Shown piece by piece: positions 1 to 64,000 of a DNA stretch of 64,000 nucleotides. A program made the translations under genes and the position numbers. Numbering within the stretch: position 1 is the first letter of the stretch; the number at the start of each line of letters is the position of its first letter. The DNA comes from Minisyncoccota bacterium (GTDB taxonomy: Bacteria; Patescibacteriota; Minisyncoccia; Phycocordibacterales; PALSA-1337). The notes beneath the pieces were generated by a model that worked only from the letters and a program-made list of their open reading frames with translations, was not told the DNA's origin and searched no databases. The stretch is taken from contig DATJGJ010000010.1 in the NCBI GenBank assembly GCA_035495115.1, positions 2,407 through 66,406 of the forward strand. The letters run 5' to 3'.

Positions 1-554
1 GCAAGTATATCTTTCGCTTTTTGTTCCAGCATTTCCTCGCCCTGACTTTCGAGCTTGTTCATGCGGACGAGGATGTCTTCTTCGGCCTGCTTCTCGACAG
101 TCTTCAGGATCTCTGCCTTTGCTTCTTCTGCGGTCATGCGAGCCACCTTTTCGAGTGCAGAAACGCGATCGCCGTGAATCTTCTCTGCTTGTTCGCGGAT
201 AGCCTTGATTTCTGCGACGCGTGTTTTGACCAATTCGACTTCTTTGTCGAGATCAGTTTGACGTTTGTCCAAAAACTCCTCTTTTTTGATAAGACGAGAC
301 TCTGTTTGGTTTATTTTGTCCTCCTTTTCTTTTGCCTCTTTTCTGATATCTTCGAGAGTTTTGGTAGCTTTGGTCTCTGCATCTATGGTGATCTTTTTTG
401 CTTCTTCCTTTGCAGCCAGAAGCATTTCCTTGATCTCGAGCTCCATCGAGCCTTTCTTACCAAGGGAAATGATCAATCGTAGATAGTAGCCAAGAGCCAT
501 GCCAACAACTCCTGAGATGGCCAGGAATACGGCGATGAGCTTTAATGAATACAT
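1..554 (-). CDS. rny: Ribonuclease Y, N-terminal TM anchor plus coiled-coil region. Partial: the gene runs off the window start.
   Basis: Hand translation of the minus strand from ATG at 552-554 gives MYSLKLIAVFLAISGVVGMALGYYLRLI..., a TM helix followed by a Lys/Glu-rich coiled coil (EAKKITIDAETKA...RLIKKEEFLDKRQTDLDKE...LEKVARMTAEEAKAEILK). This matches the RNase Y N-terminal architecture. There is no stop before position 1, which is why it is absent from the ORF track. Confidence 0.6.
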   Translation of the reverse strand, partial: MYSLKLIAVFLAISGVVGMALGYYLRLIISLGKKGSMELEIKEMLLAAKEEAKKITIDAETKATKTLEDIRKEAKEKEDKINQTESRLIKKEEFLDKRQTDLDKEVELVKTRVAEIKAIREQAEKIHGDRVSALEKVARMTAEEAKAEILKTVEKQAEEDILVRMNKLESQGEEMLEQKAKDIL

Positions 555-704
555 ATGCGAATGTGATTCGCTCCGGCGGAACTAGGGTGAAATAAGGATG
601 TTATGAGTCTTTTTTGTTGAAAGTGTCATAAGGTAAGGGTGTCACTAAGTTCGTAAAAGCGAAATCAAAATTAAAAATTTGTAACAATTGGATTATATGC
701 TATA

Positions 705-1301
705 ATGTCGCTCATGTCTATACTCATCCCAACAGTTATCGAAAAATCAAGTTTTGGCGAACGAGCCTATGATATTTACTCGCGTTTGCTCAAAGAAGGC
801 ATCATTTTCCTCGGTGGTCCAATCGACGATACCGTGGCTAATATTGTGATCGCCCAGCTCCTTTTCCTCCAATCAGAAGATCCAAAGAAGGAGATTTCGC
901 TCTATATCAACTCGCCAGGCGGTTCAGTTACGGCTGGTCTCGCTATTCTCGATACGATGAATCATATAAAGAATGATGTTTCTACTGTTTGTGTCGGCAT
1001 GGCAGCTTCGATGGGTGCTGTTATTTTGTCAGCAGGCAAGAAAGGAAAGCGTTTTGCACTGCCAAACTCAGAGATAATGATCCATCAGCCACACGGTGGC
1101 GCAGAAGGTCAGGCAAGTGATATTGAGATCAGTGCAAAGAGGATCATCAAGAATCGTGCTGTTTTGAATAAGATTCTTGCAAAGAATACAGGACAAACAC
1201 TCCAAAAGATTGAAAAAGATGGTGATCGTGATTTCTTTATGGATGCAGAAGAAGCAAAGAAATACGGCATTATCGATGAGGTTGTGAATGGAAAGAAATA
1301 A
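705..1301 (+). CDS. clpP: ATP-dependent Clp protease proteolytic subunit ClpP. The second ATG at 714 may be the true start (leaderless).
   Basis: 198 aa with [26 protein letters not shown]...[19 protein letters not shown]...[11 protein letters not shown]...MIHQP, the classic ClpP Ser-His-Asp core. TGcTATAAT at 698-706 overlaps the first ATG. Confidence 0.9.
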
Positions 1302-1305
1302 AAAG

Positions 1306-1351
1306 AATTACTAATTTCTAATTGGTCTAATTAACCTAAACATTAGAAATT
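1306..1351. repeat. AT-rich intergenic element, copy A (after clpP)
   Basis: AATTACTAATTTCTAATTGGTCTAATTAACCTAAA...ATTAGAAATT. Shares about 30 of 35 positions and the trailing ATTAGAAATT inverted motif with copy B at 51902-51979. Confidence 0.5.
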
Positions 1352-1354
1352 TAT

Positions 1355-2083
1355 ATGCGTCTCCACCGCTTCTACATATCAGAAACTGTAGGTTCAAAGA
1401 ACGAGGTAGTACTCGATTCTTCTGACGTTGTTCATCAGATTCGCAAAGTGTTTCGTCTAAAGAAAGGCGATTTGCTCATTATTTTTGACGGATCAGGCTC
1501 TGATTATACGTGTGGCATCGAGGATTTTCGTGATGAAACCATCGTTTTAGGGGTGAGAGAAGTAAGTAAGAGTCGTTTCATGCCAGAACGAGATGTCTAT
1601 TTGTATGCTGCTTTGGTAAAGAAAGATACTTTTGAATGGATTGTAGAGAAAGCGACAGAGCTTGGTGTGACGAAAATCATTCCTATCATCGCTGAACGCA
1701 CAGAAAAAAAGGCGGTCAATGAAGATCGTTTAAAGAAAATTGTTATTGAGGCCAGCGAACAATCTGGCAGGGGCAGTATTCCAGAGATCGCACCAGTTAT
1801 AGGTTTGAAAGAAGCTGTTGTTGAACTGCAGACGAAGAATGAGACGCTCGATGCGCGCGTCCGAATGCTGGCTTTTCATACAGATGCCGAATTATTCGAT
1901 AGCTCTGACCTCGGTGAAATCGATCCTCTGGCGTGTTTCATAGGACCTGAAGGTGGATGGTCACCAGATGAGATCAGTTTGTTTCATGAAAATAAAATTC
2001 CCGTCAGATCTATCGGCAATCAAGTTTTGAGGGCTGAAACTGCTGTTGTTGCCACCCTTTCACTGGTGATGTTCGGAAAGTAG
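1355..2083 (+). CDS. rsmE: 16S rRNA (uracil1498-N3)-methyltransferase RsmE
   Basis: 242 aa. MRLHRFYI N-terminus with a PUA-like domain, a C-terminal FIGPEGGWSPDEI motif and a LRAETA SPOUT knot motif. Confidence 0.75.
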   Translation: MRLHRFYISETVGSKNEVVLDSSDVVHQIRKVFRLKKGDLLIIFDGSGSDYTCGIEDFRDETIVLGVREVSKSRFMPERDVYLYAALVKKDTFEWIVEKATELGVTKIIPIIAERTEKKAVNEDRLKKIVIEASEQSGRGSIPEIAPVIGLKEAVVELQTKNETLDARVRMLAFHTDAELFDSSDLGEIDPLACFIGPEGGWSPDEISLFHENKIPVRSIGNQVLRAETAVVATLSLVMFGK

Positions 2084-2095
2084 GGAGGTTTCATT

Positions 2096-2123
2096 AAAAA
2101 ATACCGGATAGCCGGTATTTTTG
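2096..2123. terminator. Bidirectional rho-independent terminator (rsmE / tig convergent)
   Basis: Stem ataccgg-atag-ccggtat flanked by an A-run and a T-run. Confidence 0.5.
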
Positions 2124-2140
2124 TTTCATAATTAAATCTT

Positions 2141-3235
2141 TTATTTTCCCGCCTTCTCCAAAAACTGGAATACCTTCTCATTGGTGAGGACAGTCGTCGC
2201 ATATTCCTGTGCACGTTCACGGTCTGCATCAGTGTAATGTTCAACAATATGGTTTACCTCTTCCTCAACCTCCTCTGGAGCAGGGGAGATAGACTCAGCT
2301 TTAGCAATCTCATTCAAAATGAGCTGAAGCTTCGCTTTCTTTTCAGCATGAGGTCTCCATTCAGCACGAATCTCTTCAGGAGTCTTCTTTGCATGCTTGA
2401 GGTAGTCTTCCATCTTCACGCCCATGCGTTCGATATCTGCTTCGAACTGAGCCTGCGTGCGGTTGAGCTCACCTTCAATGAAGATCTCAGGGATTTCCAT
2501 CGTCGTTGCATCAGCGAGAGCATCTGCAATACGGATGCGAGATTTTTCCTTGGCACTGTCAGCTTTCTGCTCAGCGATCATAGTTGAAAGTTTGTTCTTG
2601 AAATCAGGTACATCAGTAAAATCTCCCAATGATTTTACAAAATCATCTGTAAGCTCAGGCATCGCTGCTTCAATAGCCTTGTCATGCTCCTCAGGAGTCA
2701 TCTTCTCATGGTCATGGCCTTCGTGTGATGCACGAGACTTGCGAATCTTCAAGATCGCTTCTTCAATATCTGAATCAACAACTTTTAATTCATCAGGAGT
2801 GCTCTTTGCGACCTCGGCCTTTGATATTTTTTTATAATCAGGAAGCTTGAACTGAGGAACAATCGCTGTGGTGATCTTGAATTCAAGAGGATTGGCTGGG
2901 GCGAGCTTGGTGACGAGTATCTCAGGCTTGCCGATAGCGTCGATCTTCTCACCTATCATGATGTTTACATACGCTTTTGATAGAGCCATCTCCGCCATCT
3001 CTTCCAAGATAGCCGATTCGCCGACTTTTGTGATAAGGACATTCTCTGGAACCATACCCTTACGGAAACCATCGATACTGACAGAATTATTTATATACTT
3101 GATAGCCTCGGGGCGATATTTTTCCCAGATTGCAGTCGGGATCGAGCCAGTGATCTCAATGCGAGATTTTTCGAGGGGTTTGATAACGATTGAATCATAC
3201 GATTTTTCAATCTTCTGGGTGTCTTTTGTAGTCAT
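2141..3235 (-). CDS. tig: Trigger factor (short form)
   Basis: 364 aa. The N-terminal ribosome-binding domain has the signature GFRKGMVP motif, and the domain order matches trigger factor. Confidence 0.75.
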   Translation of the reverse strand: MTTKDTQKIEKSYDSIVIKPLEKSRIEITGSIPTAIWEKYRPEAIKYINNSVSIDGFRKGMVPENVLITKVGESAILEEMAEMALSKAYVNIMIGEKIDAIGKPEILVTKLAPANPLEFKITTAIVPQFKLPDYKKISKAEVAKSTPDELKVVDSDIEEAILKIRKSRASHEGHDHEKMTPEEHDKAIEAAMPELTDDFVKSLGDFTDVPDFKNKLSTMIAEQKADSAKEKSRIRIADALADATTMEIPEIFIEGELNRTQAQFEADIERMGVKMEDYLKHAKKTPEEIRAEWRPHAEKKAKLQLILNEIAKAESISPAPEEVEEEVNHIVEHYTDADRERAQEYATTVLTNEKVFQFLEKAGK

Positions 3236-3256
3236 GGTAGTTCTCTTATCTTATTT

Positions 3257-3478
3257 TTATTTAATCGCACTATTTAAATCGTTCTTTAATGTTTGGATAT
3301 CGTCAGGCGCTTTGTTTGTTCGGATGGTAATAGTAGTAGATGTTGCCGAGTCGGATTGAAGCAAGGCTTGACGATTGATATGTGAAGCAAATACATAGAG
3401 AGCAGCGGTGATCACTACGATAATGACAACAAGTGTCCCTATGATAGGTCCGACATTTTTACTCTCTTTTTTTTGCAT
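3257..3478 (-). CDS. Small membrane-anchored hypothetical protein
   Basis: Internal start MQKKESKNVGPIIGTLVVIIVVITAALYVFA gives a single TM helix. Overlaps the upstream ORF by 20 nt. Confidence 0.35.
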   Translation of the reverse strand: MQKKESKNVGPIIGTLVVIIVVITAALYVFASHINRQALLQSDSATSTTITIRTNKAPDDIQTLKNDLNSAIK

Positions 3479-3914
3479 ACGTTGTTTTGTGTGGTGTTGA
3501 AGATGCCTGTTCGATTGCGGCGGTGATGTCATTGAGTACGCCATTGAGCGCTTCCCGAGCCTGACTGAGGGCTACATATGCCGCTTGAGATTCGCGATAT
3601 GCTGGACGAGGGTTGGTATCAGTAACAGTAGACGTGGCATTGCCGACAGCTATGACTGCAAAATTCAATATACGATCTGCATTGCTGTACGAAGCGAGAG
3701 GGATAGTCATATCGGTGCCTGAAGCGACTTCTTTGTCTATGCGAGCGCCAATGCGCTCTTGAATGTTCTGCAAGTTAGCGAGCGATTGTTCAAGTGGAGC
3801 AAGGAGTATGCTATTGCGAAAATCACGCCCGATTTTACGCTCATAGTGAGCCTCATATCCTTGGCGGAGATTTTCTCCAAAATTGAATATATCAGGAATG
3901 TTGAAGAACATCAT
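3459..3914 (-). CDS. Hypothetical protein
   Basis: 151-aa ORF in an operon-like array with ppa and nusA. No motif recognised. Confidence 0.4.
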   Translation of the reverse strand: MMFFNIPDIFNFGENLRQGYEAHYERKIGRDFRNSILLAPLEQSLANLQNIQERIGARIDKEVASGTDMTIPLASYSNADRILNFAVIAVGNATSTVTDTNPRPAYRESQAAYVALSQAREALNGVLNDITAAIEQASSTPHKTTYAKKRE

Positions 3915-3921
3915 AGAAGTA

Positions 3922-4440
3922 TTATTTCTTGTTAGCGTACAATTTTACACCTTCCTCGAAGGCTTCTTTTGCTTCTTTTGAACCACTGAAGCCTTTGACG
4001 ATCACTTCTTTGTCCTGCAAGTTTTTGTAGGTTGCATAGAAATGAGCGACTTCGCGGAGCGTATGTTTGTTGAGGTCAGCGAGATCGTTGATATCGCTCC
4101 AGCGAGGATCTTTGACTGGTACTGCGATGATCTTGCTGTCTTCTTCGCCAGAATCGTTGATATTGGCGATAGCGACAGGGCGAACCTTAATGAGGATGCC
4201 TGGCATGAGAGGGTATGTGGTGAATACGATCACATCGAGTGGATCGCCATCATGCCACAATGTCTGAGGAACAAAACCATAGTCGAATGGAAACTCTTGA
4301 CTGGTATGTAGAACACGGTCAAGGGCGATAATGCCTGATTCCTTGTTGACCTCGTATTTGTTGCCTGAACCTTTTGCGATCTCAATGATGACATTCATCT
4401 CGCTCGCTGTTCCTGGTTTTATATCATGTACTAAGTGCAT
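3922..4440 (-). CDS. ppa: Inorganic pyrophosphatase (family I)
   Basis: 172 aa with DGDPLDVIVFT...PGILIKVRPV, the PPase I active-site signature. Confidence 0.9.
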   Translation of the reverse strand: MHLVHDIKPGTASEMNVIIEIAKGSGNKYEVNKESGIIALDRVLHTSQEFPFDYGFVPQTLWHDGDPLDVIVFTTYPLMPGILIKVRPVAIANINDSGEEDSKIIAVPVKDPRWSDINDLADLNKHTLREVAHFYATYKNLQDKEVIVKGFSGSKEAKEAFEEGVKLYANKK

Positions 4441-4481
4441 AGTGATATTGTATCAAATTTAATAAATAAGTTATCCAATGT

Positions 4482-5645
4482 TTACTCCTCACTCGACTCA
4501 GCATCCGCACTTTCTGATGCGGCTGGCTTCTCTGCGCCTTGTGACTTGATGTCGATCTTCCAGCCGGTGAGTTTTGCGGCAAGACGGACGTTCTGACCGC
4601 CTTTACCGATGGCGAGAGACTGCTCATCTTCGGTGACAGTGACGATTGCGCGATGTTCTTTCTCATCGAGCTCGAGGCTGATGACTTCAGCAGGAGAGAG
4701 TGACTCTTCGATAAAGAGAGCAGGATCCTCATTCCATTCGACGATATCTATCTTTTCACCCGAAAGCTCGCTCGTAACTGTTGAAACGCGGACGCCACGC
4801 TGACCAACCATAGAACCGATCGGGTCGATGTGACTGTCATGTGAGACAACGGCAACTTTTGAGCGTGAACCAGCTTCACGTGCGATACCTTTGATCTCGA
4901 CTATGCCCTGAGCGATCTCAGGAGCTTCTGTTTCAAAAAGCTTTGCAAGGAAGCGAGGGTGCGAACGAGAGAGCTTGAGGACGATGCCGCGTGGACTCTC
5001 CTCTACCGCGTAGAGATAGGCGCGGATACGATCGCCAGTCTTCCAGCGCTCGCTTGGAATCTGTTCCTCATATGAGATGACGCCGAGAGCACGTCCCATG
5101 TTGACGAAGACGGTGCCACGTTCGACGCGTTCGACGGTTCCAGCGACGATTTCTCCTTCTTTTGCGCCGTATTCACCCATGACGGAGACTTTTTCTGCCT
5201 CACGGATCTTCTGGATGATGATCTGCTTTGCTGTTTGTGCAGCAATGCGACCGAAATCAGCTTTGACTTCGAGAGGGAAGACGAGTTCATCACCAACAAC
5301 TGCGTCGCGCTTGATGCGGCGAGCGTCTTCGATGAGCATATGCTGCTCCGCATTGAAGCGGATCTTGATATCATCGACGTTTGTGTCTTTGAGGTCGATA
5401 TCCTGTTCCTCGTCACCTTCCATGATGACTTGGTCGCGATCAACAACGACTTTTACCTGCCAAAATTCAACGCCACCAGTTTTTTCATCGAATGATGCGC
5501 GGACGATCTGGCCTTTCTTGCCGTATTCTTTCTTATAAGCGGTCGCAAGAGACATGGCGATAGCTTCCAAGGTCTTTTCTTTTGGAATTCCACGCTCTTC
5601 TTCGAGTTGTGCGACGACTGAGTTTATGACTTTGAGATCAAACAT
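4482..5645 (-). CDS. nusA: Transcription termination/antitermination factor NusA
   Basis: 387 aa. N-terminal NusA domain, S1 domain (GEIVAGTVERVERGTVFVNMG) and tandem KH domains. Confidence 0.9.
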   Translation of the reverse strand: MFDLKVINSVVAQLEEERGIPKEKTLEAIAMSLATAYKKEYGKKGQIVRASFDEKTGGVEFWQVKVVVDRDQVIMEGDEEQDIDLKDTNVDDIKIRFNAEQHMLIEDARRIKRDAVVGDELVFPLEVKADFGRIAAQTAKQIIIQKIREAEKVSVMGEYGAKEGEIVAGTVERVERGTVFVNMGRALGVISYEEQIPSERWKTGDRIRAYLYAVEESPRGIVLKLSRSHPRFLAKLFETEAPEIAQGIVEIKGIAREAGSRSKVAVVSHDSHIDPIGSMVGQRGVRVSTVTSELSGEKIDIVEWNEDPALFIEESLSPAEVISLELDEKEHRAIVTVTEDEQSLAIGKGGQNVRLAAKLTGWKIDIKSQGAEKPAASESADAESSEE

Positions 5646-5848
5646 ATATGTAATTGTTACGTTCTATTATTAAGTTGTAATGAGGCTTTTGGCCTTATTT
5701 AAGGGCTTTTTCTCGATAGATTAGGCCCTATTTAACGAAAATGTCCGCCGGTAGGCGAACAGTTACTTACCCGACCAATATAGCATATTTGAGTCAGGAA
5801 GTAAATAAGGGCGTTTAAATGGTAAAAGTCCATGGCAAACAATAATAA

Positions 5849-5877
5849 TTGACATTTGTTGAGATTTATGCCAATAT
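5849..5877 (+). promoter_or_regulatory. Sigma70-like promoter (TTGACA-17-CAATAT)
   Basis: TTGACA at 5849-5854, a 17-nt spacer, then CAATAT at 5872-5877. The ORF-track start at 5849 coincides with the -35 box, so the real CDS start is downstream. Confidence 0.35.
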
Positions 5878-5917
5878 TTGGCTAGTAAAACAATCAAATT
5901 CTACGAAAGGTATTTAC

Positions 5918-6532
5918 ATGAAACTTGAAAAACAGGCTCAAGCACTCTGGAAGTTCTTGAACCTCACGAATGAACCCGAAAAGGCAGATGTCATATTTAT
6001 CTTGGGGGGATCATCGCTTGCTCCTGTGGAAAAAGCGATTGAACTCTTCAGGGCTGGCTTCGCTCCTCGTATCGCCTTTATTTCTATCGGCGGAACGTTT
6101 GGTGGCGAAAAAGTGTGGGGTATGCCGGAGCACCAGAAGTATCGTCAAGAAATACTTGCTGCCGGCATTCTTCCAGAAGCGATTCTTTCGGAAGGATTGA
6201 CAACTAATACTCTTGCTGAAGCGATCGCCGCGATTCCTTTTATTGCACAGAAGGGCATTGATCTCAAAAAAATGATCCTTGTCTCACGGCCAGTTCATCA
6301 GCGGCGAGCATTCCTCACGTTTGCGAGACAGCACAAACAGGTTCGTTACATCAACTGTCCTGGAAATGAAACATTCGATCCTGCCGACCTCGAAACCCAA
6401 AAACGGATGGTCGAAGAAATTGGGCGCATAATCCTTTATTCAGGCAAAGGGGATATCTTGATGGACGGGGGCATTCCTGCTGAAATCCTCGCAGCGACTC
6501 AGGATATTCGTTCCGTTCTCGGTCTTGACTGA
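5918..6532 (+). CDS. DUF218 (YdcF/ElyC/SanA-like) domain protein
   Basis: VIFILGG...IAFISIGG...NTLAEA pattern of DUF218. Start taken at MKLEKQ (5918), which has an upstream AAAGG RBS. Confidence 0.55.
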   Translation: MKLEKQAQALWKFLNLTNEPEKADVIFILGGSSLAPVEKAIELFRAGFAPRIAFISIGGTFGGEKVWGMPEHQKYRQEILAAGILPEAILSEGLTTNTLAEAIAAIPFIAQKGIDLKKMILVSRPVHQRRAFLTFARQHKQVRYINCPGNETFDPADLETQKRMVEEIGRIILYSGKGDILMDGGIPAEILAATQDIRSVLGLD

Positions 6533-6545
6533 TCCAACTCATCGC

Positions 6546-6578
6546 AAACCCGCACGCTTCACCGCTTGCGGGTTTTTT
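6546..6578 (+). terminator. Rho-independent terminator
   Basis: aacccgca...tgcgggtt stem followed by a T6 run. Confidence 0.45.
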
Positions 6579-6639
6579 ATTACCAAATTAACTAATTACC
6601 CACACAGCATGCCTACATATATCTGGTATAATATAATCG

Positions 6640-8388
6640 ATGCTCATCGAAGATACCCAGCTCTATAAATTCATCCTCGACTCTGGACTCGTATCCAAAG
6701 AGGATTTGGAAAATGCCAAAAAGGAGGCAGACGATACCAGCAAGCGTCTGGGGGATATTCTCGTTACTCAAGGCAAGATCACTGCCGACAATCTCCGTCG
6801 TATGCAGGCCTATGTCCTCGGTATACCTTTCGTCGATCTCAAAAATAGAAAGCTGCCGACTGATACACTCTCTCTCATCCCTGAGCCGATCGCTCGCGGC
6901 CACAATATCGTTGCTTTCAAGAAGACCGATACTTCGCTCGAAGTTGCCATGCTCGACGTGAATGATCTTTCTGCTATCGATTTCATCAAAAAGAAAGTTC
7001 ATCTCAAGATACTCCCGCGTCTCACTGACAGTGATTCCATCAAAGAAGCGCTCGTTCAGTATCAAAAGAGCCTCAAAGCGGAATTCGGCGATATCATCCA
7101 GAAGGAGACAGATACGATCAAAATGATCTCCGAAGAAAAAGGTGAGGCAGCTACTGAAGAAGATTTGAAGAAGATTGCAGAAGATCTTCCCGTCGTCCGT
7201 ATTGTGGATACGCTCATCAAGCACGCTATTTTGCAAAATGCATCTGATATACATATAGAGCCAATGGAGGAGCAAGTACTCGTCCGTTACCGTATCGATG
7301 GCCTCCTTCATGATGCCATGGTGCTTCCGCGCCAAGCAGGACCATCAGTCTCCGCTCGTATCAAAGTGCTCTCAAATCTCAAGCTCGACGAAAAGCGTCT
7401 TCCTCAAGATGGCCGTTTCAAAGTTGATCTTACCAATGAAAAAGTTTCATTCCGCGTTTCTATCTTGCCGACATACTATGGCGAAAAGATCGTTATGCGT
7501 TTGTTGCGTGAAAACATCTCAGGTTTTACTCTCGAGTATCTCCAATTCCATGGAGAAGGCCTTGAGCGTATCCATGATGCCCTCAAGCAAACGACAGGCA
7601 TGATCCTTACGACAGGTCCGACCGGTTCCGGTAAAACCACTACGCTTTATACGATGCTCGATCTGCTCAATACACCTGATGTGAACATATCTACTATCGA
7701 AGATCCTATCGAATATCAGATGGCGCGCATCAATCAGACACAAGTGCGCCCTGAGATCGGTTTCTCTTTCTCGCAAGGCATACGTACCCTCGTTCGTCAG
7801 GATCCAGATATCATTATGGTGGGTGAGATTCGTGATAATGAGACTGCTGCGCTCGCGGTCAACGCCGCGCTCACTGGTCACCTCGTGCTTTCAACGTTGC
7901 ACACCAACTCAGCCGCTGGCGCTATTCCACGTCTTCTCGATATGAAAGTAGAAGCATTTCTCCTTGTTTCTACTCTTGATATTGTCATCGGTCAGCGTCT
8001 CGTGCGCCGTCTGACTGATTCAAAAGTCTCTTACGACCTTTCAAAAGCAGAGTTCGCGCAGCTTGAAAAGCGCGTAGACATGGATCGTGTGCTCGCGGCC
8101 CTCAAAGCCGATAAAGTCGTCAAAGCCGATGCAAAGTGGGGTGATATTCCATTCTATAAGCCAGCGCCAGGCGGCGAGGATGATGGTTTCAAGGGGCGCG
8201 TAGGCATCCATGAGATACTCAGAATGTCGCCGACAATAAAGGATCTGATCATCAAAGGCGAAACAACTTCGGTTATTGAGGATCAGGCAAAAAAAGAAGG
8301 CATGTTGACGATGTTGGAAGACGGTATATACAAATGCGCTGCAGGCATGACGACTATCGAAGAAGTATTGCGTGTCATTTCAGAATAA
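6640..8388 (+). CDS. pilB: Type IV pilus assembly ATPase PilB (GspE family)
   Basis: 582 aa. N-terminal GspII_E domain, Walker A GPTGSGKTTTLY, and Asp/His boxes. Confidence 0.9.
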   Translation: MLIEDTQLYKFILDSGLVSKEDLENAKKEADDTSKRLGDILVTQGKITADNLRRMQAYVLGIPFVDLKNRKLPTDTLSLIPEPIARGHNIVAFKKTDTSLEVAMLDVNDLSAIDFIKKKVHLKILPRLTDSDSIKEALVQYQKSLKAEFGDIIQKETDTIKMISEEKGEAATEEDLKKIAEDLPVVRIVDTLIKHAILQNASDIHIEPMEEQVLVRYRIDGLLHDAMVLPRQAGPSVSARIKVLSNLKLDEKRLPQDGRFKVDLTNEKVSFRVSILPTYYGEKIVMRLLRENISGFTLEYLQFHGEGLERIHDALKQTTGMILTTGPTGSGKTTTLYTMLDLLNTPDVNISTIEDPIEYQMARINQTQVRPEIGFSFSQGIRTLVRQDPDIIMVGEIRDNETAALAVNAALTGHLVLSTLHTNSAAGAIPRLLDMKVEAFLLVSTLDIVIGQRLVRRLTDSKVSYDLSKAEFAQLEKRVDMDRVLAALKADKVVKADAKWGDIPFYKPAPGGEDDGFKGRVGIHEILRMSPTIKDLIIKGETTSVIEDQAKKEGMLTMLEDGIYKCAAGMTTIEEVLRVISE

Positions 8389-8398
8389 ATCAAATTAT

Positions 8399-9622
8399 AT
8401 GAGCCATTTTATTTTTAAAGCACGAAAACCGGGAGGCGAAGTATATGAAGGCGAAAAAGATGTCGCTGACCGTTATGAGCTTTACCGCATTATTCGCGAG
8501 AGCGGCGATGAGTTCATTTCTTTGAAAGAAAAAAAGAAGGGAAGCGGCAAAGGCCTGCAGATAAATATCTCATTCGGCTTCATGAAACGAGTAAAGGCGA
8601 TCGATAAGATCAATTTCGCTCGAAATTTAGGATCAATGATTGAGGCGGGTTTGCCACTGTCCCGTGCTTTGTCAGTGCTCGAGCGTCAAGCACACAATAA
8701 AAATTTCAAAGAAGTCATAGTTGAAGTGCGCAATGGCATCGATAAAGGATTGAGCTTTGCTGATGCGCTCGCAAAATATCCAAAAGTATTTTCATCGCTT
8801 TTTATTTCCATGGTTCATGCGGGCGAACAGTCAGGAACGCTGTCAGATTCTCTCAAAGTCATTGCTCTCCAATTGGAAAGCGCTCATAACCTCGAAAGAC
8901 GCGTTCGTGGAGCGCTCATGTATCCATCGGTTATTATTTGCGCGATGATTATCGTGGCAATATTGATGTTCACTTTCGTTATACCGACACTGATGAAGAC
9001 ATTCGTCGATCTCAATGTGCAGCTCCCATTTACCACACAGATCATTCTCTCGATCAGTAATATCTTGCAACATTACGGCCTATTTCTACTTGTCGGTCTT
9101 GTTATTGTAGGTGTTGTATTTATGCGTTGGTCACGAACTCCTACGGGCAAAAATATCGATCATAGAGTCATGCTTTATATGCCTATTCTCGGCCCACTCG
9201 TTAAGGAGGTGAATACAGCCCGCACAGCCCGCACGCTCTCTTCGTTGCTCGGGGCAGGCGTAGATTTTGTAGAGTCAGTTTCTATCACTGCTCAGGTCAT
9301 CCAAAATGTTCATTTTCGTGCGGTTCTAGATCAAGCCGGCGAGTCCATCAAGAAAGGTGGTCTCATGTCGCAGATATTCGCTCAAAATAACAAGCTCTAT
9401 CCGATTTTTCTTTCAGAGATGATGAGTGTGGGCGAAGAAACGGGAAAGATAGGGGAGATGCTCACAGGTGTCGCGCGTTACTACGAAGACGATGTCGATC
9501 AAAAGACAAAAGATATGTCGACAGTTATCGAACCAGTCATCATGATCGTTATCGCTGCAGGCGTCGGATTCTTTGCTGTCGCCATGATCTCGCCGATGTA
9601 CTCTTTGGTGAATGCGATATAA
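8399..9622 (+). CDS. pilC: Type IV pilus platform protein PilC (GspF family)
   Basis: Two GspF repeats and three TM segments. Start taken at MSHFIFKARKPGGEVYEGE, the typical PilC N-terminus. Confidence 0.85.
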   Translation: MSHFIFKARKPGGEVYEGEKDVADRYELYRIIRESGDEFISLKEKKKGSGKGLQINISFGFMKRVKAIDKINFARNLGSMIEAGLPLSRALSVLERQAHNKNFKEVIVEVRNGIDKGLSFADALAKYPKVFSSLFISMVHAGEQSGTLSDSLKVIALQLESAHNLERRVRGALMYPSVIICAMIIVAILMFTFVIPTLMKTFVDLNVQLPFTTQIILSISNILQHYGLFLLVGLVIVGVVFMRWSRTPTGKNIDHRVMLYMPILGPLVKEVNTARTARTLSSLLGAGVDFVESVSITAQVIQNVHFRAVLDQAGESIKKGGLMSQIFAQNNKLYPIFLSEMMSVGEETGKIGEMLTGVARYYEDDVDQKTKDMSTVIEPVIMIVIAAGVGFFAVAMISPMYSLVNAI

Positions 9623-9629
9623 AGGATAT

Positions 9630-9663
9630 AAAAAATCGCTCACAATATTGTGAGCGATTTTTT
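9630..9663. terminator. Bidirectional terminator
   Basis: atcgctcaca-atat-tgtgagcgat perfect 10-bp stem flanked by A and T runs. Confidence 0.5.
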
Positions 9664-10954
9664 ATATCTCGGTCCAATCGACTATATTGTATCCGCCACC
9701 TGGGCCCGCTTGGAAAAGGGTACTCGGTAGACCGCGGTCATACGTGACATTCGCTGTGTTTGAAAGAACGATCTTGTAGCCAGTTGCTTCTTTGACACCG
9801 GCACTTTGGTTGATAGAGATTTGTCCATGTATAGCATAACCTACCAGTGCTGATGAGCTTTGACTGATGCTTATTGCATCATTAGAACCTCCATTTTCTG
9901 CGCTATTATTTTGTGAAATCATAAACACGAATGAGTTTGGAGATCCTGATCCTTGAAACGCAGTTCCGCTATTGAGCGAGATGACACTGCCTGTTGTGCG
10001 GTTCGACGGGTCATCAGCGACAATTGCTACATTTTGGCTGCCAAGGGTGGATGCCATTTGAATAGTAGAGCCAGTCTCGACTGTTATATTGCCCGTCACC
10101 CAAATCGGACCAGAAACTGTCACTGTTGAGCCTTTTATATCTAGATCGCAGGTAATTTTTTGTGCAGTTAAAGTGACGCTGGTATTTTTGATTGTATATA
10201 TGCCTGTGCAGTTATTGGTTCCTCCAGCAGCCGCATCGCTTTCCCATTGTGCGATTTGAGCATCGGTGATTGGCAAGTCTATGCTTCCTTGGTCGGGGCT
10301 ATTTGGATATTTGGTACCAGGAACATGCGAGGATGTGTAACTATCGATGGTCGCAGCACTATAGTAGTAAGCGTCCTTGCCTGAAGAAGAGTTCTGTAGT
10401 GTGTGGGCGTAGAGTGTGCCCGTTGCATTGATACCGCTGATGAGACCGGTTGGACCAGCGGAGATGACGTCGCCATTGATGGTGTTTCCTGCGCCAGTTA
10501 CTGTTCCATTTGAAAACACATTTCCTGTCACGCTTGAGCTGTTATTCAACACGAATCCTCCTTCGCCAGACTGGATGCCGTAATGAAATGAGACACCAGT
10601 GCCAAGCGTTAGGTCCATCTGGATATTTCTCTGGTACAAATCAGTTGGAGAGGTGATAGTGACTCTCTTTCCGGTGGAAGTATTCGTCACAGCTATGGTT
10701 GCTGTGCTCGAACCGAGCGTGAGATTGAATGATGGTGCGATTTGTTTGCTGTTTTTCAATCTGTACAGCGCCTCGTTCACTGCACTATCTGCCAATAGGA
10801 AGGCCTGCTTTGAGCTAATCGAGGCTTGGGTATTGGCGTAGTGCGATATGACAGGGTAGCCGATACCGTTGATGATCAAAAGTGAGATAGCGAGAAAGAG
10901 GATTGTATTCAGAATGATGACTTGACCGCGATTGTAGAGTATTTTTTTCCGCAT
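9662..10954 (-). CDS. PilX-like large pilus-associated protein (putative minor pilin or tip protein)
   Basis: 430 aa. N-terminal RGQVIILNTILFLAISLLII hydrophobic segment resembling PilX_N. Thr/Ser/Gly/Asn-rich beta-type body. Last gene of the pilin operon. Confidence 0.5.
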   Translation of the reverse strand: MRKKILYNRGQVIILNTILFLAISLLIINGIGYPVISHYANTQASISSKQAFLLADSAVNEALYRLKNSKQIAPSFNLTLGSSTATIAVTNTSTGKRVTITSPTDLYQRNIQMDLTLGTGVSFHYGIQSGEGGFVLNNSSSVTGNVFSNGTVTGAGNTINGDVISAGPTGLISGINATGTLYAHTLQNSSSGKDAYYYSAATIDSYTSSHVPGTKYPNSPDQGSIDLPITDAQIAQWESDAAAGGTNNCTGIYTIKNTSVTLTAQKITCDLDIKGSTVTVSGPIWVTGNITVETGSTIQMASTLGSQNVAIVADDPSNRTTGSVISLNSGTAFQGSGSPNSFVFMISQNNSAENGGSNDAISISQSSSALVGYAIHGQISINQSAGVKEATGYKIVLSNTANVTYDRGLPSTLFQAGPGGGYNIVDWTEI

Positions 10955-10957
10955 ATA

Positions 10958-11470
10958 TTAATATGAATTTCTCATGATAGCTGCTCCGCTGTATGTACGC
11001 GTTTGGTTCACTCCTTTAAGGTTGAAAGTAATATCTATATCAAAATGAATGGCTGTCGATATAGGCGTAGAGATATTGGTCAAATAAAATCGGCTGATCG
11101 TAACATCTGAAGGCGTGAGATATTGAATTGTACCCGAGTTCTCTTGGTAGGTGAGTCGTCCGTTGCTGATAGTATATTGTTTCGTAAGTTGAACTGAATT
11201 TGCCTGTGCACTGAGTGATAATGATCCTAGAGTCGTACCAAATGCAGTGCCTGCAGCATTCACGCTCTGGCCACTGCGGATGCTTTTAACTATATGGTCG
11301 CTTACGGTGATGCCGACGCTGTCGACATGAGACCCGACTGTGGCCGTGCGGTACCAATCATAGGTTGCCGCGAGAAGCGTCAACATGGCAACGAGCAAAA
11401 GTACAAGTCCGCCCGCATAGACAAGTGTTTCAAGCAAAGTAAAACCGCGTTGTTTAGTTATTGTAGACAT
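10958..11470 (-). CDS. Type IV pilin-like protein (prepilin N-terminal methylation motif)
   Basis: KQRGFTLLETLVYAGGLVLLL, a class III signal with the G-F-T-L-L-E motif. Confidence 0.65.
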   Translation of the reverse strand: MSTITKQRGFTLLETLVYAGGLVLLLVAMLTLLAATYDWYRTATVGSHVDSVGITVSDHIVKSIRSGQSVNAAGTAFGTTLGSLSLSAQANSVQLTKQYTISNGRLTYQENSGTIQYLTPSDVTISRFYLTNISTPISTAIHFDIDITFNLKGVNQTRTYSGAAIMRNSY

Positions 11471-11936
11471 TGTGTATGAGCATTTCAGTCCGAGCTAATG
11501 TTGTGGACGCATTCCCAGATGGAAATACGGTGATGATGACATCCCGCGTATTCGCATCAGTGGTGCCAGACGTAGAGATGTTATCGCTGCTATCACGTTT
11601 TACTGCAGAAAAAACGATTGTACGTACATAGGTATTTTGGATAGTTTGAACTGTCGTGGTTCCGCTGTACGTGCTCCCATCCCAATAAAGATAGTAGGTA
11701 GTATTGAGTGAAAGAGGAGAGATCTTTGTGGACCATCCTGTATCACGCATGATAGTGAGGGCTTCGTCGGCTTCTTCGGTGAGCAATGCCGCTTCAGCAT
11801 AACGGCTGCTCGAGTTTGCCACTTTGAGATAGAGTTGCCATGCACCAGCTATGCCTGTCACTGCCGTTGCAATGATTGCAGCGGAAACAATGATCTCAAC
11901 AACACTTAAGCCTCGTATATAACGATGCGAACTCAT
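11454..11936 (-). CDS. Type IV minor pilin-like protein
   Basis: RGLSVVEIIVSAAIIATAV, a prepilin-like G-L-S-V-V-E motif followed by a hydrophobic helix. Confidence 0.55.
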   Translation of the reverse strand: MSSHRYIRGLSVVEIIVSAAIIATAVTGIAGAWQLYLKVANSSSRYAEAALLTEEADEALTIMRDTGWSTKISPLSLNTTYYLYWDGSTYSGTTTVQTIQNTYVRTIVFSAVKRDSSDNISTSGTTDANTRDVIITVFPSGNASTTLARTEMLIHNVYNN

Positions 11937-11942
11937 ATGAGC

Positions 11943-12413
11943 TTATTGTACCACACCTATATTGCCCAAACTCTCAACAACGATATTTTTTTTGCGAGCA
12001 GGATTCGCTATTTCCATGACTGTCACTGTAGCAGTTGAGTTCGTCGCTCCGGTAAGTCGAGTAAAGACGATCGCATCATTTGGGTCAGTAATCGTATTTG
12101 TCAGAGTTGCACCTGAATCAATGGTAGTCGTAGAGTTGCTTGCGCTACTTGTGCTATACGCGCTTCCCATAAAAGTAACATATGAATCGCTATTAAATTT
12201 GACCCCGAAACTCGCGCCATTCTTGCCGGATATAGCGTTTGAGCGCGCTTGTTCCAAAGCAGAGACAATCGAATCAGTAGTTGTCGAAACTATAGCATTG
12301 CTTCTGGCGGTGTTATACCAATATGTACCAATAGACAAAAGTATGCCCGCAATAGCGATGACAAGGAGTATCTCGATGAGAGTGAAGCCTGCGGTAGTAG
12401 ATGGGCGTTGCAT
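11943..12413 (-). CDS. Type IV pilin (probable major pilin)
   Basis: MQRPSTTAGFTLIEILLVIAIAGIL, a canonical prepilin leader and GFTLIE motif. Start set at the internal ATG at 12413. Confidence 0.7.
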   Translation of the reverse strand: MQRPSTTAGFTLIEILLVIAIAGILLSIGTYWYNTARSNAIVSTTTDSIVSALEQARSNAISGKNGASFGVKFNSDSYVTFMGSAYSTSSASNSTTTIDSGATLTNTITDPNDAIVFTRLTGATNSTATVTVMEIANPARKKNIVVESLGNIGVVQ

Positions 12414-12463
12414 GGCGATAATTGTAGCACACCCTGTTCTATGGCTGTGGTACAATTATTCCC

Positions 12464-13228
12464 ATGAATAAAAAACTCATTGTCGGCAATTGGAAAATGA
12501 ATCCAGTCACGCTCGACGAAGCAAAAAAAATAGCTCGAAAAATTAAAAGGGCTTCAGCTGGCCTTGTTTCAGTTGAGACAGTCATTTGTCCTCCGTTTCC
12601 ATTCATCTATCCTTGTACGAGCAAAGGGGAGAGCGCGCTTTTCCATATCGGCGCTCAATCAGCATCAGTAGAGATCGATCGAGGTCCATTTACGGGTGAG
12701 GTGAGCGCTACGATGCTCAAAGAAATAGGTGTTTCATATGTCATTGTCGGTCATTCTGAACAACGTGCGCGAGGTGAAAGCGATAGTATAGTCTCCAAAA
12801 AAGCAAAAGCAGTGCTCGAGGCAGGTCTCTCACCGATCATTTGCGTAGGGGAGACGTCTCGTGACGAAGCTGGGACATATTTGGAAACATTGAAAAATCA
12901 GATCAAACAGAGTTTGGCTGATATACCTCCAAAATTTGCGAGCAACATTATCCTTGCATATGAGCCTGTTTGGGCTATCGGCGCTCAGGAGGCCATGAAA
13001 AACGAAGATATATACGAGTCATCGCTTTTTGTAAAAAAAATCTTCTCTGACATATTTGGACCAGAAGCTGGGGTGAAGGCGAAGGTTCTTTATGGAGGTT
13101 CAGTGAACTACCGCAATGCACCAGATATCATCGCTATCGGCAAAGTCGATGGTCTTCTCGTTGGGCGCGAAAGCGTCAATGCTCCTGGCTTCGTCGAATT
13201 ACTCAAAGCAGTTGATCTCGTAAAGTAA
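12464..13228 (+). CDS. tpiA: Triosephosphate isomerase
   Basis: MNKKLIVGNWKMN...VIVGHSEQR...AYEPVWAIG TIM signatures. Confidence 0.9.
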   Translation: MNKKLIVGNWKMNPVTLDEAKKIARKIKRASAGLVSVETVICPPFPFIYPCTSKGESALFHIGAQSASVEIDRGPFTGEVSATMLKEIGVSYVIVGHSEQRARGESDSIVSKKAKAVLEAGLSPIICVGETSRDEAGTYLETLKNQIKQSLADIPPKFASNIILAYEPVWAIGAQEAMKNEDIYESSLFVKKIFSDIFGPEAGVKAKVLYGGSVNYRNAPDIIAIGKVDGLLVGRESVNAPGFVELLKAVDLVK

Positions 13229-13229
13229 T

Positions 13230-14396
13230 ATGAAAACATTAAACGATATCCCGCATCTCTCTGGCGTCAAAGTGCTTGTGCGCGTCGATTTTAATGTACC
13301 TATTAAAAATGGCGTTATCACTGATGACTATCGTATACGCAAGGCCATCCCTACTATTGATTTTTTAAAGTCAAAAGGCGCGCGATTGGTCCTTATCAGC
13401 CATATCGAAACTGCTGAAGGTCTCGTGACAGACCAAAGCGAAGAGCCGAGTCTGATCAAAAAGCCAACACTTGCTCCAGTGGCCGAGTATTTGAAAAGGA
13501 AAGATATGCCGGTAACATTCGTCAAGAACATTTCTGCGGCTTTCGATGCGAGCGAGCAGCTCAGCGATGGAGAGATGATTCTCGTTGAGAATATCCGCGA
13601 AAATGAAGGGGAAAAAACAAATGACAAGAAGTTCGCCAAACAGCTGGCCACTCTCGCTGATATATATGTAAACGATGCTTTTTCAGTTTCACATCGCGAA
13701 CATGCGTCAGTGTGCGCCATCGCACAGTTTTTACCGAGCTATGCCGGCATCCAACTCCAAAAAGAAGTCGAGAATCTAAGTTCAGCATTCAATCCTGCTC
13801 ACCCGTTTCTTTTTGTTCTTGGCGGCGCGAAGTTCGATACCAAGCTCCCGCTCATACACAAATTCTTGGCGAGCGCTGATAAGATATTCATCGGAGGGGC
13901 TTTGGCGAATGATGCTCTCAAGGCAAAGGGGTTCAATATAGGCATGTCCAAGACCTCAAATGGGAAGATGGACATCACGCCTATCATCTCTCAACATCAG
14001 ATCATGATGCCAATTGACGTAGTTATTCAGGACCATTCAAACAAAAAGGTTGGCAACGTAAGCAATATGGATGCGATATATGATATTGGCACTGATAGTT
14101 TGGCGGAGCTCAAAGTGAAGATAAACGAAGCACGATTTATCTTATGGAATGGACCGCTCGGACTTTTTGAAAAAGGATTTATCGACGGTACGGTCAAACT
14201 CGCACAAATGATTGCGGAGAGAACTCAGGCGGGCGCAACATCTATGGTGGGCGGGGGAGATACGCTGTCGGCGATTTCGAAGCTCGGCATAGAAGATAAG
14301 TTTAGCTTTGTTTCGACAGGCGGTGGGGCGATGCTCGATTTTCTGGCACAAGGGACATTGCCTGGTATTGAAGCGTTGAAAAACAGCGATAAATAA
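13230..14396 (+). CDS. pgk: Phosphoglycerate kinase
   Basis: VLVRVDFNVP N-terminus, GGGA..MVGGGDT hinge and GGGAMLDFL C-terminus. Confidence 0.9.
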   Translation: MKTLNDIPHLSGVKVLVRVDFNVPIKNGVITDDYRIRKAIPTIDFLKSKGARLVLISHIETAEGLVTDQSEEPSLIKKPTLAPVAEYLKRKDMPVTFVKNISAAFDASEQLSDGEMILVENIRENEGEKTNDKKFAKQLATLADIYVNDAFSVSHREHASVCAIAQFLPSYAGIQLQKEVENLSSAFNPAHPFLFVLGGAKFDTKLPLIHKFLASADKIFIGGALANDALKAKGFNIGMSKTSNGKMDITPIISQHQIMMPIDVVIQDHSNKKVGNVSNMDAIYDIGTDSLAELKVKINEARFILWNGPLGLFEKGFIDGTVKLAQMIAERTQAGATSMVGGGDTLSAISKLGIEDKFSFVSTGGGAMLDFLAQGTLPGIEALKNSDK

Positions 14397-14400
14397 GATT

Positions 14401-14428
14401 AAAAACTGCTCATATGTGAGCAGTTTTT
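14401..14428. terminator. Bidirectional terminator (pgk / HIT)
   Basis: ctgctca-tatg-tgagcag stem with flanking A5/T5 runs. Confidence 0.5.
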
Positions 14429-14798
14429 ATAGTAAGCTTTTTATTTTTTGCGCATTTCCTTCAAAATCTTTTTTATCTCCGCCCGTTCCTTCAGCGGGGT
14501 AGATCCATATATGGGCATGAGGAACTTCTTCGCCGATGATCTTACTTTGGATCATCTCCTGACCAAATGCTTTTTGCTGAGCTTTTGCGATCTTGCCGGC
14601 GACCTCAAAATATGAGCCGAGCTTAGGTGCATCCCATACCCAGCGGTAATGGTCTTTCGGGATGATGAGTGTGTGCCCAGGGGAGATTGGGCGGATGTCG
14701 AGAAAAGCGAGATAGGAGTCATCTTCATAGACAATGTGTGCAGGGATTTGCTTCGCTACTATCTTGCAGAATATGCAGGTAGGATCGGTTTTATTCAT
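14427..14798 (-). CDS. HIT family (histidine triad) nucleotide hydrolase
   Basis: CIFCKI...HTLIIPKDH..., the HxHxHxx triad region. Confidence 0.85.
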   Translation of the reverse strand: MNKTDPTCIFCKIVAKQIPAHIVYEDDSYLAFLDIRPISPGHTLIIPKDHYRWVWDAPKLGSYFEVAGKIAKAQQKAFGQEMIQSKIIGEEVPHAHIWIYPAEGTGGDKKDFEGNAQKIKSLL

Positions 14799-14880
14799 GA
14801 GGTCATTTTAACATATTAAAATAGGTGCAATAAAAAAGTCTCCGCCAAAATGGTGGAGACTGTGATTGCAATGTGCAAAA

Positions 14881-15420
14881 TTAACTGGCATATACGCTTG
14901 CAAATTCGATTTCAAGGCGTTTGATAAAGAGTCTCATCTCGGGGTAGAGCAGCTCCGCTTTTTCCCGATTCGCTATAAATGCGGAAATGATTTGCGCTAT
15001 ATCATTCCCAAGCGTATGTCGGTTCATAGTCCATGTCCGCAAATTACTTCTGATGATCTCTGAGGCGAAGTTATTCCTGAAAACTTCCAAAATTATTGAC
15101 ATAATGACGTCCTTCCAAAAAATAGGCATCATTGTTTCGTTTACAAGTTCGAGCTCGGGCACGCATACAAATATTTCAGTTACAAGCCCAAGTTCAGGGG
15201 TGCCTTTTCGAATTGACCATGTCCGTTTGAAATTATCTCGACCGCCCCAGATGTTTTCCCATGTGGGAGGCAATCTGCTCGGTGAGACGATGAATATCTT
15301 GAGGGGTCTTTGTAGGAACGATTTCCAAGTATCTGGTATAAGCTCGATCGCCGCAGAGACTATTTGTGAGACATCTGCTCCACCGTAATAGGTTACATCA
15401 ATTTTTTGCATAACATTCAT
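14881..15420 (-). CDS. Hypothetical protein
   Basis: 179-aa ORF with a downstream terminator hairpin (agtctcc...ggagact at about 14826-14858). No recognisable domain. Confidence 0.4.
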   Translation of the reverse strand: MNVMQKIDVTYYGGADVSQIVSAAIELIPDTWKSFLQRPLKIFIVSPSRLPPTWENIWGGRDNFKRTWSIRKGTPELGLVTEIFVCVPELELVNETMMPIFWKDVIMSIILEVFRNNFASEIIRSNLRTWTMNRHTLGNDIAQIISAFIANREKAELLYPEMRLFIKRLEIEFASVYAS

Positions 15421-15516
15421 TTGTTGTAAATTGTTTCTTATTCTAATCCAGTTCTACCTCATTTTGCCGTTCTAGTCAACGATAGGGGTCTATGCCTACA
15501 TGCTATACTTTTTCCT

Positions 15517-17346
15517 ATGCCGTACGCTATCCGACGAACTATTTCCGCTGATGAACAATCAAAGCTCGCAGCTTTTTCTCCAGTGCTTTCGCATCTGCTC
15601 TTCCATCGCGGTTTTACTGATGTCGTCGATGCCAATGCTTTCATTTTGCCAGATTATGATCTGCACACTCACAACCCATACGTATTGAAAGATGCGGAAA
15701 AGGCAGCTCTGAGAATCATCAAAGCAATACAGAACAATGAGCGCATCACGATTTACTCAGACTATGATGCTGACGGCATTCCAGGTGCAGTTATTTGGAA
15801 TGATTTTTTTACGCGCATAGGGTTCAAGAATTTTTCTATATATATTCCACATCGTCACAACGAAGGCTTCGGTCTCAATCTCGATGCGATCGAGCAGCTT
15901 GCAGACGAAGGTGTGAAACTGCTCATCACCCTCGATTGTGGCATCACTGATGTGAAACCAGTCGCGCTTGCCGTAGAGAAGGGGATGGATGTGATCATCA
16001 CTGATCATCATGAACCGCCAGCTGTATTGCCACCCGCTTTCGCTATCATCGATCACAAGCAAAGCGACTGTCTCTATCCTGACAAAAATCTATGTGGGTC
16101 TGGAGTGGCATACAAGTTGATACAAGCGGTGATAAAGAAGGATAGAGAACAGGAAGAAGATAGAAAGAAGAAAAAAGAAGGCGCCCAAAATGATTCCTCA
16201 ATTTTGAAAAATGGCTGGAAGGACGGTCACGAAAAGTGGCTGCTCGACATGGTCGGTATCGCCACACTTTCAGATATGGTCTCACTCAAAGGAGAGAATA
16301 GAGTCTTCGCTTACTATGGTTTGAATGTGCTGCGCCAGAGCCCACGCAAAGGTTTGGTGAGGCTGCTCGAAAAATTGAAGATCCCCCAAAAGCATCTTAC
16401 CGAAGACGATATCGGTTTCATGATCACGCCGCGCATCAATGCGGCATCGCGCATGGGTTTGCCGATGGATGCATTTAGTTTGCTTTCAGCACAGACAGAT
16501 GAAGATGCGCGAACGTATGCTGATCATTTGGACGCAATCAATAATGAACGTAAAGGTGTCGTAGCCGCACTTTCAAAAGAGATAAAGAAAATATTACATG
16601 ACCGCTATGGTGCCGATGAGTCGTCGCTCCCGCACGCTATAGTTCTGGGCAATCCTGAGTGGCGCCCATCGCTCCTCGGACTTGTGGCAAATACATGTGC
16701 GGAGCAATTGAAGCGCCCTGTTTTTCTCTGGGGTCGAGATGGTGACGGCGGCATCAAAGGGTCGTGTCGCTCAGAGGGGGTGTCGAGCGTTGTCGAGATC
16801 ATGCGCGGCGTACCTGAAGGAGTCTTCATAAAGTATGGAGGACACAAACATTCTGGTGGTTTTGAGGTGAGTAAAGAGCAGGTGCATTTTTTGGATGCGC
16901 ATTTAAACGAAGCGCAGAGTAAAATCAAAAATCAAAAAGCAAAAGGAAAAAGTGAAAGTAAAAAAGAGGAAGTTCAGGTAAACGAGGGTGATGACCATGA
17001 GATGGTCGACATGGAGCTCTCGATCGATGATCTTGATTGGGCTTTGTACAATGATATTGCCAAGCTCGCGCCGTTCGGCATGGACAATCCAAAGCCGGTT
17101 TTTCTTTTCAAAAAAGTTGCGCCTGTTGCGCTCAAGATATTCGGCAAGACTAAGGAGCATGTCGAAGTCAGCTTCGCAAAATCGAATGGACAAAAGATCC
17201 CTGCGATTTCTTTTTTTGGGGCGAACGAACAATGGGTAAAAGAGTTTGTGCCGGGTAAACCAATTGATCTTGTGGCGTCTATTGAGAAGTCGTTGTTCGC
17301 AGGCAGGACTGAGCTGAGGTTAAGGATTATCGATATGCTAAAATGA
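15517..17346 (+). CDS. recJ: Single-stranded-DNA-specific exonuclease RecJ
   Basis: DHH motifs (YSDYDADGIPG, ITDHHEP), DHHA1 motif GGHKHSGGF and a C-terminal OB fold. Contains a K/E-rich low-complexity insertion (QEEDRKKKKEG). Confidence 0.85.
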   Translation: MPYAIRRTISADEQSKLAAFSPVLSHLLFHRGFTDVVDANAFILPDYDLHTHNPYVLKDAEKAALRIIKAIQNNERITIYSDYDADGIPGAVIWNDFFTRIGFKNFSIYIPHRHNEGFGLNLDAIEQLADEGVKLLITLDCGITDVKPVALAVEKGMDVIITDHHEPPAVLPPAFAIIDHKQSDCLYPDKNLCGSGVAYKLIQAVIKKDREQEEDRKKKKEGAQNDSSILKNGWKDGHEKWLLDMVGIATLSDMVSLKGENRVFAYYGLNVLRQSPRKGLVRLLEKLKIPQKHLTEDDIGFMITPRINAASRMGLPMDAFSLLSAQTDEDARTYADHLDAINNERKGVVAALSKEIKKILHDRYGADESSLPHAIVLGNPEWRPSLLGLVANTCAEQLKRPVFLWGRDGDGGIKGSCRSEGVSSVVEIMRGVPEGVFIKYGGHKHSGGFEVSKEQVHFLDAHLNEAQSKIKNQKAKGKSESKKEEVQVNEGDDHEMVDMELSIDDLDWALYNDIAKLAPFGMDNPKPVFLFKKVAPVALKIFGKTKEHVEVSFAKSNGQKIPAISFFGANEQWVKEFVPGKPIDLVASIEKSLFAGRTELRLRIIDMLK

Positions 17347-18113
17347 TACGTATAAGCAATATTATGAATAACACTGAAACAAACATAATCATCTTCACCG
17401 ATGGCTCGTCGAGAGGTAATCCTGGTCCTGGTGGATGGGGAAGCATCATCGTCGTAATAGAAAAAGGGAAAGAAACAAAGAAGGAAGAAACCTATGTTAC
17501 TGAGCTCGGAGGTGGTGACAAACATACGACAAACAACAGAATGGAGCTTACAGCTGCAGTTGAAGGTATATCACATACGCCAAAAGGCTCGCGCATCTTA
17601 CTCCACACTGACTCGTCATACGTCATCAACGGCATCACTAAATGGATCCATGGTTGGAAGAAAAATAATTGGATCACCAAAGCAAAAGAAGATGTGCTCA
17701 ACAAAGATCTCTGGATCAAGCTCGATGCATGTGCAGCAGATCGAAAAGTGGAATGGAAGTACGTCGGCGGTCACATCGGCATCCTTGGCAATGAGCGCTG
17801 CGATCACATCGCCACGGCTTTTGCCGACGGCCGACACATCAAGCTCTATAAAGGCGCACTCTCTCAATATGACCTTCCTGACATTCTCAACGTTTCACAT
17901 AATGAAGCAGATCTGAAGAAGAAAAAGTCTAGCTCATCCAAGTCGAGCGCAAAAGCATACTCGTATGTGAGCATGGTCGGCGGCATCATCGAGACACACA
18001 AGACGTGGGCAGAGTGCGAAAAGCGGGTGAAGGGCGTAAAGGGGACGCGTTACAAAAAATCCATCAGCAGAGAAGATGAAGAAAACATCATCAAAAACTT
18101 CAGCGCTTTTTGA
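17343..18113 (+). CDS. rnhA: Ribonuclease HI fused to a C-terminal hybrid-binding domain (HBD / Cauli_VI-like)
   Basis: N-terminal IIIFTDGSSRGNPG...TNNRMELTA...HTDSSYVINGIT catalytic DEDD region. C-terminal YVSMVGGIIETHKTWAECEKRVKGVKGTRYKKSISREDEE matches the HBD consensus (W-x-EC...V-x-G...KKF-x-T-x-EEA). ATGA overlap with recJ. Confidence 0.8.
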   Translation: MIRISNIMNNTETNIIIFTDGSSRGNPGPGGWGSIIVVIEKGKETKKEETYVTELGGGDKHTTNNRMELTAAVEGISHTPKGSRILLHTDSSYVINGITKWIHGWKKNNWITKAKEDVLNKDLWIKLDACAADRKVEWKYVGGHIGILGNERCDHIATAFADGRHIKLYKGALSQYDLPDILNVSHNEADLKKKKSSSSKSSAKAYSYVSMVGGIIETHKTWAECEKRVKGVKGTRYKKSISREDEENIIKNFSAF

Positions 18114-18160
18114 GAACTTTTTAAGTGAAAATTTATCTCGCGCTGATACGATGACTCTCG

Positions 18161-19561
18161 ATGAATCGAAGAGTCATTTTGTTTTGGATGATCATCATCG
18201 GTGGCGCGGCATTTCGCGTCATTGTCTCTTTGAACGTGCCTGTTCCAGAGATTGGAAATTGTTCGAAACAAGAAGTGCAAGGAGAAGGAGTCATCGCTGC
18301 GGATCCTTCATTTGCTGAGAGCGGCCAGGTGCTCGTCGTAGATGTAAAACACATTTCACAAAAAGGGTCAGTGGAAAATGAATGCCCATCTGGTATCACA
18401 ATCCGCATGAAGACAAAACTATATCCGCATTTCCATTATGGAGATGAGATTATTTTTTCGGGAAAATTATCAGCGCCATTCAATTTTAAAAGTGATACTG
18501 GTAGAGCATTTGACTATACAGGATATCTGGCAAAGGACGATATTTTCTATGAGATAAAAAGTGCACAGGTCAAAGCTGATATAAATAGTATGAATAGGGA
18601 CACGAATGTCACAAATATATCGCAGTGGATCACTTCTATTCTGTATAAAATAAAAAGAGGTTTCGTAGATAATTTGAACCAGACTCTCGGCGAGCCACAC
18701 TCTGCTCTTGCTGCTGGACTAGTTGTCGGCGAGAAAAGCGCGCTTGGAAAAGATCTGCTCAACGATTTTCGAACGGTCGGACTCATCCATATCGTCGTCC
18801 TCTCTGGATTCAATATCACTATCGTCGCTGATGCATTGCGTCGACTGCTCACTCGTCTACCCCGCGTATGGGGGATAGTCATTGGTGGCATCGGCATGAT
18901 TTTATTCGGGGTGCTTGTCGGCGGCGGTGCGACCGTCGTGCGCTCGTGCTTCATGGCGAGCATTGCACTCGGCGCAAGTATCATCCGCCGCGATTATCAT
19001 GTCGCTCGGGCGCTGCTCTTTGCTGGCTGTCTCATGCTCATACAAAACCCGCTCATCTTGTTGCACGATCCTTCATTCCAACTTTCATTTTTGGCGACGC
19101 TTGGTCTCATACTGCTTGCCACGCCTTTGGAGAGATTCTTTTATTTTATACCCGAAAAGTTTGGTATGCGTGGGATCTTTGCAGCGACATTTGCCACGCA
19201 GATATTCGTTTCACCTTTTATCCTCTATATGATGGGACAGATATCTATCATCGGTGTTGTCGCCAACATCTTGGTCCTCCCCTTGATACCGATCACTATG
19301 CTTGCAGTGTTCCTCACTGGTTCGATTGGTCTCATCTCCACATTCGTTTCACAGATCTGTGGCTGGGGCGCGCACCTACTGCTCACTTATGAGTTATTCA
19401 TCGTCGAGACATTTGCGCGAGTGCCATATGCATCCATTACATTTCCACAATTTTCTGGATGGTGGGTGGTGGGGTTTTACATTGTTTTCTTTTTGGTTAG
19501 GTTCAAAATGAATAAACCATTGACCCATTTATCGTTTTGGAGTAAGTTTTCAAATAGGTAA
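18161..19561 (+). CDS. comEC: ComEC/Rec2-like DNA internalisation channel (DUF4131 plus competence TM domain), lacking its MBL domain
   Basis: LGEPHSALAAGLVVGEKSALGKDLLNDFRTVGLIHIVVLSGFNITIVA is the conserved Competence domain motif. Multiple TM helices follow. Confidence 0.75.
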   Translation: MNRRVILFWMIIIGGAAFRVIVSLNVPVPEIGNCSKQEVQGEGVIAADPSFAESGQVLVVDVKHISQKGSVENECPSGITIRMKTKLYPHFHYGDEIIFSGKLSAPFNFKSDTGRAFDYTGYLAKDDIFYEIKSAQVKADINSMNRDTNVTNISQWITSILYKIKRGFVDNLNQTLGEPHSALAAGLVVGEKSALGKDLLNDFRTVGLIHIVVLSGFNITIVADALRRLLTRLPRVWGIVIGGIGMILFGVLVGGGATVVRSCFMASIALGASIIRRDYHVARALLFAGCLMLIQNPLILLHDPSFQLSFLATLGLILLATPLERFFYFIPEKFGMRGIFAATFATQIFVSPFILYMMGQISIIGVVANILVLPLIPITMLAVFLTGSIGLISTFVSQICGWGAHLLLTYELFIVETFARVPYASITFPQFSGWWVVGFYIVFFLVRFKMNKPLTHLSFWSKFSNR

Positions 19562-19585
19562 CAACAAGCAACTCTTTTAAAACTT

Positions 19586-20002
19586 ATGACTACTCCTTCT
19601 ACAGAAGAGGAAGCCGCTATGGCTCTCATTGCCGAGAAGCGCAAGCTGATTGATGATGGCGATGCAATCATGGCTCAACGTATTTGCGTGCGGCACCAAC
19701 TCGTCCTTGAGATTGGTGTTATCAAGAAAAAATACAACATTGCTGTTCATGATCCAGAACGTGAGGCAAATCAAATGGCTGCACTTTGTGCTGTGGCCAA
19801 CGAACATAAAACGCCGTTGTCTATTTTATTGTTTCCATTCAAGCTTATTATTCTTATGTCCCGTCGTTCACAAGGGGAACAGAATAAAAGCAGGATTATT
19901 AATAAAATTTGCTGGAATTGTGGAATTAAGACTCCTGGTGTCGAAGATGAAGCAGGTGGAGGTTTCAGGATTTGTCTCGGTTGCCGAGCTCCACTTTTTT
20001 GA
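19586..20002 (+). CDS. Chorismate mutase (AroQ class)-like domain with a C-terminal CxxC...CxxC zinc ribbon
   Basis: LIAEKRKLIDDGDAIMAQRICVRHQLVLEIGVIKKKYNIAVHDPEREANQM fits the CM_2 pattern (L..R..ID.ID..L...R..L...G..K......DP.RE). The C-terminal CWNCG...CLGC is a zinc-ribbon motif. Confidence 0.45.
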   Translation: MTTPSTEEEAAMALIAEKRKLIDDGDAIMAQRICVRHQLVLEIGVIKKKYNIAVHDPEREANQMAALCAVANEHKTPLSILLFPFKLIILMSRRSQGEQNKSRIINKICWNCGIKTPGVEDEAGGGFRICLGCRAPLF

Positions 20003-20016
20003 ATAATCTTAAACAC

Positions 20017-20049
20017 AAAACGCAGCCTCAACTTGAGACTGCGTTTTTT
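20017..20049. terminator. Bidirectional terminator
   Basis: aacgcagcctcaa...ttgagactgcgtt stem with T-run, between convergent genes. Confidence 0.4.
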
Positions 20050-20070
20050 ATGTGCGCTATTTGTCAAACC

Positions 20071-20670
20071 TTATTTCTTCGCCCTCTTAAAGTTTTCTTC
20101 GATCACTGACCAGTTAAGGTTTGCGAAATAATCTTCCACGTACTGCTTCTTTCCTGATGGCTGGTAGTCTGCGACATATGAGTGTTCCCACATATCGATT
20201 GCGAGGATCATTTCACATCCGTTTAGTTGACCCAAATGTTGCTCGTCTATCCATGATGTAAGTAGACGGTCAGCTTTCTTGTCATACCAGAGTACCATCC
20301 AACCTATGCCACGGGTTGTAGATGCAACTGATTTGAATCCATTGAGAAATTCTTCAAATGGTCCACAGTCAGATTCGATAGCTTTTTTCAATTCGCCATT
20401 TTGATCGATATCTTTCGGTCCCCCTTCGAGAGAAGAAAAATAGACTTCATGATTTCGCATACCATTGTATTCAAAACTAAGTCTGCGTCTGAGCTCGCCC
20501 AATACATATGAATTTGCCTCACGATCCTTTTTGTATTCAAGACGTTTCTCCTCAATCAAGTTCAGGTTTTTTACATAGCCAAGATAGAGATTTATGTGCT
20601 CGCCGATTGTTTTTGCAGATATACCCTTGAGCGTAGGTATTTCAAATTTTTTTGCGGTGAATTGTTTCAT
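20071..20670 (-). CDS. sodA: Fe/Mn superoxide dismutase
   Basis: Conserved DMWEHSY motif near the C-terminus (DMWEH.Y signature of Fe/Mn SODs). 199 aa. Confidence 0.9.
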   Translation of the reverse strand: MKQFTAKKFEIPTLKGISAKTIGEHINLYLGYVKNLNLIEEKRLEYKKDREANSYVLGELRRRLSFEYNGMRNHEVYFSSLEGGPKDIDQNGELKKAIESDCGPFEEFLNGFKSVASTTRGIGWMVLWYDKKADRLLTSWIDEQHLGQLNGCEMILAIDMWEHSYVADYQPSGKKQYVEDYFANLNWSVIEENFKRAKK

Positions 20671-20795
20671 ATGAGTATTGTTTATTAATAATTTGGTTTC
20701 AAATTTAGCCCTATACTTATATTAGTTTACCACTTTTCATATGTACTTGAGAACTTTTTGATTGGTTCTTTATCTTGAACGTATATGATAGCTAG

Positions 20796-21698
20796 GTGAT
20801 TTTGTTTTCAAAAGTACGGCCTACATATATTTTTGTCAGCATAGCGATCATTATTATCGTTTGCACCTATGTATGGTCGATCAGCAAGGCGCCGTCGACG
20901 TTTGAGCTGTATGTTTTCAATACCAAAGGGAAACCCTCGATCTTTATCCGTACGCCCGAGGATGAAAGGATTCTCATCAACGGGGGCGCCAATGGCGATG
21001 TAGTCCGCTATCTGACCAAAACCATTCCTTTCTATTCGAGACGGATAGATGCAGTTATCCTTACAAAAGACGATGGCAATCATGTTACGGGACTCATCGA
21101 TATCATAAATAGATACACAGTCAGATCAGTTATTATTTCAACCCTACCGACGACGAAGTTGGAGTTGGCTAGTTCAACTGATCAGATTTATGCGACATTT
21201 ATGGATACGGCACATGCGCTTGGCATCCCAGTCAAAGAAGTTAGTGGAGGAGATGAATTACATTTCACTGGATTTACCGCGAACATGCTTTTTCCGACAA
21301 ATCCAAATCAAGCCAACCACTCAACAAGTTCAAAAGATTTTACTTATTCAAAAACATCGCCGCCCGAATTGGTTTTGAAAATATCCCACGGCGTAACTTC
21401 TTTTTTGTTGGCAGGGGATAGTAGTACAAAGATTCAAAAATTCCTCGCTCAAAATCGGTCGATAAATATCCAAGCGAATGTTTTAGTTGTTCCTCATAGT
21501 GCATCAGCAAGTTCACTTTCATTGGACTTTATAAATGCAGTTCGGCCAGAATTTATTATCTATTCACAATCTAGTGCTTCTTCAAAATCAAAAAAGACAG
21601 ATCCTCTTTATATGATACTTGATGACCGTCGTTTCAATGTGCAACAAAAAAACACCGTTAAGGTGCTTTCTGACGGAGAGTCCGTGGAGATTATTTGA
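20796..21698 (+). CDS. ComEC C-terminal metallo-beta-lactamase-fold domain protein (separate ORF, degenerate metal-binding motifs). GTG start.
   Basis: N-terminal TM, then ELYVFNTKGKPSIFIRTPEDERILINGGANG, which matches the ComEC MBL domain opening (FLDVGQGDA.LI.TP.G..ILIDGG). The later LLAGDSS...VLVVPHSASASS region corresponds to LLTGD...KVPHHGS. The HxHxDH motif is replaced by TKDDGNH. Confidence 0.6.
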   Translation: MILFSKVRPTYIFVSIAIIIIVCTYVWSISKAPSTFELYVFNTKGKPSIFIRTPEDERILINGGANGDVVRYLTKTIPFYSRRIDAVILTKDDGNHVTGLIDIINRYTVRSVIISTLPTTKLELASSTDQIYATFMDTAHALGIPVKEVSGGDELHFTGFTANMLFPTNPNQANHSTSSKDFTYSKTSPPELVLKISHGVTSFLLAGDSSTKIQKFLAQNRSINIQANVLVVPHSASASSLSLDFINAVRPEFIIYSQSSASSKSKKTDPLYMILDDRRFNVQQKNTVKVLSDGESVEII

Positions 21699-21936
21699 TG
21701 ATACCTGCGTCGCGGAGAGCTTTGAATGGACCTTTCTTTTGGATGGTGCGGAGACCGCGAGCTGAAACAACGAGAGGGAATGATCTCTTGAGTTCAGGAA
21801 CATAAATCTTCTTTTTCTGAAGATTTGGGTAACGGCGGATGTTGCCACAAGGGTTGAACTGAGTCGCACGAGTGCGGTTTGAGTATCGTCCCCCGACGAC
21901 TGATCCTACTTTAGTTATTGCACAGATTCTTGCCAT
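21691..21936 (-). CDS. rpmB: 50S ribosomal protein L28
   Basis: MARICAITKVGSVVGGRYSNRTRATQFNPCGNIRR, an L28 family match. Confidence 0.85.
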   Translation of the reverse strand: MARICAITKVGSVVGGRYSNRTRATQFNPCGNIRRYPNLQKKKIYVPELKRSFPLVVSARGLRTIQKKGPFKALRDAGIIK

Positions 21937-22005
21937 ATAAGTTAATGTCCGGACATCATAGCATTATTCCTATATTCTGCAAGTGCTGATACAATAGAGC
22001 CTCAC

Positions 22006-22617
22006 ATGATCACATTTATTTCAATCGTCATTCTTATATTCTCAGTCATTATCCATGAGGTCTCTCACGGTTATATGGCCAACTATCTCGGCGACCCGAC
22101 AGCCCGTTTGCAGGGAAGACTTACATTAAATCCACTTAAACATATTGATCCTATCGGTTCTATTGTAGTCCCACTTATTACTTCTATATCCGGTTTCACC
22201 TTTGGATGGGCAAAGCCTGTTCCATACAATCCATATAACCTCAAAAATCGACGAATCGGAGAGCTCCTGATTGCTATGGCAGGGCCCGCATCGAATATTT
22301 CAATTGCGCTCATATTCAGCCTGGTCATCCGTTATGCCGTTGGGCATTTTGCAGTCACGCCGGGGCTGAACTCATTTATCGAGGTAACGTCATATATAGT
22401 AGTCATCAATATCGTCTTGGCTATTTTCAATCTCATACCGCTCCCGCCGCTCGACGGATCGAAGCTCCTTTTTTCACTTTTGCCGAACAGCCTTTTCCGT
22501 GTCAGGAATATCCTTGAAGCTTATGCGCCTATCTGGGTGCTCATCGTCGTTATATTTGTTTGGCAGTTTATCTCGCCTATAGTGCCGTATGTCTTCAGAG
22601 TGTTTACAGGCCTTTAG
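22006..22617 (+). CDS. Site-2 protease family (peptidase M50) membrane zinc metalloprotease
   Basis: HEVSHGYMANYLGD HExxH in a TM helix, NLIPLPPLDG LDG motif, and multiple TM segments. Confidence 0.7.
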   Translation: MITFISIVILIFSVIIHEVSHGYMANYLGDPTARLQGRLTLNPLKHIDPIGSIVVPLITSISGFTFGWAKPVPYNPYNLKNRRIGELLIAMAGPASNISIALIFSLVIRYAVGHFAVTPGLNSFIEVTSYIVVINIVLAIFNLIPLPPLDGSKLLFSLLPNSLFRVRNILEAYAPIWVLIVVIFVWQFISPIVPYVFRVFTGL

Positions 22618-22786
22618 CGCTATGTTATAGTCCCTCCACTGTCTTTCGGGGCCTCAAAACCTCGAAGATCGGTACATTATTCAGGCAAGAATGAGTAATC
22701 GCCCAAGCCAATCCTCGCTTTCGTGAGGAAACTCAAGGCTTCAGCGGTGAAGAATTCAGGATTGCCACAATTTAATAAGCATATTA

Positions 22787-23206
22787 ATGCCTACAATTAA
22801 CCAGCTCACCAAGAGAGGTCGTGTTCAATTCAAGCGTAAGAGTAAGTCTATTGCACTCACTCGTACCTTCAATAGTATTGAAAACCGCCCATCATTTTAT
22901 CCAGCACCATTCAAACGCGGTGTATGTGTCAAAGTAACTACAAAGACACCAAAGAAGCCTAACTCAGCTATCCGCAAGATCGCTCGTGTTCGTCTTTCAA
23001 ATGGTATCGAAGTCACTGCATACGTTCCAGGCGAAGGTCATAACCTCCAGGAACACTCAGTGGTTCTCCTCCGTGGCGGTCGCGTCAAAGACGTCGGTCT
23101 CCGTTACTCAGTCGTTCGTGGCGTGCTCGATGCAGCAGGCGTAGAAAAGCGTCGTAAAGGTCGCAGCCAATATGGTAACAAGAAGCCAAAGGCAGCAAAG
23201 GCTTAG
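22787..23206 (+). CDS. rpsL: 30S ribosomal protein S12
   Basis: MPTINQL...PKKPNSA(I/L)RK...LRGGRVKD, a canonical S12. Confidence 0.95.
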
Positions 23207-23236
23207 TTCCATCTACTATTTAATTAATCTACTACT

Positions 23237-23707
23237 ATGCGAAGAAAGAAAAATATAAAGCGCGACCTTAGACCTGATGCGCAGTTTGATTCTCTCAAGG
23301 TTTCAAAGCTCATCAACTACGTCATGCAAGAAGGTAAGAAAAACACAGCACGTACTATCGTTTACGATTGTATGAATGCTATCAAGGATCAGGCTAAAGT
23401 AGAGAACCCTATCGAAGTCTTCGAATTGGCTCTCAAAAATACGACTCCAGCTATGGAAGTTCGTTCACGCCGTGTCGGTGGTGCCAACTATCAGGTTCCT
23501 CGCGAAGTCCGTCCAGAGCGTAAGAACGCTCTCTCTATGAAATGGATCGTCGAAGCAGCTCGCGGCAAGAAGGGAAAGCCTATGCACCTCAAGCTCGCTG
23601 ATGAGATTATCGCCGCTTCAAAGAATGAAGGTGAAGCAGTCAAGAAGCGTGAGAACGTCCACAAGATGGCTGAAGCTAACAAGGCTTTTGCTCACTTTGC
23701 GTGGTAA
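23237..23707 (+). CDS. rpsG: 30S ribosomal protein S7
   Basis: 156-aa S7 family, in the conserved position after rpsL. Confidence 0.95.
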   Translation: MRRKKNIKRDLRPDAQFDSLKVSKLINYVMQEGKKNTARTIVYDCMNAIKDQAKVENPIEVFELALKNTTPAMEVRSRRVGGANYQVPREVRPERKNALSMKWIVEAARGKKGKPMHLKLADEIIAASKNEGEAVKKRENVHKMAEANKAFAHFAW

Positions 23708-23742
23708 GTTCGAACGATTTAAATCTGTTTTAGGAAAAAAAG

Positions 23743-23775
23743 AAACCGAGGCATCCTGCGATGTCTCGGTTTTTT
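23743..23775 (+). terminator. Rho-independent terminator after rpsG
   Basis: ccgaggcatc-ctgc-gatgtctcgg stem followed by T6. Confidence 0.6.
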
Positions 23776-23789
23776 GGTGCTGTGCTTCA

Positions 23790-24113
23790 CTAAGCGGCGA
23801 CAAAGTATGGCTTGAAAGCGGGGTGTTGTTCCTGAAGCCAGTGACAGAGGCTCTGGAGTGCCCAGAGTGATTTTTCGCCGAGGGGCGTATCTCGCGATAT
23901 GGTCTTGAACTGCTCTCCCCCGATGAGGACAATGTCGTTCTCGGTGCACATGATCTCGGAGATTTCCGTGACTTGCTGTATGCCCGATGCGTAGATACAC
24001 TCTGGTATCCGGCCTTCATTCTTGAGGAATTGCAGGATTCGAGCGACCGTCATTATATCTTCGTAGGTCATCTTCGGCACCTCGGTCGCTGTTTGACTAT
24101 TAGTCGCACTCAT
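23790..24113 (-). CDS. Hypothetical protein
   Basis: 107-aa ORF inserted between rpsG and fusA on the opposite strand. No recognisable domain. Confidence 0.3.
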   Translation of the reverse strand: MSATNSQTATEVPKMTYEDIMTVARILQFLKNEGRIPECIYASGIQQVTEISEIMCTENDIVLIGGEQFKTISRDTPLGEKSLWALQSLCHWLQEQHPAFKPYFVAA

Positions 24114-24414
24114 ATATTAGGCTCCTTTCTTGAGTTTGGTTGATGGTGTGCTACTTTGAAATGAGTATATCATATTAAAACATAAAAATCAATGAGTGTC
24201 TATTTACGAACGCATAGGTTCATACTCTTGAGAGGGAACAAAAAGAGCAGGGGAAGGATATTGAGGCTATCTATATTGCTGTGAGCAAGCTTTTAAAGTA
24301 GAAAGATAAGCTGACAAGTGTGGTTGGGTTTGTGGCTTAAAGTTATTAACTTTTAGTAAATTGCCAGTTTACAATAGTAGTGTTACTTTTGAGATATTGG
24401 GCTAGTTAAACAAC

Positions 24415-25239
24415 GTGAAAAAATATCCATTTATAATATTTTTAGCATTTCTTATACCAACTACAACTTATGCAGTTTGGTATAATCCTGCAACATGGTT
24501 TTCTAATAGTAATCCTGACAACAATGAACTCCTGCAGAGAGTGGCTGATCTCGAAAAGAAACTGTCTGATAAAGCCGATGTTACCCCAAATGTTTCAATG
24601 GAAGTTAAGAATAGTAATAATACAAGTACAACTACTATTAGTGAAAATAGTAAGATGACATCTTTAAAAGCAGAAGTTTCATTACTAGAAAATAAATTAA
24701 ATGATTTGCAAGTCAAATATAATATATGTTCGAATCAGATAATGAAAAATGGCTCAATAAACAAAGCTGTTCCAGTGGCAGTTTCTACAGATTCAAACAT
24801 CGTTCAACTGAACAAACCTTATGATTACAAAAATTATCCAGAAATTAACATCAAGGATTATGTTAAAAGTCCGCTAAAATGGATGGGTTGGGGTGTTGAT
24901 GTTATAACAGTGAACATTGTTGATTTTATTGCTGCTGGCAATTTAGAACAGCATAACTACTTGCTGATTTCTGATGCAACGAGTGATTCTGTTATCCCTG
25001 AAAAGATGATTGTTGAAGTTGATGATCAAACAGATTGGGATAATATAACAGCTCTCAAGAAGGGTGCATTAGTAAGTGTATACGGAATAGGTGCTTCAAG
25101 TCAGAAATTTAAGATAGGCGTATCTGACTCAGACAGTACTTATTATCCAGTTATTAAGCTACAAATGCTCAGCAAGTGTACTCTTGGTGGAAACTGCGGA
25201 GCTGATTCAACTGTTTGGGTTACGGGTAGGTTTCATTAA
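24415..25239 (+). CDS. Secreted hypothetical protein (signal peptide, coiled coil, C-terminal beta-rich domain)
   Basis: N-terminal MKKYPFIIFLAFLIPTTTYA signal peptide, a coiled-coil segment (LQRVADLEKKLSDK...LENKLNDLQVKY), and an AT-rich local composition. Confidence 0.5.
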   Translation: MKKYPFIIFLAFLIPTTTYAVWYNPATWFSNSNPDNNELLQRVADLEKKLSDKADVTPNVSMEVKNSNNTSTTTISENSKMTSLKAEVSLLENKLNDLQVKYNICSNQIMKNGSINKAVPVAVSTDSNIVQLNKPYDYKNYPEINIKDYVKSPLKWMGWGVDVITVNIVDFIAAGNLEQHNYLLISDATSDSVIPEKMIVEVDDQTDWDNITALKKGALVSVYGIGASSQKFKIGVSDSDSTYYPVIKLQMLSKCTLGGNCGADSTVWVTGRFH

Positions 25240-25368
25240 TTTAATTTGCCAATTTCCATCATTTCCTGTACATTATCCCTTACTAAAGGCGACTCGCTTT
25301 TTTAATTTATCATCAATTTTTGAGCCACATTTATCATAAACGGCATCAAATTTTAAGAAAACAACACC

Positions 25369-27534
25369 ATGCAACGCGATTACCCACTTGAGAGAATGCG
25401 AAACTTTGGAATCATCGCTCACATCGATGCCGGCAAGACGACGACATCAGAGCGTATCCTCTATTACACCGGTATGATCCACAAGATCGGTGAAGTTCAC
25501 GAAGGTGAAACAACCACTGACTGGATGGAACAGGAGCGTGAACGCGGCATCACTATCACAGCTGCTGCCATCACGTGTTTCTGGAACCCAACCTATATGC
25601 GCGGACTCAAAGGCGCAGATGGCAAAGATGATGTTTCAAAGAAAGTTCGTTTCAACATCATCGATACACCAGGACACATCGACTTTACGGTAGAAGTGAA
25701 GCGTTCTCTTCGTGTGCTCGACGGCGCAGTCGTAGTTTTCGACGGTGTGGCAGGTGTTGAGCCACAGTCTGAGACAAACTGGCGCTATGCCGATGAAGCT
25801 AATGTTCCACGCCTCTGTTTCATCAACAAAATGGACCGTATGGGCGCATCATTTGAAAAGTCATTCAAGTCGATTCTCGATCGATTGAATAAAAACGCCG
25901 TTCGCTTCCAGCTTCCGATCGGAACAGAGGCAGATCACCATGGCGTTGTCGACCTCCTCCGAATGAAGGCATACACCTTCTCAGGTGAAAAGGGTATCGA
26001 TATCATCGAAAGCGAAGTTCCAGCTGATATGCTCGAAGAGGCAAAGAAGTATCGTGCTGAGATGATAGAAAAGGTCGTCGAAACAGATGATGTTGCTATG
26101 CAGAACTTCCTCGATGGAAAGGAAATTTCAATCGATGAATTCAAGAAAGTCTGTCGCAAGGCTGTCATCGCCAACAAGATCTTCCCAGTCTTCACGGGTT
26201 CAGCTCTCAAGAACGTCGGTGTCCAGCTTGTGCTTGACGCAGTCGTCGACTATCTCCCATCACCACTTGATATGCCAGCTATCAAAGGCATCGATCCAAA
26301 CACAGGTGCAGAGATCGAGCGTCATGCATCAGACGCTGAGCCTTTCTCAGCTCTCGCATTCAAACTCCAGAACGATCCATTCGTCGGTGCTCTGACCTTC
26401 TTCCGTGTGTACTCAGGTACTATCGAAGCGGGCACATATATCTACAATGCATCAACTGGCAAGAAAGAGCGCCTCGGCCGCATCGTTCGTCTTCAAGCTG
26501 ACAAGCGCGAAGAAGTAAAGAAAGTTTTTGCTGGCGAAATCGCAGCCGCTGTCGGTCTCAAGGATGCGCTTACCTCACACACGTTCTGTGATGAAGACAA
26601 GCCTATCATCCTCGAAAAGATCAAATTCATGGAACCGGTTATCTCTCTCCGTATCGAACCAAAGACAAAGGCCGATCAAGAGAAAATGGGTCTTGCGCTC
26701 CGCAAGCTCGGTAATGAAGATCCAACATTCCGTGTTTCTAGTAACCAAGAGACAGGTGAGACGATCATCTCAGGTATGGGAGAACTCCACCTTGAAATCA
26801 TGGTTGATCGTATGAAGCGCGAGTTCACTGTCGAGGCCAATGTTGGTAAGCCACAAGTGGCATATCGCGAAACAATCCTTGGTTCTGCTGAAGCTGAACA
26901 TAAGTACGTCAAGCAGACCGGTGGTAAGGGTCAGTATGGTCACGTCAAACTCAACATCAAGCCTATGCAGCCATGGCCAGAAGGCGAGAAAGTTCCAAAG
27001 AACGTCAGTAACTATGATGACTTCCGTTTCATCAACTCTATCACTGGCGGTGCTATCCCAGGCGAATTCATCCCTGCAGTAGAAAAGGGTGTTCATGAAG
27101 CTATGGATCGCGGTATCCTTGCTGGTTTCAAGCTCGTTAACATCGAGTGTGAATTGACCTACGGTTCATACCACGACGTCGACTCGTCAGAAATCGCCTA
27201 CAAGATCGCTGCTTCACAAGCATTCCAGGATGCATGTAAGCGCGCAAAGCCAGTTATCCTCGAACCTATTATGAAGCTCGAAGTCGTCTGTCCAGAAAAA
27301 TATATGGGTGACGTCATCGGCTCTATCTCATCGAAGCGTGGTCTTATCGAAGGTTCAGAGCCAAAGGGTCAGAACCTCGCTATCCATGCCAAAGTTCCAT
27401 TGTCAGAAATGTTCGGTTATACCACTGATCTTCGTTCTATGACTTCAGGTCAAGGAAGTGCTCAGATGGAATTCGATCACTATGATGTGGTTCCAAAGAA
27501 CGTTGAGACCGAGATCATCGAGAAGAAAAAATAA
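25369..27534 (+). CDS. fusA: Elongation factor G
   Basis: [16 protein letters not shown]-domain and full five-domain EF-G. Carries a short G-domain insertion ([16 protein letters not shown]). Confidence 0.95.
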
Positions 27535-27628
27535 TTGAAATAGAAAACCGGTCTCATGGCCGGTTTTTTATTTGTGGATAACTTAGTTTGCGTGAAGCTA
27601 TAATCGCGCTATACTGTTCCCAACTACC

Positions 27629-27656
27629 CAAGCACGTGTCGAAAGACACGTGCTTG
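27629..27656 (+). promoter_or_regulatory. Perfect 12-bp-stem palindrome (operator or 5'UTR hairpin) upstream of a secreted-protein gene
   Basis: caagcacgtgtc-gaaa-gacacgtgcttg, located between a TATAAT box (27599-27604) and the ATG at 27688. Confidence 0.45.
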
Positions 27657-27687
27657 TCTCGTTATTAATTAATTAAAGCAAATTATC

Positions 27688-28230
27688 ATGACCATGTTCG
27701 GCAAAAACTTAAAATACATTCTCATTCTTGCGGCTCTGGCGATCCTCACTTTCACGAACCGCGCAGTGCTCGATGCTATATCAAGTGGCATGGCATATAC
27801 ACAAGAACAAGCTGCTGTCGGAGATATCTTCGGACACGCTCGTCCAGGATTTAGTTTTAGAGATTTATTCAGGGTAGAGGTTCGAGACAGCAGAGTATCT
27901 AGTTCATTGATGATGAGAGGCTTTGCGAGCACGACACGACCGATGATGTATGCCACATCGACGCGTCCTCTAGGCGACAAGCCAGAAGGAAAAGAGCAGG
28001 ATCGCCGCCTGACTCCTGAACAAGTCATCACTATTCTTTTTAAAGCGGGGATCATTCCACAAAATAAACTTGATCAAGCACGAAGGATTATCAATGGGGC
28101 ACACATGAGCTCCACCACAATGGGTATGGTGATTCGCGAAGAAGTCGAAGATAAAATAGGTACGAGTACGCGCATGATGCCGCCTCCACCACCATTACCA
28201 CCTGAAGGGTCAACAACTATTCCGTTATAA
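27688..28230 (+). CDS. Secreted hypothetical protein with a C-terminal poly-Pro segment
   Basis: Signal-peptide-like N-terminus KYILILAALAILTF, and a C-terminal MMPPPPPLPPEG segment. Confidence 0.4.
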   Translation: MTMFGKNLKYILILAALAILTFTNRAVLDAISSGMAYTQEQAAVGDIFGHARPGFSFRDLFRVEVRDSRVSSSLMMRGFASTTRPMMYATSTRPLGDKPEGKEQDRRLTPEQVITILFKAGIIPQNKLDQARRIINGAHMSSTTMGMVIREEVEDKIGTSTRMMPPPPPLPPEGSTTIPL

Positions 28231-28273
28231 CAATATATAACGCAACAATAAAACTCCGAATACGTGCGGAGTT

Positions 28274-29092
28274 TTATTGTCTCGGAAATTCATTGATGAG
28301 CTCATTCGAATAGTAAAACCTGCCAGCCAAATCTCCAAAGCTATATGTAGTTGAACCGAGAGTGATGGCTGCGCCACCGCTTTCCGGATTCTGATGTGGA
28401 TGCGAATTTTGGAAACCGATATTAAAGAGCGTTGCAAGTATCTCTGGTCTGTCAGATATATCGACGCCAGCTTTATCCCATTGCGATATCAGTTCTTTGA
28501 GCGCACATGCGCCATACAGATATGAATAGTATCGGTCATGTTCATCAGTCAATCGGGCAAATCGCTCGGCATCTTTGTCTGTCGTAGTAGCAGGGTAGTC
28601 GAGGGTGTGCGCTGAAACATTTCCAATATACCAAGGCGAAGCAGTGTCAGTGAGGTTGTTCTCAATCTGTATAGCTGTATCTTGTTTGATACCCATTACA
28701 CCCCATGAGAATTGAGATTGTGTGCCAAGGATTTTGAGTGGAGCAAAGACAGATTTGAATATTTCACGGTCAGAATGAAAAAGACGCAGCTGTTCTACGA
28801 TGAGAGTGGAAACGATAAACCGGGGAGGTATACCAACGACAGCTGCCGCCCGATTGATGGTAGGAACATCTTTGAGAATAGCTTCCTTCAATACGTTCCA
28901 CTCCTCTTCATTCTGCCAAGCATCAAGAGTGCTCGTAGCATTTTTGAAATAATCATGTTGTCTATCGATGATACCGGATGTTTTGGTTAGGCCGAGCTCA
29001 ACTGCACCATATACGGTAACAAGGAGAAAGCCGATAATGGCAAATATATAGATGATGACAGAGAATGCTCGTTTCATGTGTTGATTAGCCAC
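28274..29092 (-). CDS. Membrane-anchored hypothetical protein
   Basis: N-terminal TM (FSVIIYIFAIIGFLLVTVYG). The roughly 250-aa extracytoplasmic domain has no confident family match. Confidence 0.45.
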   Translation of the reverse strand: MANQHMKRAFSVIIYIFAIIGFLLVTVYGAVELGLTKTSGIIDRQHDYFKNATSTLDAWQNEEEWNVLKEAILKDVPTINRAAAVVGIPPRFIVSTLIVEQLRLFHSDREIFKSVFAPLKILGTQSQFSWGVMGIKQDTAIQIENNLTDTASPWYIGNVSAHTLDYPATTTDKDAERFARLTDEHDRYYSYLYGACALKELISQWDKAGVDISDRPEILATLFNIGFQNSHPHQNPESGGAAITLGSTTYSFGDLAGRFYYSNELINEFPRQ

Positions 29093-29254
29093 ACTATATC
29101 ACAGGGTATTTGTTTGTGGATAACTTCGCTTGGCATTTCTGAGAATAGAGATATAATTATCTCACTACCTAAGACGTGTCATCACTGGCAGGTCTTTTTC
29201 TATTTTACTTATTCGAAACAAGTGAATAGAAACTTAATCAATTAATATAGGTTA

Positions 29255-31120
29255 TTGTTCTTTATGAACGTACAACAAACAGGGAATGATGCTATGAGAT
29301 ATACGGCTACGCTCGCACTCTTGATGGGGATGGCATTTATGCTTCCTTCATTCAGCGGAGCTGTCATGGGTGTAGGTGCTTCTGACGCGTCGATCAATGC
29401 GGCAGCAGCAGTCACTTCGCTTTCTGTGACAAACAACAAGTCGATAAAATGTCCCGCAGGCTATACCTGTATCCCAAATCCAGTACCATTTTCAGATGTT
29501 ACTGCGAAAGTAACAGGGGATCCAAAGTTAGTGTTGACCTATGATTCAAACAATAAAGAAGCACTGCTCACTGCAAAATTTAATGTGACTGTTGATGGAG
29601 GAAAAAATGGAGTATACGTATATCAATATCCATATATCAGCTTTCACGATGCATCAGGCAATAATTCATATGTAAATACACAACGCAATTTGCCACTTCT
29701 CCCTGTTACAAAGATGGAAATGAAAACCGATAGCTACGGTCAGGTGGTTTATTGGGTAGCGCCAAATCGTCAAGCGAAATTTATCGCATTGGGAAGCGTA
29801 AATCCAAAGTCCCTTCTTTCTGGTTCATACACCGCATCTCTTGATGTGTTGATAGGTGAGAACTCGCTCACCAGTCCCTCTGGATTCAAGATTCCAGTAA
29901 GTCAGAACCAAACAAATTCAAAGACAATCATCGGCGAAACTTCTCCTTATATTTCTAGTATATCTCCATATCAAGCAAATGCGGGAGATAAGGTTACAAT
30001 ATACGGCCAGCGCCTAAATGCGGGAACAGTATATATAGATGGCGCGGTCATGTCTGGAGTCTTCGTTGGCAGTGCTCTTGATGGTACAGCTATGTGGTTC
30101 AATATTCCATCAACTCTTGCTACAGGATGGCATATCCTCACAGTTAGTAATGCTGATGGTATGAGTAATGGTGTTGGATTGGAGATTATTACACCTGTTT
30201 CAGTTGCTTCGATCGATGTTTCACTCGATCCCTCAAGTCCAATTGCAACAACAGTAGCAAGTACAAGTAGTGTACCTTTACTGGTTTTTGATCTAACTGC
30301 GCATGGCGGTATAGTGAATCTGTCTGGTGTCACCGTATCATTGTCAGTTTCTGGTGCAAATGGTAGTTCAGGTAGCTTAACTAAGGCATATTTGTATCGA
30401 GGTTCTGTTCTCGTGGGCACAACTGTTGTCACAAGCAGTCCTGAAACCGGAAGTATTGCTAAGTTCGATACTCAAAATATGCAGTTGCCTGCTGATGTAC
30501 ATGTTCCATTTGTTGTAAAAATCGACGCTGTTCCTGGTTCAAGTGGTATAACGTTGAGTGCTAGCGTAAACCCTGTAGCAGTGATGGCGACAGATTCAAG
30601 TGGTTCAACAATTAGTCCTACTGGTGGAGCAAGCGGTAGTACTATCACTATAATAGGTCCAGCCGCTACTTCTCCAGCACTCTCAAATATGTCAGCAAGT
30701 CTCGGTGCCGCGGTTGGTGATTCGAGTGGTATTATTTTGTACCCTGCAAAGTTTAATTTCACGCTTACAGCTGCCAATGCGTCGATTTATCTACTCACAA
30801 CAACATCAACAACTACAGGTCAAATAAATTCAATTAAGTTCGCTACAACGTTAGCAGATAACGATATGTTGCCAACCATCGCATCACTCGATGCTCAACC
30901 GAGCTCATTGGCAGGTGATAGTGCAACTTATTACGTTATCCCTGCAGGTACGTCACGTTCATTCTCGCTTTCTACTATGTTAAAAAAGTCAGATGCTCCT
31001 TATCAAACAGGATTAAATGTCGCTCAAGTTACGGAAATTGATTACAGGACAGATCCAACCTCAAAATACGGTTCTCCTCTGTATCCAGTTGACGGTCTTA
31101 AGGTTTTAGTCACTTTTTAG
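29255..31120 (+). CDS. Large secreted or cell-surface protein with an IPT/TIG-like Ig-fold region
   Basis: Signal peptide (MRYTATLALLMGMAFMLPSFSGA). Ser/Thr/Gly/Val-rich beta repeats. ISPYQANAGDKVTIYGQRLNAGTVYIDG...HILTVSNADGMSNG resembles an IPT/TIG domain. Confidence 0.55.
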   Translation: MFFMNVQQTGNDAMRYTATLALLMGMAFMLPSFSGAVMGVGASDASINAAAAVTSLSVTNNKSIKCPAGYTCIPNPVPFSDVTAKVTGDPKLVLTYDSNNKEALLTAKFNVTVDGGKNGVYVYQYPYISFHDASGNNSYVNTQRNLPLLPVTKMEMKTDSYGQVVYWVAPNRQAKFIALGSVNPKSLLSGSYTASLDVLIGENSLTSPSGFKIPVSQNQTNSKTIIGETSPYISSISPYQANAGDKVTIYGQRLNAGTVYIDGAVMSGVFVGSALDGTAMWFNIPSTLATGWHILTVSNADGMSNGVGLEIITPVSVASIDVSLDPSSPIATTVASTSSVPLLVFDLTAHGGIVNLSGVTVSLSVSGANGSSGSLTKAYLYRGSVLVGTTVVTSSPETGSIAKFDTQNMQLPADVHVPFVVKIDAVPGSSGITLSASVNPVAVMATDSSGSTISPTGGASGSTITIIGPAATSPALSNMSASLGAAVGDSSGIILYPAKFNFTLTAANASIYLLTTTSTTTGQINSIKFATTLADNDMLPTIASLDAQPSSLAGDSATYYVIPAGTSRSFSLSTMLKKSDAPYQTGLNVAQVTEIDYRTDPTSKYGSPLYPVDGLKVLVTF

Positions 31121-31140
31121 ACATAAAACTCTAATGCAAA

Positions 31141-31173
31141 AAACCGCTAAAGCACAATTTTAGCGGTTTTTTT
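31141..31173. terminator. Bidirectional rho-independent terminator
   Basis: aaccgctaaa-gcacaa-tttagcggtt perfect 10-bp stem with an A-run upstream and a T7 run downstream. Confidence 0.55.
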
Positions 31174-31193
31174 GTGCTCGAGTGGGGTTATAT

Positions 31194-31222
31194 TTGACAA
31201 CTTCACCCTCTATTGCTAATAT
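31194..31222 (+). promoter_or_regulatory. Sigma70-like promoter for tuf (TTGACA-17-TAATAT)
   Basis: TTGACA at 31194-31199, a 17-nt spacer, then TAATAT at 31217-31222. Confidence 0.45.
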
Positions 31223-31358
31223 GGCTGAATTCGCCTACCTGGCGTTTTATTAGTCATCCGACTGATAATTTATAAACTATTAATAACTTTATCTTTATCT
31301 TTTGATGTTTGGCATCACGCCTAAACGTAAAAAGGTAAAGCACTAAACAAATAATACT

Positions 31359-32549
31359 ATGGCAGCAGCAGAATTTAATCGTACCAAGCCTCACGTTAAC
31401 GTAGGCACAATCGGTCACGTTGACCACGGAAAGACAACTCTTACTACAGCTATCCTCGCCGTTCAGGCGAAGAAAGGTCTTGCTCAAAACAAGGCATATG
31501 CTGATATTGCAAAGGGTGGAACAGTTCGTGACGCTTCAAAGATCGTTACTATCTCTCTCGCGCACGTTGAATACGAGTCTCCTACTCGTCACTATGCGCA
31601 CATCGACGCTCCAGGTCACGCCGACTATATCAAGAACATGATTACTGGTGCCGCTCAAATGGACGGTGCAGTTCTCGTCGTATCAGCGCTTGATGGTGTT
31701 ATGCCACAGACACGTGAGCACGTTCTTCTTGCAAAACAAGTTGGTGTGCCTCGTATTGTCGTCTTTTTGAACAAGTGTGATGCAGTTCCAGAAGCTGATC
31801 TTATCGATCTCGTTGAGGAAGAAGTGCGTGAACTCCTCACAAAGCAAGGTTTCGACGGAAAGGGTGCCCCAGTCGTTCGTGGTTCAGCTCTCAAGGCTCT
31901 CGAAGGAGATGCTACATGGGAAGCGAAGATCGGCGAGCTCATGGATGCGTTGGACAACTATATTCCTATGCCAGTTCGTGAGACAGACAAGCCATTCCTC
32001 ATGCCTATCGAAGACATCTTCTCGATTGAAGGTCGTGGAACCGTGGTTACAGGCCGTATCGAGCGCGGTATGATCAAGGTTGGTGAAGAAGTTGAGATCA
32101 TCGGTTTCCGTGATACAACAAAGACAACTATCACTGGTATCGAAATGTTCAACAAGCAGCTCAAAGAAGGAATCGCTGGCGACAACGCTGGTCTCCTCCT
32201 CCGTGGTACAGCAAAGGATGACGTTTCTCGTGGTCAGGTCCTTGCAAAGCCAGGTTCAGTCAAGCCTCACACAGAATTTGAGTCTGAAGTATACGTTTTG
32301 AAGAAGGAAGAAGGTGGTCGCCACACCCCATTCTTTACTGGTTATAAGCCTCAGTTCTACATCCGTACGACAGACGTTACTGGTGAAGTTACACTCGCTG
32401 CAAACGTTGAAATGGTTATGCCAGGTGACACAGTCACATTCAAGGTTAAGCTCGTAGCACCAGTAGCTCTCGAAGAAAAGATGCGTTTCGCTGTCCGTGA
32501 AGGTGGCAAGACCGTCGGTGCAGGTGTCGTAACAAAGATCGTTGCCTAA
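31359..32549 (+). CDS. tuf: Elongation factor Tu
   Basis: [23 protein letters not shown] motifs and a full-length EF-Tu. Confidence 0.95.
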
Positions 32550-32574
32550 ATCCTCTTTATAGAGACTGATTATC

Positions 32575-32946
32575 ATGACTACTGCTAAAGAAACAACAAA
32601 GAAAGCTCCTCGTGCCAAGAAAATCAAGGCAGAAGGGGAAGTCTCTCATCTCCGCATTCGTGTTCGCGCCTATGAGCACAAGATCCTTGACGCTTCACTT
32701 CGTCAGATCATGGATATTGCTTCGAGATACGATGTAACCGTCAACGGCCCAGTACCGCTCCCAACAGAGATCAAGAAGTACACCGTCAACCGTTCATCAT
32801 TCATCGACAAGAACAGCCGTGAACAGTTCGAAATGCGTGTCCACAAGCGCCTCATAGATATTATCAACCCAAATCCAAAGGTTATCGAAGCCCTAACGAA
32901 CTTGAGTCTACCATCTGGAGTCAACATAGACGTAAAGATGATGTAG
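32575..32946 (+). CDS. rpsJ: 30S ribosomal protein S10 (with about 20-aa N-terminal extension)
   Basis: IRVRAYEHKILDAS...GPVPLPT S10 core. Confidence 0.9.
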   Translation: MTTAKETTKKAPRAKKIKAEGEVSHLRIRVRAYEHKILDASLRQIMDIASRYDVTVNGPVPLPTEIKKYTVNRSSFIDKNSREQFEMRVHKRLIDIINPNPKVIEALTNLSLPSGVNIDVKMM

Positions 32947-33032
32947 CTTGAAAAGGGAATAAGAGAAGTAAGGAAAGATGAAAATTTCATTCTTCCCTTA
33001 TTTCATCTTTTCCCTACACTTAAAATACTGAC

Positions 33033-33638
33033 ATGAAATTCATTCTAGGAAGAAAACTGAATATGGCCCAGATATATGACGCTTCTGGCGCTGTTATACC
33101 AGTGACTCTTGTCACAGTACGTGGCAATGTCGTCACTCAAGTACGTACAAAGGATGTTGATGGCTATGAAGCTGTCCAGATTGGTGAGGGATCACGCAAT
33201 CCAGGACGCATCAACAAGGCACAAAAAGGCCAATTCAAGGATTTGGGCAATTTTGCGGCAGTTGCTGAGTTCCGTGTCGATGCCCCAGCGGTAAAGACAG
33301 GGGACAAAGTAGAGCTCTCACAGTTTGCAGTAGGCGACGTAGTCACTGTTTCAGCTATCTCAAAAGGTAAAGGTTTCCAAGGTGTCGTTAAGCGCCATGG
33401 ATTCGGCGGTGGACCACGTTCACACGGCCAGAAGCACTCAGAGCGCGAGCCTGGTTCTATCGGTGGCGGTCTCCGTACCCGTGTTCCAGTCGGCATGCGC
33501 ATGGCAGGTCGTATGGGTAGTGATCGTATTACTGTCAAGAACCTCAAGGTCGCTCATATTGACGCAGACGAAAATGTCATGTATGTTGCTGGAGCAATCC
33601 CAGGAAAGAGAGGTACATTAGTGGAGATCGTAGGTTAA
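33033..33638 (+). CDS. rplC: 50S ribosomal protein L3
   Basis: KLNMAQIYD...GKGFQGVVKRHGFGGGPRSHGQ L3 signature. Confidence 0.95.
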   Translation: MKFILGRKLNMAQIYDASGAVIPVTLVTVRGNVVTQVRTKDVDGYEAVQIGEGSRNPGRINKAQKGQFKDLGNFAAVAEFRVDAPAVKTGDKVELSQFAVGDVVTVSAISKGKGFQGVVKRHGFGGGPRSHGQKHSEREPGSIGGGLRTRVPVGMRMAGRMGSDRITVKNLKVAHIDADENVMYVAGAIPGKRGTLVEIVG

Positions 33639-33652
33639 TCATTTATACCATC

Positions 33653-34321
33653 ATGGAAACAAAAATCTACAATCAAACAGGCAAAGAAGCAGGAAAGTTC
33701 AAACTCCCTGTCGGTATCTTTGACTTGCCATGGAATGCTGACCTCGTCCACGAAGTGGTCCGTCTCATGAACTCAAATTCACGCACAAACGTCGCTCACA
33801 CGAAGACTCGTGGCGAAGTTCGTGGTGGTGGCAAGAAGCCATGGAAGCAAAAGGGTACAGGTCGCGCGCGTCACGGTTCATCACGCTCACCTATCTGGGT
33901 TGGTGGTGGTGTTACCCATGGCCCACGCAATGATCAGAATTTCAATCGTAAGATCAACAAGAAGGTCAAGGATAAAGCTCTTCTTACAGTTCTTTCACGT
34001 AAGTGGAAGGACGGCGAGATCCTCTTTGTCGATGCTATTTCTCTTGCAAAGCCAAAGTCAAAGGATGCACGCGCTATACTTACCGCTTTTGGTTCTATCA
34101 AAGGCTTTGAGAAGGTTGCAACAAAGAAAAAGAATGCAGCTCTCATCGCTTTCGACAAGAGAACAGAGGCTGTCGACAAGAGTTTCAAGAACTTCGGCAA
34201 TATTTCTATCGAAGAATTCCGCAATATCAACCCGGTTTCTTTGATGAATCACTCATATCTTATTGTCGTCAATCCTGAGAATTCACTCAAGACATTATCA
34301 GCTAAGGTTACACAAGCTTAA
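33653..34321 (+). CDS. rplD: 50S ribosomal protein L4
   Basis: 222-aa L4/L1e family, in the conserved S10-operon position. Confidence 0.9.
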   Translation: METKIYNQTGKEAGKFKLPVGIFDLPWNADLVHEVVRLMNSNSRTNVAHTKTRGEVRGGGKKPWKQKGTGRARHGSSRSPIWVGGGVTHGPRNDQNFNRKINKKVKDKALLTVLSRKWKDGEILFVDAISLAKPKSKDARAILTAFGSIKGFEKVATKKKNAALIAFDKRTEAVDKSFKNFGNISIEEFRNINPVSLMNHSYLIVVNPENSLKTLSAKVTQA

Positions 34322-34330
34322 TTTACTACT

Positions 34331-34744
34331 ATGGCATTATTTGGATCAAAAAAGACAAAGACAGAAGTAGTGGAGAAGGCTGCTGCACCAGCTGTTAAGA
34401 AGGCAACAAAGAAAGTTTCTGAAAAGAAATCAACCGCAGTTGCTCCAGTCGTTGCTCATGTTGCACCTATGTCAGCTGCATCTATCATCCTTCGTCCACA
34501 CATTACAGAGAAGTCAGGCATCCTCAGTCAAGGCGGCGTATATACGTTCGTTGTCACGAAAGGAGCCAACAAGCCTTCTATCGCTCAGGCAATCAAAGCT
34601 CTCTACAAAGTAAGCCCAATCAAAGTAACCGTCGTCAATCTTCCTTCAAAGAATGTCTTTGTTCGTGGCAAGAAAGGCGTCGTATCTGGCATACGTAAAG
34701 CAGTTGTCACTTTGAAAGAAGGAGACAAGATCGACTTTGTGTAG
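34331..34744 (+). CDS. rplW: 50S ribosomal protein L23 (Lys/Ala-rich N-terminal extension)
   Basis: ILRPHITEKS...YTFVV core of L23. Confidence 0.85.
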   Translation: MALFGSKKTKTEVVEKAAAPAVKKATKKVSEKKSTAVAPVVAHVAPMSAASIILRPHITEKSGILSQGGVYTFVVTKGANKPSIAQAIKALYKVSPIKVTVVNLPSKNVFVRGKKGVVSGIRKAVVTLKEGDKIDFV

Positions 34745-34801
34745 GCCGCACCACGAATACGCCACACGAATTAGAACAAATTCAATTTAAATTATAAAAA
34801 C

Positions 34802-35653
34802 ATGAAATCATTCCGCCCAACCTCAAAATCACGTCGTCACATGACTGTTCTCCCATTCAAGGAGTATCTCACAGTCAGCGAGCCATATAAGCCTCTTACC
34901 CACGGTTTCAAGCGTGATGTAGGACGCAATGCGCACGGTCGCATCACTGTTCGTCATCAGGGTGGAGGTCACAAGAAGCTCTATCGCGAGATTGATTTCA
35001 TGTATGACAAAAAGGATGTTATTGCAACGGTGAAGACCATTGAATACGATCCATTCCGTACTGGTTATATCGGTCTTGTTGCATACAAGGATGGTGAGAA
35101 GCGCTACGTTCTCCTCCCAAAGACCATGAAGGTCGGCAACTCATTCATCGTTTCTGAGAATGCGCCTGTTACTACTGGTAACCGTCTTCCACTCAAAAAG
35201 ATTCCTGTCGGCGCTTTCGTTTTTAATATCGAAGTTAAGCCAGGCTCAGGATCAAAGCTTGTTCGCTCAGCTGGTTCATTCGCTCAGGTTATCGCTAATG
35301 ATGCAGGTTATACTCACATCAAGATGCCTTCGACAGAAGTCCGCAAGATTCACGAAGACGCATGGGCATCAATCGGTGCAGTTTCAAACGAAGAAAACCG
35401 CCTCGTTAATGTCGGTAAAGCAGGTCGCTCACGTTGGATGGGTATCCGTCCTACAGTTCGTGGTACTGCTCAGAACCCAGTGGATCACCCATACGGTGGT
35501 GGTGAACAGCGTCAGGGTCGTGGTCTCCGTCGTCTCAAGACACGTTGGGGTAAGCCAGCAGGTAAGGGCCAGAAGACACGCACACCAAAGAAATACTCGA
35601 ACGTCTTTATCGTTTCTCGCCGTCAGGTTGGCAAGAAGAAGACAACTCTCTAA
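34802..35653 (+). CDS. rplB: 50S ribosomal protein L2
   Basis: RNAHGRITVRHQGGGHKK and GTAQNPVDHPYGGGE signatures. Confidence 0.95.
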   Translation: MKSFRPTSKSRRHMTVLPFKEYLTVSEPYKPLTHGFKRDVGRNAHGRITVRHQGGGHKKLYREIDFMYDKKDVIATVKTIEYDPFRTGYIGLVAYKDGEKRYVLLPKTMKVGNSFIVSENAPVTTGNRLPLKKIPVGAFVFNIEVKPGSGSKLVRSAGSFAQVIANDAGYTHIKMPSTEVRKIHEDAWASIGAVSNEENRLVNVGKAGRSRWMGIRPTVRGTAQNPVDHPYGGGEQRQGRGLRRLKTRWGKPAGKGQKTRTPKKYSNVFIVSRRQVGKKKTTL

Positions 35654-35764
35654 TCATGAGAAATGTCGCTCACGGTTTGCACAAGATCTTTGTGAAAGTC
35701 GTAAAAGCGACACTTCACAAGATGGTGATGTTCACTATCACAAAAGAGATTCTCTAAAGAGAAC

Positions 35765-35788
35765 AAAACACCCGAAAGGGTGTTTTTT
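35765..35788 (+). terminator. Rho-independent terminator after rplB
   Basis: aacaccc-gaaa-gggtgtt stem followed by T5. Confidence 0.5.
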
Positions 35789-35904
35789 GTTTCCGCCAAT
35801 AATCATTGACAAATTAGGAATTTCAAGTAGTTTTACAGCAGAACTTGAGGGGTAGCCGCCTCATATTCCAAAACTACAAGGCTACATAAGGAAAGAACAT
35901 TACA

Positions 35905-37122
35905 ATGAGAAAATCATTACTACAACCTGCCGGAGGTAATATCTTCCAGGCAGTCAAAGCTCAACGAGCCGAAGCTGAAAGAGCTGGCATCAAGATCATC
36001 AACCTTACGATTGGACAACCTGCTGGACCTGCCTTTGAAGCAGCCAGAAAGGCGGCTGCTGAGGCGGTCATGTCAGGGGCGGAGAACATGCACGAGTATC
36101 AGGACAACGCTTGTCATCCGTGTCCGGACTTTGCCTCACGTTTTGTCGCGTGCCACGTGTTCCGTGATCTTGAAGGCGCCGCAGTTGAATACTTGCCGAT
36201 CGTTGGCATCAAGCCGACGCTCGATATGGTCATTAAATCTTTGGGCACATGGGATCGTTCGGATGCCAAGCCTGCCCGAGTCTTCACTATGACCAATCCG
36301 GGCTATGGCACCTCCGCCTATGCTTGCAAAGCGATCAAGGGCATCGAGCAGTATCCTTTGCCCATGGATCAGAAGGATTGCTTTCTGTTCGATCCAGAAC
36401 TGATTAGGCTCAAGGAAGGCATCGTTCTTGGGGAAGGCGACATGATTATGTTGAACTTCCCGCACAATCCAACGGGCATCATTGCTCGTGAAGAATGGCT
36501 TCGTTGCTTGTGCGCCTTTTGCGAGTCTCGTGGCATTCGTTTGTTCAACGATGGCGCATATCATATCTTGGCTCACAATGATGATTCAGTGACTCTGGCT
36601 GATGTTGCGATTGATTTTCCCAATCTCAACTGGGCTGAAGCCTTCTCTGCTTCAAAGGCAGGTAACTTCACTGGATGGCGCATCGGTGCGATCGTTGGTT
36701 CGCCGGAGTTCGTGAACGATATCAAACGGATCAAAGGCGAATCTGATAGTGGCTTTGTTGCCTTTGCTGCTGCCGGTGTCTTGGATCAGTTTGAAAAACA
36801 TGGTTCCGACATTGTTCAGCTGCGGGGGCTTTACAAGAAACGTCTCAGGCTCGTAGCGGATACGCTGACTGGGAACGGCATGCGTCTCTCAGTTGAACCG
36901 GAGGCAGGTTTCTTCCTACTCTTCGATAGTCCGTCCTTGGCGTTCGGTCAAGAATGCGCCAATGCTGCTGAATTCAACGCATTGATGATCCAGAAGACAG
37001 GGATCGCCGGTGTCCCATTCGGCAAATGGATTCGTTATGCCATCTGTGCCACTGATGTTGAGGCAGTCATCAACGAAATCGAGGCAGGCTTTATGGTTGC
37101 CGAGGTTGTCTATTATAATTGA
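35905..37122 (+). CDS. PLP-dependent class I/II aminotransferase (DapL or AspC-like)
   Basis: 405 aa with NFPHNPTG, the SASKAGNFTGWRIG PLP-lysine motif, and a higher-GC composition than its neighbours. Confidence 0.7.
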   Translation: MRKSLLQPAGGNIFQAVKAQRAEAERAGIKIINLTIGQPAGPAFEAARKAAAEAVMSGAENMHEYQDNACHPCPDFASRFVACHVFRDLEGAAVEYLPIVGIKPTLDMVIKSLGTWDRSDAKPARVFTMTNPGYGTSAYACKAIKGIEQYPLPMDQKDCFLFDPELIRLKEGIVLGEGDMIMLNFPHNPTGIIAREEWLRCLCAFCESRGIRLFNDGAYHILAHNDDSVTLADVAIDFPNLNWAEAFSASKAGNFTGWRIGAIVGSPEFVNDIKRIKGESDSGFVAFAAAGVLDQFEKHGSDIVQLRGLYKKRLRLVADTLTGNGMRLSVEPEAGFFLLFDSPSLAFGQECANAAEFNALMIQKTGIAGVPFGKWIRYAICATDVEAVINEIEAGFMVAEVVYYN

Positions 37123-37221
37123 TTGTTTCTCCCTCACCTCGCCATCCGGTTTTTACTGGGTGGCGATTTTTAATATAAAAACCGTTCCCAGGGAAGGAAA
37201 CGGTGAGAATGAAGGAAGGCT

Positions 37222-37716
37222 TTAGAAAAAGAGAGGAGGGCTATTTTCCAAGAATGCCTTGAACAGTGCGCCAGCCTTTGCATTGATTTGGATGGCAAAA
37301 GTTTCGGCGGCAATATGGTCATCGTCTCCAGTTTTGAAGCCACTGATTGCAGTAACCAGATTGTTGAAGTAAACGCCGCCAGGAAACCTGAAGTCGCCCT
37401 CACAAATGAGTGCCGGTTTTTTGAACATATCAATGTTCGACATCTTGGTTCGCCAAGCTGCCCGAGCCTTCGCAAATGCGAACTCGCTGTATTTATGTGG
37501 CCATTTTGTTTCTTCCTGCTCACCGAGCGTGCCGCGCCACAATACCTGCGGATCAAGACCACTATCAACTGTTATGACCGGGTCCAATACGATGATGACC
37601 GCCGCGGTCCGACCAGGGACATTGGTGATGTATCTTTTGGTTAAATCAGCGCACTGCTCTTGGAATATTTCCTCAATCATTTCCGCGGTAACGAACTTTG
37701 ATTTTGACATGTTCAA
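37222..37716 (-). CDS. Hypothetical protein (possibly GlcG/DUF336-like)
   Basis: 164-aa ORF inside the higher-GC island. Only a weak resemblance to heme-binding DUF336 proteins. Confidence 0.3.
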   Translation of the reverse strand: MNMSKSKFVTAEMIEEIFQEQCADLTKRYITNVPGRTAAVIIVLDPVITVDSGLDPQVLWRGTLGEQEETKWPHKYSEFAFAKARAAWRTKMSNIDMFKKPALICEGDFRFPGGVYFNNLVTAISGFKTGDDDHIAAETFAIQINAKAGALFKAFLENSPPLFF

Positions 37717-37898
37717 GCCTTTGTTGTTGCCATCGCGTCATGCAATGGATCTGGCGTATTTCTACCTTTTTTGTATCGGTGTGTCAAACACATTTCTTGA
37801 CATTGCCCGAGATAATCAGTAGTCTTGCGACAGACACAGTATCGGCGGTCTGTGTTAAAAACTACCGCTATAACAACGTAATATGGAGAAAATTAGTT

Positions 37899-39206
37899 AT
37901 GCCAATGTCGAAAGACTTCGAAAAACGTTTGTTGGCCATTCTGCCACAAGTCATTGAAAAATTTGGGACACCATTTCACATCTATGATGAGCAGGGGATA
38001 TGCGAAGGCCTTCGTCGCTTGAACGGTGCTTTTGCATCGCACGAGTTGCCGTTCAAAGAATTCTACGCAGTGAAGGCTTTGCCGAAACCTGCCATTATGG
38101 AAATCATCAAGCGGGAAGGTTGCGGTTTCGACTGCAGTTCGATTCCCGAGCTCCGCTTGGCCCGCAACGCCGGCGCACGACCAGGGGACATCATGTTCAC
38201 TTCGAACAACACGTCTTTGAAAGAATTCCGGGAAGCTCTTGATCATGGTGGTTGCATCCTCAATCTCGACGGTATCGAATACATCGAGAAGGTCAAATCG
38301 CTCGGTGCATTTCCGGAGCTTATCTGTTTCCGGCTCAATCCCGGTGACCGTAAGACCGACAATGAAGTAAACTCGATCATTGGGAAGCCGAAGGAATCAA
38401 AGTATGGTGTGCCGATTGAAAATATCGTCACAGCTTACAGGTTGGCAAAGGAGGCCGGCGCAAAATCCTTCGGACTGCACACGATGGTGTGCAGCAATGA
38501 TCGGGACTACAAGCACATGGTTGCCACTTTCAAACTGTTGCTTGAAGTCGCGGAGCAACTTGAGAAAGAGTTGGGTATCGTGCTCGAATTCGTCAATGTC
38601 GGTGGGGGAGTGGGTATTCCATATCGTCCTGACGACACGGAATTCGACATCGAAGCATTCGCCAAGGACTGTTCGGCTCTTGCAGATGAATTCGAGTCGA
38701 AGCACGATTACGTCCCGCGAATCTTTATGGAAAGCGGGCGTTGGGTGACTGGTCAGCATGGCGTTCTGGTTAACCGCGTGATCAATACTTACGACAAATA
38801 CAAGAAGTTCGTGGGTGTTGAAGTGGCGATGCCGGCACTTATGCGACCTGGTATGTATGAAGTGTATCATCATTGCACTCTTCTCAACTCTGACGGGTCG
38901 CCGATCATTGAGGGGAGCCGTCCTCTGGTTCAAGTCACCGTTGCGGGATCAATATGCGAAAATTGTGATGTTCTCGCGCGCGACATTTGGTTGCCGGAAC
39001 CGCACGAAGGCGACCTGATTGTTACGCATACCACCGGGGCACATGGCACGGCGATGTGTTTCAATTATAATGGCAGGACCCGCATCCAAGAGCTGCTCAA
39101 TTACATAATGGGCTACGTTCGTCGCATCTGTCGCGCTGAAACCGATGATGACCTCGAAGTTCGTCATCGCGACCTCGAGGGTGAAGAACACGTTATCAAG
39201 GTTTGA
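37899..39206 (+). CDS. lysA: Orn/DAP/Arg decarboxylase family-2 PLP decarboxylase, most like diaminopimelate decarboxylase LysA
   Basis: FGTPFHIYDE, FYAVKALP (PLP lysine), NVGGGVGIPY, MESGRWV, LMRPGMYEVYHH, VAGSICENCD and THTTGAHG motifs all align to LysA. Start taken at MPMSKDF with a GGAG RBS. Confidence 0.7.
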   Translation: MPMSKDFEKRLLAILPQVIEKFGTPFHIYDEQGICEGLRRLNGAFASHELPFKEFYAVKALPKPAIMEIIKREGCGFDCSSIPELRLARNAGARPGDIMFTSNNTSLKEFREALDHGGCILNLDGIEYIEKVKSLGAFPELICFRLNPGDRKTDNEVNSIIGKPKESKYGVPIENIVTAYRLAKEAGAKSFGLHTMVCSNDRDYKHMVATFKLLLEVAEQLEKELGIVLEFVNVGGGVGIPYRPDDTEFDIEAFAKDCSALADEFESKHDYVPRIFMESGRWVTGQHGVLVNRVINTYDKYKKFVGVEVAMPALMRPGMYEVYHHCTLLNSDGSPIIEGSRPLVQVTVAGSICENCDVLARDIWLPEPHEGDLIVTHTTGAHGTAMCFNYNGRTRIQELLNYIMGYVRRICRAETDDDLEVRHRDLEGEEHVIKV

Positions 39207-39227
39207 CCAATTAACTCTAACTTCACA

Positions 39228-39259
39228 CCGGATCTCCCCACAGGGAAGTCCGGTTTTTT
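39228..39259 (+). terminator. Rho-independent terminator after the island
   Basis: ccgga...tccgg stem followed by T6. Confidence 0.45.
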
Positions 39260-39323
39260 ATTATTCGGTTTCTACGAAAGTTCACCATTCTTTTCAATAT
39301 CCATGAAAATAAGCCTTAAATGC

Positions 39324-39352
39324 TTGACTTCGAAATCTGGCTCTGCTACTAT
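39324..39352 (+). promoter_or_regulatory. Sigma70-like promoter for rpsS (TTGACT-17-TACTAT)
   Basis: TTGACT at 39324-39329, a 17-nt spacer, then TACTAT at 39347-39352. Confidence 0.4.
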
Positions 39353-39400
39353 ACCTCTCACGCTCATTTGAGCTTTTTTAATTCTACATTCACTCATTCC

Positions 39401-39748
39401 ATGGCACGATCACTTAAGAAAGGTCCATATGTCGAGGAAAGACTCCTCAAGAAAATAGCTGGCAAAAAGCCTGCTACTTCTGGCGTCATCAAGACATGGT
39501 CACGTCGCAGTCAGATCTCTCCTGAGATGCTCGGCTTTACTTTTGGCGTACACAACGGTCGTGCTCATATAGAAGTTCTAGTCACCGAGGACATGGTTGG
39601 ACACCGCCTCGGTGAATTCTCGCCTACACGTAAGTTCGTACGTCACGGTGGTAAGATGCAAAAGGAAATCGAGCTCAAGGCAAAGGAGGCTGAGGTCGCA
39701 GCTGCAAAGTCAGCAAAGGAAGCAGCTACTACCGCTACAAAGAAATAA
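39401..39748 (+). CDS. rpsS: 30S ribosomal protein S19 (Lys/Ala-rich C-terminal extension)
   Basis: [19 protein letters not shown]...[13 protein letters not shown], a canonical S19. The upstream in-frame ORF extension covers the promoter and is not coding. Confidence 0.9.
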
Positions 39749-39757
39749 TACATTTTT

Positions 39758-40135
39758 ATGATTACTGCCTCACTCAAAAATACTCGCATCGCTCCTCGTA
39801 AAGTTCGTGTTGTCGCTGACATGATTCGTGGCAAGAGTGTTGCAGATGCACAGACCATCCTCGGTTTTGCTGCAAAGAAAGCTCGCCATCCTATCTCAGT
39901 CCTCATCGACTCAGCTGTTGCCAATGCTTCACACAATTTCAAGATCGGTCCAGAAGGCCTCATCGTCAAAGAGATTCGTGTCGATCAAGGCTTTGTTATG
40001 AAGCGCTCGATGCCTGTATCACGTGGTTCTGCTCACCCTATCGCTCTCCGTACGAGCCATATCCTCGTTGTTCTTGCTCCAGGAGTTGCAAAGAAGTCGA
40101 AAAAGACCGCAAAGAAGGCTACTGCTAAAAAATAA
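39758..40135 (+). CDS. rplV: 50S ribosomal protein L22
   Basis: APRKVRVVADMIRGKSVADA L22 N-terminus. Confidence 0.9.
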   Translation: MITASLKNTRIAPRKVRVVADMIRGKSVADAQTILGFAAKKARHPISVLIDSAVANASHNFKIGPEGLIVKEIRVDQGFVMKRSMPVSRGSAHPIALRTSHILVVLAPGVAKKSKKTAKKATAKK

Positions 40136-40139
40136 TCAT

Positions 40140-40817
40140 ATGTCACACACCGTACACCCTTATTCTCATAGACTTGGCATCATCCGCGATTGGAAAGGTC
40201 GTTGGTTCGGCACAGATCAAGGATACCGCACAGCCCTCAAGACTGACGTTATCATCCGCGAATTCCTCCAAAAAGAGCTCCGTACGTTTTACGTAGGTGG
40301 CGTTGAGATTGAACGATCACAAAAAGTGCTCCGTGTTGTCATCAAGACTTCACGTCCAGGCATGCTCATCGGCAAATCAGGCGACGGTATCGTCAAACTC
40401 CGTGCAAAGATCATGACTCTTCTCCGTAAGGCGAAGATCGATCTCAAGAACCAAGAGCTCAAACTCGACATCGAAGAGGTTCGTACTCCTGAGTCAAACG
40501 CCGCTATTACAGGCATGATGATCGCTGAAGCTCTCGAAAAGCGTCTCCCATTCCGCCGTGTTCTCAAACAGACTATCGAAAAGGTTATGGCAAACAAAGA
40601 GGTAAAGGGTATCCGTATCCGCCTCGGTGGTCGTCTCGGTGGTGCTGAGATCGCTCGCTCAGAAGAGCTCAAGAAAGGACAGGTTCCTCTCCAGACACTC
40701 CGCGCAGACATCGACTTCGCTCGTGAAAAAGCTCATATGACTTACGGCGATATCGGTATCAAAGTTTGGATATACAAGGGCGAGATCTTCGCAAAAGACG
40801 TCGCTGCAAAGAAATAA
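40140..40817 (+). CDS. rpsC: 30S ribosomal protein S3
   Basis: MSHTVHPYSHRLGIIRDWKGRWF followed by KH domain and S3 C-terminal domain. Confidence 0.9.
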   Translation: MSHTVHPYSHRLGIIRDWKGRWFGTDQGYRTALKTDVIIREFLQKELRTFYVGGVEIERSQKVLRVVIKTSRPGMLIGKSGDGIVKLRAKIMTLLRKAKIDLKNQELKLDIEEVRTPESNAAITGMMIAEALEKRLPFRRVLKQTIEKVMANKEVKGIRIRLGGRLGGAEIARSEELKKGQVPLQTLRADIDFAREKAHMTYGDIGIKVWIYKGEIFAKDVAAKK

Positions 40818-40835
40818 ATCATTTAATTTACTACT

Positions 40836-41261
40836 ATGTTATTCCCTAAGAAAGTAAAACACCGCAAGTGGTTCACCAAACGCAAGAACAGCGTTAAGGA
40901 AGCTGCAAAAAATGAAACTCGTGGCGTCGAGGTCTCTTTTGGCTCATACGGCCTCAAAGCTATGAAGTATGCTCGTATCACTTCAAACCAAATCGAGTCA
41001 GCACGTAAAGTTATGGCTCGCTATGCTACCAAGTCTGGCAAAGTTTGGGTCCGTGTTTTTCCTGATCGTCCATATACTCAGAAGCCTGCCGAAGTGAAAA
41101 TGGGAAAGGGAAAGGGTGAACCGGTCGGCTTCGTATGTGAGGTCAAGCCAGGTCGCGTTATGTTCGAGATTGATGGTGTTGACGCTGAGGTTGCACGCGA
41201 AGCTCTCCGCAAGGCAGGTACAAAACTTCCTATGAAGACCAAGGTTGTCACACGCATCTAA
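40836..41261 (+). CDS. rplP: 50S ribosomal protein L16
   Basis: MLFPKKVKHRK...RVFPDRPYTQKP...GKGKGEP L16 signatures. Confidence 0.95.
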   Translation: MLFPKKVKHRKWFTKRKNSVKEAAKNETRGVEVSFGSYGLKAMKYARITSNQIESARKVMARYATKSGKVWVRVFPDRPYTQKPAEVKMGKGKGEPVGFVCEVKPGRVMFEIDGVDAEVAREALRKAGTKLPMKTKVVTRI

Positions 41262-41281
41262 TACTTTATATATCTACTATT

Positions 41282-41500
41282 ATGAAATCTACTCTCAATA
41301 AAGACATCGCCCACAAGACACAAGCAGACCTCGCAAAGATGGTGTCTGACAAGCGCGAAGCTCTCCGCCTCTTCCGTTTTGGTGCTGCTGGTGCAAAAGC
41401 AAAGAATGTCAAAGAGGGTAAATCTATCAGAAAGGACATCGCACGCATTTTGACTGCTATGAATAAAGGGAAGCACGAAAACATGGAAGCAGGGAAATAA
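41282..41500 (+). CDS. rpmC: 50S ribosomal protein L29
   Basis: 72 aa, L29 helical hairpin, in the conserved position. Confidence 0.85.
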   Translation: MKSTLNKDIAHKTQADLAKMVSDKREALRLFRFGAAGAKAKNVKEGKSIRKDIARILTAMNKGKHENMEAGK

Positions 41501-41543
41501 AAACTAGACAAATCATCTAATTTCAAGTAATATCACAACTCTT

Positions 41544-41804
41544 ATGAAAGCAACTAAAACAACAGTAGAAAAGAAGATCACACGCCAAACATTCACTGGT
41601 GTTGTTAGTTCTGACAAGATGAAAGACACCGTTGTTGTTGTGGTCAATCGTTTCATGAAGCATCCAAAGTATCAGAAGTTCATCAACAAGAGAACAAAGA
41701 TCATGGCTTCAGATATCGGCAATACAAAGAAGATAGGAGACAAAGCTACTGTCGAGGCTTGCCGTCCAATCTCAAAGAACAAATCATTCAAGGTTATCGC
41801 CTAA
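41544..41804 (+). CDS. rpsQ: 30S ribosomal protein S17
   Basis: TFTGVVSSDKMKDTVVVVV...KYQK S17 OB fold. Confidence 0.9.
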   Translation: MKATKTTVEKKITRQTFTGVVSSDKMKDTVVVVVNRFMKHPKYQKFINKRTKIMASDIGNTKKIGDKATVEACRPISKNKSFKVIA

Positions 41805-41820
41805 ATTTTAATACACTACC

Positions 41821-42192
41821 ATGATTCAACCACGCTCAATCGTCAATATCGCTGATAACTCTGGTGCAAAGATCGGACGTATCTTCAAAGTTCTCGGTGC
41901 ATCTCACAAACGCTATGCTGAGATCGGTGAAGTCGTTGTGCTCTCAGTCCAAAAGGCAGAGCCTCGCAAGGCAGTCAAGAAGAAAGACGTTCTCCATGCC
42001 GTCGTCGTTCGTCAGCGCAAAGCTACTCGCAGAAAGGACGGTTCATATATTCGTTTTGATGAGAACGCGGTTGTTATCATCGAGAAAGACAAGAAAGAGC
42101 CTATCGCTGGACGCATCTTCGGTCCAATCCCACGCGAGATCGCAGAAGCAGGTTTCAAGACTATCGCTTCAAAAGCTTCAGAAATCGTATAA
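41821..42192 (+). CDS. rplN: 50S ribosomal protein L14
   Basis: MIQPRSIVNIADNSGAK L14 N-terminus. Confidence 0.95.
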   Translation: MIQPRSIVNIADNSGAKIGRIFKVLGASHKRYAEIGEVVVLSVQKAEPRKAVKKKDVLHAVVVRQRKATRRKDGSYIRFDENAVVIIEKDKKEPIAGRIFGPIPREIAEAGFKTIASKASEIV

Positions 42193-42203
42193 CTTTTACT
42201 ACC

Positions 42204-42422
42204 ATGCATATCAAAAAAGGTGACACAGTTAAAATTCTCTCAGGAGATGACAAGGGCAAGACCGGCAAGGTCATCAAGGCTTTTCCTGCTACAGGAAAGG
42301 TGCTCATTGAAGGCATGAACATGATGAAGCGTCACGAGAAATCTCGTAAGCAGGGAACAAAGGGTCAGATCGTCGACCGTGCTATGCCGATGCATGCTTC
42401 AAAGGTTGCAAAGGCTGAATAA
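42204..42422 (+). CDS. rplX: 50S ribosomal protein L24 (short KOW form)
   Basis: MHIKKGDTVKILSGDDKGKTGKV KOW motif. Confidence 0.8.
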   Translation: MHIKKGDTVKILSGDDKGKTGKVIKAFPATGKVLIEGMNMMKRHEKSRKQGTKGQIVDRAMPMHASKVAKAE

Positions 42423-42433
42423 TATCCACTACC

Positions 42434-43006
42434 ATGACTACTACTCACAAGAAAACTGTTCTCGATTTAAATAAGGAATCATTCAAAGCTCTCAAGGACT
42501 CTTTGAACATCAAAAATGCTATGCAGGCTCCACAGCTCAAGAAAGTGGTTGTCAGTAGCAGTTTCGGTTCAGTGAAGGACAAGAAAAAGATTGAGATTAT
42601 CGCTGATCGTCTCGCTCGCATCACTGGCCAAAAGCCAGCCCCACGTGCAGCAAAGAAAGCTATCGCTACATTCAAGACTCGCGTCGGCGATCCTCTCGGC
42701 TACCAGATCACTCTCCGCGGCCCACGTATGTTCGATTTTATGGATCGTTTGATCAACATCGCTCTCCCTCGCACAAAGGACTTCCGCGGTCTCTCACGCA
42801 ACTCTGTCGACGCAATGGGCAACTATACGATCGGTATCAAGGAACACACTATCTTCCCAGAGACATCAGATGAAGACCTCAAGGACGTTTTTGGTCTCGC
42901 TATCACTCTCGTCACTACTTCAGATGACAAGGCAAAGACCATTGGCTTCCTCGAATACCTCGGTCTCCCACTCAAGAAAGAGGATGACAAGAAGGGAAAG
43001 AAATAA
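42434..43006 (+). CDS. rplE: 50S ribosomal protein L5
   Basis: 190-aa L5 family, in the conserved position before S14. Confidence 0.9.
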   Translation: MTTTHKKTVLDLNKESFKALKDSLNIKNAMQAPQLKKVVVSSSFGSVKDKKKIEIIADRLARITGQKPAPRAAKKAIATFKTRVGDPLGYQITLRGPRMFDFMDRLINIALPRTKDFRGLSRNSVDAMGNYTIGIKEHTIFPETSDEDLKDVFGLAITLVTTSDDKAKTIGFLEYLGLPLKKEDDKKGKK

Positions 43007-43011
43007 TATCT

Positions 43012-43038
43012 AAAAAACCACCGATGAGGTGGTTTTTT
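43012..43038 (+). terminator. Rho-independent terminator after rplE
   Basis: aaccacc-gatg-aggtggtt stem followed by T6. Confidence 0.5.
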
Positions 43039-43060
43039 GTTTTCTGCTATACTACCAGCC

Positions 43061-44905
43061 ATGACCCAAGCCGAAGCATTAAATATTCTCAAAACGGGTG
43101 CAAACGTTTTTCTGACCGGACCAGCGGGCAGCGGCAAAACCTACGTCCTCAGAGAATACCTCCAGTGCCTGCGTGAACGAGAGATACCCGTCGGCATCAC
43201 GGCCTCGACGGGTATTGCTGCAACTCATATGGGCGGTGTCACTATACACTCGTGGTCTGGCGTCGGCGTACGCGATACTCTCTCAGAGCAAGATCTCGAG
43301 GAGATTTCAGAAAAGAGCTATGTAAAGACAAAGATCGAAGCGGCGAAAGTACTCATCATCGATGAGATATCTATGCTTCATCATTTCCGTTTGGATTTGA
43401 TAAATGAAATAGTTAAAAAAATCCGTAAATCAGATCAGCCGTTCGGTGGACTGCAAGTAGTCGTGTGCGGCGACTTTTTCCAATTGCCGCCGATCTCTCG
43501 TGGGGGAGAGCCCGATGCCTATTTTGCCTACCATTCAAAGGCATGGAAGGAAGCTAATTTCGTCGTCTGCTACCTCGAAGAACAACATCGTCAGATAGAC
43601 AAAGAATACGTAGGTATCTTGAATGGTATACGTGCCCAGTCGCTTTCAACGGCAATGATGGATTTGTTGCACGGGCGCATCATTTCTCGCAATAAGAGAG
43701 AAGACGACGGCATTGAGTTTCTGACTGATGAGCATATGGGTGCTGAAGAAGACGTTGTTTTTATTGGCGATGAAGATGAAGTTAAAAAGAAAGTCGAAAC
43801 AGATATTCCTGTCGAGATCCCTACGATTTTGACAGAGAATATAAAAGCCACGCGACTTTATTCTCACAATAGTGACGTTGACGCTGAAAATGACCGTGAG
43901 CTTGCCGCTGTTCCGGGGAACTTCTTGGAGTACAAGATGATATCTCACGGCAATAAAAAGCTGGTCGAAGGATTGAAGAAATCATGTTTGGCACCGGAAG
44001 TTCTCCGCCTCAAAGTAGGCGCTCAAGTCATGTTCGTCAAGAATAATTGGGAAGTAGGATATGCCAATGGTACACGAGGCGTCGTCGCTGAATGTACGTA
44101 TGACAGCATTGTCGTCAAAACACTCGATGGGAGAGAGATCGATGTTCCACTCGAAAGTTGGCGTGTCGATGAGGGCGATAGGACGCTCGCCGAGATCGAG
44201 CAGTATCCATTGCGACTCGCATGGGCTATCACTATACATAAGAGTCAGGGCATGTCGCTCGACGCTGCACACATCGACCTATCACGTTCATTTGAGAAGG
44301 GTATGGGCTATGTAGCGCTCTCTCGTGTACGATCGCTCCTCGGGCTTACCTTGGCAGGTCTCAACGATGTAGCCTTACATATTCATCCGGAAGCGTATGA
44401 GTTTGATAAGCATTTTCGTGAACAATCCAAAAAAGCCGAGGCGCATTTTATGTCGTTGTCAGCAGATGATCTCAAGGCGCGACAAAAGAAATTCCTCGGC
44501 CCTGATCCAGTGACAAAAGAAGATGGTGAGTCAGATGAAGATTTTGCGGAGAGATCAAAAGCCGTAAAACGCACTAGAAAAGGCAAAAAACCAAAGATAC
44601 CTACGGCTGAAGTTACACGCAGTCTCATCGATATGGGAAAATCCGTCCGTGAAGTCGCCAAGGAGCGCGGTCTTTCATTTGATACTATCCTCAATCACAT
44701 AGAACATGAAAAAAGAGAAGATCCGACGTGGAATATCTCGCATCTCCGTGACGCGCTCCCGGTCACTCGTTTCAAGAAAATCTCAATGGCGTTTCATACG
44801 GTGGGTATGCAAGAGGGGGGAGGTAGAGCACTTTCACCAGTTAAAAACATATTGGGCAATGGTTTCACTTTTGAGGAGATCAGGCTCGTGAGATTATTTC
44901 TGTAA
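43061..44905 (+). CDS. Pif1-like (SF1B, RecD/Pif1 family) DNA helicase with C-terminal HTH
   Basis: Walker A GPAGSGKTY, LIIDEISM, GDFFQLPPI and IHKSQGMSLD helicase motifs. C-terminal HTH_40-like segment (TAEVTRSLIDMGKSVREVAKERGLSFDTILNHIE). Start set at ATG 43061, downstream of the terminator and a TATACT box. Confidence 0.75.
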   Translation: MTQAEALNILKTGANVFLTGPAGSGKTYVLREYLQCLREREIPVGITASTGIAATHMGGVTIHSWSGVGVRDTLSEQDLEEISEKSYVKTKIEAAKVLIIDEISMLHHFRLDLINEIVKKIRKSDQPFGGLQVVVCGDFFQLPPISRGGEPDAYFAYHSKAWKEANFVVCYLEEQHRQIDKEYVGILNGIRAQSLSTAMMDLLHGRIISRNKREDDGIEFLTDEHMGAEEDVVFIGDEDEVKKKVETDIPVEIPTILTENIKATRLYSHNSDVDAENDRELAAVPGNFLEYKMISHGNKKLVEGLKKSCLAPEVLRLKVGAQVMFVKNNWEVGYANGTRGVVAECTYDSIVVKTLDGREIDVPLESWRVDEGDRTLAEIEQYPLRLAWAITIHKSQGMSLDAAHIDLSRSFEKGMGYVALSRVRSLLGLTLAGLNDVALHIHPEAYEFDKHFREQSKKAEAHFMSLSADDLKARQKKFLGPDPVTKEDGESDEDFAERSKAVKRTRKGKKPKIPTAEVTRSLIDMGKSVREVAKERGLSFDTILNHIEHEKREDPTWNISHLRDALPVTRFKKISMAFHTVGMQEGGGRALSPVKNILGNGFTFEEIRLVRLFL

Positions 44906-44960
44906 TTAACAGGTCATTGCTGTTATTCTGACTGAGCTAGGTTATACTTTGTGTATACTT

Positions 44961-46103
44961 ATGATCAATAAACAACTGCTTGATTACATCTCATACAAAC
45001 TTGCTCATGGCTCAAGCGATGAGGCTATAGTTCAAAAAATCTTAGCAGAAGGTAGTTGGACAACTGCGGATATCAACGAGGCGTTCGCTGCGCTCGGCCG
45101 AAGTGTTCCAGAAAACAAAAAGCCCCAATTTATTGTACCTCCAATTGTACCTCCAATTTCAGCAACAATTGCACCAAAACCACCAGCCACACTTTCTGTG
45201 CCAGTTCGAGAACCTCTGACTCCTCCACCAGCGCCAATGCCGATCGTACCAAAACCGGAGGTTCAGCCAATACCAAAACCTACACCTCTTCCGGAAACCG
45301 CTCCGGTATCTCAAGCATGGGAAATGCCGCCTCGTGAAAAATCTCCCGCATCATCATTTCCACGTCCATCAGTTCCAACGCCACCGCTCCCGCAAACATC
45401 TGCATCGCATGTATTTGTAGCTCCAGTAAATCAGCGCCAGACTTCCACACATTCCGGGGCGCGTATTATCATTATCCTTCTCATTGTCGCCATTCTTGGA
45501 GGTGCGGGCGCATATATGTATTTGTATCGATTCGATACTGTACAATCGCTCATAAAGAGTATTGCTGGAAAGAGTGAGTCTACCACAGCCCCAAGTCCTT
45601 CAGTCCAAAAGCCGATAAAGAGAACTCCTGCTATGGTTAATAATGCATCATACAGTTTCGTATTACCTGATGGTTGGCAGGCATCAGCCTCATCAAATGA
45701 TGGTCAAGGCGTCCAAGCTTCAAATCCAACAACGGGATTTGTAGTATCGACAGCTATCACTCAAATCCCTAAAAGCGCAGGCGCTATCAGTTCGATTGAT
45801 CAGATAATGACGTCTGATACAACAAAGGCAATCATCAAATCAGAGTTCCCTGGCATGACTGTTGCTTTCGGCAAGGTAAGTGCCGGTATGCTCGGGGGAG
45901 AGAAGGCGGTTATTGTGGCTTTTACTTTGACAGCAACAAGCACAACTGATGGAGTCGAACAATTAAAGACCAAAGCGATGTTACAGTATAGTGCGGTGCA
46001 TGAGGGTATTTTATATAGTGTTGTTTTCAAATCAGATTTGGATAAAGGGTTGGATTTACTAAAAGATGCTGAGACTATAGCGGGAAGCTTTACGTTTATG
46101 TAG
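44961..46103 (+). CDS. Pro-rich membrane protein (cytoplasmic N-terminal helical domain, Pro-rich linker, one TM, extracytoplasmic domain)
   Basis: MINKQLLDYISYKLAHGSSDEAIVQKIL..., then a PxxP-rich segment (IVPPIVPPISA...PPPAPMPIVPKPEVQPIPKPTPLPE), a TM (IIIILLIVAILGGAGAYMYLY), and a roughly 190-aa C-terminal domain. Confidence 0.45.
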   Translation: MINKQLLDYISYKLAHGSSDEAIVQKILAEGSWTTADINEAFAALGRSVPENKKPQFIVPPIVPPISATIAPKPPATLSVPVREPLTPPPAPMPIVPKPEVQPIPKPTPLPETAPVSQAWEMPPREKSPASSFPRPSVPTPPLPQTSASHVFVAPVNQRQTSTHSGARIIIILLIVAILGGAGAYMYLYRFDTVQSLIKSIAGKSESTTAPSPSVQKPIKRTPAMVNNASYSFVLPDGWQASASSNDGQGVQASNPTTGFVVSTAITQIPKSAGAISSIDQIMTSDTTKAIIKSEFPGMTVAFGKVSAGMLGGEKAVIVAFTLTATSTTDGVEQLKTKAMLQYSAVHEGILYSVVFKSDLDKGLDLLKDAETIAGSFTFM

Positions 46104-46120
46104 GTTACAAAGAGAGACTA

Positions 46121-46149
46121 TTGACCCTTTATGCATCATCTGCTAGTAT
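46121..46149 (+). promoter_or_regulatory. Sigma70-like promoter (TTGACC-17-TAGTAT) driving rpsZ and the distal spc genes, with a roughly 100-nt leader
   Basis: TTGACC at 46121-46126 and TAGTAT at 46144-46149. Confidence 0.35.
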
Positions 46150-46254
46150 CATACCTACCTCAATAAAAGCTCGTTCTGAGGAAGTGATTGGAAGCAAACG
46201 CCTAAATTAAGGGCTTTAGCTAACCAATCGAAATTTTGTTTAAATAAACACATT

Positions 46255-46440
46255 ATGGCAACTAAAGCAGTCATTGCACGCTCAAAGAGAACACCGAAGT
46301 TTGCTTCGCGTGTTGTTCGTCGTTGTTTCCGTTGTGGTCGTAAGCACGGTTATATGCGTGATTTTGACCTCTGCCGTATTTGTTTCCGTGAATTCGCCAA
46401 TGAAGGCATTATCCCAGGCATAAAGAAATCATCATGGTAA
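46255..46440 (+). CDS. rpsZ: 30S ribosomal protein S14, Zn-ribbon (Z) type
   Basis: 61 aa with [23 protein letters not shown] (C4 zinc ribbon). Confidence 0.85.
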
Positions 46441-46820
46441 CAGACCCTATTTCAGACCTCATAACACGTATCAAGAACAGCAGTGATGCAAAGAAAGCAT
46501 CAGTCACTGTTATCGCATCAAAGCTCACAGAGAATATCGCTCACGTTCTCAAGAAAGCAGGCTACATCTCTTCTGTAGAAAAGAGCAAGACAAAGCGCGA
46601 GCTCGAGCTCGGTCTCGTCTACTTTGATGGTGTTCCTCGTATCAATGGCGTTGAGCGCGTTTCAAAGCCTTCTCGCCGTCTTTATCAGAAAGCAGCAGAT
46701 ATCCGCTCATTCCGCAGTGGTTTTGGTAACACAATCTTTACCACTTCAAAGGGCATTATGATTGATGCTGATGCAAAGAAGCTCAAACTTGGTGGAGAGA
46801 TCCTCTTTAAGATTTGGTAA
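46434..46820 (+). CDS. rpsH: 30S ribosomal protein S8
   Basis: [16 protein letters not shown]8 N-terminus. Confidence 0.9.
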
Positions 46821-46839
46821 TAAATATTTCAATACTACT

Positions 46840-47373
46840 ATGTCAAGAATTGCCAAAAAACCTATAGTTATCCCAGCCAAGACAGAAGTTACTTTTGTTA
46901 ACGGTGTTTTGACTGTAAAGGGACCTCTCGGCGAGCTCAAAAAGAATCTCCGTGACGATGTTTCGATCACTATCGCAAACAACGAGATCGTTCTCGCCAA
47001 GAACCGCAACACCCTCCAGGCAGCCGCTATGATCGGCACATATGCTTCACATATCCGTAACATGATCGCTGGTGTCCACAAAGCATACGAAAAAAAGCTC
47101 GTCATCGAAGGTATCGGTTTCAAAGCTGATGTAAAAGGTACAAATCTCGTTCTCAACGTTGGTTTCTCGCACCCAGTTACTCTTCCTATCCCTGCAGGTC
47201 TCAAAGTAACGACTGAAAAGGCAAATATCATCGTCTCGGGCATCGATTGTGAAGTAGTCGGTCAGTTCGCAGCAGTCACTCGCGCAACAAAGAAGCCTGA
47301 GCCTTATCTCGGAAAGGGTATCCGTTATTCTGATGAAGTTATCCGCAGAAAGCAGGGTAAGAAGGCGGCATAA
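46840..47373 (+). CDS. rplF: 50S ribosomal protein L6
   Basis: MSRIAKKPIVIPAKTEVTFVNGVLTVKGPLGEL, a canonical L6. Start set at the internal ATG 46840. Confidence 0.9.
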   Translation: MSRIAKKPIVIPAKTEVTFVNGVLTVKGPLGELKKNLRDDVSITIANNEIVLAKNRNTLQAAAMIGTYASHIRNMIAGVHKAYEKKLVIEGIGFKADVKGTNLVLNVGFSHPVTLPIPAGLKVTTEKANIIVSGIDCEVVGQFAAVTRATKKPEPYLGKGIRYSDEVIRRKQGKKAA

Positions 47374-47388
47374 ACATAATTTACTTAT

Positions 47389-47742
47389 ATGAAATCAATT
47401 ATCAAAACTCAAAACAAGAAATTTGCTCGCCGTCATGCTCGCACACGCGCAAAGATCAGTGGTACAGCAGAGCGCCCACGCCTCTCTGTTTTCAAGTCGC
47501 ATCGCTATATCTATGCTCAGATCATTGACGATACAAAGGGCAACACTCTCGCTGCTTTCTCATCAAAAGAGGTAAAGGCAAAGAGCCCAGCTGATCGCGC
47601 AAAGGAGGTTGGCACAGGCATCGCAAAGAAAGCTCTTGCAGCAAAGATCACCAAGGTAGTCTTTGATCGAGGAGGCTATTTGTATGCCGGTAAGATCAAG
47701 ATCGTGGCTGATGGTGCTCGCGAGGGAGGACTTCAATTCTAA
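47389..47742 (+). CDS. rplR: 50S ribosomal protein L18
   Basis: [21 protein letters not shown]18 signature. Confidence 0.9.
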
Positions 47743-47756
47743 TTTTAATAACTATT

Positions 47757-48443
47757 ATGCAAGACAAAGACACACAGGTTAATACACAAGCTCCAGTAGC
47801 ACCAGCGACAGTTGTTCCAGCAGTCGCAAACAAGGTCACTCCAGGACGCAAGATGCGTGATTCAGCGCGTGCAGGCACACCAGGTGCTCGTAGCAGCAGC
47901 GATACACGCGGACGCGGCGGACGTACTGGCGGAGGACGTGGCAGTGAGCCACGTGAGCGTGTTAAGCCAGAATTCGATGCAAAGATGATCGATATTCGTC
48001 GTGTTACTCGTGTGTCATCAGGCGGACGTCGCTATAGCTTCAGTGTCGCTGTCGTCGCAGGTGATCGCAAGGGTCGTGTTGGTGTTGGTCTCGGTAAGGC
48101 AGGTGATACATCACTCGCTATCGAAAAGGCTACCCGTGAAGCAAAGAAGCACCTTGTCAAAGTTCCGCTTTCTGCTCAGATGACTATCCCTCACGCAACT
48201 TCAGCGAAGTTTGGCAGTGCTCGCATCATGGTATTCCCAGCTCGTGGTAGCGGTATCGTTGCAGGTAGTTCAGCACGTACAGTTATCGAGCTCGCAGGTA
48301 TCAAAGATGTCTGTGCAAAGATCATGTCAGGTTCAAAGAACAAGGTGAACATCGCTCGTGCTATCATCCTCGCTTTCGATAACTTGAGCAGGATCAATCG
48401 CCGCACTCTCCAGAACAAGGCGCCTAAAGTAGCTGCTAAATAA
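47757..48443 (+). CDS. rpsE: 30S ribosomal protein S5 (Arg/Gly-rich N-terminal extension)
   Basis: IDIRRVTRVSSGGRRYSFSVAVVAGDRKGRVGVGLGKA S5 dsRBD and C-terminal domain. The next gene is rplO with no rpmD between them. Confidence 0.9.
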   Translation: MQDKDTQVNTQAPVAPATVVPAVANKVTPGRKMRDSARAGTPGARSSSDTRGRGGRTGGGRGSEPRERVKPEFDAKMIDIRRVTRVSSGGRRYSFSVAVVAGDRKGRVGVGLGKAGDTSLAIEKATREAKKHLVKVPLSAQMTIPHATSAKFGSARIMVFPARGSGIVAGSSARTVIELAGIKDVCAKIMSGSKNKVNIARAIILAFDNLSRINRRTLQNKAPKVAAK

Positions 48444-48454
48444 CTTTTAATACT

Positions 48455-49051
48455 ATGCAATTCCATCAACTTAAACGAGTCCACAAGAACAAGAAGCGCA
48501 TGACGGTTGCCCGTGGTGGCAAGCGTGGAAAGACATCTGGCCGTGGTGGCAAGGGTCAGTCTGCTCGTGCAGGTAACAAGCGCCGTCCAGAATGGCGTGA
48601 CATCATCAAGCGCCTCCCAAAGTTGCGTGGTCGTGGCGTCAACCAGCACAAGCCAGTTTCAGATGCATTCAAGGCTATCAATGTCAGTTTGATCGAAGCT
48701 ATCTTCAATGCAGGAGATATGGTTACTCCTACTTCTCTCGTTGAAAAGGGTGCAGTTGCTACATTTTCAGGAAACATTCCTCCTATCAAGATTCTTGGCG
48801 ACGGTGAGATCACCAAGGCTGTCAAAGTCTCAGGATGTGCTCTCTCGGGCAGTGCAAAAGAAAAGATCGAGAAGGCAGGCGGTACAGTCACACTCATCAC
48901 TCCAAAGGTTATTTCAAAGCCAGTAAAGGCTCCTAAAGTTAAAAAAGAAAAGGTTGCATCAGAAGCAGCTCCAGCAAAAGAAATCGCAGAAAAGAAGCCT
49001 ATTAAGGCAGCTGCAAAAAAGGCTCCAGCAAAGAAAGCAAAAGCCGAGTAA
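48455..49051 (+). CDS. rplO: 50S ribosomal protein L15 (Lys/Ala-rich C-terminal extension)
   Basis: MQFHQLKRVHKNKKRMTVARGGKRGKTSGRGGKGQ L15 N-terminus. Confidence 0.85.
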   Translation: MQFHQLKRVHKNKKRMTVARGGKRGKTSGRGGKGQSARAGNKRRPEWRDIIKRLPKLRGRGVNQHKPVSDAFKAINVSLIEAIFNAGDMVTPTSLVEKGAVATFSGNIPPIKILGDGEITKAVKVSGCALSGSAKEKIEKAGGTVTLITPKVISKPVKAPKVKKEKVASEAAPAKEIAEKKPIKAAAKKAPAKKAKAE

Positions 49052-49101
49052 GTAAGCTATACTAGTTGAGTTCCCATTAAGAAGTAAGTAATCGAAATAT
49101 C

Positions 49102-50373
49102 ATGCAAAACTTCTGGCAAAAATTCACCACAGCTCTCAAGGATCCAGTTCTCCGCAAGAGAATAGGCTTTACTATCGGCGCGCTCCTCGTCTTTCGTCTT
49201 TTGGCGACTATTCCAATACCAGGCGTCGATGTAGCAAATCTTTCTAAACTCCTCGCTTCAAGCCAGTTCTTCGGTTTCCTCAACATCTTTTCGGGCGGAG
49301 GCCTCTCGAATCTTTCTATCGTCATGCTTGGTGTCGGTCCTTTTATCACCGCATCGATCATTATCCAGCTCATGACCATGATGTTCCCAAAGTGGAAGGC
49401 TCTCATGCATGATGAAGGTCAAGCTGGCCGCATGAAGCTCTCGAACTATTCACGTATTCTTTCTGTGCCACTTGCTATCGTTCAAGCTATCGGCTTCATC
49501 ATCCTTCTCGAAAATCAGAACGTTATCGCTCATATCGGTGGTATGCAGCTCGCTATCAACGTGCTCGTCGTCTCTGCAGGCTCTATCCTCCTTATGTGGA
49601 TCGGTGAGCTCGTATCGGAGTTCGGTATCGGTAATGGTGTTTCTCTCGTTATCTTCGCAGGTATCGTTTCTCGTTTGCCAAAGGATGCTGTTCAGTTCCT
49701 CTCAACATTCGACTCAAGTCAGATCACGGTCTATCTCGCAGTCCTTGCAGTTGCAATCATCGTTATTGCTGGCGTGGTCTTTGTCACTGAGGCTGAACGT
49801 TCAGTTCCCGTGACTTATGCAAAGCAGGTCCGTGGCAACAAAGTCTATGGAGGCGTTTCCACGTATCTCCCGCTCCGTCTCAACCAAGCAGGCGTTATTC
49901 CTATCATCTTCGCTCTCTCTATTCTTTTGTTCCCTCAGATCATCGCCAACTTCCTCTCTCATGCATCAAATGCAGCTATTGCAGCGTATGCGTCATCATT
50001 TGCAACATTCTTCAATAGCGCATGGGTATATGGCAGTTTCTACTTTATACTCGTTGTTCTCTTCACGTACTTCTATACTGCAGTTACCTTCGATCCTACG
50101 ATGATCTCGCAGAACCTCCAGCAGGGAGGCGCATTCATCCCAGGCGTACGTCCTGGTGATCACACTCGTGATTATCTCGCGGCTATCGTTACCCGTATCA
50201 CTCTCGTCGGCGCAGTCTTCCTTGGTGTTGTAGCCATCTTGCCGCTCATGATGCAGCATCTCACTGGCGTTCAGACGCTCGCTATAGGTGGTACATCTCT
50301 CTTGATCGTGGTCTCAGTCGTTCTCGACCTTTTGAAGAAGATTGATGCTCAGGTATCGATGCGTGAATATTAA
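49102..50373 (+). CDS. secY: Preprotein translocase subunit SecY
   Basis: 423 aa, 10 TM segments, GVDVANL...LNIFSGG and GIQPGI-type motifs. Confidence 0.95.
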   Translation: MQNFWQKFTTALKDPVLRKRIGFTIGALLVFRLLATIPIPGVDVANLSKLLASSQFFGFLNIFSGGGLSNLSIVMLGVGPFITASIIIQLMTMMFPKWKALMHDEGQAGRMKLSNYSRILSVPLAIVQAIGFIILLENQNVIAHIGGMQLAINVLVVSAGSILLMWIGELVSEFGIGNGVSLVIFAGIVSRLPKDAVQFLSTFDSSQITVYLAVLAVAIIVIAGVVFVTEAERSVPVTYAKQVRGNKVYGGVSTYLPLRLNQAGVIPIIFALSILLFPQIIANFLSHASNAAIAAYASSFATFFNSAWVYGSFYFILVVLFTYFYTAVTFDPTMISQNLQQGGAFIPGVRPGDHTRDYLAAIVTRITLVGAVFLGVVAILPLMMQHLTGVQTLAIGGTSLLIVVSVVLDLLKKIDAQVSMREY

Positions 50374-50488
50374 AAAGCGAAAAAGTAAAAATTCAGATAA
50401 GAAAGAACCCCGGCGGATGACGTCGGGGTTTTGATTTAGGTAAATGAAGCTCATCTGCTATACTGTGGCTAATTAATTTAATATTCAC

Positions 50489-51085
50489 ATGTCACCACAA
50501 GCATTCATTTTCGTCGGCAGATCTGGAAGCGGAAAAGGTACTCAAGTAGCTCTTCTTTTAGAGGTGCTCAAGCAAAAGGATCCGACTCATAAGATTTTCA
50601 CTGTTGAAACAGGCAAAGAGCTCCGTAAATTCATCGAGGGAGACACATTCACCCAAAAGCTCGCTCACAAGATCCAGACGTCTGGCGGATTCCAGCCTTC
50701 ATTTCTCGCTATCTACAACTGGGCAAAGGTTTTCATTGATACTTATGAAGAGGGTATGCACATGGTCCTCGACGGCACGTCGCGCAGGCTCCCTGAAGCA
50801 ATCGCTCTTGATTCAGTTTTTGATTTTTATGGCATCTCAAAATGTTGGGTCGTATACCTCGACATTCATGATGAAGAAGCGACCAACCGTCTCCTTGCCC
50901 GCGGTCGTGCAGATGATACGCATGAGGGTATCAAGAACCGTCTCAGTGGTTTTGAGCAGGACATGAAGCCGTCAATCGAATTTTTTAGAAACAATAAGAG
51001 ATATGATTTTTTGGACATAAACGGCATAGGTAAGATAGAAGACATTCACGCCGATATTGTGAAAAAGCTCGGTCTCGATAAATAG
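50489..51085 (+). CDS. adk: Adenylate kinase
   Basis: P-loop GRSGSGKGTQ and the position after secY. Divergent and lid-less. Confidence 0.8.
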   Translation: MSPQAFIFVGRSGSGKGTQVALLLEVLKQKDPTHKIFTVETGKELRKFIEGDTFTQKLAHKIQTSGGFQPSFLAIYNWAKVFIDTYEEGMHMVLDGTSRRLPEAIALDSVFDFYGISKCWVVYLDIHDEEATNRLLARGRADDTHEGIKNRLSGFEQDMKPSIEFFRNNKRYDFLDINGIGKIEDIHADIVKKLGLDK

Positions 51086-51131
51086 TTTCGTGGCATTCGT
51101 ATAATTCGTAGATTCGTGTTATTTTGTCTCT

Positions 51132-51899
51132 ATGATCAAGATAAAGACCAAGGAAGATATAGCCATTCTCCGTGAAGGCGGCCGCCGTCATGGGGCTATT
51201 TTGCGTGAATTGGCAAAGATGGTCGCTCCTGGCGTGCATGCGCGTGATCTCGAAAATCGCACCCGCGAGCTCATAGCGGAAGGTGGCGATACGCCGGCTT
51301 TTCTCAATTACACTCCTGTCGGTGCGGACAGGCCGTTCCCGGCAGCCCTTTGTCTCTCTATAAATGATGAAGTGGTCCATGGTATTCCCAATGAAGAAGA
51401 TAAAGTACTCATGGAAGGCGATATCGTCACTCTCGACCTCGGACTCGTTCACAAAGGCCTCATCACTGATGCCGCAGTAACGGTCGCAGTGGGCGCCGTC
51501 ACTCCTGAGCGAGCATTGCTCCTCTCAAAGACAAAAGAGGCTCTCCAGGCCGGTATAAAGGCTGCCAAAGGGGGAAAGAAGGTTGGTGATATCAGTAGTG
51601 CCATCGAACGCATCGGCATCTCAGCGAAGTTTGGTATCGTCGAAGAGCTTGCTGGCCACGGCGTCGGGTATCATGTCCACGAAGATCCTTTCATACCGAA
51701 CTATGGCGAAGCGGGGAAGGGTCCGCTCTTGAAACCAGGCATGGTCATCGCTATTGAGCCTATTTTTAATCTCGGTGACAGGCATGTCGATCTCGATGTT
51801 GATGGATATACATACAAGACTGTTGACGGTAGCCCAAGCGCACATTTCGAGCATACGGTGCTCATCACCAAAGGGGACGCGGAGGTACTCACTGCGTAA
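51132..51899 (+). CDS. map: Methionine aminopeptidase type I
   Basis: Pita-bread fold motifs (DIVTLDLG, GHGVGYHVHE, IAIEP, HFEHTVLIT). Confidence 0.9.
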   Translation: MIKIKTKEDIAILREGGRRHGAILRELAKMVAPGVHARDLENRTRELIAEGGDTPAFLNYTPVGADRPFPAALCLSINDEVVHGIPNEEDKVLMEGDIVTLDLGLVHKGLITDAAVTVAVGAVTPERALLLSKTKEALQAGIKAAKGGKKVGDISSAIERIGISAKFGIVEELAGHGVGYHVHEDPFIPNYGEAGKGPLLKPGMVIAIEPIFNLGDRHVDLDVDGYTYKTVDGSPSAHFEHTVLITKGDAEVLTA

Positions 51900-51901
51900 A
51901 A

Positions 51902-51979
51902 AATTACCTAATTTCTAATTATTCTAATTAATCTAAAGTTGTGATTTAGGAATTAGATTAATTAGGTCAATTAGAAATT
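51902..51979. repeat. AT-rich intergenic element, copy B (after map)
   Basis: AATTACCTAATTTCTAATTATTCTAATTAATCTAAA, then a 13-bp inverted repeat (TTAGATTAATTAG), then ATTAGAAATT. Confidence 0.5.
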
Positions 51980-52006
51980 GTATCTACAATACTGTACAAT
52001 ATTCGA

Positions 52007-52621
52007 ATGACATCACACCCACATCCCAAACACGAACGCACCCTCGTTATCATCAAACCAGACGGTATCCAGCGAGCTCTTATCGGAGAGATTATCGGAC
52101 GCTATGAGCGCATCGGCCTCAAACTGGTCGGCATCAAAATGCTTACGCCTACGGCGGAAATGATAGAGAAGCATTATACTCTTGATCCAGAGTGGATGAT
52201 GAAGACGGGGTTGAAGACGCTGAAAGGGTATACAGATAAGGGCCTCGTATCTCCAGAACAAGATCCTCTCAAGATTACCGCGCGCCTCCTTAGGCGTCTG
52301 GTGGCATATATGACAACTGGTCCTGTTATCGCCATGGTTTGGCAGGGGGCACATGCAGTTGAGATCGTACGTAAATTAACGGGCAGTACCGAACCGCTTA
52401 CTTCTGATGTGGGTACGATTCGCGGCGATTTCGTCCTTGATTCGTATCGTATGAGCGACAGCGATGATCGTACTATCCGTAATTTGATACATGCTTCAGG
52501 ATCAGTCAAAGAAGCGAATGATGAAATCGCATACTGGTTCAAAGAAAACGAGCTCTTTCAATACAATTTGATGGTTGAAGCGATGCTCTACGGAAAAAAT
52601 ATCGACGGGATTTTGGGGTAA
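52007..52621 (+). CDS. ndk: Nucleoside diphosphate kinase (with internal insertion)
   Basis: ERTLVIIKPDGIQRALIGEII...NLIHASGS. The H in NLIHASGS is the catalytic His. Confidence 0.8.
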   Translation: MTSHPHPKHERTLVIIKPDGIQRALIGEIIGRYERIGLKLVGIKMLTPTAEMIEKHYTLDPEWMMKTGLKTLKGYTDKGLVSPEQDPLKITARLLRRLVAYMTTGPVIAMVWQGAHAVEIVRKLTGSTEPLTSDVGTIRGDFVLDSYRMSDSDDRTIRNLIHASGSVKEANDEIAYWFKENELFQYNLMVEAMLYGKNIDGILG

Positions 52622-52960
52622 GTTATTTTGGTGAGACAAATAAAGCTTGAGTGCAGTATTAATTTTGTTGCTTGTCAAAGAAAGTGGTAAAACTCAATAT
52701 TCACACTTGCATTACTCTGTAGGAGGAATACAATGAATTCAGGTTGCGAGAGTTAAACCCTAAACTTTTCAACGGTAAGTCGACGAACTCCTGAAGTTCA
52801 CATTCACTTGTGCTTTTGCACGTTAGAGATAGACAAACCACCTAGAATATCTAGGTCTGACTCTCGCAATCCTTAGTAAAACATCTGGTATCTGCTGATA
52901 TCAGGTGTTTTACTTTACGGCTCTGTTTACCGATTACTGTTTACGGATTACAATGTCTCT

Positions 52961-54319
52961 ATGAATCAAAACAAAATCACATTCTGCACAGGCGTAGGGA
53001 CAGTGACGGGAGCAAACTTTCTTTTTGAAGCTGTAGGTAAAAAAATCCTCGTTGATTGCGGTATGGTCCAAGGGGAGAGGGTGGCGCAGCAGCAAAACTA
53101 CGAGCCTTTTGGCTATGATGTTGCGTCGATCGATTTTCTTTTTATCACCCACGCTCACCTCGACCACGTCGGTCGCATCCCAAAGCTGGTCAAAGAAGGC
53201 TTCAGAGGAGTTATTTACTCGACATCTGAGACTCGTGAGCTCGCTGAGCTCGTCTTGAATGATGCAGTCAATATCCTCACCATGGAAGCAGAGCAACATG
53301 GTCTCGAACCACTCTATAACGTCGACGATGTCGCTCAAGTCTTTCCGCTATGGAAAACCATTGCCTATCATGAAAAGTTCGAAGTGACACCGGGTGTTTC
53401 AGTGTTTCTCAAAGATGCGGGACATATCTTGGGATCAAGTATGTTCGAGTTTTCTATTGGAAACAAAAAAGTTCTTTTTACAGGTGATCTAGGTAATTCG
53501 CCCGCACCCCTTCTCCGCGATACGGAGCCAGTAGGCGACGTTGATTATCTCATCATGGAAAGTGTCTATGGTGATCGCAATCATGAAACCCGCGAAACGC
53601 GTCTCGAAGAATTCACAAAAGTCATCAACGATACGTTAGCTCGTGGAGGTACGCTTGTCATTCCTGCCTTCTCAATTGATCGCACACAAGTTCTTTTATA
53701 TGAATTGAACAACTTGGTCAAAGACAAAAAGATCCCTTCAGTGCCCGTATTCCTTGACTCACCGATGGGGGAGAAGGCAACTGCTATATATCGTGCAAGC
53801 ACAGAGTTTTTCAACCCCACTGCTCAACAGCAAATCAGAAATGGGGATGATGTTTTCTCTTTCCCACATCTGACTTTTGTTGAGTCTCAGCGCGAGTCTC
53901 AGGGCGTAGATCGATTGAAAGGTGCAAAGATTATTCTTGCTGGTTCAGGCATGTCAGTCGGCGGACGCGTCATAGGACATGAACAGCATTTTCTCGGTGA
54001 TCCACAGAGCACGATCCTCCTTGTCGGGTATCAAGCGTCCGGCTCTCTCGGTCGCGAGCTCGCCGATGGAGGCAAGAAGGTAGTCATCCACGGTCAGAAG
54101 ATAGAAGTGAAAGCGCATATTGAAACCCTCTATGGCTATTCAGCTCATAAGGATGGCGATCATCTGGTTGAATTTGTTTCTACAGGCACTGATAGGCTCA
54201 AGGAGGTATTCGTAGTCATGGGCGAGCCAGGAGCGTCTATGCACCTCGCCCAGCGTCTCAATGATGAGCTCAATGTGAAGGCTGTCGTGCCGGAGAGGAT
54301 GAAGGGGTATGAGGTTTAA
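52961..54319 (+). CDS. beta-CASP family MBL-fold ribonuclease (CPSF73/RNase J-like, COG1236)
   Basis: ILVDCGMVQG, HAHLDHVG, ESVYGDR and a beta-CASP region with a C-terminal His motif. 452 aa. Confidence 0.7.
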   Translation: MNQNKITFCTGVGTVTGANFLFEAVGKKILVDCGMVQGERVAQQQNYEPFGYDVASIDFLFITHAHLDHVGRIPKLVKEGFRGVIYSTSETRELAELVLNDAVNILTMEAEQHGLEPLYNVDDVAQVFPLWKTIAYHEKFEVTPGVSVFLKDAGHILGSSMFEFSIGNKKVLFTGDLGNSPAPLLRDTEPVGDVDYLIMESVYGDRNHETRETRLEEFTKVINDTLARGGTLVIPAFSIDRTQVLLYELNNLVKDKKIPSVPVFLDSPMGEKATAIYRASTEFFNPTAQQQIRNGDDVFSFPHLTFVESQRESQGVDRLKGAKIILAGSGMSVGGRVIGHEQHFLGDPQSTILLVGYQASGSLGRELADGGKKVVIHGQKIEVKAHIETLYGYSAHKDGDHLVEFVSTGTDRLKEVFVVMGEPGASMHLAQRLNDELNVKAVVPERMKGYEV

Positions 54320-54363
54320 ATACAAAAAATCCCCAAGCGGGGATTTTTTTGAGTAAGAAAAGC

Positions 54364-54714
54364 TTATTTTACTGAAGTGACAACTCTCTTGAAAGCTTCA
54401 GGCTTGAACTCAGCGAGATGAGCGAGAGCTTTGCGGTCGAGGAGGATACCAGCTTTCTTTGCTGAGCCCATCCACTTGCTGTATGAGAGCTTTGCATCTA
54501 TAGCACGAAGACCAGCATTGATCTTGACGTTCCAGAGGCGGCGCATGTCGCCCTTCTTGTCGCGACGGTGTGCGAACGCATATGCACCAGCATGTGCGAG
54601 AGCTTCGATTGCAGCCTTTTCATTTGTTGAACGGCGGAAACGAAAACCTTTAGCCTGCTTGAGGATATTGCGACGGGTTTTTAATGCATTGACTCCTTTT
54701 TTGACGCGTACCAT
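54364..54714 (-). CDS. rplT: 50S ribosomal protein L20
   Basis: MVRVKKGVNALKTRRNILKQAKGFR L20 N-terminus. Confidence 0.9.
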   Translation of the reverse strand: MVRVKKGVNALKTRRNILKQAKGFRFRRSTNEKAAIEALAHAGAYAFAHRRDKKGDMRRLWNVKINAGLRAIDAKLSYSKWMGSAKKAGILLDRKALAHLAEFKPEAFKRVVTSVK

Positions 54715-54754
54715 ATAAGTAAATGTTAATAGCTATTAATTAATTGAATATTCT

Positions 54755-54809
54755 AGTTGCAAGTGACAAGTGGCAAGTTGTAATTACTTGTACCTTGTTA
54801 CTTGCAACT
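54755..54809 (-). promoter_or_regulatory. 24-bp imperfect hairpin between rpmI and rplT (candidate L20 autoregulatory or processing element)
   Basis: agttgcaagtgacaagtggcaagt-tgtaatt-acttgtaccttgttacttgcaact, with about 21 of 24 positions paired. Confidence 0.35.
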
Positions 54810-54817
54810 TGGAACTG

Positions 54818-55015
54818 TTAAAAACTTGTTGAAAGGAAACGACTGCGAGCCTTGTTGCCCATAGTGATGACCTGTGTGCGACGTTTGCTCATACTGGTTG
54901 CACTGCGCTCCTTTGCATTGTAGTGGTTCTGACCAGGCTTGCGAGCGATGAGTTTGCCATTTTTGGTGACCTTCATGCGCTTTAAGTATGATTTATTTGT
55001 TTTTGTTGTAGACAT
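54818..55015 (-). CDS. rpmI: 50S ribosomal protein L35
   Basis: 65 aa, highly basic, MSTTKTNKSYLKRMK L35 N-terminus. Confidence 0.85.
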   Translation of the reverse strand: MSTTKTNKSYLKRMKVTKNGKLIARKPGQNHYNAKERSATSMSKRRTQVITMGNKARSRFLSTSF

Positions 55016-55046
55016 ATATTTAAAGTTAATTTAAAAGTTTAAGCGA

Positions 55047-55550
55047 TTATTTCTTTTCAAGATAGACAGTGAGTCCTTTTGGACCTTTGACTGGCTCTTG
55101 GGCAATCTTGTATTCGACAGTGATGAGCTTCAAGATGCGTTCGAGGCGCTCCTTGAGGAAGTTGAGATCCATGAACTTCGATCGTCCGACGAGGTAGAGG
55201 TCAACTTTGACGCGATTGCCTTCTGACAACCACTCAGAAGCCTTTTTTGCTTTGAGTTCGAGATCGTGCTCGCCAGTACCAATTTTGACCTGAACACTCT
55301 TGAGTTCACTGATCTGGGTACGAGCTTTGGCGACCTTCTCTTTCTTCTTTTCATCGTACTGATACTTGCCATAATCCATAATCTTGGCAACAGGAGGAAC
55401 TGCTGTAGGGGAGATCTCAATGAGATCGAGTCCGCGAGCTTTGGCCTCTGCCAATGCCTTATCTGTCGATATTACACCCAGGTTTTCACCTTCGGCTGTG
55501 ATAACGCGCAGTTCTGGCGCTTTTATTTGGTGATTTATACGTGCTTTCAT
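55047..55550 (-). CDS. infC: Translation initiation factor IF-3
   Basis: ELRVITAEGENLGVISTDKALAEAKARGLDLIEISP... The start at MKARINHQ is assumed, and a non-ATG start further upstream is possible, as is classical for infC. Confidence 0.85.
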   Translation of the reverse strand: MKARINHQIKAPELRVITAEGENLGVISTDKALAEAKARGLDLIEISPTAVPPVAKIMDYGKYQYDEKKKEKVAKARTQISELKSVQVKIGTGEHDLELKAKKASEWLSEGNRVKVDLYLVGRSKFMDLNFLKERLERILKLITVEYKIAQEPVKGPKGLTVYLEKK

Positions 55551-55676
55551 CAATAGATTACAGGTTATATTTATAGCATATAGCGCATTATTTATCAACA
55601 GTTGGATGTTTCGGGTCTATGTAAATGCGCTACAATGGGTATATGTGTTCGTTTACTATATATTAATAATAATTTT

Positions 55677-56348
55677 ATGAAACTTACTCGCACATCAGTA
55701 CTCGCTGCTTCAAGTCTCCTCATCGGAGGATTCATGGGGGCATCAGCGCTCGTAGCGCTCGCTGGCTGGACAAATGCACCAGCAAATCCTCCTTCAAACA
55801 ATGCAGCTGCGCCAGTCAATGTTGGTGGTGGTGATTATCCTGCCGGTGATTCAAGAAACTACTCGCAGACAAAAACAGGCCTTTTGGGTCTTGGAAATTT
55901 TCAATTTGTTCCACCTGGAATGCCTGCTACAGGTACAACTGGAAAGGTTCTCACTGCTATAGATGATTTCGGCACAGTTGGATGGGGTAATGCTGGCGGA
56001 GGGCAGTCGATACATTTTATAACCCCGGTTTCTATCACACTCGCAACTCCTAGTGGCACCTGGTCAACTTTTAACGCATCTCCGTACATACCGTCGACTA
56101 ATGTAAGCGCTGTTATACTTCAATATTACGCTCAGATTGGTCAGGGACAAAATGAGATCGACGTAAGACAAAATTCATCAGCACAATCATATCCACTTAT
56201 TGACTGCGAACCAAACGGCAGTTCAGATACTTGTACAGTAAAAGGAATGGGCTTTGGGCCAATAAATTCAGATAAGACATTTCAGTATGCACAGTTTTAT
56301 AGAGGCGGAAGTCGCACGTTGCAACTGGTCGGTTATGTGGGAAACTAA
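55677..56348 (+). CDS. Secreted hypothetical protein (signal peptide, Gly/Asn/Ala-rich)
   Basis: MKLTRTSVLAASSLLIGGFMGASALVALA signal peptide. Start set at the internal ATG 55677. Confidence 0.45.
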   Translation: MKLTRTSVLAASSLLIGGFMGASALVALAGWTNAPANPPSNNAAAPVNVGGGDYPAGDSRNYSQTKTGLLGLGNFQFVPPGMPATGTTGKVLTAIDDFGTVGWGNAGGGQSIHFITPVSITLATPSGTWSTFNASPYIPSTNVSAVILQYYAQIGQGQNEIDVRQNSSAQSYPLIDCEPNGSSDTCTVKGMGFGPINSDKTFQYAQFYRGGSRTLQLVGYVGN

Positions 56349-56409
56349 ATCAGCGCAAAATAAATCAAGTAAGTAATAAAAACCATCCTTATGAGGTGGT
56401 TTTTATATA

Positions 56410-57489
56410 TTACAAAAACTTTCTCACGAGCGTGATAAGTTTCTCCGGTATCTTCTCCACGAAGAACCGGTTTTTCCATTCAGGGTAGAGCACTTCTTTG
56501 CTGTCTTGTATATCGCGTACGAATAGCGCGACGAGCTCTTCGGCAAAGCGCCCATTTCTACTGATGATGTTCGCTTCAAAGTTGTAGAGCAAGCTGACAC
56601 GATCAAGGTTCATGGTGCCGACGGTTGCCCATTCACCGTCGATGACAGCGGTTTTGGCGTGGATCATATTCCCTGAGTAGAGGAATATGCGCACTCCCGA
56701 TGAGAGGAGAGTATTGAAGTATGATCGCGCGCCAAGGTCTACGGCATAGTAGTTTGAGTTCTCTGGAATGATAATGCGCACATCGACGCCACGCCGGGCT
56801 GCGAGACGGAAGATGCGCACCAGACGACGAGTCGGAACAAAATAAGGATTGGTGATATATATGTATTTACGCGCTGAACGCACTGCTTCGATGAGCTCGG
56901 TGTAGATGTGGCGGCGACGGGGAGCGGGGTAGTTGGTGATATAGCGGAATTCGTGATTGCGAACATGGATGCGTTCGGGCATAACCTGAGAATGTTTGGC
57001 ACGTGCCCACATACGATCAAAAGCATTCTTCATTTCTTGAACCACTGACCCTTCGAGGCGTAGATTTGTATCGCGCCAGCTTTTCATGGGTTCATAGACG
57101 CACATGCTACCGGTATAGCCTATACGGTCATCGATAACGAGCGTGCGACGATGGTTGCGGAAGAACCATGCACGGAAATTTGGGATTTTCGAATAGTCAG
57201 GTATGAGCGTTTTCCAAAAAATAAGCTCGATACCTTTCTTTTTGAGATCCTCGGCGATGTTCGAACCCCATAGAGTGAAGCTACCAGCTGCATCCCAGAG
57301 AAAGCGCACTTTTACTCCTTGTGCCGCACGTTCGGCGCAGACGTCCATGAGCTTTTTGCCAAAATCATCTGCAACAAAGATGTATTGTTCGAGTACAATA
57401 CTCTCTTTCGCTTGGGCGCAGTCAGCGAGCATTGCTGCCCAGGCTTCTTCGTTCGATGAGTAGAGATTCCAGGTTGTTTCGTGATTCAT
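56410..57489 (-). CDS. cls: Phospholipase D family protein, cardiolipin synthase-like (ClsB-type, no N-terminal TM)
   Basis: One HKD motif is visible: HAKTAVIDGEWATVGTMNLD (HxKxxxxD) near the C-terminus. The first half is a PLD-like domain. Confidence 0.75.
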   Translation of the reverse strand: MNHETTWNLYSSNEEAWAAMLADCAQAKESIVLEQYIFVADDFGKKLMDVCAERAAQGVKVRFLWDAAGSFTLWGSNIAEDLKKKGIELIFWKTLIPDYSKIPNFRAWFFRNHRRTLVIDDRIGYTGSMCVYEPMKSWRDTNLRLEGSVVQEMKNAFDRMWARAKHSQVMPERIHVRNHEFRYITNYPAPRRRHIYTELIEAVRSARKYIYITNPYFVPTRRLVRIFRLAARRGVDVRIIIPENSNYYAVDLGARSYFNTLLSSGVRIFLYSGNMIHAKTAVIDGEWATVGTMNLDRVSLLYNFEANIISRNGRFAEELVALFVRDIQDSKEVLYPEWKNRFFVEKIPEKLITLVRKFL

Positions 57490-57515
57490 GGGTAAAAGTA
57501 TACTATACTTCCTCT

Positions 57516-57956
57516 ATGGTTGTTTTGATCGATTACCGCAAAGCTCACTTCGAATATGAGATCCTCGAGAAATACGAGGCTGGCATCGAGCTGCTCGGTT
57601 TCGAGGTGAAGTCGCTCAAAGGCAAGCATGGCTCTCTCGATGGGGCATATGTGCTCGTGAAGGGAGGCGAGGCGTGGATCCAAAACATGCTTATCCCTCC
57701 GTATCAGGAGAAGAATACGCCCAAAGACTATGAGCCGCGTCGCCATCGTCGGTTGATCATGAAAAAGAAGGAGATTGCGCAAATAGCTGATGTTGCCAAA
57801 GGATTGACAGTAGTGCCAATTTCAATGTACACTAAAAACAACCTTATCAAGGTCACCGTCGCTATCGTCAAAGGAAAAAAGAAGTATGATAAGAGAGAGA
57901 CGACAAAGAAACGCGAGGCAGATAGGGAGATGGGAAGGGTTATGAGGGATCGTTGA
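57516..57956 (+). CDS. smpB: SsrA-binding protein SmpB
   Basis: VLIDYRKAHFEYEILEKYEAGIELLGFEVKSLK...RRHRRLIMKKKEI. Start set at the internal ATG 57516. Confidence 0.85.
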   Translation: MVVLIDYRKAHFEYEILEKYEAGIELLGFEVKSLKGKHGSLDGAYVLVKGGEAWIQNMLIPPYQEKNTPKDYEPRRHRRLIMKKKEIAQIADVAKGLTVVPISMYTKNNLIKVTVAIVKGKKKYDKRETTKKREADREMGRVMRDR

Positions 57957-58049
57957 AAATTAAGTACACTACTTCTGTAGGAGGTCAGGTCGAAATTTTT
58001 TGTTGCTCACGCAACAAAAATATTTCGACACGATTTCCTTACAGGGAAA

Positions 58050-58417
58050 TCGGGGATGAATTTGGCATCGACAATCGACAGTTTTCGTTCGTGCGGTGCG
58101 AGCACCAGTAACTCGTAAATCTGCTGGAAATCCAATTGCAAAATCTTCTGTCTCTCCATATTTTGGAGCAAAGGACTTTCAATTCGCTCTCGTTTAACGA
58201 GGCCGTCTACCTACTGGGATCCTGACGGTAGGCTGGGCGTAATAACCTGGATGTAGGGCAGGTAGAGCTTCTCACTCTATCTCCTGAAACAATGAGATCG
58301 TGATCATGTGTTTTGTTTTCTTTCAAGCATGATCATTAAACTTTAAAGGATTCTACCACCGTAGAGTCGCTCGATGAACTTCGATTGCACGGCGGTTCGA
58401 TTCCGCCCATCTCCACC
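58050..58417 (+). ncRNA. ssrA: tmRNA (ssrA), one-piece, immediately downstream of smpB
   Basis: 5' GGGGATGAATTTGGCATCGAC (acceptor plus D-analog). 3' GGCGGTTCGATTCCGCCCATCTCCACC (T-arm plus acceptor, complementary to the 5' GGGGATG). An internal in-frame tag ORF ends in FALV-TAA. Confidence 0.75.
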
Positions 58418-58424
58418 GAAAACA

Positions 58425-58448
58425 GAAACCGCCTTGTGCGGTTTTTTG
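58425..58448 (+). terminator. Rho-independent terminator after tmRNA
   Basis: aaccgc-cttgt-gcggtt stem followed by T6. Confidence 0.5.
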
Positions 58449-58580
58449 TTTGAGGGGGAGTGAGCAAAGTGCCTACGCACTTTGCGTGGCGGAATCGAAA
58501 AGGCTCTCCCATATTTTCGATCCTTCGAAGCTTTAGCGCAGAAGGGGAGAAAATGGGAAGCCTGTACTGAAGCTGTAAGC

Positions 58581-58602
58581 TTCGATTCCGCCCATCTCCA
58601 CC
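58581..58602 (+). repeat. Exact 22-nt direct repeat of the tmRNA 3' end (att-like scar)
   Basis: TTCGATTCCGCCCATCTCCACC occurs at 58396-58417 and again at 58581-58602. Only the second copy is followed by A, giving CCA. Confidence 0.6.
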
Positions 58603-58706
58603 ATATTGACTTTTACAAAATAATATGCTATTATGTGCAATAGCAGTTTTTGAGGTATTCCTGCCTAACCACAGGACGAGAGGTGTGAGGCCTCATTTGA
58701 GAACTT

Positions 58707-58994
58707 ATGAAAATCCAAAAGAATGCTATTGGTGGACTTCAAGTTAAAAATGTCCATACGGACGTATTCAAAGCGATCTTGAAAGACCTGAATTCGAATC
58801 TACCGGATAGTCGTGGCAGCTGGGTTTTACCTTTTACTCAAGGTCACGCCATCCGAGACGATGACGATGGAGAAGGGTTCTTGGTTCTTTTCCCAAAATT
58901 TATTGACAACACCAAGACCCGACAGATGATTGAAAAAGCGCTTGGTATTAAATTAAAAAAATACAAAGTGATCACGATTTGGGACGAGCGCTGA
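58707..58994 (+). CDS. Hypothetical protein
   Basis: 95-aa ORF just downstream of the tmRNA 3'-end duplicate. No recognisable domain. Confidence 0.3.
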   Translation: MKIQKNAIGGLQVKNVHTDVFKAILKDLNSNLPDSRGSWVLPFTQGHAIRDDDDGEGFLVLFPKFIDNTKTRQMIEKALGIKLKKYKVITIWDER

Positions 58995-59072
58995 GGATCC
59001 CATAGAGTTAATTGTTCTGTATCATTGAACAATCATAAGCCCGTGGTAAAACCAGCGGGCTTTTTGTATAAA

Positions 59073-59696
59073 CTATTTTCTCACAAGCTCGATAATTTTG
59101 ACTAAAATAATCGCTCCAACCTGTATGACTATTCCTACAAGTATCAGTTGCAAAGCAATGGTAAGAAGGTTCGACAGGGGAGCGATATCGATAAATAAAA
59201 ATATGATAAGTGCCGGCCACATGTTTTTGATGTCTTGCCAGGAAGGACTGAGCATAGCACCAACATTGATGAATAAAAGAATGAGGACCCATGTCTGCCA
59301 GTGAAGGAGATTGATCTGGAAAATCAGACTGAGTAGGCTATTATATATATTTTCCAATACGACCGAATGTATTGCGAACTGACTATGTAAAACATATGAA
59401 TTTACAAGATATAAAAATATTAGGCCACCAAAAAGTGGCGCCAATGATATGAGCATGTTGCCGACAAGAGGGATTTTTGGTTTGCCGTAAACGACGCGAG
59501 GCTGCTCAGAGAATACTTTAAATTCATGTATGTGCGAACCGAGCACGACAGCAACCAATGCATGCGAGCTTTCGTGGATAAGCGCTCCTATATAGTACAA
59601 ATAGCGCGTAATATTTGAGTTGAGAAACTTCCAGTTGAGCCAGTTACTAAAGTAGGCGACTGCGATTACGATGAGGAGGATAAAGCCGGTAGTCAT
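59073..59696 (-). CDS. Polytopic membrane protein with an HExxH motif in a TM helix (putative intramembrane metalloprotease)
   Basis: About 6 TM helices. The motif is IGALIHESSHALVAVVLG. No LDG motif is present, so the family is uncertain. Confidence 0.4.
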   Translation of the reverse strand: MTTGFILLIVIAVAYFSNWLNWKFLNSNITRYLYYIGALIHESSHALVAVVLGSHIHEFKVFSEQPRVVYGKPKIPLVGNMLISLAPLFGGLIFLYLVNSYVLHSQFAIHSVVLENIYNSLLSLIFQINLLHWQTWVLILLFINVGAMLSPSWQDIKNMWPALIIFLFIDIAPLSNLLTIALQLILVGIVIQVGAIILVKIIELVRK

Positions 59697-59827
59697 TTGA
59701 TATAGGATAGCATTTTTATCCGAAGAGAAGTGTTGTTGACGGTATAAGAATAGTATGGTAATTTTTATTCTGAATCGTTGGAAACAGTTTCAATAAAAAA
59801 CAAATAACATATTACCTGGAGGAAAAA

Positions 59828-60268
59828 ATGATCATTGATACGACATCGTTTGCTGTCGGGTGCGCAACTCCCATTGTTTTGGGTGCTGCTGTTTATCTCG
59901 TTGGCAACAGGCTTCGTCATAAGTGCAAGACAGATGGGTGCGGATGCGGAACGGTGACCTATTATCGGTTGCTTCATCTGCACAATGTCCCCATGACTAA
60001 GAGCGGTTACAAAGTATATGCGGTTTACAAATTTCGTTCATGTAGCCGAGGCCATGTCTCGGTGTCCATGAAAACCAAAATGTTCTCGAACAGTCAGATT
60101 TGTTTGAAACCGGAAGCTGAGTTCGACTGGACGTCAGAAGTTGTCGAGCGCCTGTGCACCAAGGCAGGAATAAAAAATCCGGGAACTGATTTCATGGTTG
60201 ATCAATTCAGCAGCCCGAATGCAACCCCTCGGATACCTGTCATTGCATCGCACCATAGTCGGAAGTAA
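59828..60268 (+). CDS. Cys-rich hypothetical protein (uncertain gene)
   Basis: 146-aa ORF with CKTDGCGCG. A weak terminator follows. Confidence 0.25.
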   Translation: MIIDTTSFAVGCATPIVLGAAVYLVGNRLRHKCKTDGCGCGTVTYYRLLHLHNVPMTKSGYKVYAVYKFRSCSRGHVSVSMKTKMFSNSQICLKPEAEFDWTSEVVERLCTKAGIKNPGTDFMVDQFSSPNATPRIPVIASHHSRK

Positions 60269-60459
60269 TCGTGTTATTCTCACCAGCCACTCCTTTATTG
60301 GGGTGGCTTTTTGATTTAGTGAAATTATGTAAGCAAGCTTCCATAAATCCTCACTTGAGGCTATATTCGCAAAAGCTCATATATCGTCTGCGCTCAGACA
60401 TTATTACAACATGTAAACAAGTTGTAATAAGTCTTCACTTGACGCTATAATCAATTCCT

Positions 60460-62382
60460 ATGAATCCCCAAAATAATACGCCCCAAAACGGCCAGAATAC
60501 ACCTCAAAATAAGAAGGGAAAAGGGTTCCCAAAGATGAATTTCTTGAATTCGATCGCTACGGTCATTATCATCTTTTTGATCATTACGACTTTCTACGCG
60601 GAGTTTTCAGGCAAATCGACTTCAGGCACAGCGGTACCGCTTTCAACCTTGGCAAAGGATATCAAGAAAGGTCTGGTAACTTCACTCACTATCCAAGACA
60701 CTGAGGTTGTCGCACAGTACAAAGATAAGACTGTCAAAACAACTCAACGCGAAACGGACGCTTCGCTTACGGATAGTTTGAGTCGCTTTGGTGTGACATC
60801 GGCTGATCTTGGTTCTACGACGATCAGTGTTATTTCTCCATCCGGCTTCTGGTATTGGGTGGGACAACTTGCTCCGTTCATCGTTCCTCTGCTTTTCCTT
60901 GCACTTTTCATCTGGATGCTCTCGCGTCAGATGCGCGGTGCGGGCATGCAAGCCATGTCGTTCGGTCAGTCAAAGGCGCGCATCACTTTGCCTGATGATA
61001 CGAAGCAGAAGGTCACATTCAAGGATGTTGCAGGTGCAAAAGAAGCAAAACAAGAGCTCTCTGAGATTGTCGACTTCCTCAAGAATCCAAAGAAATTCAT
61101 CGACATTGGCGCTGAGATACCGAAGGGAGTGCTCCTCATGGGTGCGCCAGGTACCGGAAAGACCTTGCTCGCTCGCGCAGTAGCGGGTGAAGCAGGCGTT
61201 GCATTCTTTTCTATCTCTGGCTCAGAGTTCGTCGAAATGTTCGTTGGTGTCGGTGCATCACGCGTACGCGATCTCTTTCACATGGCAAAGCAAGCTGCTC
61301 CTGCTATCGTATTCGTCGATGAGATTGATGCTGTCGGTCGTGCTCGTGGTTCAGGCACTGGTGGCGGCAATGATGAGCGCGAACAGACATTGAACCAGAT
61401 CCTCGTAGAGATGGATGGTTTCGAGCAAAATCAAAAAGTCATCGTTATGGCTGCGACCAACCGTCCTGATGTGCTCGATCCAGCGCTCCTCCGTCCTGGC
61501 CGTTTTGACCGTCGCGTCACTATCGACCTTCCTGATCGCAGCGATCGCGAGGCTATCCTCACTGTTCACTCAAAGAAAAAGCAGTTCGCAGAAGACGTCA
61601 ACCTCAAAGTGGTCGCTGAACGTACACCTGGTTTCTCCGGCGCAGATCTTGCAAGTCTCATGAACGAAGCAGCTATCCTCGCTGCACGCGAAGACCGAAA
61701 GACGATTGGTCAGTTTGATCTCATCCGCTCTATTGAAAAGGTTATGCTCGGCCCAGAGCGCAAGAGCCACGTCCTCTCGCCAAAAGAAAAAGAGATCACG
61801 GCCTATCATGAAGCAGGTCACGCTATCGTCGCATCTGTTCTCCCGCACGCTGATCCAGTCCACAAGATCTCTATTATCTCTCGTGGCCGTGCTGCAGGAT
61901 ATACATTGAAATTACCGTTCGAAGAGCGCAAGCTCCAGTCGCGCAATGAATTCCTCGATGATATCGCTATGTCTCTCGGTGGATACGTGGCTGAGAAAAT
62001 GGTCTTTGGTGATATCACCACAGGCGCATCGAATGACCTTCAAGTCTCGACGGCCCTCGCGCGCGATATGGTCACTCGCTACGGTATGTCTGATAAGATC
62101 GGCCCTATCGCTCTTGAAAGCGCTCAGGGCAGAACACTCTTTGGCATGGGCGTCTCAGATCGTGAGTACTCAGAAACAGTAGCCGCTCTCATTGATGCTG
62201 AAGTATCAAAGATTATGACCGAAGCTCGTGAGCGCGCGATTGCTACTCTTGCTGAGCACAAGAAGGCATTTGAAGCAGTCTCGAAGCGCCTCGTAGAAGC
62301 TGAGACCATCGAACGCGAAGAGTATGAAAAGATAATCATCGCCAATGGTATTCCATTGAAAAGAGAGGCGAAGGTTGTGTAG
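60460..62382 (+). CDS. ftsH: ATP-dependent zinc metalloprotease FtsH
   Basis: TM anchor, AAA+ Walker [22 protein letters not shown], and HEAGHAIV zinc site. Confidence 0.95.
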
Positions 62383-62392
62383 GCTTTGACAG

Positions 62393-62419
62393 AAAACCGC
62401 CACCATAGTGGCGGTTTTT
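62393..62419 (+). terminator. Rho-independent terminator after ftsH
   Basis: aaccgccac-cata-gtggcggtt stem followed by T5. Confidence 0.55.
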
Positions 62420-62483
62420 CTTACCTTGACTCTTTTGACTGATAGAGTAGGATTTTACTAAACAATTAACAGAAAGGATCTTT

Positions 62484-62870
62484 GTGAGAATTCCATATTT
62501 CTTCGCTTGTTGTAAAGAGATGGTAAGGTTGCGCTGGATGTGCCTTTTGTCACCATCGGGTGAACTGCATGTTCTCTTGAGAACTGAGCTTATAGATGAA
62601 GATATACCAGAGTTTTCCCAGCCACTATTTTCTGTGGCAAGAGACGTGGTCGGTTTTCATCCAAATAAAGAAAAAGATTTTCTGAAGGCGGCCCAATTAC
62701 TTGGGTTACCGAATGAATTTGCAACACTTGTATATGTTGCCTCGTTAAGAAGTGATAATTTATCAGGTAAAACGCTTGCTGTTAGAGAAGAATTGGTGGA
62801 GTGTTTGAGGCCGCGGAAGCTTTTCGAACCACCACCTAATTCTTTACGCGCACCGGTCATTTCAGTATAA
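62484..62870 (+). CDS. Hypothetical protein (uncertain)
   Basis: 128-aa ORF. No motif recognised. Confidence 0.25.
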   Translation: MRIPYFFACCKEMVRLRWMCLLSPSGELHVLLRTELIDEDIPEFSQPLFSVARDVVGFHPNKEKDFLKAAQLLGLPNEFATLVYVASLRSDNLSGKTLAVREELVECLRPRKLFEPPPNSLRAPVISV

Positions 62871-62970
62871 TTATTTCAATAAAGAGTTCTAGGTTTTCCT
62901 AGGCTCTTTTTTAGTTCTTCTGACAGTTGTTTCTCTGGTGAGTTTACATTATGATGATTGAATCGATAAA

Positions 62971-63044
62971 CCGCCCTTAGCTCAGTTGGTTAGAGCACAG
63001 AGCTTATACCTCTGGGGTCCTTGGTTCGAATCCAAGAGGGCGGA
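62971..63044 (+). tRNA. tRNA-Ile with anticodon UAU (decodes AUA). CCA is not encoded.
   Basis: Manual cloverleaf: acceptor CCGCCCT/AGGGCGG, D-arm GCTC-AGTTGGTTA-GAGC, anticodon stem CAGAG/CTCTG with loop CT-TAT-AC, T-arm CTTGG-TTCGAAT-CCAAG, and discriminator A. Confidence 0.75.
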
Positions 63045-63054
63045 CAAGAAATAG

Positions 63055-64000
63055 TTACTCAAAATGCGTCTCGATCTTCTTTGAAGCAACCTCTTTTTTA
63101 AGCTCAGGATATTTCGATAGAGTGATATCTTCGATGATGAGCCGTCCCGCTTCTTCGCGAGCAGCTTCAACCATCTTGAGATTTTTGAGAGCTTCCATTG
63201 CTATGTCAGAGACGCCCCACTGGCGCATGCCAGAAAGCTCGCCGGCACCGCGAGCCATGAGGTCGAGTTCGGCCAGCTCAAATCCATTCTTTGCATTCTG
63301 GAGCGCCTTGAGGCGAGTAATGGATTTTTCGCTAGTCGTTTCGGTAAATACATAACAGTACGCTTGATGGCTGCTGCGCATGACGCGGCCGCGGAGCTGA
63401 TGAAGCTGAGAGAGACCAAATCGTTCTGCGCCTTCGATGAGGATGACAGTAGCGTTCGGCACATTGACGCCGACTTCGACGACTGAGGTGGCGCAGAGGA
63501 TGGTGATCTCGCCGCGCTTGAACTGGCCCATGACGCGGTCTTTTTCTTGAGGTGACATTTTGCTATGCATAATGCCAATCTCATATTCAGGAAAGATTTT
63601 TGCTTTGAGGCGCTTCGCTTCTTCTTTGACTGACTTAGCGTTGAGTGCTTGCTCCTTGTCTGGATCTGGTTCGTCAATACGCGGACAGATGACATAGGCT
63701 TGTCTACCTGATTGGAGCTCGGCGCGCATTTTTTCATATACTGCTTCACGGCCGTTCGGCAGGACGAGCTCAGTAATGATTGGCATACGTCCGACAGGTG
63801 ACTGATCGAGAAGAGTGAGGTCGAGGTCGCCGTACATAGTGAGAGCGAGCGTGCGCGGTATCGGCGTTGCGGTCATAGAGAGGAGGTGCGGAGCGATGGT
63901 GTCTTTACGGATGAGCTTGGCACGCTGAGCGGTGCCAAAACGGTGCTGCTCATCGATGATAGCTAAGCCGAGGCTCTTGAACTTCACCGACTTTTGGATG
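63055..64000 (-). CDS. recG: ATP-dependent DNA helicase RecG, C-terminal part. The 5' end of the gene lies beyond the window.
   Basis: GLAIIDEQHRFG (DEQH), SMTATPIPRT, and helicase C-terminal motifs (QLRGRVMRS). Confidence 0.85.
   Translation of the reverse strand, partial: IQKSVKFKSLGLAIIDEQHRFGTAQRAKLIRKDTIAPHLLSMTATPIPRTLALTMYGDLDLTLLDQSPVGRMPIITELVLPNGREAVYEKMRAELQSGRQAYVICPRIDEPDPDKEQALNAKSVKEEAKRLKAKIFPEYEIGIMHSKMSPQEKDRVMGQFKRGEITILCATSVVEVGVNVPNATVILIEGAERFGLSQLHQLRGRVMRSSHQAYCYVFTETTSEKSITRLKALQNAKNGFELAELDLMARGAGELSGMRQWGVSDIAMEALKNLKMVEAAREEAGRLIIEDITLSKYPELKKEVASKKIETHFE

Follow-up and report, generated by a model that had tools for sequence, protein, structure and literature searches.

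A two-ORF ComEC with a ligand-depleted MBL-fold partner in a conserved pilus and recJ neighbourhood of Candidatus Paceibacterota

Gene content of the 15-kb stretch

The window analysed here, a 64,000-nucleotide stretch of DNA, originates from a Candidatus Paceibacterota (CPR) MAG. Within 15 kb of it (positions are those of the window), the following genes and terminators were identified:

6640–8388, plus strand: pilB, T4P/T2SS-type assembly ATPase with an N-terminal MshEN-like domain (PF00437, T2SSE, E = 1.8e−117; PF05157, E = 4e−14)
8372–9622, plus strand: pilC, platform protein of the GspF/PilC family (PF00482, T2SSF, E = 4e−54, two repeats)
9625–9668, no strand: bidirectional intrinsic terminator (20-bp stem) that separates pilBC from the convergent minor-pilin operon
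9662–10954, minus strand: 430-aa tip-pilin-like protein, GspK/PilX-type N-terminus followed by a beta-solenoid (AF2 model)
10958–11470, minus strand: minor pilin A, prepilin with G↓FTLLE (weak N_methyl and ComGD matches)
11454–11936, minus strand: minor pilin B, prepilin-like, with G↓LSVVE (class III signal motif)
11943–12413, minus strand: minor pilin C, GspH/FimT/FimU-like, with G↓FTLIE (PF12019, GspH, E = 3.4e−6; N_methyl, E = 2.9e−5; TIGR01708, E = 1.7e−11)
12464–14396, plus strand: tpiA-pgk, two glycolytic genes lying within the block
14400–14429, no strand: bidirectional terminator with a 13-bp stem, between pgk and HIT
14427–14798, minus strand: HIT-family nucleotide hydrolase (PF01230, E = 2e−17; present in 48/54 loci)
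15517–17346, plus strand: recJ, cytoplasmic 5′-3′ ssDNA exonuclease, first gene of its unit (DHH, DHHA1, RecJ_OB)
17343–18113, plus strand: rnhA, RNase HI with a C-terminal HBD (PF00075, RNase_H, E = 1e−41; PF01693, Cauli_VI/HBD, residues 220–240)
18161–19561, plus strand: ComEC core with N-terminal TM helix, OB fold (DUF4131) and Competence channel (PF03772, E = 2e−49; PF13567, E = 5e−11)
19586–20002, plus strand: CM_2 (chorismate-mutase-type) ORF whose C-terminus carries a Cys4 ribbon (PF01817, E = 3.5e−10)
20071–20670, minus strand: Fe/Mn superoxide dismutase, between the two ComEC parts (in 55/57 loci)
20796–21698, plus strand: trans-encoded ComEC C-terminal domain (CTD), 300 aa, signal-anchor TM (residues 12–30) and extracytoplasmic MBL fold (TIGR00361, 422–633)

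All genes named in an earlier note on this DNA (pilB, pilC, three prepilins, the 430-aa protein, tpiA, pgk, HIT, recJ, rnhA-HBD, the ComEC core and the MBL ORF) were thus recovered at these positions. The 15-kb stretch comprises at least seven transcription units, with the pilus, glycolysis and recJ–comEC units set apart by the two terminators, both of them strong. The tpiA-pgk pair stands outside any DNA-uptake system, and the CM_2 ORF, found in only 2 of 59 related loci, is lineage-specific cargo at the operon end.

The PilB/GspE-family ATPase, the PilC/GspF platform and prepilins with class III signals mark the first part as a type IV pilus module. PilB scored 502 bits against TIGR02538, under the equivalog cutoff, while PilC, whose gene begins 17 nt before pilB ends, reached 286–310 bits with the GspF and PilC NCBIfam models. 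Across the whole window, the class III signal motif, G↓F/LxxxE, occurred in exactly three ORFs, each of which also has a hydrophobic helix; for minor pilin C, alignment pointed to the ATG at 12413 as the likely start, the longest ORF (11943–12455) beginning with a TTG at 12455. Among the scanned window ORFs, a set holding only part of the small ribosomal-operon ORFs, we found no pilT, pilD, pilMNO, secretin, major pilin, comEA, dprA or comF, in agreement with the absence of pilT, pilM/N/O and a secretin reported earlier. As in the T4P/T2SS quartets GspH-I-J-K and FimU-PilV-PilW-PilX, the operon has four genes, encoding one GspH-like and two small pilins and, as its last product, a large subunit without Glu5. 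Together with the convergent pilB-pilC, this minor/tip-pilin operon would serve to assemble and prime a type IV pilus.

The large last subunit, the 430-aa protein, matched no family in Pfam or NCBIfam, and has 665 Patescibacteria homologues of ~420–445 aa. Its hydrophobic N-terminus contains the conserved Gly, and the AF2 model (pLDDT 83.6) predicts a 66-residue N-terminal helix (residues 2–67) leading into a beta-solenoid. These features make the earlier label "PilX-like" reasonable for the N-terminus only; at the sequence level, the protein matched neither PilX nor GspK nor ComZ. Foldseek returned, at equal rank, ice-binding-protein folds and the Thermus thermophilus tip pilin ComZ (6qvi, E = 6.5e−4), a weak fold match (TM 0.28–0.39) to a protein that likewise joins a pilin helix to a beta-solenoid. 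The protein is a candidate pilus-tip adhesin or DNA receptor.

Downstream, recJ, rnhA and comEC are co-directional, with a 4-nt overlap (ATGA) between recJ and rnhA and a 47-nt gap between rnhA and comEC (median ~80 nt across loci), and form an operon-like unit. The identities proposed earlier for the first two genes were upheld. All three RecJ domains exceeded their Pfam cutoffs, and the DYDADG and DHH motifs were legible in the sequence, as were the RNase HI catalytic residues D20, E68, D90 and D154 (D-E-D-D). RNase HI scored 163.6 bits against NF001236 (cutoff 160) and its HBD 22.9 bits (cutoff 21), with a match to the yeast RNase H1 HBD (1qhk) at E = 0.022. As in RNase H1 with HBD, a DEDD domain is combined with a Cauli_VI/HBD bearing the conserved Tyr, Trp and Lys-Lys; however, there the HBD precedes the catalytic domain, whereas here it is C-terminal to it, and is conserved in 55 loci. 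RNase H1 with HBD is also known in bacteria, e.g. B. halodurans.

ComEC is encoded by two ORFs

Profile searches detected no MBL domain in the 466-aa ComEC core polypeptide, in which the Competence domain (PF03772) spans residues 187–447, DUF4131 (PF13567) scored 43 bits against a cutoff of 31.6, and the C-terminus is predicted to be cytoplasmic. The missing part is found in the 300-aa MBL ORF, non-adjacent and 1.2 kb downstream of comEC, the CM_2 ORF (plus strand) and the superoxide dismutase gene (minus strand) intervening. The two ORFs tile full-length ComEC: in TIGR00361 (ComEC_Rec2) the core covers positions 82–411 and the MBL ORF 422–633, and two fused homologues were covered in the same way, with core and MBL ORF aligning contiguously to 156–509 and 517–754 of the 804-aa ComEC L139, and to 219–482 and 502–773 of ComEC L120. 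Alignment to the fused proteins placed the fission point in a basic loop ahead of the last TM helix, a homologue of which is kept by the MBL ORF. The best PDB sequence match of this ORF was the ComEC CTD 9ic4 (E = 2e−10), which was also matched by its AF2 model (pLDDT 91.8; Foldseek E = 1.3e−20). The split of ComEC, proposed in the earlier note, is therefore real.

Full-length ComEC/Rec2 of B. subtilis, Moorella and L. pneumophila has the same three domains, the same predicted topology and a CTD whose fold (9ic4) is the one matched here, but carries the CTD on one polypeptide; here, the CTD and the last TM helix form a separate gene. ComEC is here a gene-fission product; the core (OB fold and channel) is predicted to end in the cytoplasm, and the last TM helix with the MBL-fold CTD would be made as a separate 300-aa protein from its own promoter region. 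The core alone has exactly the architecture of "DC"-type ComEC (DUF4131 and Competence, without Lactamase_B), which is described as common in bacteria and near-universal in CPR (PMC6299819, PMC6744442). Surveys of this type treat the CTD as absent, whereas in this window, as in hundreds of Patescibacteria clusters, a separate ORF encodes it, usually next to the core.

The standalone CTD had 82 close homologues, all of ~300 aa, and 253 50%-identity clusters at E ≤ 1e−30, the top 150 all ≤396 aa. In the clade, its ORF was intact in 51/53 loci and adjoined the ComEC core in 51/53, with 50 positions ≥90% conserved, signs that selection still acts on it. At the same time, it evolves much faster than the core (32–64% versus 53–87% identity).

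Metal ligands of the MBL partner are lost across the clade

The new point is the clade-wide loss of metal ligands in this partner. In the window CTD, the ligand sites read K91, D93, N95, H96, D208 and H234, i.e. K-x-D-x-N-H in place of the motif II consensus H-x-D-x-D-H; four of the six positions (D93, H96, D208, H234) are retained, and equivalents of H598 and D602 are lacking. Across 55 species loci, 0, 1, 2 and 3 of the six ligands were retained in 10, 24, 14 and 7 loci, respectively, and none kept more than three. Among 75 members, motif II position 1 was N, D, K or S (H in 4), position 5 was K in 45, position 6 was N or D (H in 11), and the motif IV Asp site was N in 32 and D in 23. Compared with full-length ComEC/Rec2, the ligands are degenerate, with H598 replaced by K and D602 by N in the window, and K/N at both sites clade-wide. 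In the M. glycerini domain, H598A, D602A, H603A or D700A each inactivates (PMC12455585).

The chemistry implied by calling this ORF "nuclease-like" was consequently not borne out, motif II and the other ligands not being conserved in the clade. Judging from these substitutions, the MBL partner probably acts as a guide subunit without catalytic activity, and the "digest" part of the earlier interpretation is weakened accordingly; since four of six ligand positions are kept in the window CTD, residual single-metal activity may persist there. With its ligands lost, the CTD would most likely dock on the ComEC core in a non-catalytic role, as scaffold or as strand guide, and would not serve as the nuclease for the non-transported strand. 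A precedent is S. pneumoniae ComEC, which likewise retains its CTD despite substituted metal ligands, the domain being a proposed guide for transported DNA (PMC8579336). S. pneumoniae, however, relies on a separate nuclease, EndA, and the CTD described here differs in being trans-encoded and in having degenerated much further; the window yielded no nuclease resembling EndA or NucA. More distant standalone CTDs keep all ligands. In 17/25 of these distant loci, a ComEC core is encoded no more than 3 kb upstream, and the remaining 8/25, all with intact CTDs, have no ComEC within 10 kb, several being followed by M50-S12-S7, so the partnership is not obligatory at the gene-order level.

Gene order and readings of the neighbourhood

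The gene order of the window was kept in ~50–60 species-level relatives. Among related species loci, recJ was conserved in 53/56, rnhA in 60/63 and pgk in 45/48, and the interspersed housekeeping genes tpiA, pgk, SOD, M50 protease, rpsL and rpsG matched or exceeded the pilus genes in conservation: linkage to comEC was seen in 23/38 loci for pilC, versus 44/48 for tpiA and 40/43 for rpsL. Outside the clade, the sole linkage that often persisted was that of ComEC core and MBL protein (17/25 loci); recJ was upstream of comEC in 6 of these 17, and pilus genes were nearby in 1 of 25.

The combination of T4P and ComEC is an accepted, already published DNA-uptake model for CPR (PMC6744442), and Saccharibacteria have been shown to transform in a comEC-dependent manner (PMC10633639). 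We consider it fairly probable that this is a clade-wide conserved Paceibacterota stretch in which Gram-positive-style competence parts, including a two-subunit ComEC with a non-catalytic CTD, are interleaved with housekeeping genes. Under this reading, after capture at the surface, dsDNA would bind to the OB fold of ComEC; one strand would thread through the channel, disposal of the other being left to another enzyme or to simple displacement; and the imported ssDNA would then meet cytoplasmic RecJ or recombination proteins. Within this proposal, the gene identities, the split, the ligand loss and the conserved order rest on direct observation, and subunit docking, DNA import, co-transcription and a part for RecJ or RNase HI in handling imported DNA are inferred. 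Against it stand the general roles of both RecJ and RNase HI in repair and replication, the placing of the pilus genes in transcription units of their own, and their weaker linkage to comEC.

It is possible, if doubtful, that the synteny reflects no functional coupling at all: the pilus would serve host attachment or motility, RecJ and RNase HI replication and repair, and ComEC with its CTD would be an independent competence channel, the order being frozen around the str/S10 ribosomal region. The equal or better retention of housekeeping genes, the number of transcription units and their terminators, and the rarity of recJ and pilus linkage in distant loci all agree with this, as does the finding that Saccharibacteria T4P is essential independently of comEC (PMC10633639). 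Nevertheless, the ComEC–CTD linkage outlasts changes of context, and the operon-like recJ–rnhA–comEC spacing persists in lineages where the CTD is intact (L103, L106, L116, L125, L127, L128), both of which speak against it. That the MBL-fold protein no longer belongs to the ComEC system at all, as a membrane-anchored binding protein with another partner that lies near comEC only through the adjacent M50-rpsL-rpsG synteny, appears very unlikely: the distant loci without ComEC and the faster evolution of the protein would fit, but its nearest sequence and fold relatives are ComEC CTDs, it retains the last TM helix, and it adjoins the core in most distant and nearly all clade loci.

The earlier note had read the neighbourhood as an uptake-and-digest toolkit. 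Spelled out, the pilus would capture DNA, the MBL protein would act as an extracellular nuclease, ComEC would bring in one strand, and RecJ with RNase HI would break it down into nucleotides that the cell cannot make itself. The components, the ComEC split and the tight recJ–rnhA–comEC arrangement stand, and CPR, for which DNA scavenging has been proposed, generally lack nucleotide synthesis (PMC6744442); recJ is co-directional with comEC, and HIT and NDK-type nucleotide enzymes lie nearby. As a whole, however, this reading is quite unlikely, given clade-wide ligand loss at positions where single substitutions abolish activity in the characterised CTD, an RNase HI whose substrate is RNA:DNA hybrids and not imported DNA, the division into many transcription units, equally conserved housekeeping genes, and pilus linkage that is gone in distant relatives. 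Moreover, in Saccharibacteria, the only CPR organism tested, comEC is not a fitness gene (PMC10633639), which argues against obligatory nucleotide scavenging via ComEC.

These findings indicate that the neighbourhood is real and mostly ordinary, with a modestly novel ComEC variant; the gene set resembles a DNA-uptake kit of known type whose channel comes in two pieces, and is not a proven uptake-and-digest machine. A bolder version of the competence-parts reading, which we regard as rather unlikely, holds that a large Paceibacteria clade uses a two-subunit ComEC with a conserved pseudo-nuclease CTD, that import proceeds without ComEC-catalysed second-strand degradation, that co-transcription of comEC and recJ couples channel exit to an exonuclease, and that the ComZ-like beta-solenoid pilin is the surface DNA receptor. 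If this were true, a competence channel would have been repurposed as a nucleotide-salvage pipeline.

Gene order and transcription units around comEC

ORF listing together with Pfam and NCBIfam scans of the window recovered every gene named in the earlier note. Its 300-aa MBL protein and its 430-aa protein are both 100% identical to proteins of a Candidatus Paceibacterota MAG, which assigns the window to a CPR/Patescibacteria genome. Of the competence and pilus functions searched for among the scanned ORFs, pilT, pilMNO and secretin genes were absent, as that note had stated, and so were pilD, comEA, dprA and comF.

Gene map of the neighbourhood (window position, strand, feature, basis of assignment)
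6640-8388, +, pilB (Pfam/NCBIfam)
8372-9622, +, pilC (Pfam/NCBIfam)
9662-10954, -, 430-aa ORF without family match (ORF listing)
10958-12455, -, three pilin-like ORFs (class III signal motif)
12464-14396, +, tpiA and pgk (Pfam/NCBIfam)
14427-14798, -, HIT (Pfam/NCBIfam)
14881-15420, -, 179-aa ORF, unconserved (ORF listing)
15517-17346, +, recJ (Pfam/NCBIfam)
17343-18113, +, rnhA (Pfam/NCBIfam)
18161-19561, +, ComEC core (Pfam/NCBIfam)
19586-20002, +, chorismate-mutase-type (CM_2) ORF (CM_2, E 3.5e-10)
20071-20670, -, Fe/Mn superoxide dismutase, SOD (Pfam/NCBIfam)
20796-21698, +, MBL ORF, the ComEC C-terminal domain, CTD (TIGR00361 match)

Two probable bidirectional terminators, at 9625-9668 (20-bp stem) and 14400-14429 (13-bp stem), form long perfect hairpins flanked by A and T runs, with convergent genes on either side; together with the alternating strands they break the 15-kb stretch up into seven units or more. 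Of the predicted signals, only these two long-stem terminators were used, since a consensus promoter scan gave 33 sites, no excess over the 32.1 of shuffled sequence, and was dropped for defining promoters.

To place this arrangement among relatives, we fetched 69 species-representative loci with a ComEC-core alignment and mapped the window proteins onto them, taking as denominators the loci with enough flank. Neighbours of comEC were retained at similar rates whether DNA-related (rnhA, 60/63; recJ, 53/56; CTD, 51/53) or not (pgk, 45/48; tpiA, 44/48; SOD, 55/57; M50, 45/47; rpsL, 40/43), and pilC lay within 10 kb in 23/38. The DNA-related genes are therefore linked no better than the interleaved and flanking housekeeping genes, and the pilus genes less well. 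Three of the 69 loci (L032, L038 and L040) lacked recJ and rnhA near comEC, two of them (L038 and L040) also lacking the CTD; such loci may reflect genome rearrangement or an alternative gene order.

In a sample of distant lineages (25 non-fused loci with a full 10-kb upstream flank), the ComEC core lay within 3 kb of the CTD in 17, recJ was upstream in only 6 of those 17, and pilB/pilC occurred within 10 kb in just one of the 25. Core and CTD are thus the pair whose functional linkage is robust. Within the lineage, recJ and rnhA overlap by 4 nt and the rnhA-comEC gap is 47 nt in the window (median ~80 nt across loci). The earlier note's observation holds, and its interpretation stands in part. 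recJ-rnhA-comEC is a lineage-wide operon-like unit whose functional meaning we infer; the proximity of the type IV pilus (T4P) genes to comEC is positional. The neighbourhood is largely ordinary for its clade.

A ComEC in two pieces and the metal ligands of its C-terminal domain

The description of a ComEC channel with a separate MBL ORF was borne out. TIGR00361 positions 82-411 fall in the core ORF and 422-633 in the MBL ORF, and the two window proteins align contiguously to fused 742-804-aa metagenome ComECs; on the fused ComEC of locus L139 the core covers 156-509 and the MBL protein 517-754. The junction is the basic loop preceding the last TM helix, which is carried by the MBL ORF (residues 12-30). 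The model of the MBL protein (pLDDT 91.8) found its best structural match in the ComEC beta-lactamase-like domain 9ic4 (Foldseek, E 1.3e-20). Because all 82 close homologues are ~300 aa long, and the top 150 of the 253 clusters that a profile search retrieved at E<=1e-30 from 1.84 billion representatives are all <=396 aa, the split is real and no assembly artefact. About half of all ComECs and nearly all CPR ones have been said to lack the nuclease domain, leaving the fate of the non-transported strand in such proteins unexplained (PMC8579336; PMC6744442); we found no mention of a trans-encoded CTD in the published work on ComEC and CPR competence that was searched.

Characterised ComEC CTDs bind metal through motif II (H-x-D-x-D-H), the motif IV Asp and the motif V His, and in the M. 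glycerini domain any one of the substitutions H598A, D602A, H603A and D700A is enough to abolish the nuclease activity (PMC12455585). The window CTD reads K91-x-D93-x-N95-H96, plus D208 and H234. The ligand alignment is unambiguous, since the CTD flanks are common to intact relatives (IDLMILTHPDTDHVTGL versus IDAVILTKDDGNHVTGL). Counted per position across 75 family members, the residues found are N29, D13, K12, S10 and H4 at the first His of motif II, K45, N15 and D9 at the second Asp and N38, D16 and H11 at the last His of that motif, and N32 and D23 at the motif IV Asp. Among 55 species-level relatives, 0, 1, 2 and 3 of the six ligands are kept in 10, 24, 14 and 7 genomes, respectively, and more than three in none. 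As the window CTD keeps 4/6 ligand positions, the most in its clade, it may have weak activity.

Despite this loss, 50 CTD positions are >=90% conserved (including FIRTPED-R-L, PFYSRRID and an F-x-Y-S-K-x-S-x-P-E loop that occupies the motif III site of active domains), and the ORF is intact in 51/53 loci. Because the ligands are lost yet the protein is conserved and its ORF intact, we read the CTD as a putative pseudo-nuclease kept for a structural or guiding role, similar to that suggested for the S. pneumoniae ComEC CTD (PMC8579336).

Distant standalone CTDs, also from Parcubacteria, have all ligands present, and in many loci an intact standalone CTD directly follows the ComEC core; fused forms turned up as well in the context look-ups and metagenome scan. 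The block tpiA-pgk-HIT-recJ-rnhA-comEC-(SOD)-CTD likewise occurs with intact CTDs (e.g. loci L106, L116, L127 and L128). Standalone domains with all ligands, some in the same gene block, argue that ComEC fission is older than ligand loss. In 55/57 related loci the two ComEC parts are separated by the SOD gene, which is encoded on the other strand; since the CTD immediately follows the core in more distant relatives, SOD seems to have been inserted between comEC and CTD genes that were once adjacent.

Pilins, nucleases and accessory ORFs

Class III signal motifs (G|FTLLE, G|LSVVE, G|FTLIE) occur in three small ORFs and in no others in the window; one of the three is GspH/FimU-like (PF12019). 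With the 430-aa ORF they make up four minor-pilin genes, which we take, from general knowledge of T2SS and T4P minor pilins, to resemble a tip quartet of the GspH-I-J-K type; a major pilin was not evident. The 430-aa protein matched no Pfam or NCBIfam family and nothing in a PDB sequence search, and its family counts at least 665 members in Patescibacteria; Gly10 is conserved and Glu5 absent. In its model (pLDDT 83.6), an N-terminal helix of 66 residues precedes a small sheet and a beta-solenoid; with this model Foldseek returned ice-binding-protein folds and T. thermophilus ComZ (6qvi, E 6.5e-4, TM 0.28-0.39), a competence pilin and proposed tip DNA receptor (PMC6561018). Comparison of 11 homologues of the GspH-like pilin showed that a FimT-type DNA-binding motif (C-terminal GRxR) is not conserved and that a basic patch, ARKK, is confined to the window and its closest relatives; we did not accept this patch as suggestive of DNA binding.

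RecJ limits transformation in Vibrio. The RecJ here could degrade imported ssDNA, and RNase HI may have an unrelated housekeeping role. Its hybrid-binding domain (residues ~205-256 of 17343-18113; Y, W and KK present) is C-terminal to the catalytic domain, a reversal of the usual order that is conserved in 55 loci; the literature searched yielded nothing specific on bacterial RNase HI with a C-terminal HBD.

The CM_2 ORF, 24 nt after comEC and bearing a C-terminal CxxC...CxxC ribbon, is odd in a CPR genome, where aromatic amino-acid synthesis would be expected to be absent, and occurs in only 2/59 related loci. We rejected this 138-aa ORF as a detached part of longer ComECs, since the 600-640-aa variants bear a different C-terminal extension, with weak PBECR2/3 matches. 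Such an extension (~150 aa, presumably cytoplasmic) is carried by ~7/67 clade core orthologues (P0128, P0131, P0139, P0151, P0154, P0171; L002 7192-9027), its matches being to the PBECR2/PBECR3 barnase/EndoU/RelE-like nuclease families (E ~1e-4, below cutoff). The 179-aa ORF between HIT and recJ, with no family matches and one 25% match, is treated as filling a variable slot, which in locus L001 is taken by a Bac_DnaA_C-domain protein plus a further uncharacterised ORF.

Elsewhere in the window, a Pif1-like helicase (622 aa, HTH_40 tail) and an uncharacterised 384-aa ORF (43037-46103, +) form an insertion that separates the L5 and L6 genes of the ribosomal operon, and a tRNA-Ile with anticodon UAU, uncommon among bacteria, lies at 62971-63045 (+). 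ORFs without Pfam match occur just upstream of EF-G (274 aa, 24415-25239, +) and between EF-G and EF-Tu in the str operon (621 aa, 29255-31120, +); locus L074 has a PKD-domain protein in a slot equivalent to these EF-G/EF-Tu-region ORFs.

Probable competence rather than feeding

T4P and ComEC have already been linked to DNA uptake in CPR (PMC6744442), and natural transformation in Saccharibacteria is comEC-dependent (PMC10633639). Combined with the loss of CTD ligands, this published work supports a competence apparatus whose ComEC is in two pieces over the uptake-and-digest feeding toolkit proposed in the earlier note. What appears modestly novel is the widespread trans-encoded ComEC CTD and its predicted catalytic decay in this lineage. 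This locus and its relatives show that Parcubacteria-type CPR do have the ComEC nuclease domain, as a trans-encoded protein whose gene in most cases neighbours that of the channel. The ComECs of the relatives range naturally from fused and active, through split with an intact CTD, to split with no ligand left, a series that could help to tell catalytic from structural functions of the CTD. It also warns against inferring a DNA-digesting feeding device from nothing more than the domain names of CPR competence genes.

Follow-up and report, generated by a model that had tools for sequence, protein, structure and literature searches.

In the canonical S10 operon the ribosomal genes follow the order rpsJ-rplC-rplD-rplW-rplB-rpsS-rplV-rpsC-rplP-rpmC-rpsQ, and the E. 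coli operon is driven by one promoter, with L4-mediated attenuation in its leader. Two further systems are close to the case described here. Variable islands lying between core genes, such as the pneumococcal capsule locus between dexB and aliA, are swapped by homologous recombination in their flanks. The DapL variant of the diaminopimelate (DAP)/lysine pathway, which proceeds through DapB, DapL, DapF and LysA, occurs in plants, Chlamydia, cyanobacteria, Desulfobacterota and methanogens; the models TIGR03542, TIGR03540, NF004937, TIGR02130 and TIGR01048 are those that we take to represent it.

The 64-kb stretch of DNA analyzed in this work (the window) resembles the canonical operon in the order and orientation of all eleven genes. 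However, ORF calls and translations place 3,747 bp between the end of rplB at 35653 and the start of rpsS, which lies at 39401 and not at 39320, the latter being an upstream in-frame ATG taken from the ORF list. This stretch contains three non-ribosomal genes, and the loci of interest are the following:

34802 to 35653, plus strand: rplB (L2), which closes the upstream ribosomal transcription unit (ORF and translation).
35905 to 37122, plus strand: AT, a class I/II PLP aminotransferase of 405 aa (Pfam PF00155 Aminotran_1_2, E = 1.7e-24).
37222 to 37710/37716, minus strand: orf164, a conserved small protein of 162 aa from the ATG at 37710, or of 164 aa.
37899 to 39206, plus strand: DC, a LysA-type (fold-type III PLP) decarboxylase of 433-435 aa (Pfam PF02784 Orn_Arg_deC_N and PF00278 Orn_DAP_Arg_deC).
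39401 to 39748, plus strand: rpsS (S19), which opens the downstream ribosomal transcription unit (translation).

The flanking assignments are supported by the 95% identity between the window RplB and that of a related locus (L001), by the Pfam Ribosomal_L2 domain on record for rplB in homologous loci, and by the 64-94% identity of rpsS with its counterparts in related loci. The interruption proposed in the initial annotation was therefore confirmed, as was its cargo of an aminotransferase, a small divergent ORF and a LysA-like decarboxylase. The proposed CPR-type host also found support, as database entries for identical proteins carry the name 'MAG TPA: Candidatus Paceibacterota bacterium'.

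Promoters and terminators in the window were defined as pattern matches, and hairpins were evaluated by RNA fold energies with z-scores. The pattern TTGACN-N16-18-TANNNT matched 17 times, while 6.8 matches were expected. The elements predicted around the island are these:

35761 to 35792, plus strand: terminator-like hairpin and T-run, 108 nt past the rplB stop (-14.5 kcal/mol, z = -3.65).
35806 to 35833, plus strand: promoter-like TTGACA-16-TAGTTT, 72 nt 5' of AT (pattern search).
37139 to 37166, plus strand: terminator-like hairpin and T-run after AT (-21.1 kcal/mol, z = -5.27).
37181 to 37204, minus strand: terminator-like hairpin and T-run after orf164 (-13.9 kcal/mol, z = -4.27).
37797 to 37825, plus strand: promoter-like TTGACA-17-TAGTCT, 74 nt 5' of DC (pattern search).
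39227 to 39260, plus strand: terminator-like hairpin (39227-39254) and U6 after DC (-17.6 kcal/mol, z = -2.79).
39324 to 39352, plus strand: promoter-like TTGACT-17-TACTAT before rpsS, with a TG-extended -10 box and class-wide conservation.
39362 to 39379, plus strand: rpsS leader hairpin GCUC-AUUU-GAGC and U6, beginning 10 nt past the -10 box.

The terminators after rplB and before rpsS and the TTGACT-17-TACTAT element, described earlier as bracketing the island, could thus be located as predicted elements, and in seven close relatives aligned at the rpsS promoter both TTGACT and TG-TA--AT are invariant. As a promoter-like site and a terminator-like hairpin accompany every gene of the island, about five transcription units, rather than three, are predicted, with putative boundaries; within the cargo, AT, orf164 and DC would each form a self-contained monocistronic unit. 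The rpsS leader hairpin with its U-run formally resembles an attenuator, and we know of no regulator for it.

A survey of 80 species-representative genomes (RplB 62-93% identical) revealed that the premise of an uninterrupted rplB-rpsS pair across bacteria does not apply to Paceibacteria. The gap is variable, with a median of 952 bp, being 250 bp or shorter in 16 of 60 loci and longer than 1 kb in 27 of 60, and in 10 further loci rpsS was absent for at least 3 kb. In contrast, the other junctions are as tight as in the canonical operon: rplD-rplW, rplW-rplB, rpsS-rplV, rplV-rpsC, rpsC-rplP and others measured 250 bp or less in all of the 41-78 loci measured, and rplC-rplD did so in 71 of 72. 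The class thus differs from the canonical arrangement in a terminator after rplB, an internal promoter before rpsS, and a spacer of 45 bp to more than 7 kb occupied by unrelated genes. The motif TTGACn-N16-18-TAnnnT precedes rpsS in 51 of 64 related loci (shuffles: mean 0.69, maximum 3), including 12 of the 15 with a short gap (170 bp or less), and in 41 of 64 loci rplB is followed, within 150 nt, by a terminator (shuffles: mean 3.0, maximum 6), including 11 of the 15 short-gap loci. Because both elements are conserved, short gaps included, the rpsS promoter is considered ancestral and not 'new', as it had been called. Of 49 related rpsS leaders, 45 also contained a hairpin followed by a T-run (shuffles: mean 1.1, maximum 5), with at least 13 distinct stem sequences.

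The 103 ORFs found in these gaps formed 86 clusters, 80 of them singletons, and Pfam confirmed proB/proA/proC, pyrD/pyrF/PRTase, purC, a DAG kinase, HisKA, an ABC exporter and a Mur-ligase-like protein. The set pyrDEF is also named among the cargo of rplB|rpsS gaps. These observations can be integrated in a joint explanation, which we regard as probable: that the S10 operon of Paceibacteria is ancestrally split between rplB and rpsS, and that the spacer acts as a turnover site for lineage genes, in the present case a DAP/lysine cassette.

As for the function of this cassette, DC is very probably a diaminopimelate decarboxylase. A search of solved-structure sequences returned DAP decarboxylases as all matches down to E = 3e-28, and the protein keeps PLP-Lys, E-S-G-R, R-P-x-x-Y and C-E as conserved motifs. 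When DC is aligned with solved LysA enzymes, the residues used there to bind the distal DAP carboxylate prove to be conserved as well. Moreover, non-CPR relatives of its subfamily (50-54% identity) are encoded directly 3' of canonical dapL (TIGR03542) in 9 loci. DC would accordingly be placed within a LysA subfamily converting meso-DAP to L-lysine. AT, in turn, belongs to a family typical of Patescibacteria and is probably, judging from genomic context, an analogue of LL-diaminopimelate aminotransferase. Its top three NCBIfam models are all LL-DAP aminotransferases (NF004937, 124.7 bits; NF006756, 117.6; TIGR03540, 110.3), and several CPR lineages encode it next to a LysA-type gene, with either of the two coming first. 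In one locus (L169) the AT slot is occupied by a different aminotransferase, only 26% identical, which matches NF004937 over its full length with 189 bits. As a CPR-specific DapL analogue, AT would carry out the step preceding DC, from tetrahydrodipicolinate to LL-DAP. The cassette would be completed in relatives by a plant-type DapB-like gene of very divergent sequence: this gene adjoins it in L001, L004 and L089, matches TIGR02130 (E = 3e-6 and 2e-11) and PDB 7t34 (E = 1e-4), and contains the motif E-G/S-H-Q-x-S-K. The flux would serve either biosynthesis or the salvage of wall-derived DAP. The DAP/lysine-type function initially suggested for the enzyme pair is therefore supported by the DC motifs, the dapL linkage and the best models of AT.

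It could be argued that AT and DC are real and native but do not make lysine, acting instead on a different substrate that has an amino-acid group at both ends, in an amine-forming or peptidoglycan route, or solely in the salvage of host DAP, with AT being a general aminotransferase beside DC. Several departures from the DapL pathway fit this possibility. With 125 bits against cut-offs of 507-593, AT is not a recognized DapL, and one homologue, in L007, stands apart from any DC. DC itself scores 270.5 bits with TIGR01048 lysA, and together with its CPR relatives 226-276 bits, under the cut-off of 297.9; it has GAH in place of the GAY of solved LysA enzymes and shares with its CPR relatives a CENCD variant. 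The DapB-like protein is likewise under its curated cut-off. Inspection of the 64-kb window showed no dapA, dapF, asd or lysC (tblastn was applied to the DapB-like gene only), and no lysine riboswitch was found at the cassette. The partner gene, orf164, has no part in the classical pathway either. It lies between AT and DC, or beside DC, in L003, L169, L170 and the P0126 locus, and is a putative accessory protein with a predicted GlcG/HbpS-like (DUF336-type) fold: its AlphaFold2 model (pLDDT 89.4) was matched by Foldseek in the PDB to Ybr137w, HbpS and DESPIG_02683 (probability 1.00, TM 0.50-0.61). The likeness to these 'haem-degrading' proteins lies in the modelled fold, whereas the orf164 sequence gave no match in Pfam, NCBIfam or PDB. 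Nevertheless, the conserved distal-carboxylate residues, the tie of the subfamily to canonical dapL, the presence of the DapB-like gene in three lineages, and the fact that two unrelated aminotransferases in one slot both lead to the same LL-DAP aminotransferase model make a function outside lysine synthesis unlikely.

The notion of a recently acquired foreign DapL/LysA island, bringing a new promoter into an otherwise intact operon, was based on an estimated GC of about 55% against about 40% in the flanks. Formal calculation abolished this contrast: the island has 48.4% GC (AT 51.0%, DC 50.7%, orf164 47.5%, the four spacers 38.5-46.5%), some 2 points above the upstream (46.9%) and downstream (46.3%) ribosomal blocks, with 48.6% for rplB, 49.5% for rplC and 45.5% for the whole window. 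AT and DC do stand about 1.5 SD over the mean of 55 genes (46.1 +/- 3.2%), and their tetranucleotide distances lie at the high end of the distribution (99th and 95th percentile); however, the native genes map (52.7%) and nusA (51.3%) exceed both in GC, and tuf already reaches the 93rd percentile. Also in line with acquisition, AT and DC were found at the rplB|rpsS site in none of the 80 species representatives, the closest of which (L009-L014 and L021) have the site without the cassette, and the nearest named non-CPR relatives of DC are LysA proteins from Desulfuromonadales, Anaerolineae and Dehalococcoidia (53-56% identity). Against it, the cassette recurs at this very position in five other assemblies or more (L001/L002; L004/L005, Candidatus Taylorbacteria; L089; L169; and the P0126 locus). 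Ribosomal-protein identity is only about 80-90% for these assemblies, and the GC of the cassette tracks that of each host (gap/flanks of 48.4/46.3, 49.0/52.1, 45.9/45.6 and 41.5/42.6). The matches listed for AT include at least 120 relatives, each at least 47% identical, with only Patescibacteria or Paceibacterota among their source names. No integrase, transposase or other mobility gene, tRNA, Rfam element or flanking att-like repeat was found at the island, and relatives whose gap holds different genes, or no genes at all, keep the promoter and terminator. A recent foreign origin is thus largely refuted and very improbable. In the ribosomal-protein tree the cassette-bearing genomes are not monophyletic, and their scattering may reflect repeated loss or transfer among relatives, both of which fit.

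Finally, a chimeric contig, in which unrelated DNA would link the halves of the ribosomal cluster, is scarcely credible even for a metagenome-assembled genome, as identical proteins are found on two independent records (NCBI and JGI), the architecture was independently assembled in JGI, NCBI, ENA and Logan data, and records of the AT from the P0126 locus cover 28 contigs and 39 blocks of the collection index.

The ancestrally split operon with a spacer open to turnover recalls capsule-type islands, a likeness drawn from gene layout: a fixed site, very conserved flanks, cargo that varies between close relatives, and a mosaic cassette, with discordant identities to L001 of 61% for AT and 86% for DC. 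It differs in that genes for ribosomal proteins, within one operon, form the flanks and the cargo is functionally unrelated between lineages. The S10 operon of Paceibacteria (Taylorbacteria, Kaiserbacteria, Nomurabacteria and relatives) would ancestrally be organized in two transcription units, with an intrinsic terminator after rplB and a sigma-70-type promoter plus a short hairpin-plus-U leader before rpsS. As the two halves would be independent of read-through, the spacer would tolerate insertions, and lineage-specific genes would accumulate there and turn over.

The S10/spc cluster is a textbook case of conserved gene order and, as the block of '16 syntenic ribosomal proteins', is used for placing CPR genomes. 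In the window, 3,747 bp carrying three genes separate rplB from rpsS, namely an aminotransferase (AT), a small minus-strand ORF (orf164) and a LysA-type decarboxylase (DC). This inventory, made in the initial annotation, was confirmed by ORFs and Pfam, and its guess of a CPR host agrees with the remaining window, which is CPR-typical (type IV pilus genes, few glycolytic genes). The junction is laid out as follows, the terminator-like hairpins having been called by pattern and fold.

34802-35653: rplB, last gene of tuf-rpsJ-rplC-rplD-rplW-rplB
35761-35792: terminator-like hairpin and T-run after rplB
35905-37122, plus strand: AT, 405 aa, Pfam Aminotran_1_2
37139-37166: terminator-like hairpin and T-run after AT
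37204-37181, minus strand: terminator-like hairpin and T-run after orf164
37222-37710, minus strand: orf164, 162 aa from its ATG, without a sequence-family match
37899-39206, plus strand: DC, Pfam Orn_Arg_deC_N and Orn_DAP_Arg_deC
39227-39254 plus U6: terminator-like hairpin after DC
39362-39379: leader hairpin of rpsS with U-run, at the extreme 5' end
from 39401: rpsS-rplV-rpsC-rplP, downstream ribosomal block

The three genes had been read as a horizontally acquired island of about 55% GC against about 40% in the flanking ribosomal genes. By formal calculation, the island has 48.4% GC (AT 51.0%, DC 50.7%, orf164 47.5%, spacers 38.5-46.5%) and the two ribosomal blocks 46.9% and 46.3%, with rplB at 48.6% and rplC at 49.5%, so the contrast is not real. 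Compared with the 55 window genes that encode 150 aa or more (46.1 ± 3.2%), AT and DC lie about 1.5 SD higher, a level that map, nusA and others match or exceed; in tetranucleotide distance they fall at the 99th and 95th percentile, tuf being also high (93rd). In four genomes the cargo of the junction tracks the GC of its host (cargo/host, in %: 48.4/46.3, 49.0/52.1, 45.9/45.6 and 41.5/42.6). On formal GC, GC3 and tetranucleotide values, together with this tracking, recent horizontal transfer as judged by composition was rejected. No mobility genes were found among the only three ORFs of the island and no tRNA inside it, and its flanking repeats are short and at chance level. No Rfam family was detected at the island (the sole match was a chance sRNA, E = 0.066); hence there is no lysine riboswitch, and a ribosomal leader is likewise absent.

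The distribution of the genes tells the same story. AT and DC also lie between rplB and rpsS in the related loci L001/L002 (DC 86% and RplB 95% identical to the window), in L004/L005 from Candidatus Taylorbacteria GCA_001821115.1 (DC 57% identical), in L089 (DC 66% identical) and in the P0126 locus, whose AT is recorded from 28 contigs; L169 carries an aminotransferase and a DC at this site (DC 66% identical). The 120 listed relatives of AT are all at least 47% identical to it, and all names given are Patescibacteria or Paceibacterota. Since same-site cassettes with host-tracking GC are combined with CPR-named relatives, the notion of a foreign island is not borne out: the GC difference vanishes, and the same genes occupy the same site with native composition. 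The cassette does not fit the usual concept of an acquired island.

It is mosaic. When window positions 35905-39206 are set against L001 6687-9368, identity is 61% for AT, 86% for DC and 90% for the ribosomal proteins; L001 possesses a DapB-like gene but not orf164, and the window shows the reverse. In L169, the slot between rplB and a GlcG-like ORF holds a 446-aa aminotransferase (5622-6962, minus strand) only 26% identical to that of the window, which scores 189 bits against NF004937 over positions 2-410 of 410 and is not orthologous. In a ribosomal-protein tree, the cassette genomes fall into two sub-clades, the window with L001 and L004 with L089, and are interleaved with genomes of the same clade that have other cargo or almost none. 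The discordance between AT and DC, the replaced aminotransferase of L169 and the interleaved carriers indicate that cargo at rplB|rpsS turns over. The patchy presence of the cassette is compatible with repeated loss as well as with exchange between relatives. Away from the ribosomal cluster, the pair occurs too: L003 has AT-orf-DC, and L008, L096, L101 and L112/113 have the order DC-AT.

A wider view of the junction came from 80 species-representative genomes fetched by RplB (62-93% identity; labelled Taylorbacteria, Kaiserbacteria, Nomurabacteria, Zambryskibacteria or Paceibacterota), none of which has AT or DC 3' of rplB. The expectation that related CPR genomes would show an uninterrupted rplB-rpsS failed, long gaps being common among those surveyed: the median distance from rplB to rpsS is 952 bp; 16/60 measure at most 250 bp and 27/60 more than 1 kb, with a maximum of 7.3 kb. 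Ten further genomes show no rpsS in a stretch of at least 3 kb, and for eight of these ten the complete 10 kb was available. In the same genomes, essentially all distances are at most 250 bp at rplC-rplD, rplD-rplW, rplW-rplB, rpsS-rplV, rplV-rpsC and rpsC-rplP, and also at rpmC-rpsQ, rpsQ-rplN, rplN-rplX, rplX-rplE, rpsH-rplF and rplF-rplR; the only other loose junctions are rpsJ-rplC (above 1 kb in 8/57) and rplE-rpsH (15/44).

The contents of these gaps are highly diverse. The 103 ORFs of 41 loci fall into 86 clusters, 80 of them singletons, and two thirds are oriented as the ribosomal genes. Pfam matches in the rplB|rpsS spacer include proC-proB-proA (L052 11658-14771), pyrF with a phosphoribosyltransferase and pyrD (L077 10567-13308), purC (L040 3176-4129), a DAG kinase (five loci), a histidine kinase on the minus strand of L010 (whose blastp cluster also takes in L011, L013 and L014), in L068 the HlyD-type membrane-fusion protein belonging to what looks like an ABC exporter, a DUF805-like membrane protein, a Mur-ligase-like protein and a pseudopilin. 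The locus as a whole behaves as a split operon whose spacer is permissive and houses lineage-specific cassettes. In L004, the DapB-like gene is followed by a histidine kinase and an MFS transporter before rpsS, and an NlpC/P60 gene with a 135-aa ORF lies between rplC and rplD (2945-4174; GCA_001821115.1). The ribosomal cluster of the window is itself interrupted again at 43037-46440, between rplE and a Zn-type rpsN. The features of that region, together with two RNA genes found farther along, are the following.

43037-44905: PIF1-like helicase (PF05970)
44949-46103: proline-rich membrane ORF, between rplE and rpsN
46121-46149: promoter-like TTGACC-N17-TAGTAT
46255-46440: rpsN, Zn-type
58052-58417: tmRNA gene, tag AKSSVSPYFGAKDFQFALV
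62971-63045: tRNA-Ile, anticodon TAT

The initial annotation also held that the insertion had split the operon and brought a new promoter to rpsS. In the window, TTGACn-N16-18-TAnnnT sites are found 72, 74 and 49 nt 5' of AT, DC and rpsS, respectively (17 such sites in the whole window vs 6.8 expected), and the four terminator-like hairpins have fold z-scores of -2.8 to -5.3. From these predicted signals, each island gene looks like its own transcription unit. Across relatives, 51/64 loci show the same promoter-like motif at most 150 nt from rpsS, in most cases with a TG-extended -10 (shuffles: mean 0.69, maximum 3), including 12 of the 15 in which the whole gap measures 45-162 bp. A hairpin with a T-run follows rplB within 150 nt in 41/64 loci (shuffles: mean 3.0, maximum 6), and does so in 11 of the 15 short gaps. 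As motif and terminator are conserved, short gaps included, the putative rpsS promoter is not new, but would be old and class-wide. Judged by these predicted signals, the insertion did not split the operon; the split is ancestral, and the insertion sits where the operon was already divided. By inspection, an inverted repeat, TGTCAA-N9-TTGACA, is seen at 37780-37802, between the divergent orf164 and DC; it could represent a pair of -35 boxes placed back to back, or a site for a regulator.

The rpsS leader carries a further conserved element. Within the set L001-L089, 45/49 leaders have a GC-rich hairpin of 4-7 bp followed by a T-run, the start of the hairpin lying 4-9 nt past the -10 box (shuffles: mean 1.1, maximum 5). 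The stems have at least 13 different sequences, which implies that pairing has been kept through change. In the window, the tuf leader (from 31223) is built like that of rpsS. Such a hairpin may be a 5' stabiliser or an attenuator of translation-apparatus operons.

Regarding the encoded enzymes, DC is the clearer case. It has the fold-type III architecture (PF02784, E = 1.3e-36; PF00278, E = 1e-15), that is, an N-terminal PLP-binding barrel and a C-terminal sheet domain. A polyamine-type identity was rejected, since NspC, SpeA and DokD score 24-83 bits vs 270 for LysA. The best family is LysA (TIGR01048, 270.5 bits), below the equivalog cut-off of 297.9; CPR relatives of DC score 226-276, and non-CPR relatives (53-56% identity) 294-313. 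In a sequence search of solved structures, all matches down to E = 3e-28 are DAP decarboxylases. Alignment with the solved LysA 4xg1 pairs YAVKAL with YAVKAN, ESGR with EPGR, LMRPGMY with LIRPALY and ICENCD with ICETGD. The PLP lysine and the ESGR, LMRPGMY and CE motifs are conserved across 120 members of the DC subfamily, with GAY replaced by GAH throughout. In the LysA structures of M. tuberculosis and M. jannaschii, the distal DAP carboxylate is held by the R of E-P/S-G-R, the R and Y of R-P-x-x-Y and the C-E of the partner subunit. The subfamily includes the 'LysA' of Geothermobacter, Desulforegula, Anaerolineae and Dehalococcoidia (53-56% identity). In nine non-CPR metagenomic loci, a canonical DapL (TIGR03542, 583 bits, cut-off 365) lies directly 5' of the subfamily gene, and an Lrp/AsnC regulator does so in 18, as well as in L006 (5428-7260); an MFS transporter often accompanies the non-CPR genes as well. 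DC is very probably a genuine diaminopimelate decarboxylase, which would convert meso-DAP to L-lysine.

The assignment of AT is less firm. The PF00155 fold spans residues 30-384, and inspection of the translation suggests a complete PLP site (NPTG, D-x-x-Y, S-x-S-K and two Arg motifs). When compared with the DapL models TIGR03542, TIGR03540, NF004937 and NF006756 among 60 families, its top three matches are LL-DAP aminotransferases (124.7, 117.6 and 110.3 bits; the next, GntC, 88.5), all far below their cut-offs of 585, 507 and 593, and TIGR03542 is not among the best 25. The search of solved structures was headed by aspartate aminotransferases (1o4s, 79 bits); at E <= 1e-8 it contained no structure of a DapL. 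AT and DC are paired in several CPR lineages, in both gene orders, but one AT homologue stands alone, which counts against a DapL-like role. A DapB-like gene, very divergent, is adjacent in L001, L004 and L089; its best models are the plant-type DapB TIGR02130 (E = 3e-6 in L001, 2e-11 for the L003 homologue), and its best PDB match is 7t34 (E = 1e-4), with EGHQASK aligned to ESHQASK. The unrelated aminotransferase in the L169 slot has NF004937, the LL-DAP aminotransferase model also hit by AT, as its best model. No DapB-like gene was found elsewhere in the window by tblastn and no dap genes were seen elsewhere in its 64 kb; that the available sequence showed no dapA, dapF, asd or lysC likewise counts against a DapL-like role. 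With its genomic context as the main argument, the balance tips slightly towards AT performing the DapL-like step. The enzymes would be divergent representatives of the DapL-type branch of lysine synthesis, or an analogue assigned to it by context.

The third gene, orf164, gave no Pfam match at E <= 0.01, no NCBIfam match and no PDB sequence match, and no Pfam match at that threshold was obtained for ten distant relatives scanned. Its AlphaFold2 model (pLDDT 89) resembles the GlcG/HbpS/Ybr137w fold (Foldseek probability 1.00, E = 3e-4 to 1e-3, TM 0.50-0.61), so that orf164 is predicted to adopt the GlcG/HbpS (DUF336, PF03928) fold. A profile search recovered 195 relatives among 1.84 billion representatives. 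Relatives lie divergently between the AT slot and DC in L003, L169 and the P0126 locus, and L170 (2306-3393) has the order DC, divergent GlcG-like ORF, rpsS. The association of orf164 with DC is real.

In a bolder reading, the spacer of Paceibacteria would be more than a gap that is tolerated, namely a dedicated exchange site for accessory metabolism, and the rpsS leader a new autoregulatory attenuator. The near-invariant ribosomal genes would serve as homology arms, small and self-contained lysine/DAP, proline, pyrimidine and purine cassettes would be swapped between related episymbionts via homologous recombination, and the hairpin-plus-U leader would attenuate the downstream half of the split operon. 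We regard this combination as rather unlikely.

In full-text literature on CPR/Parcubacteria, no account of the rplB|rpsS split or of the cassette was found, which is not proof of novelty; PMC13198582, PMC5220378 and Nelson & Stegen 2015 (PMC4508563) contain nothing relevant to either. For biochemistry, the cassette supplies an aminotransferase family that is divergent as well as a LysA subfamily without a solved structure. The marker block of Paceibacteria is routinely broken at rplB|rpsS, and less often at rpsJ|rplC and rplE|rpsN, and this bears on marker-contig strategies and on checks for misassembly. These reduced genomes have patchy biosynthetic abilities, some of which (lysine/DAP, proline, pyrimidine, purine) are encoded here, and because the site is fixed and easily located, metabolic gain and loss can be tracked across hundreds of genomes. 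Finally, the AT/DC cassette, with or without the DapB-like gene, bears on the supply of lysine and of the wall component DAP in some CPR bacteria.

What the first reader, a model, noticed from the sequence alone, without database searches (positions are those of the whole stretch)
43007..46254. Second insertion splitting the spc cluster: a Pif1-like helicase and a Pro-rich membrane protein between rplE and rpsZ
rplE-rpsN/Z-rpsH is normally contiguous. Here a terminator follows rplE. Then come a 614-aa Pif1/RecD-family helicase with a C-terminal HTH and a 380-aa protein with a cytoplasmic helical head, a long PxxP linker, one TM and an external domain. A fresh promoter with a roughly 100-nt leader then precedes rpsZ. 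Pif1-like helicases are frequent in mobile or defence contexts. Placement in the ribosomal superoperon is unusual and may mark a hitch-hiking module or a lineage-specific operon rearrangement.
Basis: partly seen in the sequence, partly recalled or inferred. Interest (0 to 1): 0.55.

Follow-up and report, generated by a model that had tools for sequence, protein, structure and literature searches.

The report
Lineage-specific break in ribosomal gene cluster
In one small group of ultra-small (Patescibacteria) bacteria the ribosomal-protein gene cluster is permanently split between rplE and rpsZ, and the gap holds the group's ordinary Pif1-type DNA helicase and a fast-evolving surface protein; it is an inherited gene-order change, not a mobile or defence element.

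Summary
After rplE come a terminator, a 614-aa Pif1-family helicase with a C-terminal HTH_40 domain, and a 380-aa single-pass membrane protein. A promoter and a roughly 100-nt leader then precede rpsZ.

The "hitch-hiking mobile or defence module" reading is not supported. All 8 close relatives examined (helicase 67-96% identical by the search table or global alignment) carry the helicase in this same rplE|rpsZ gap. Sister lineages (48-53% identical) hold it at a different conserved locus, helicase-methyltransferase-trpS-aspS-scpAB. None of 80 GTDB loci has it near r-protein genes.

The helicase evolves like a core gene: dN/dS is 0.02, as for secY. There are no integrase genes, flanking repeats or GC anomaly, and no full-length match to a defence model.

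The membrane protein has only 3 homologues among 5.8 billion proteins, all directly downstream of the helicase in this gap. It is about 52% identical where the helicase is 95%. It combines a three-helix head, a Pro-rich linker, a TM helix and a PsbP-like ectodomain, and it is related to head-RDD-pilin-like-PsbP proteins that also live in the gap.

The other gap genes differ between genomes, so the gap is a gene-turnover hotspot. The 88-nt rpsZ leader core is strongly conserved and is a candidate new ribosomal-protein leader.

The parts
42434..43006 (+). rplE (L5), last gene of the upstream ribosomal-protein transcription unit
   Evidence: ORF. Pfam Ribosomal_L5 and L5_C on the identical gene. 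It is 93-98% identical in relatives.
43011..43039 (+). Intrinsic terminator after rplE: hairpin ACCACC/GGTGGT flanked by an A-run and a T-run, so it could act in both directions
   Evidence: An equivalent hairpin plus T-run lies after rplE in L001, L085, L086 and L089.
43045..43053 (+). Extended -10 promoter element TGCTATACT, ending 7 nt before the helicase ATG. This implies a leaderless or near-leaderless helicase mRNA (inferred).
   Evidence: Sequence. TGnTATACT lies 7-9 nt before the ATG in L085, L086, L087 and L001. No transcript data are available.
43061..44905 (+). Pif1-family SF1B DNA helicase, 614 aa. It has the helicase core, a 2B domain, a clade-specific acidic insertion at about residues 201-262, and a C-terminal HTH_40 domain at residues 515-611.
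   Evidence: Pfam. The best PDB sequence matches are human PIF1 (E 4e-69), yeast Pif1 (1e-65) and Bacteroides Pif1 (1e-48). More than 8000 homologues were found. dN/dS is 0.02.
44961..46103 (+). Fast-evolving single-pass envelope protein, 380 aa. It has a three-helix head (residues 1-47), a Pro-rich disordered linker (48-165), a TM helix (about 167-185) and a PsbP/Mog1-like C-terminal domain (about 225-380, nt 45633-46100).
   Evidence: It is 50-54% identical in genomes where the helicase is 95-96% identical. dN is 0.40 and dN/dS about 0.2.
46121..46149 (+). Sigma-70-type promoter of the rpsZ transcription unit (TTGACC, 17-nt spacer, TG-extended TAGTAT)
   Evidence: The hexamers are conserved while the spacer varies in 6 genomes.
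46150..46254 (+). rpsZ 5' leader. The 88-nt core (46150-46237) folds into two hairpins, CCUCA...UGAGG and GAUUGG-AGC-GCCU...GGGC-GCU-CCAAUC, followed by a U-rich tract. It is a candidate autoregulatory ribosomal-protein leader.
   Evidence: The core is 100% identical in L085 and 84-99% identical in L086, L087, L089 and L001. The same fold is predicted independently for each sequence, and the apical stem is kept by different sequences. There is no Rfam match.
46255..46440 (+). rpsZ (zinc-type S14, 61 aa), first gene of the downstream unit rpsZ-rpsH-rplF-rplR-rpsE-rplO-secY
   Evidence: It is 100% identical at protein level in all 5 relatives compared.

Best explanation
This is a vertically inherited, lineage-specific break in the S10-spc ribosomal-protein gene cluster of a narrow clade of Paceibacterota (Patescibacteria).

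In this clade the cluster is cut into separately promoted units. An intrinsic terminator closes the rpsS-rplE unit. A conserved sigma-70-type promoter plus an 88-nt structured leader opens the rpsZ-secY unit.

The space between is ordinary chromosome that has become a gene-turnover hotspot. Its one constant resident is the clade's copy of the Pif1-family 5'-3' DNA helicase with a C-terminal HTH_40 domain, a helicase that is widespread across Paceibacterota. In sister lineages that gene sits next to a PF10672 methyltransferase, trpS, aspS and scpAB. In this clade it was moved into the gap (or, less likely, copied there).

The helicase has its own extended -10 promoter ending 7 nt before the ATG, so it is probably a leaderless mRNA. 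It evolves under housekeeping-level purifying selection. It therefore most likely serves genome maintenance: unwinding structured DNA or RNA-DNA hybrids, or clearing obstacles at replication forks, as proposed for bacterial Pif1s. It is unlikely to serve ribosome biology or defence.

The 380-aa protein is a lineage-restricted envelope protein with a cytoplasmic three-helix head, a Pro-rich tether, one TM helix and an extracytoplasmic PsbP-like domain. It recombines the head and the PsbP-like end of a longer head-RDD-pilin-like-PsbP family that also resides in the gap. It diverges about 15 times faster than its neighbours, as exposed surface proteins do. The two genes are neighbours, not a functional module.

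Shown: gene identities, synteny, selection regimes and conservation of the signals. Inferred: transcription starts, membrane topology, direction of the relocation, and the biochemical roles.
For: Identity of the helicase:
- Pfam gives PIF1, Pif1_2B and HTH_40.
- The best PDB sequence matches are eukaryotic and bacterial Pif1.
- Helicase-core residues, including the GSGKT of Walker A, DE of motif II and GDFFQLPP, are invariant in 29 homologues.
- A degenerate Pif1 signature, DLINEIVKKIRKSDQPFGGLQ, aligns to that of hPIF1 (consensus from PMC3113762).

Synteny:
- The helicase lies in the rplE|rpsZ gap in the window and in the genomes of P0010, P0014, P0004, P0007, P0123, P0124 and P0122.
- The gap partners vary: PemK, FGase, MFS, FolC-like, RDD, CYTH/AAA_28, DUF2007 and small ORFs.
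- 80 GTDB loci with 51% or lower identity have no r-protein gene within 10 kb of the helicase.
- The closest outgroups (L003/4, L006-L008, L011, L090) share helicase-(methyltransferase)-trpS-aspS-scpAB (L011 shows trpS-aspS-scpAB but no methyltransferase match).

Selection:
- Helicase dN/dS is 0.020-0.023, against 0.029-0.047 for secY and 0.015-0.056 for r-proteins.
- Membrane protein dN is 0.40, against 0.025-0.030 for the helicase.

No mobile-element hallmarks. No defence membership.

Membrane protein:
- It has 3 homologues only, all at this site.
- Its C-terminal domain family has 24 representatives among 1.84 billion proteins.
- Distant members carry head + RDD + pilin-like + PsbP-like domains.
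- The AF2 model of the C-terminal domain has pLDDT 74.7. The Foldseek top hit is cyanobacterial PsbP at E 7e-8 and TM 0.71/0.75.

Signals: the terminator, promoters and leader are conserved. rpsS has an analogous terminator-promoter-leader arrangement.
Against: - I could not examine a whole genome of the clade. A second Pif1/HTH_40 copy at the ancestral methyltransferase-trpS locus (duplication rather than relocation) is therefore not excluded. The only hint against it is that no second helicase hit shares a contig with the clade's copies among the top 120 hits.
- No transcript data exist. No terminator separates the membrane gene from the rpsZ promoter, so read-through coupling with the r-protein unit is possible.
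- In the 4 genomes that have the membrane protein it is always directly downstream of the helicase, which leaves some room for a functional link.
- The covariation evidence for the leader rests on only 5 distinct sequences.
- The clade sample is 8 genomes, and the boundary between 53% and 67% helicase identity was not sampled.
Confidence: 0.76

Rival explanations
1. One reading: the helicase and membrane protein are a hitch-hiking two-gene module, either a mobile element or an anti-phage system, that inserted into the ribosomal superoperon.
For: SF1B and Pif1-like helicases are common in phages: 464 phage records match, best 40.6% identity. They are also common as cores of defence proteins, and PADLOC gives partial hits to RecD_like, typeIV_RecD and PDC-S68. 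PemK toxin genes occur in the same gap in L001 and L085. The gap content is variable.
Against: - The position is fixed in all 8 clade genomes, and divergence tracks the r-proteins.
- dN/dS of 0.02 is typical of a core gene.
- The PADLOC matches cover only about 150-200 residues of the ATPase core of 700-1270-position models.
- There are no integrase genes, repeats, tRNA or GC shift.
- The membrane protein is absent from phage records and from PADLOC.
- The helicase occurs without the membrane protein in thousands of genomes.
Confidence: 0.04
2. The helicase and the membrane protein work together, for example as a membrane-tethered DNA-processing or DNA-uptake unit. The cytoplasmic head and Pro-rich tether would recruit the helicase.
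For: The membrane gene is directly downstream of the helicase (13-66 nt apart, same strand, no terminator) in all 4 genomes that have it. Relatives of the family carry a pilin-like domain. The window encodes competence and pilus genes: PilB-like, ComEC and RecJ.
Against: - Four of 8 clade genomes, and all distant genomes, have the helicase without any head, RDD or PsbP-like gene nearby.
- dN differs 13-16 fold, so there is no sign of co-evolution.
- The same head domain is found on RDD proteins that are not adjacent to the helicase.
- The helicase does not differ between genomes with and without the partner, apart from the length of its insertion.
Confidence: 0.07
3. The gap copy is an extra paralogue. 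The clade would keep the ancestral helicase at the methyltransferase-trpS-scpAB locus, and the gap copy would be a duplicate with a specialised role.
For: Whole genomes were not available, so the ancestral locus in the clade was not seen. The gap copy carries a clade-specific acidic insertion of variable length, giving proteins of 553-679 aa.
Against: - Purifying selection is as strong as on secY.
- All catalytic motifs are invariant.
- Identity to outgroup orthologues (about 50%) is what the r-protein divergence would predict.
- No second helicase shares any clade contig among the top 120 hits.
- Patescibacterial genomes are small and rarely keep duplicates (general knowledge).
Confidence: 0.12
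4. The arrangement is an assembly or binning artefact: a chimeric contig joins r-protein genes to unrelated DNA.
For: The window comes from a metagenome-assembled genome, since the identical membrane protein is annotated as a MAG protein.
Against: The same junctions (rplE-terminator-helicase and gap-promoter-leader-rpsZ) are recovered in at least 8 independent assemblies from JGI, ENA, NCBI and Logan.
Confidence: 0.01

Closest known systems
Bacterial and eukaryotic Pif1-family SF1B helicases (human PIF1 6HPT/5FHH, yeast Pif1 5O6B, Bacteroides BaPif1 5FHD)
   Same: The full helicase core carries motifs I-VI, the 2B domain and a degenerate Pif1 signature sequence. These are the best sequence matches in the PDB (E 4e-69 to 1e-48). 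Pfam PIF1 and Pif1_2B_dom are well above threshold.
   Different: It carries a C-terminal HTH_40 domain (residues 515-611) and a clade-specific acidic insertion of about 60 aa between domains 1A and 2A. Neither is matched in the Pif1 chains hit, whose aligned stretches stop at about query residue 454. The physiological role of bacterial Pif1s is still unknown (PMC3113762). Biochemical activity was not tested here.
RecD2 and RecD/TraA-type SF1B helicases, including defence-associated RecD-like proteins (PADLOC RecD_like, type IV-D CRISPR RecD)
   Same: They share the SF1B ATPase core (NCBIfam RecD2 E 3e-20; PADLOC RecD_like E 7e-22).
   Different: Scores are far below the family cut-offs: RecD2 gives 72 bits against 500, and recD 44.5 against 310. 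Only the core aligns. There are no partner genes of any defence system and no relaxase domain.
PsbP/Mog1-like fold proteins: cyanobacterial PsbP (2XB3), plant PsbP, mycobacterial LpqN, Apa and MTC28, Salmonella DcrB
   Same: The C-terminal 155 residues are predicted to adopt this fold (Foldseek E 7e-8, TM 0.71/0.75 to 2XB3). The weak Pfam PsbP match spans the whole profile. Like LpqN, Apa, MTC28 and DcrB, it would be an extracytoplasmic envelope domain. Apa and MTC28 are also Pro-rich.
   Different: Sequence identity is only 13-18% and the Pfam score (16.4 bits) is below the cut-off (23.5). The organism has no photosystem. The architecture (three-helix head, Pro-rich linker, TM) is its own. 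The family is tiny, with 24 representatives in 1.84 billion proteins.
Autoregulated ribosomal-protein operon leaders, for example E. coli spc operon control by S8
   Same: A conserved, structured 5' UTR sits directly upstream of an r-protein transcription unit that encodes S8 as its second gene. The leader core is 100% identical between genomes whose flanking genes have dS of about 0.4-1.3.
   Different: No Rfam family matches. In E. coli the S8 site lies at rplE, not before rpsN/Z (my own knowledge). The regulator, rRNA mimicry and mechanism are untested. The covariation evidence is thin.
Canonical S10-spc-alpha ribosomal-protein superoperon synteny
   Same: Gene order within each block is the standard one: rpsS-rplV-rpsC-rplP-rpmC-rpsQ-rplN-rplX-rplE, then rpsZ-rpsH-rplF-rplR-rpsE-rplO-secY-adk-map.
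   Different: The breaks at rplB|rpsS and rplE|rpsZ (and rpsG|fusA and fusA|tuf in the window) do not coincide with the classical E. coli operon boundaries. Each break carries lineage-variable cargo. rpmD is absent, as is usual for CPR bacteria (my own knowledge).

Membership tests
Pif1 family of SF1B helicases | Pfam PIF1 helicase domain above the gathering score | tested here: met
   PF05970 at 134.1 bits against a cut-off of 25.9, E 7e-39.
Pif1 family of SF1B helicases | Pif1 family signature sequence (DKLeXvARaiRkqXkPFGGIQ) between motifs II and III (definition from PMC3113762) | tested here: met
   The window has DLINEIVKKIRKSDQPFGGLQ right after DEISM. It aligns to the signature of human PIF1. 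It is degenerate in the first half, with PFGG.Q exact; F128, G129, G130 and Q132 are invariant in 29 homologues.
Pif1 family of SF1B helicases | Conserved SF1 motifs I, II, III, IV, V and VI | tested here: met
   Walker A (G A-GSGKT), DE.SM, GDFFQLPP, R-Q, and the H-KSQG and S-R motif region are invariant in alignment A1.
Pif1 family of SF1B helicases | Closer to Pif1 than to RecD-type helicases | tested here: met
   The top 18 of 19 PDB sequence matches are Pif1 proteins. NCBIfam RecD2 gives 72 bits against a 500 cut-off, and recD 44.5 against 310.
Pif1 family of SF1B helicases | ATP-dependent 5'-3' DNA unwinding activity | not testable with these tools
   This needs biochemistry. It is inferred from intact motifs and strong purifying selection.
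Mobile genetic element or genomic island | Integrase, transposase or recombinase gene, and flanking direct or inverted repeats or a tRNA target | tested here: not met
   The gap holds only two ORFs, neither a recombinase. Only short chance-level repeats were found. The nearest tRNA is 17 kb away.
Mobile genetic element or genomic island | Compositional deviation from the flanks | tested here: not met
   GC is 0.458-0.473 across 43-46 kb, against 0.41-0.49 in the flanking r-protein genes.
Mobile genetic element or genomic island | Patchy presence or variable location among close relatives | tested here: not met
   The helicase is at the same site in 8 of 8 clade genomes, with divergence proportional to the r-proteins. 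Other cargo genes in the gap are patchy, however.
Known anti-phage defence systems (PADLOC-DB v2) | Full-length match to a defence protein model, plus the system's partner genes | tested here: not met
   Only the ATPase core (about residues 3-215) matches 700-1270-position models. The membrane protein has no hit.
Conserved two-gene helicase and membrane-protein module | Co-occurrence of the pair across genomes and at more than one kind of locus | tested here: not met
   The pair is present in 4 genomes only, always at this locus. It is absent from the 4 other clade genomes and from 86 other helicase loci.
PsbP / Mog1-like domain superfamily | Sequence membership (Pfam PsbP above the gathering score) | tested here: not met
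   16.4 bits against a cut-off of 23.5, E 0.0095, although the match spans profile positions 11-154 of 155.
PsbP / Mog1-like domain superfamily | Fold similarity to solved PsbP/Mog1-like structures | tested here: met
   The AF2 model has pLDDT 74.7 and pTM 0.71. Foldseek gives 2XB3 at E 6.8e-8 and TM 0.71/0.75. There are 31 PDB hits at E<=1e-3, and the 32 top-ranked matches are all of this fold: PsbP, LpqN, Apa, DcrB, Mog1 and EagT6. The model has moderate confidence and was built from 4 sequences.
Autoregulatory ribosomal-protein leader RNA | Conserved structured element in the 5' UTR of an r-protein operon | tested here: met
   The 88-nt core is 84-100% identical in 6 genomes. The same two hairpins are predicted independently in each.
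Autoregulatory ribosomal-protein leader RNA | Covariation supporting the structure | tested here: inconclusive
   The apical stem occurs as GCCU/GGGC, GCCUA/UGGGC, GCC/GGC, GGCC/GGCC and AGCC/GGCU. The other stems are invariant. RNAalifold counted no compensatory pair because the indel region is misaligned. There are only 5 distinct sequences.
Autoregulatory ribosomal-protein leader RNA | Match to a described family, or mimicry of the regulator's rRNA site | tested here: not met
   No Rfam hit at gathering score or at E<=10 over 46100-46260. rRNA mimicry could not be tested because the window holds no rRNA gene.

The most novel reading that the evidence does not exclude
The break itself has functional consequences.

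First, the 88-nt rpsZ leader would be a previously undescribed autoregulatory RNA. It would have arisen, or been recruited, when the spc cluster was split, giving the orphaned rpsZ-rpsH-...-secY unit its own feedback control. The regulator would most plausibly be S8 or another encoded r-protein binding hairpin 2, perhaps acting with the downstream U-tract as an attenuator.

Second, the gap would serve as a protected site where envelope genes (the head-RDD-pilin-PsbP family) are shuffled and diversify rapidly. In episymbiotic Patescibacteria that would make the 380-aa protein a candidate determinant of host or phage interaction.
Probability: 0.3. Interest if true: 0.5.

Novelty: new member of a known kind. 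Interest (0 to 1): 0.3.

Why it matters
The main value is as a correction. A helicase inside the most conserved gene cluster in bacteria looks like a mobile or defence insertion. Comparative data show it is a fixed, clade-specific rearrangement involving a core genome-maintenance gene.

Three modest points of wider interest follow:
- In this Patescibacteria clade the str-S10-spc superoperon is fragmented at non-classical positions into separately promoted units. The gaps behave as gene-turnover hotspots, which is useful to know when r-protein synteny is used for binning or phylogeny of CPR genomes.
- The Pif1/HTH_40 helicase appears to be widespread and strongly constrained in Paceibacterota. 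That makes these minimal genomes a good place to ask what bacterial Pif1 helicases are for, a question still open since 2011 (PMC3113762).
- The conserved rpsZ leader and the hypervariable PsbP-like surface protein are concrete, testable candidates for a new r-protein regulatory RNA and for a cell-surface interaction determinant.

Tried and rejected
It returned only relatives at 51% identity or less. These served as an outgroup sample but did not recover the close clade.
- The metagenome scan with a leader pattern found only the contig already held (L088, the same contig as L001).
- Rfam at gathering score and at E<=10 found nothing on the leader. Weak snoRNA-like and sRNA hits inside the helicase CDS and on the terminator are chance matches.
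- RNAalifold and MAFFT alignments of the leader misalign the indel-containing apical stem, so a formal covariation count was not meaningful. I used per-sequence folds instead.
- Pfam, NCBIfam and PADLOC on the full 380-aa protein and on its head domain gave no hit. Only the isolated C-terminal domain gave a sub-threshold PsbP match.
- A literature search for Pif1 in Patescibacteria/CPR found no paper that mentions both. A second search failed on a term that was too short.
- I considered S8-site mimicry in hairpin 2 from memory of E. coli 16S helix 21 and did not claim it. The resemblance (an AAG/GCU-AA internal loop) is partial, and the lineage's own rRNA is not available.
- I searched for head, RDD or PsbP-like genes near the helicase in 86 non-clade loci. 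One weak head-like match (L063, E 6e-4) and pilin-like matches in L054 and L067 lie 5-10 kb from the helicase; no RDD or PsbP-like gene was found and nothing is adjacent to the helicase. This argues against an old helicase and membrane-protein association.

Full report
**Observation**

- rplE ends at 43006. A 12-bp hairpin with a T-run follows at 43011-43039.
- A 614-aa ORF runs from ATG 43061 to 44905. The ATG is the true start, because M1-T2-Q3 are invariant in 29 homologues.
- After a 55-nt spacer, a 380-aa ORF runs from 44961 to 46103. Its start matches its homologues.
- A TTGACC-17-TAGTAT promoter-like site with an upstream TG lies at 46121-46149.
- rpsZ starts 105 nt further on, at 46255, and is overlapped by rpsH.

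Pfam assigns the first protein PIF1 (134 bits), Pif1_2B_dom and a C-terminal HTH_40 domain.

A full-length AlphaFold model of the second protein shows:
- a confident three-helix head (residues 4-44);
- a disordered stretch (52-165) that is 29% proline;
- one hydrophobic helix (167-185);
- a beta-rich C-terminal domain.

**Organism and setting**

The identical 380-aa protein is annotated in NCBI as a hypothetical protein of a Candidatus Paceibacterota MAG. The helicase's named homologues are from Paceibacterota, Parcubacteria and Patescibacteria. rpmD is missing between rpsE and rplO, as is usual for CPR bacteria (my own knowledge).

The window's r-protein cluster is broken at several places.
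- Between rplB and rpsS lie a DapL-like aminotransferase and LysA.
- Between rpsG and fusA, and between fusA and tuf, lie ORFs with no Pfam match.

**The helicase**

It is a genuine Pif1-family SF1B helicase.
- Its best matches among solved structures are human PIF1 (E 4e-69), yeast Pif1 (1e-65) and Bacteroides Pif1 (1e-48).
- The motifs are invariant in the family alignment.
- The stretch after motif II, DLINEIVKKIRKSDQPFGGLQ, corresponds to the Pif1 signature DKLeXvARaiRkqXkPFGGIQ (PMC3113762).
- RecD2 and RecD models score far below their cut-offs.
- PADLOC defence models match only the generic ATPase core.

The family is very large. More than 8000 homologues have E<=1e-10, and 592 of the first 600 candidate stretches in GTDB species representatives encode a relative.

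**Synteny**

I examined eight genomes whose helicase is 67-96% identical to the window's (67-76% by the search table, 95-96% by global alignment). In all of them the helicase lies between rplE and rpsZ. The helicase is the only constant resident of the gap. Its neighbours there differ from genome to genome:

| Genome | Gap content (in order) |
|---|---|
| window | helicase, membrane protein |
| L085 | helicase, membrane protein, PemK (minus strand), FolC-like ligase |
| L086 | AAA_28/CYTH protein, helicase, membrane protein, RDD protein, small ORF |
| L087 | helicase, membrane protein, RDD protein, two small membrane ORFs |
| L089 | two small ORFs, helicase, MFS, 544-aa RDD protein, two small ORFs |
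| P0004 genome | helicase, small ORF, MFS |
| L001 | four ORFs, helicase, PemK (minus strand), FGase, MFS |
| P0014 genome | DUF2007 ORF, helicase |

In contrast, none of 80 GTDB loci with helicases at 51% identity or less has rplX, rplE, rpsZ, rpsH or rplF within 10 kb.

The closest outgroups (48-53% identity: L003/4, L006, L007, L008, L011, L090) share a different conserved neighbourhood: HisK-(tyrS)-helicase-PF10672 methyltransferase-trpS-aspS-scpA-scpB. The simplest reading is one relocation of the helicase gene into the rplE|rpsZ gap in the ancestor of a narrow clade, followed by vertical inheritance.

**Selection**

I compared the window with L085, L086 and L087.
- The helicase is 95-96% identical at protein level, the r-proteins 95-100% and SecY 94-96%.
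- Nei-Gojobori estimates give helicase dN/dS of 0.020-0.023, r-proteins 0.015-0.056 and secY 0.029-0.047.
- This is the signature of a core gene, not of an accessory or decaying insertion.
- The region has no GC anomaly, no meaningful flanking repeats, no nearby tRNA and no recombinase gene.
- Phage Pif1-like helicases exist (464 records) but reach only 40.6% identity.

**The membrane protein**

It has only three homologues (43-48% identity) among 5.8 billion clustered proteins. All three lie directly downstream of a 614-aa helicase in this same gap. It is absent from the other four clade genomes.

It diverges far faster than its neighbours. Protein identity is 50-54% and dN is about 0.40, which is 13-16 times the helicase value. 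dN/dS is about 0.2 overall, 0.24-0.39 in the linker and 0.06-0.10 in the C-terminal domain.

The C-terminal domain has these properties:
- It gives a sub-threshold, full-length Pfam PsbP match.
- Its model (pLDDT 74.7) matches cyanobacterial PsbP at E 7e-8 and TM 0.71/0.75. Further matches are plant PsbP, mycobacterial LpqN, Apa and MTC28, DcrB and Mog1.
- An exhaustive profile search finds only 24 representative relatives.

Many of those relatives have a larger architecture: the same N-terminal head, an RDD multi-pass domain, a pilin-like domain and the PsbP-like end.

Exactly such a 544-aa protein sits in the gap of L089. In L086 and L087 the membrane gene is followed by a 360-aa head-RDD-pilin-like protein that lacks the PsbP-like end. 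The window's protein is therefore best seen as a recombined or fission derivative (head plus PsbP-like end) of an envelope-protein family resident in this gap.

In the 86 helicase loci outside the clade, no RDD or PsbP-like gene was found. One weak head-like match and two loci with pilin-like matches lie 5-10 kb from the helicase. This argues against an old functional partnership.

**Signals and how the locus probably works**
- The rplE terminator is conserved.
- The helicase is preceded by TGCTATACT, ending 7 nt before its ATG. The same arrangement (7-9 nt) occurs in L085, L086, L087 and L001. This suggests an extended -10 promoter and a leaderless mRNA, which is inferred.
- No terminator lies between the membrane gene and the rpsZ promoter, so some read-through is possible.
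- The rpsZ promoter hexamers are conserved while the spacer varies.
- The 88-nt leader core is 100% identical between the window and L085, although dS in flanking genes is 0.4-1.3. It is 84-86% identical in the most distant clade members.
- Each leader sequence independently folds into the same two hairpins. The apical stem of the second hairpin is kept with different sequences. A U-rich tract follows.
- No Rfam family matches.
- rpsS, downstream of the other break, has an analogous terminator, TTGACT-17-TACTAT promoter and short conserved leader.

Together these features indicate that in this clade the superoperon is run as several independently promoted units. The rpsZ leader is a candidate autoregulatory element. 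Its regulator is unknown. S8 is the obvious guess by analogy with E. coli (my own knowledge), but this was not tested.

**Verdict**

The feature is real but ordinary in kind. It is a fixed, lineage-specific rearrangement that placed a core Pif1/HTH_40 helicase in a gap of the ribosomal-protein cluster. Next to it is a fast-evolving, lineage-restricted envelope protein of a known fold.

Three uncertainties remain:
- whether the clade also keeps a second helicase at the ancestral locus;
- the actual transcript structure;
- whether the leader is regulatory.

Noticed in passing
window 35654-39400: This is the first break of the cluster, between rplB and rpsS. It holds a DapL-like aminotransferase (35905-37122), a 164-aa minus-strand ORF with no Pfam match (37222-37716) and a LysA-like diaminopimelate decarboxylase (37902-39206, 270 bits against a cut-off of 298). 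Convergent terminators lie at 37139-37166 and 37204-37181. L085 has the same cargo, while other clade genomes carry different genes there.
   Followed up: partly
window 39210-39400 (promoter-like site 39324-39352): Upstream of rpsS there is a terminator hairpin, a TTGACT-17-TACTAT promoter and a short leader with a GCUCA/UGAGC hairpin. These are nearly identical in the window, L085, L086 and L089. The design matches the one before rpsZ.
   Followed up: partly
window 23708-31358: There are further breaks in the str cluster. Between rpsG and fusA lies a 274-aa ORF with no Pfam match (24415-25239), in a GC dip of 0.35. Between fusA (25369-27534) and tuf (31359-32549) lie three ORFs with no Pfam match: 180 aa, 272 aa on the minus strand, and 621 aa at 29255-31120.
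   Followed up: partly
window 62971-63045: A tRNA-Ile with anticodon UAU. This is unusual for bacteria, which mostly read AUA with a lysidine-modified CAU tRNA (my own knowledge).
   Followed up: no
window 47757-48443 and 48455-49051: S5 (228 aa) has a low-complexity, Arg/Gly-rich N-terminal extension of about 70 aa. L15 (198 aa) has a Lys/Ala-rich C-terminal tail. A clade relative (the P0014 genome) has 148-aa and 152-aa versions, so these extensions vary within the clade.
   Followed up: no
L085 15616-16818, L086 15334-16536, L087 9244-10446: Relatives carry a minus-strand Cys/Met-metabolism PLP enzyme gene between secY and adk. The window has no gene there (secY 49102-50373, adk 50489-51085). 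This is another soft spot in the cluster.
   Followed up: no
L001 7831-7930 and L089 7872-7970: A conserved non-coding stretch of about 100 nt with hairpins (CCCCGCCGAAGCGGAG..., GGGCTT.CGCCC) lies between a conserved 155-aa ORF and the helicase in two clade genomes. It could be a terminator plus a small RNA or regulatory element. It is absent from the window.
   Followed up: no
L001 9790-10224 and L085 9234-9668: A PemK-family toxin gene on the minus strand sits in the rplE|rpsZ gap of two relatives. No antitoxin gene was called in L085. Toxin genes are typical hotspot cargo.
   Followed up: no
window 6640-8388, 15517-17346, 18161-19561: The window also encodes a PilB-like T2SSE ATPase, RecJ and ComEC. 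These fit the DNA-uptake lifestyle reported for Patescibacteria (my own knowledge). tmRNA is at 58052-58418 and FtsH at 60460-62382.
   Followed up: no
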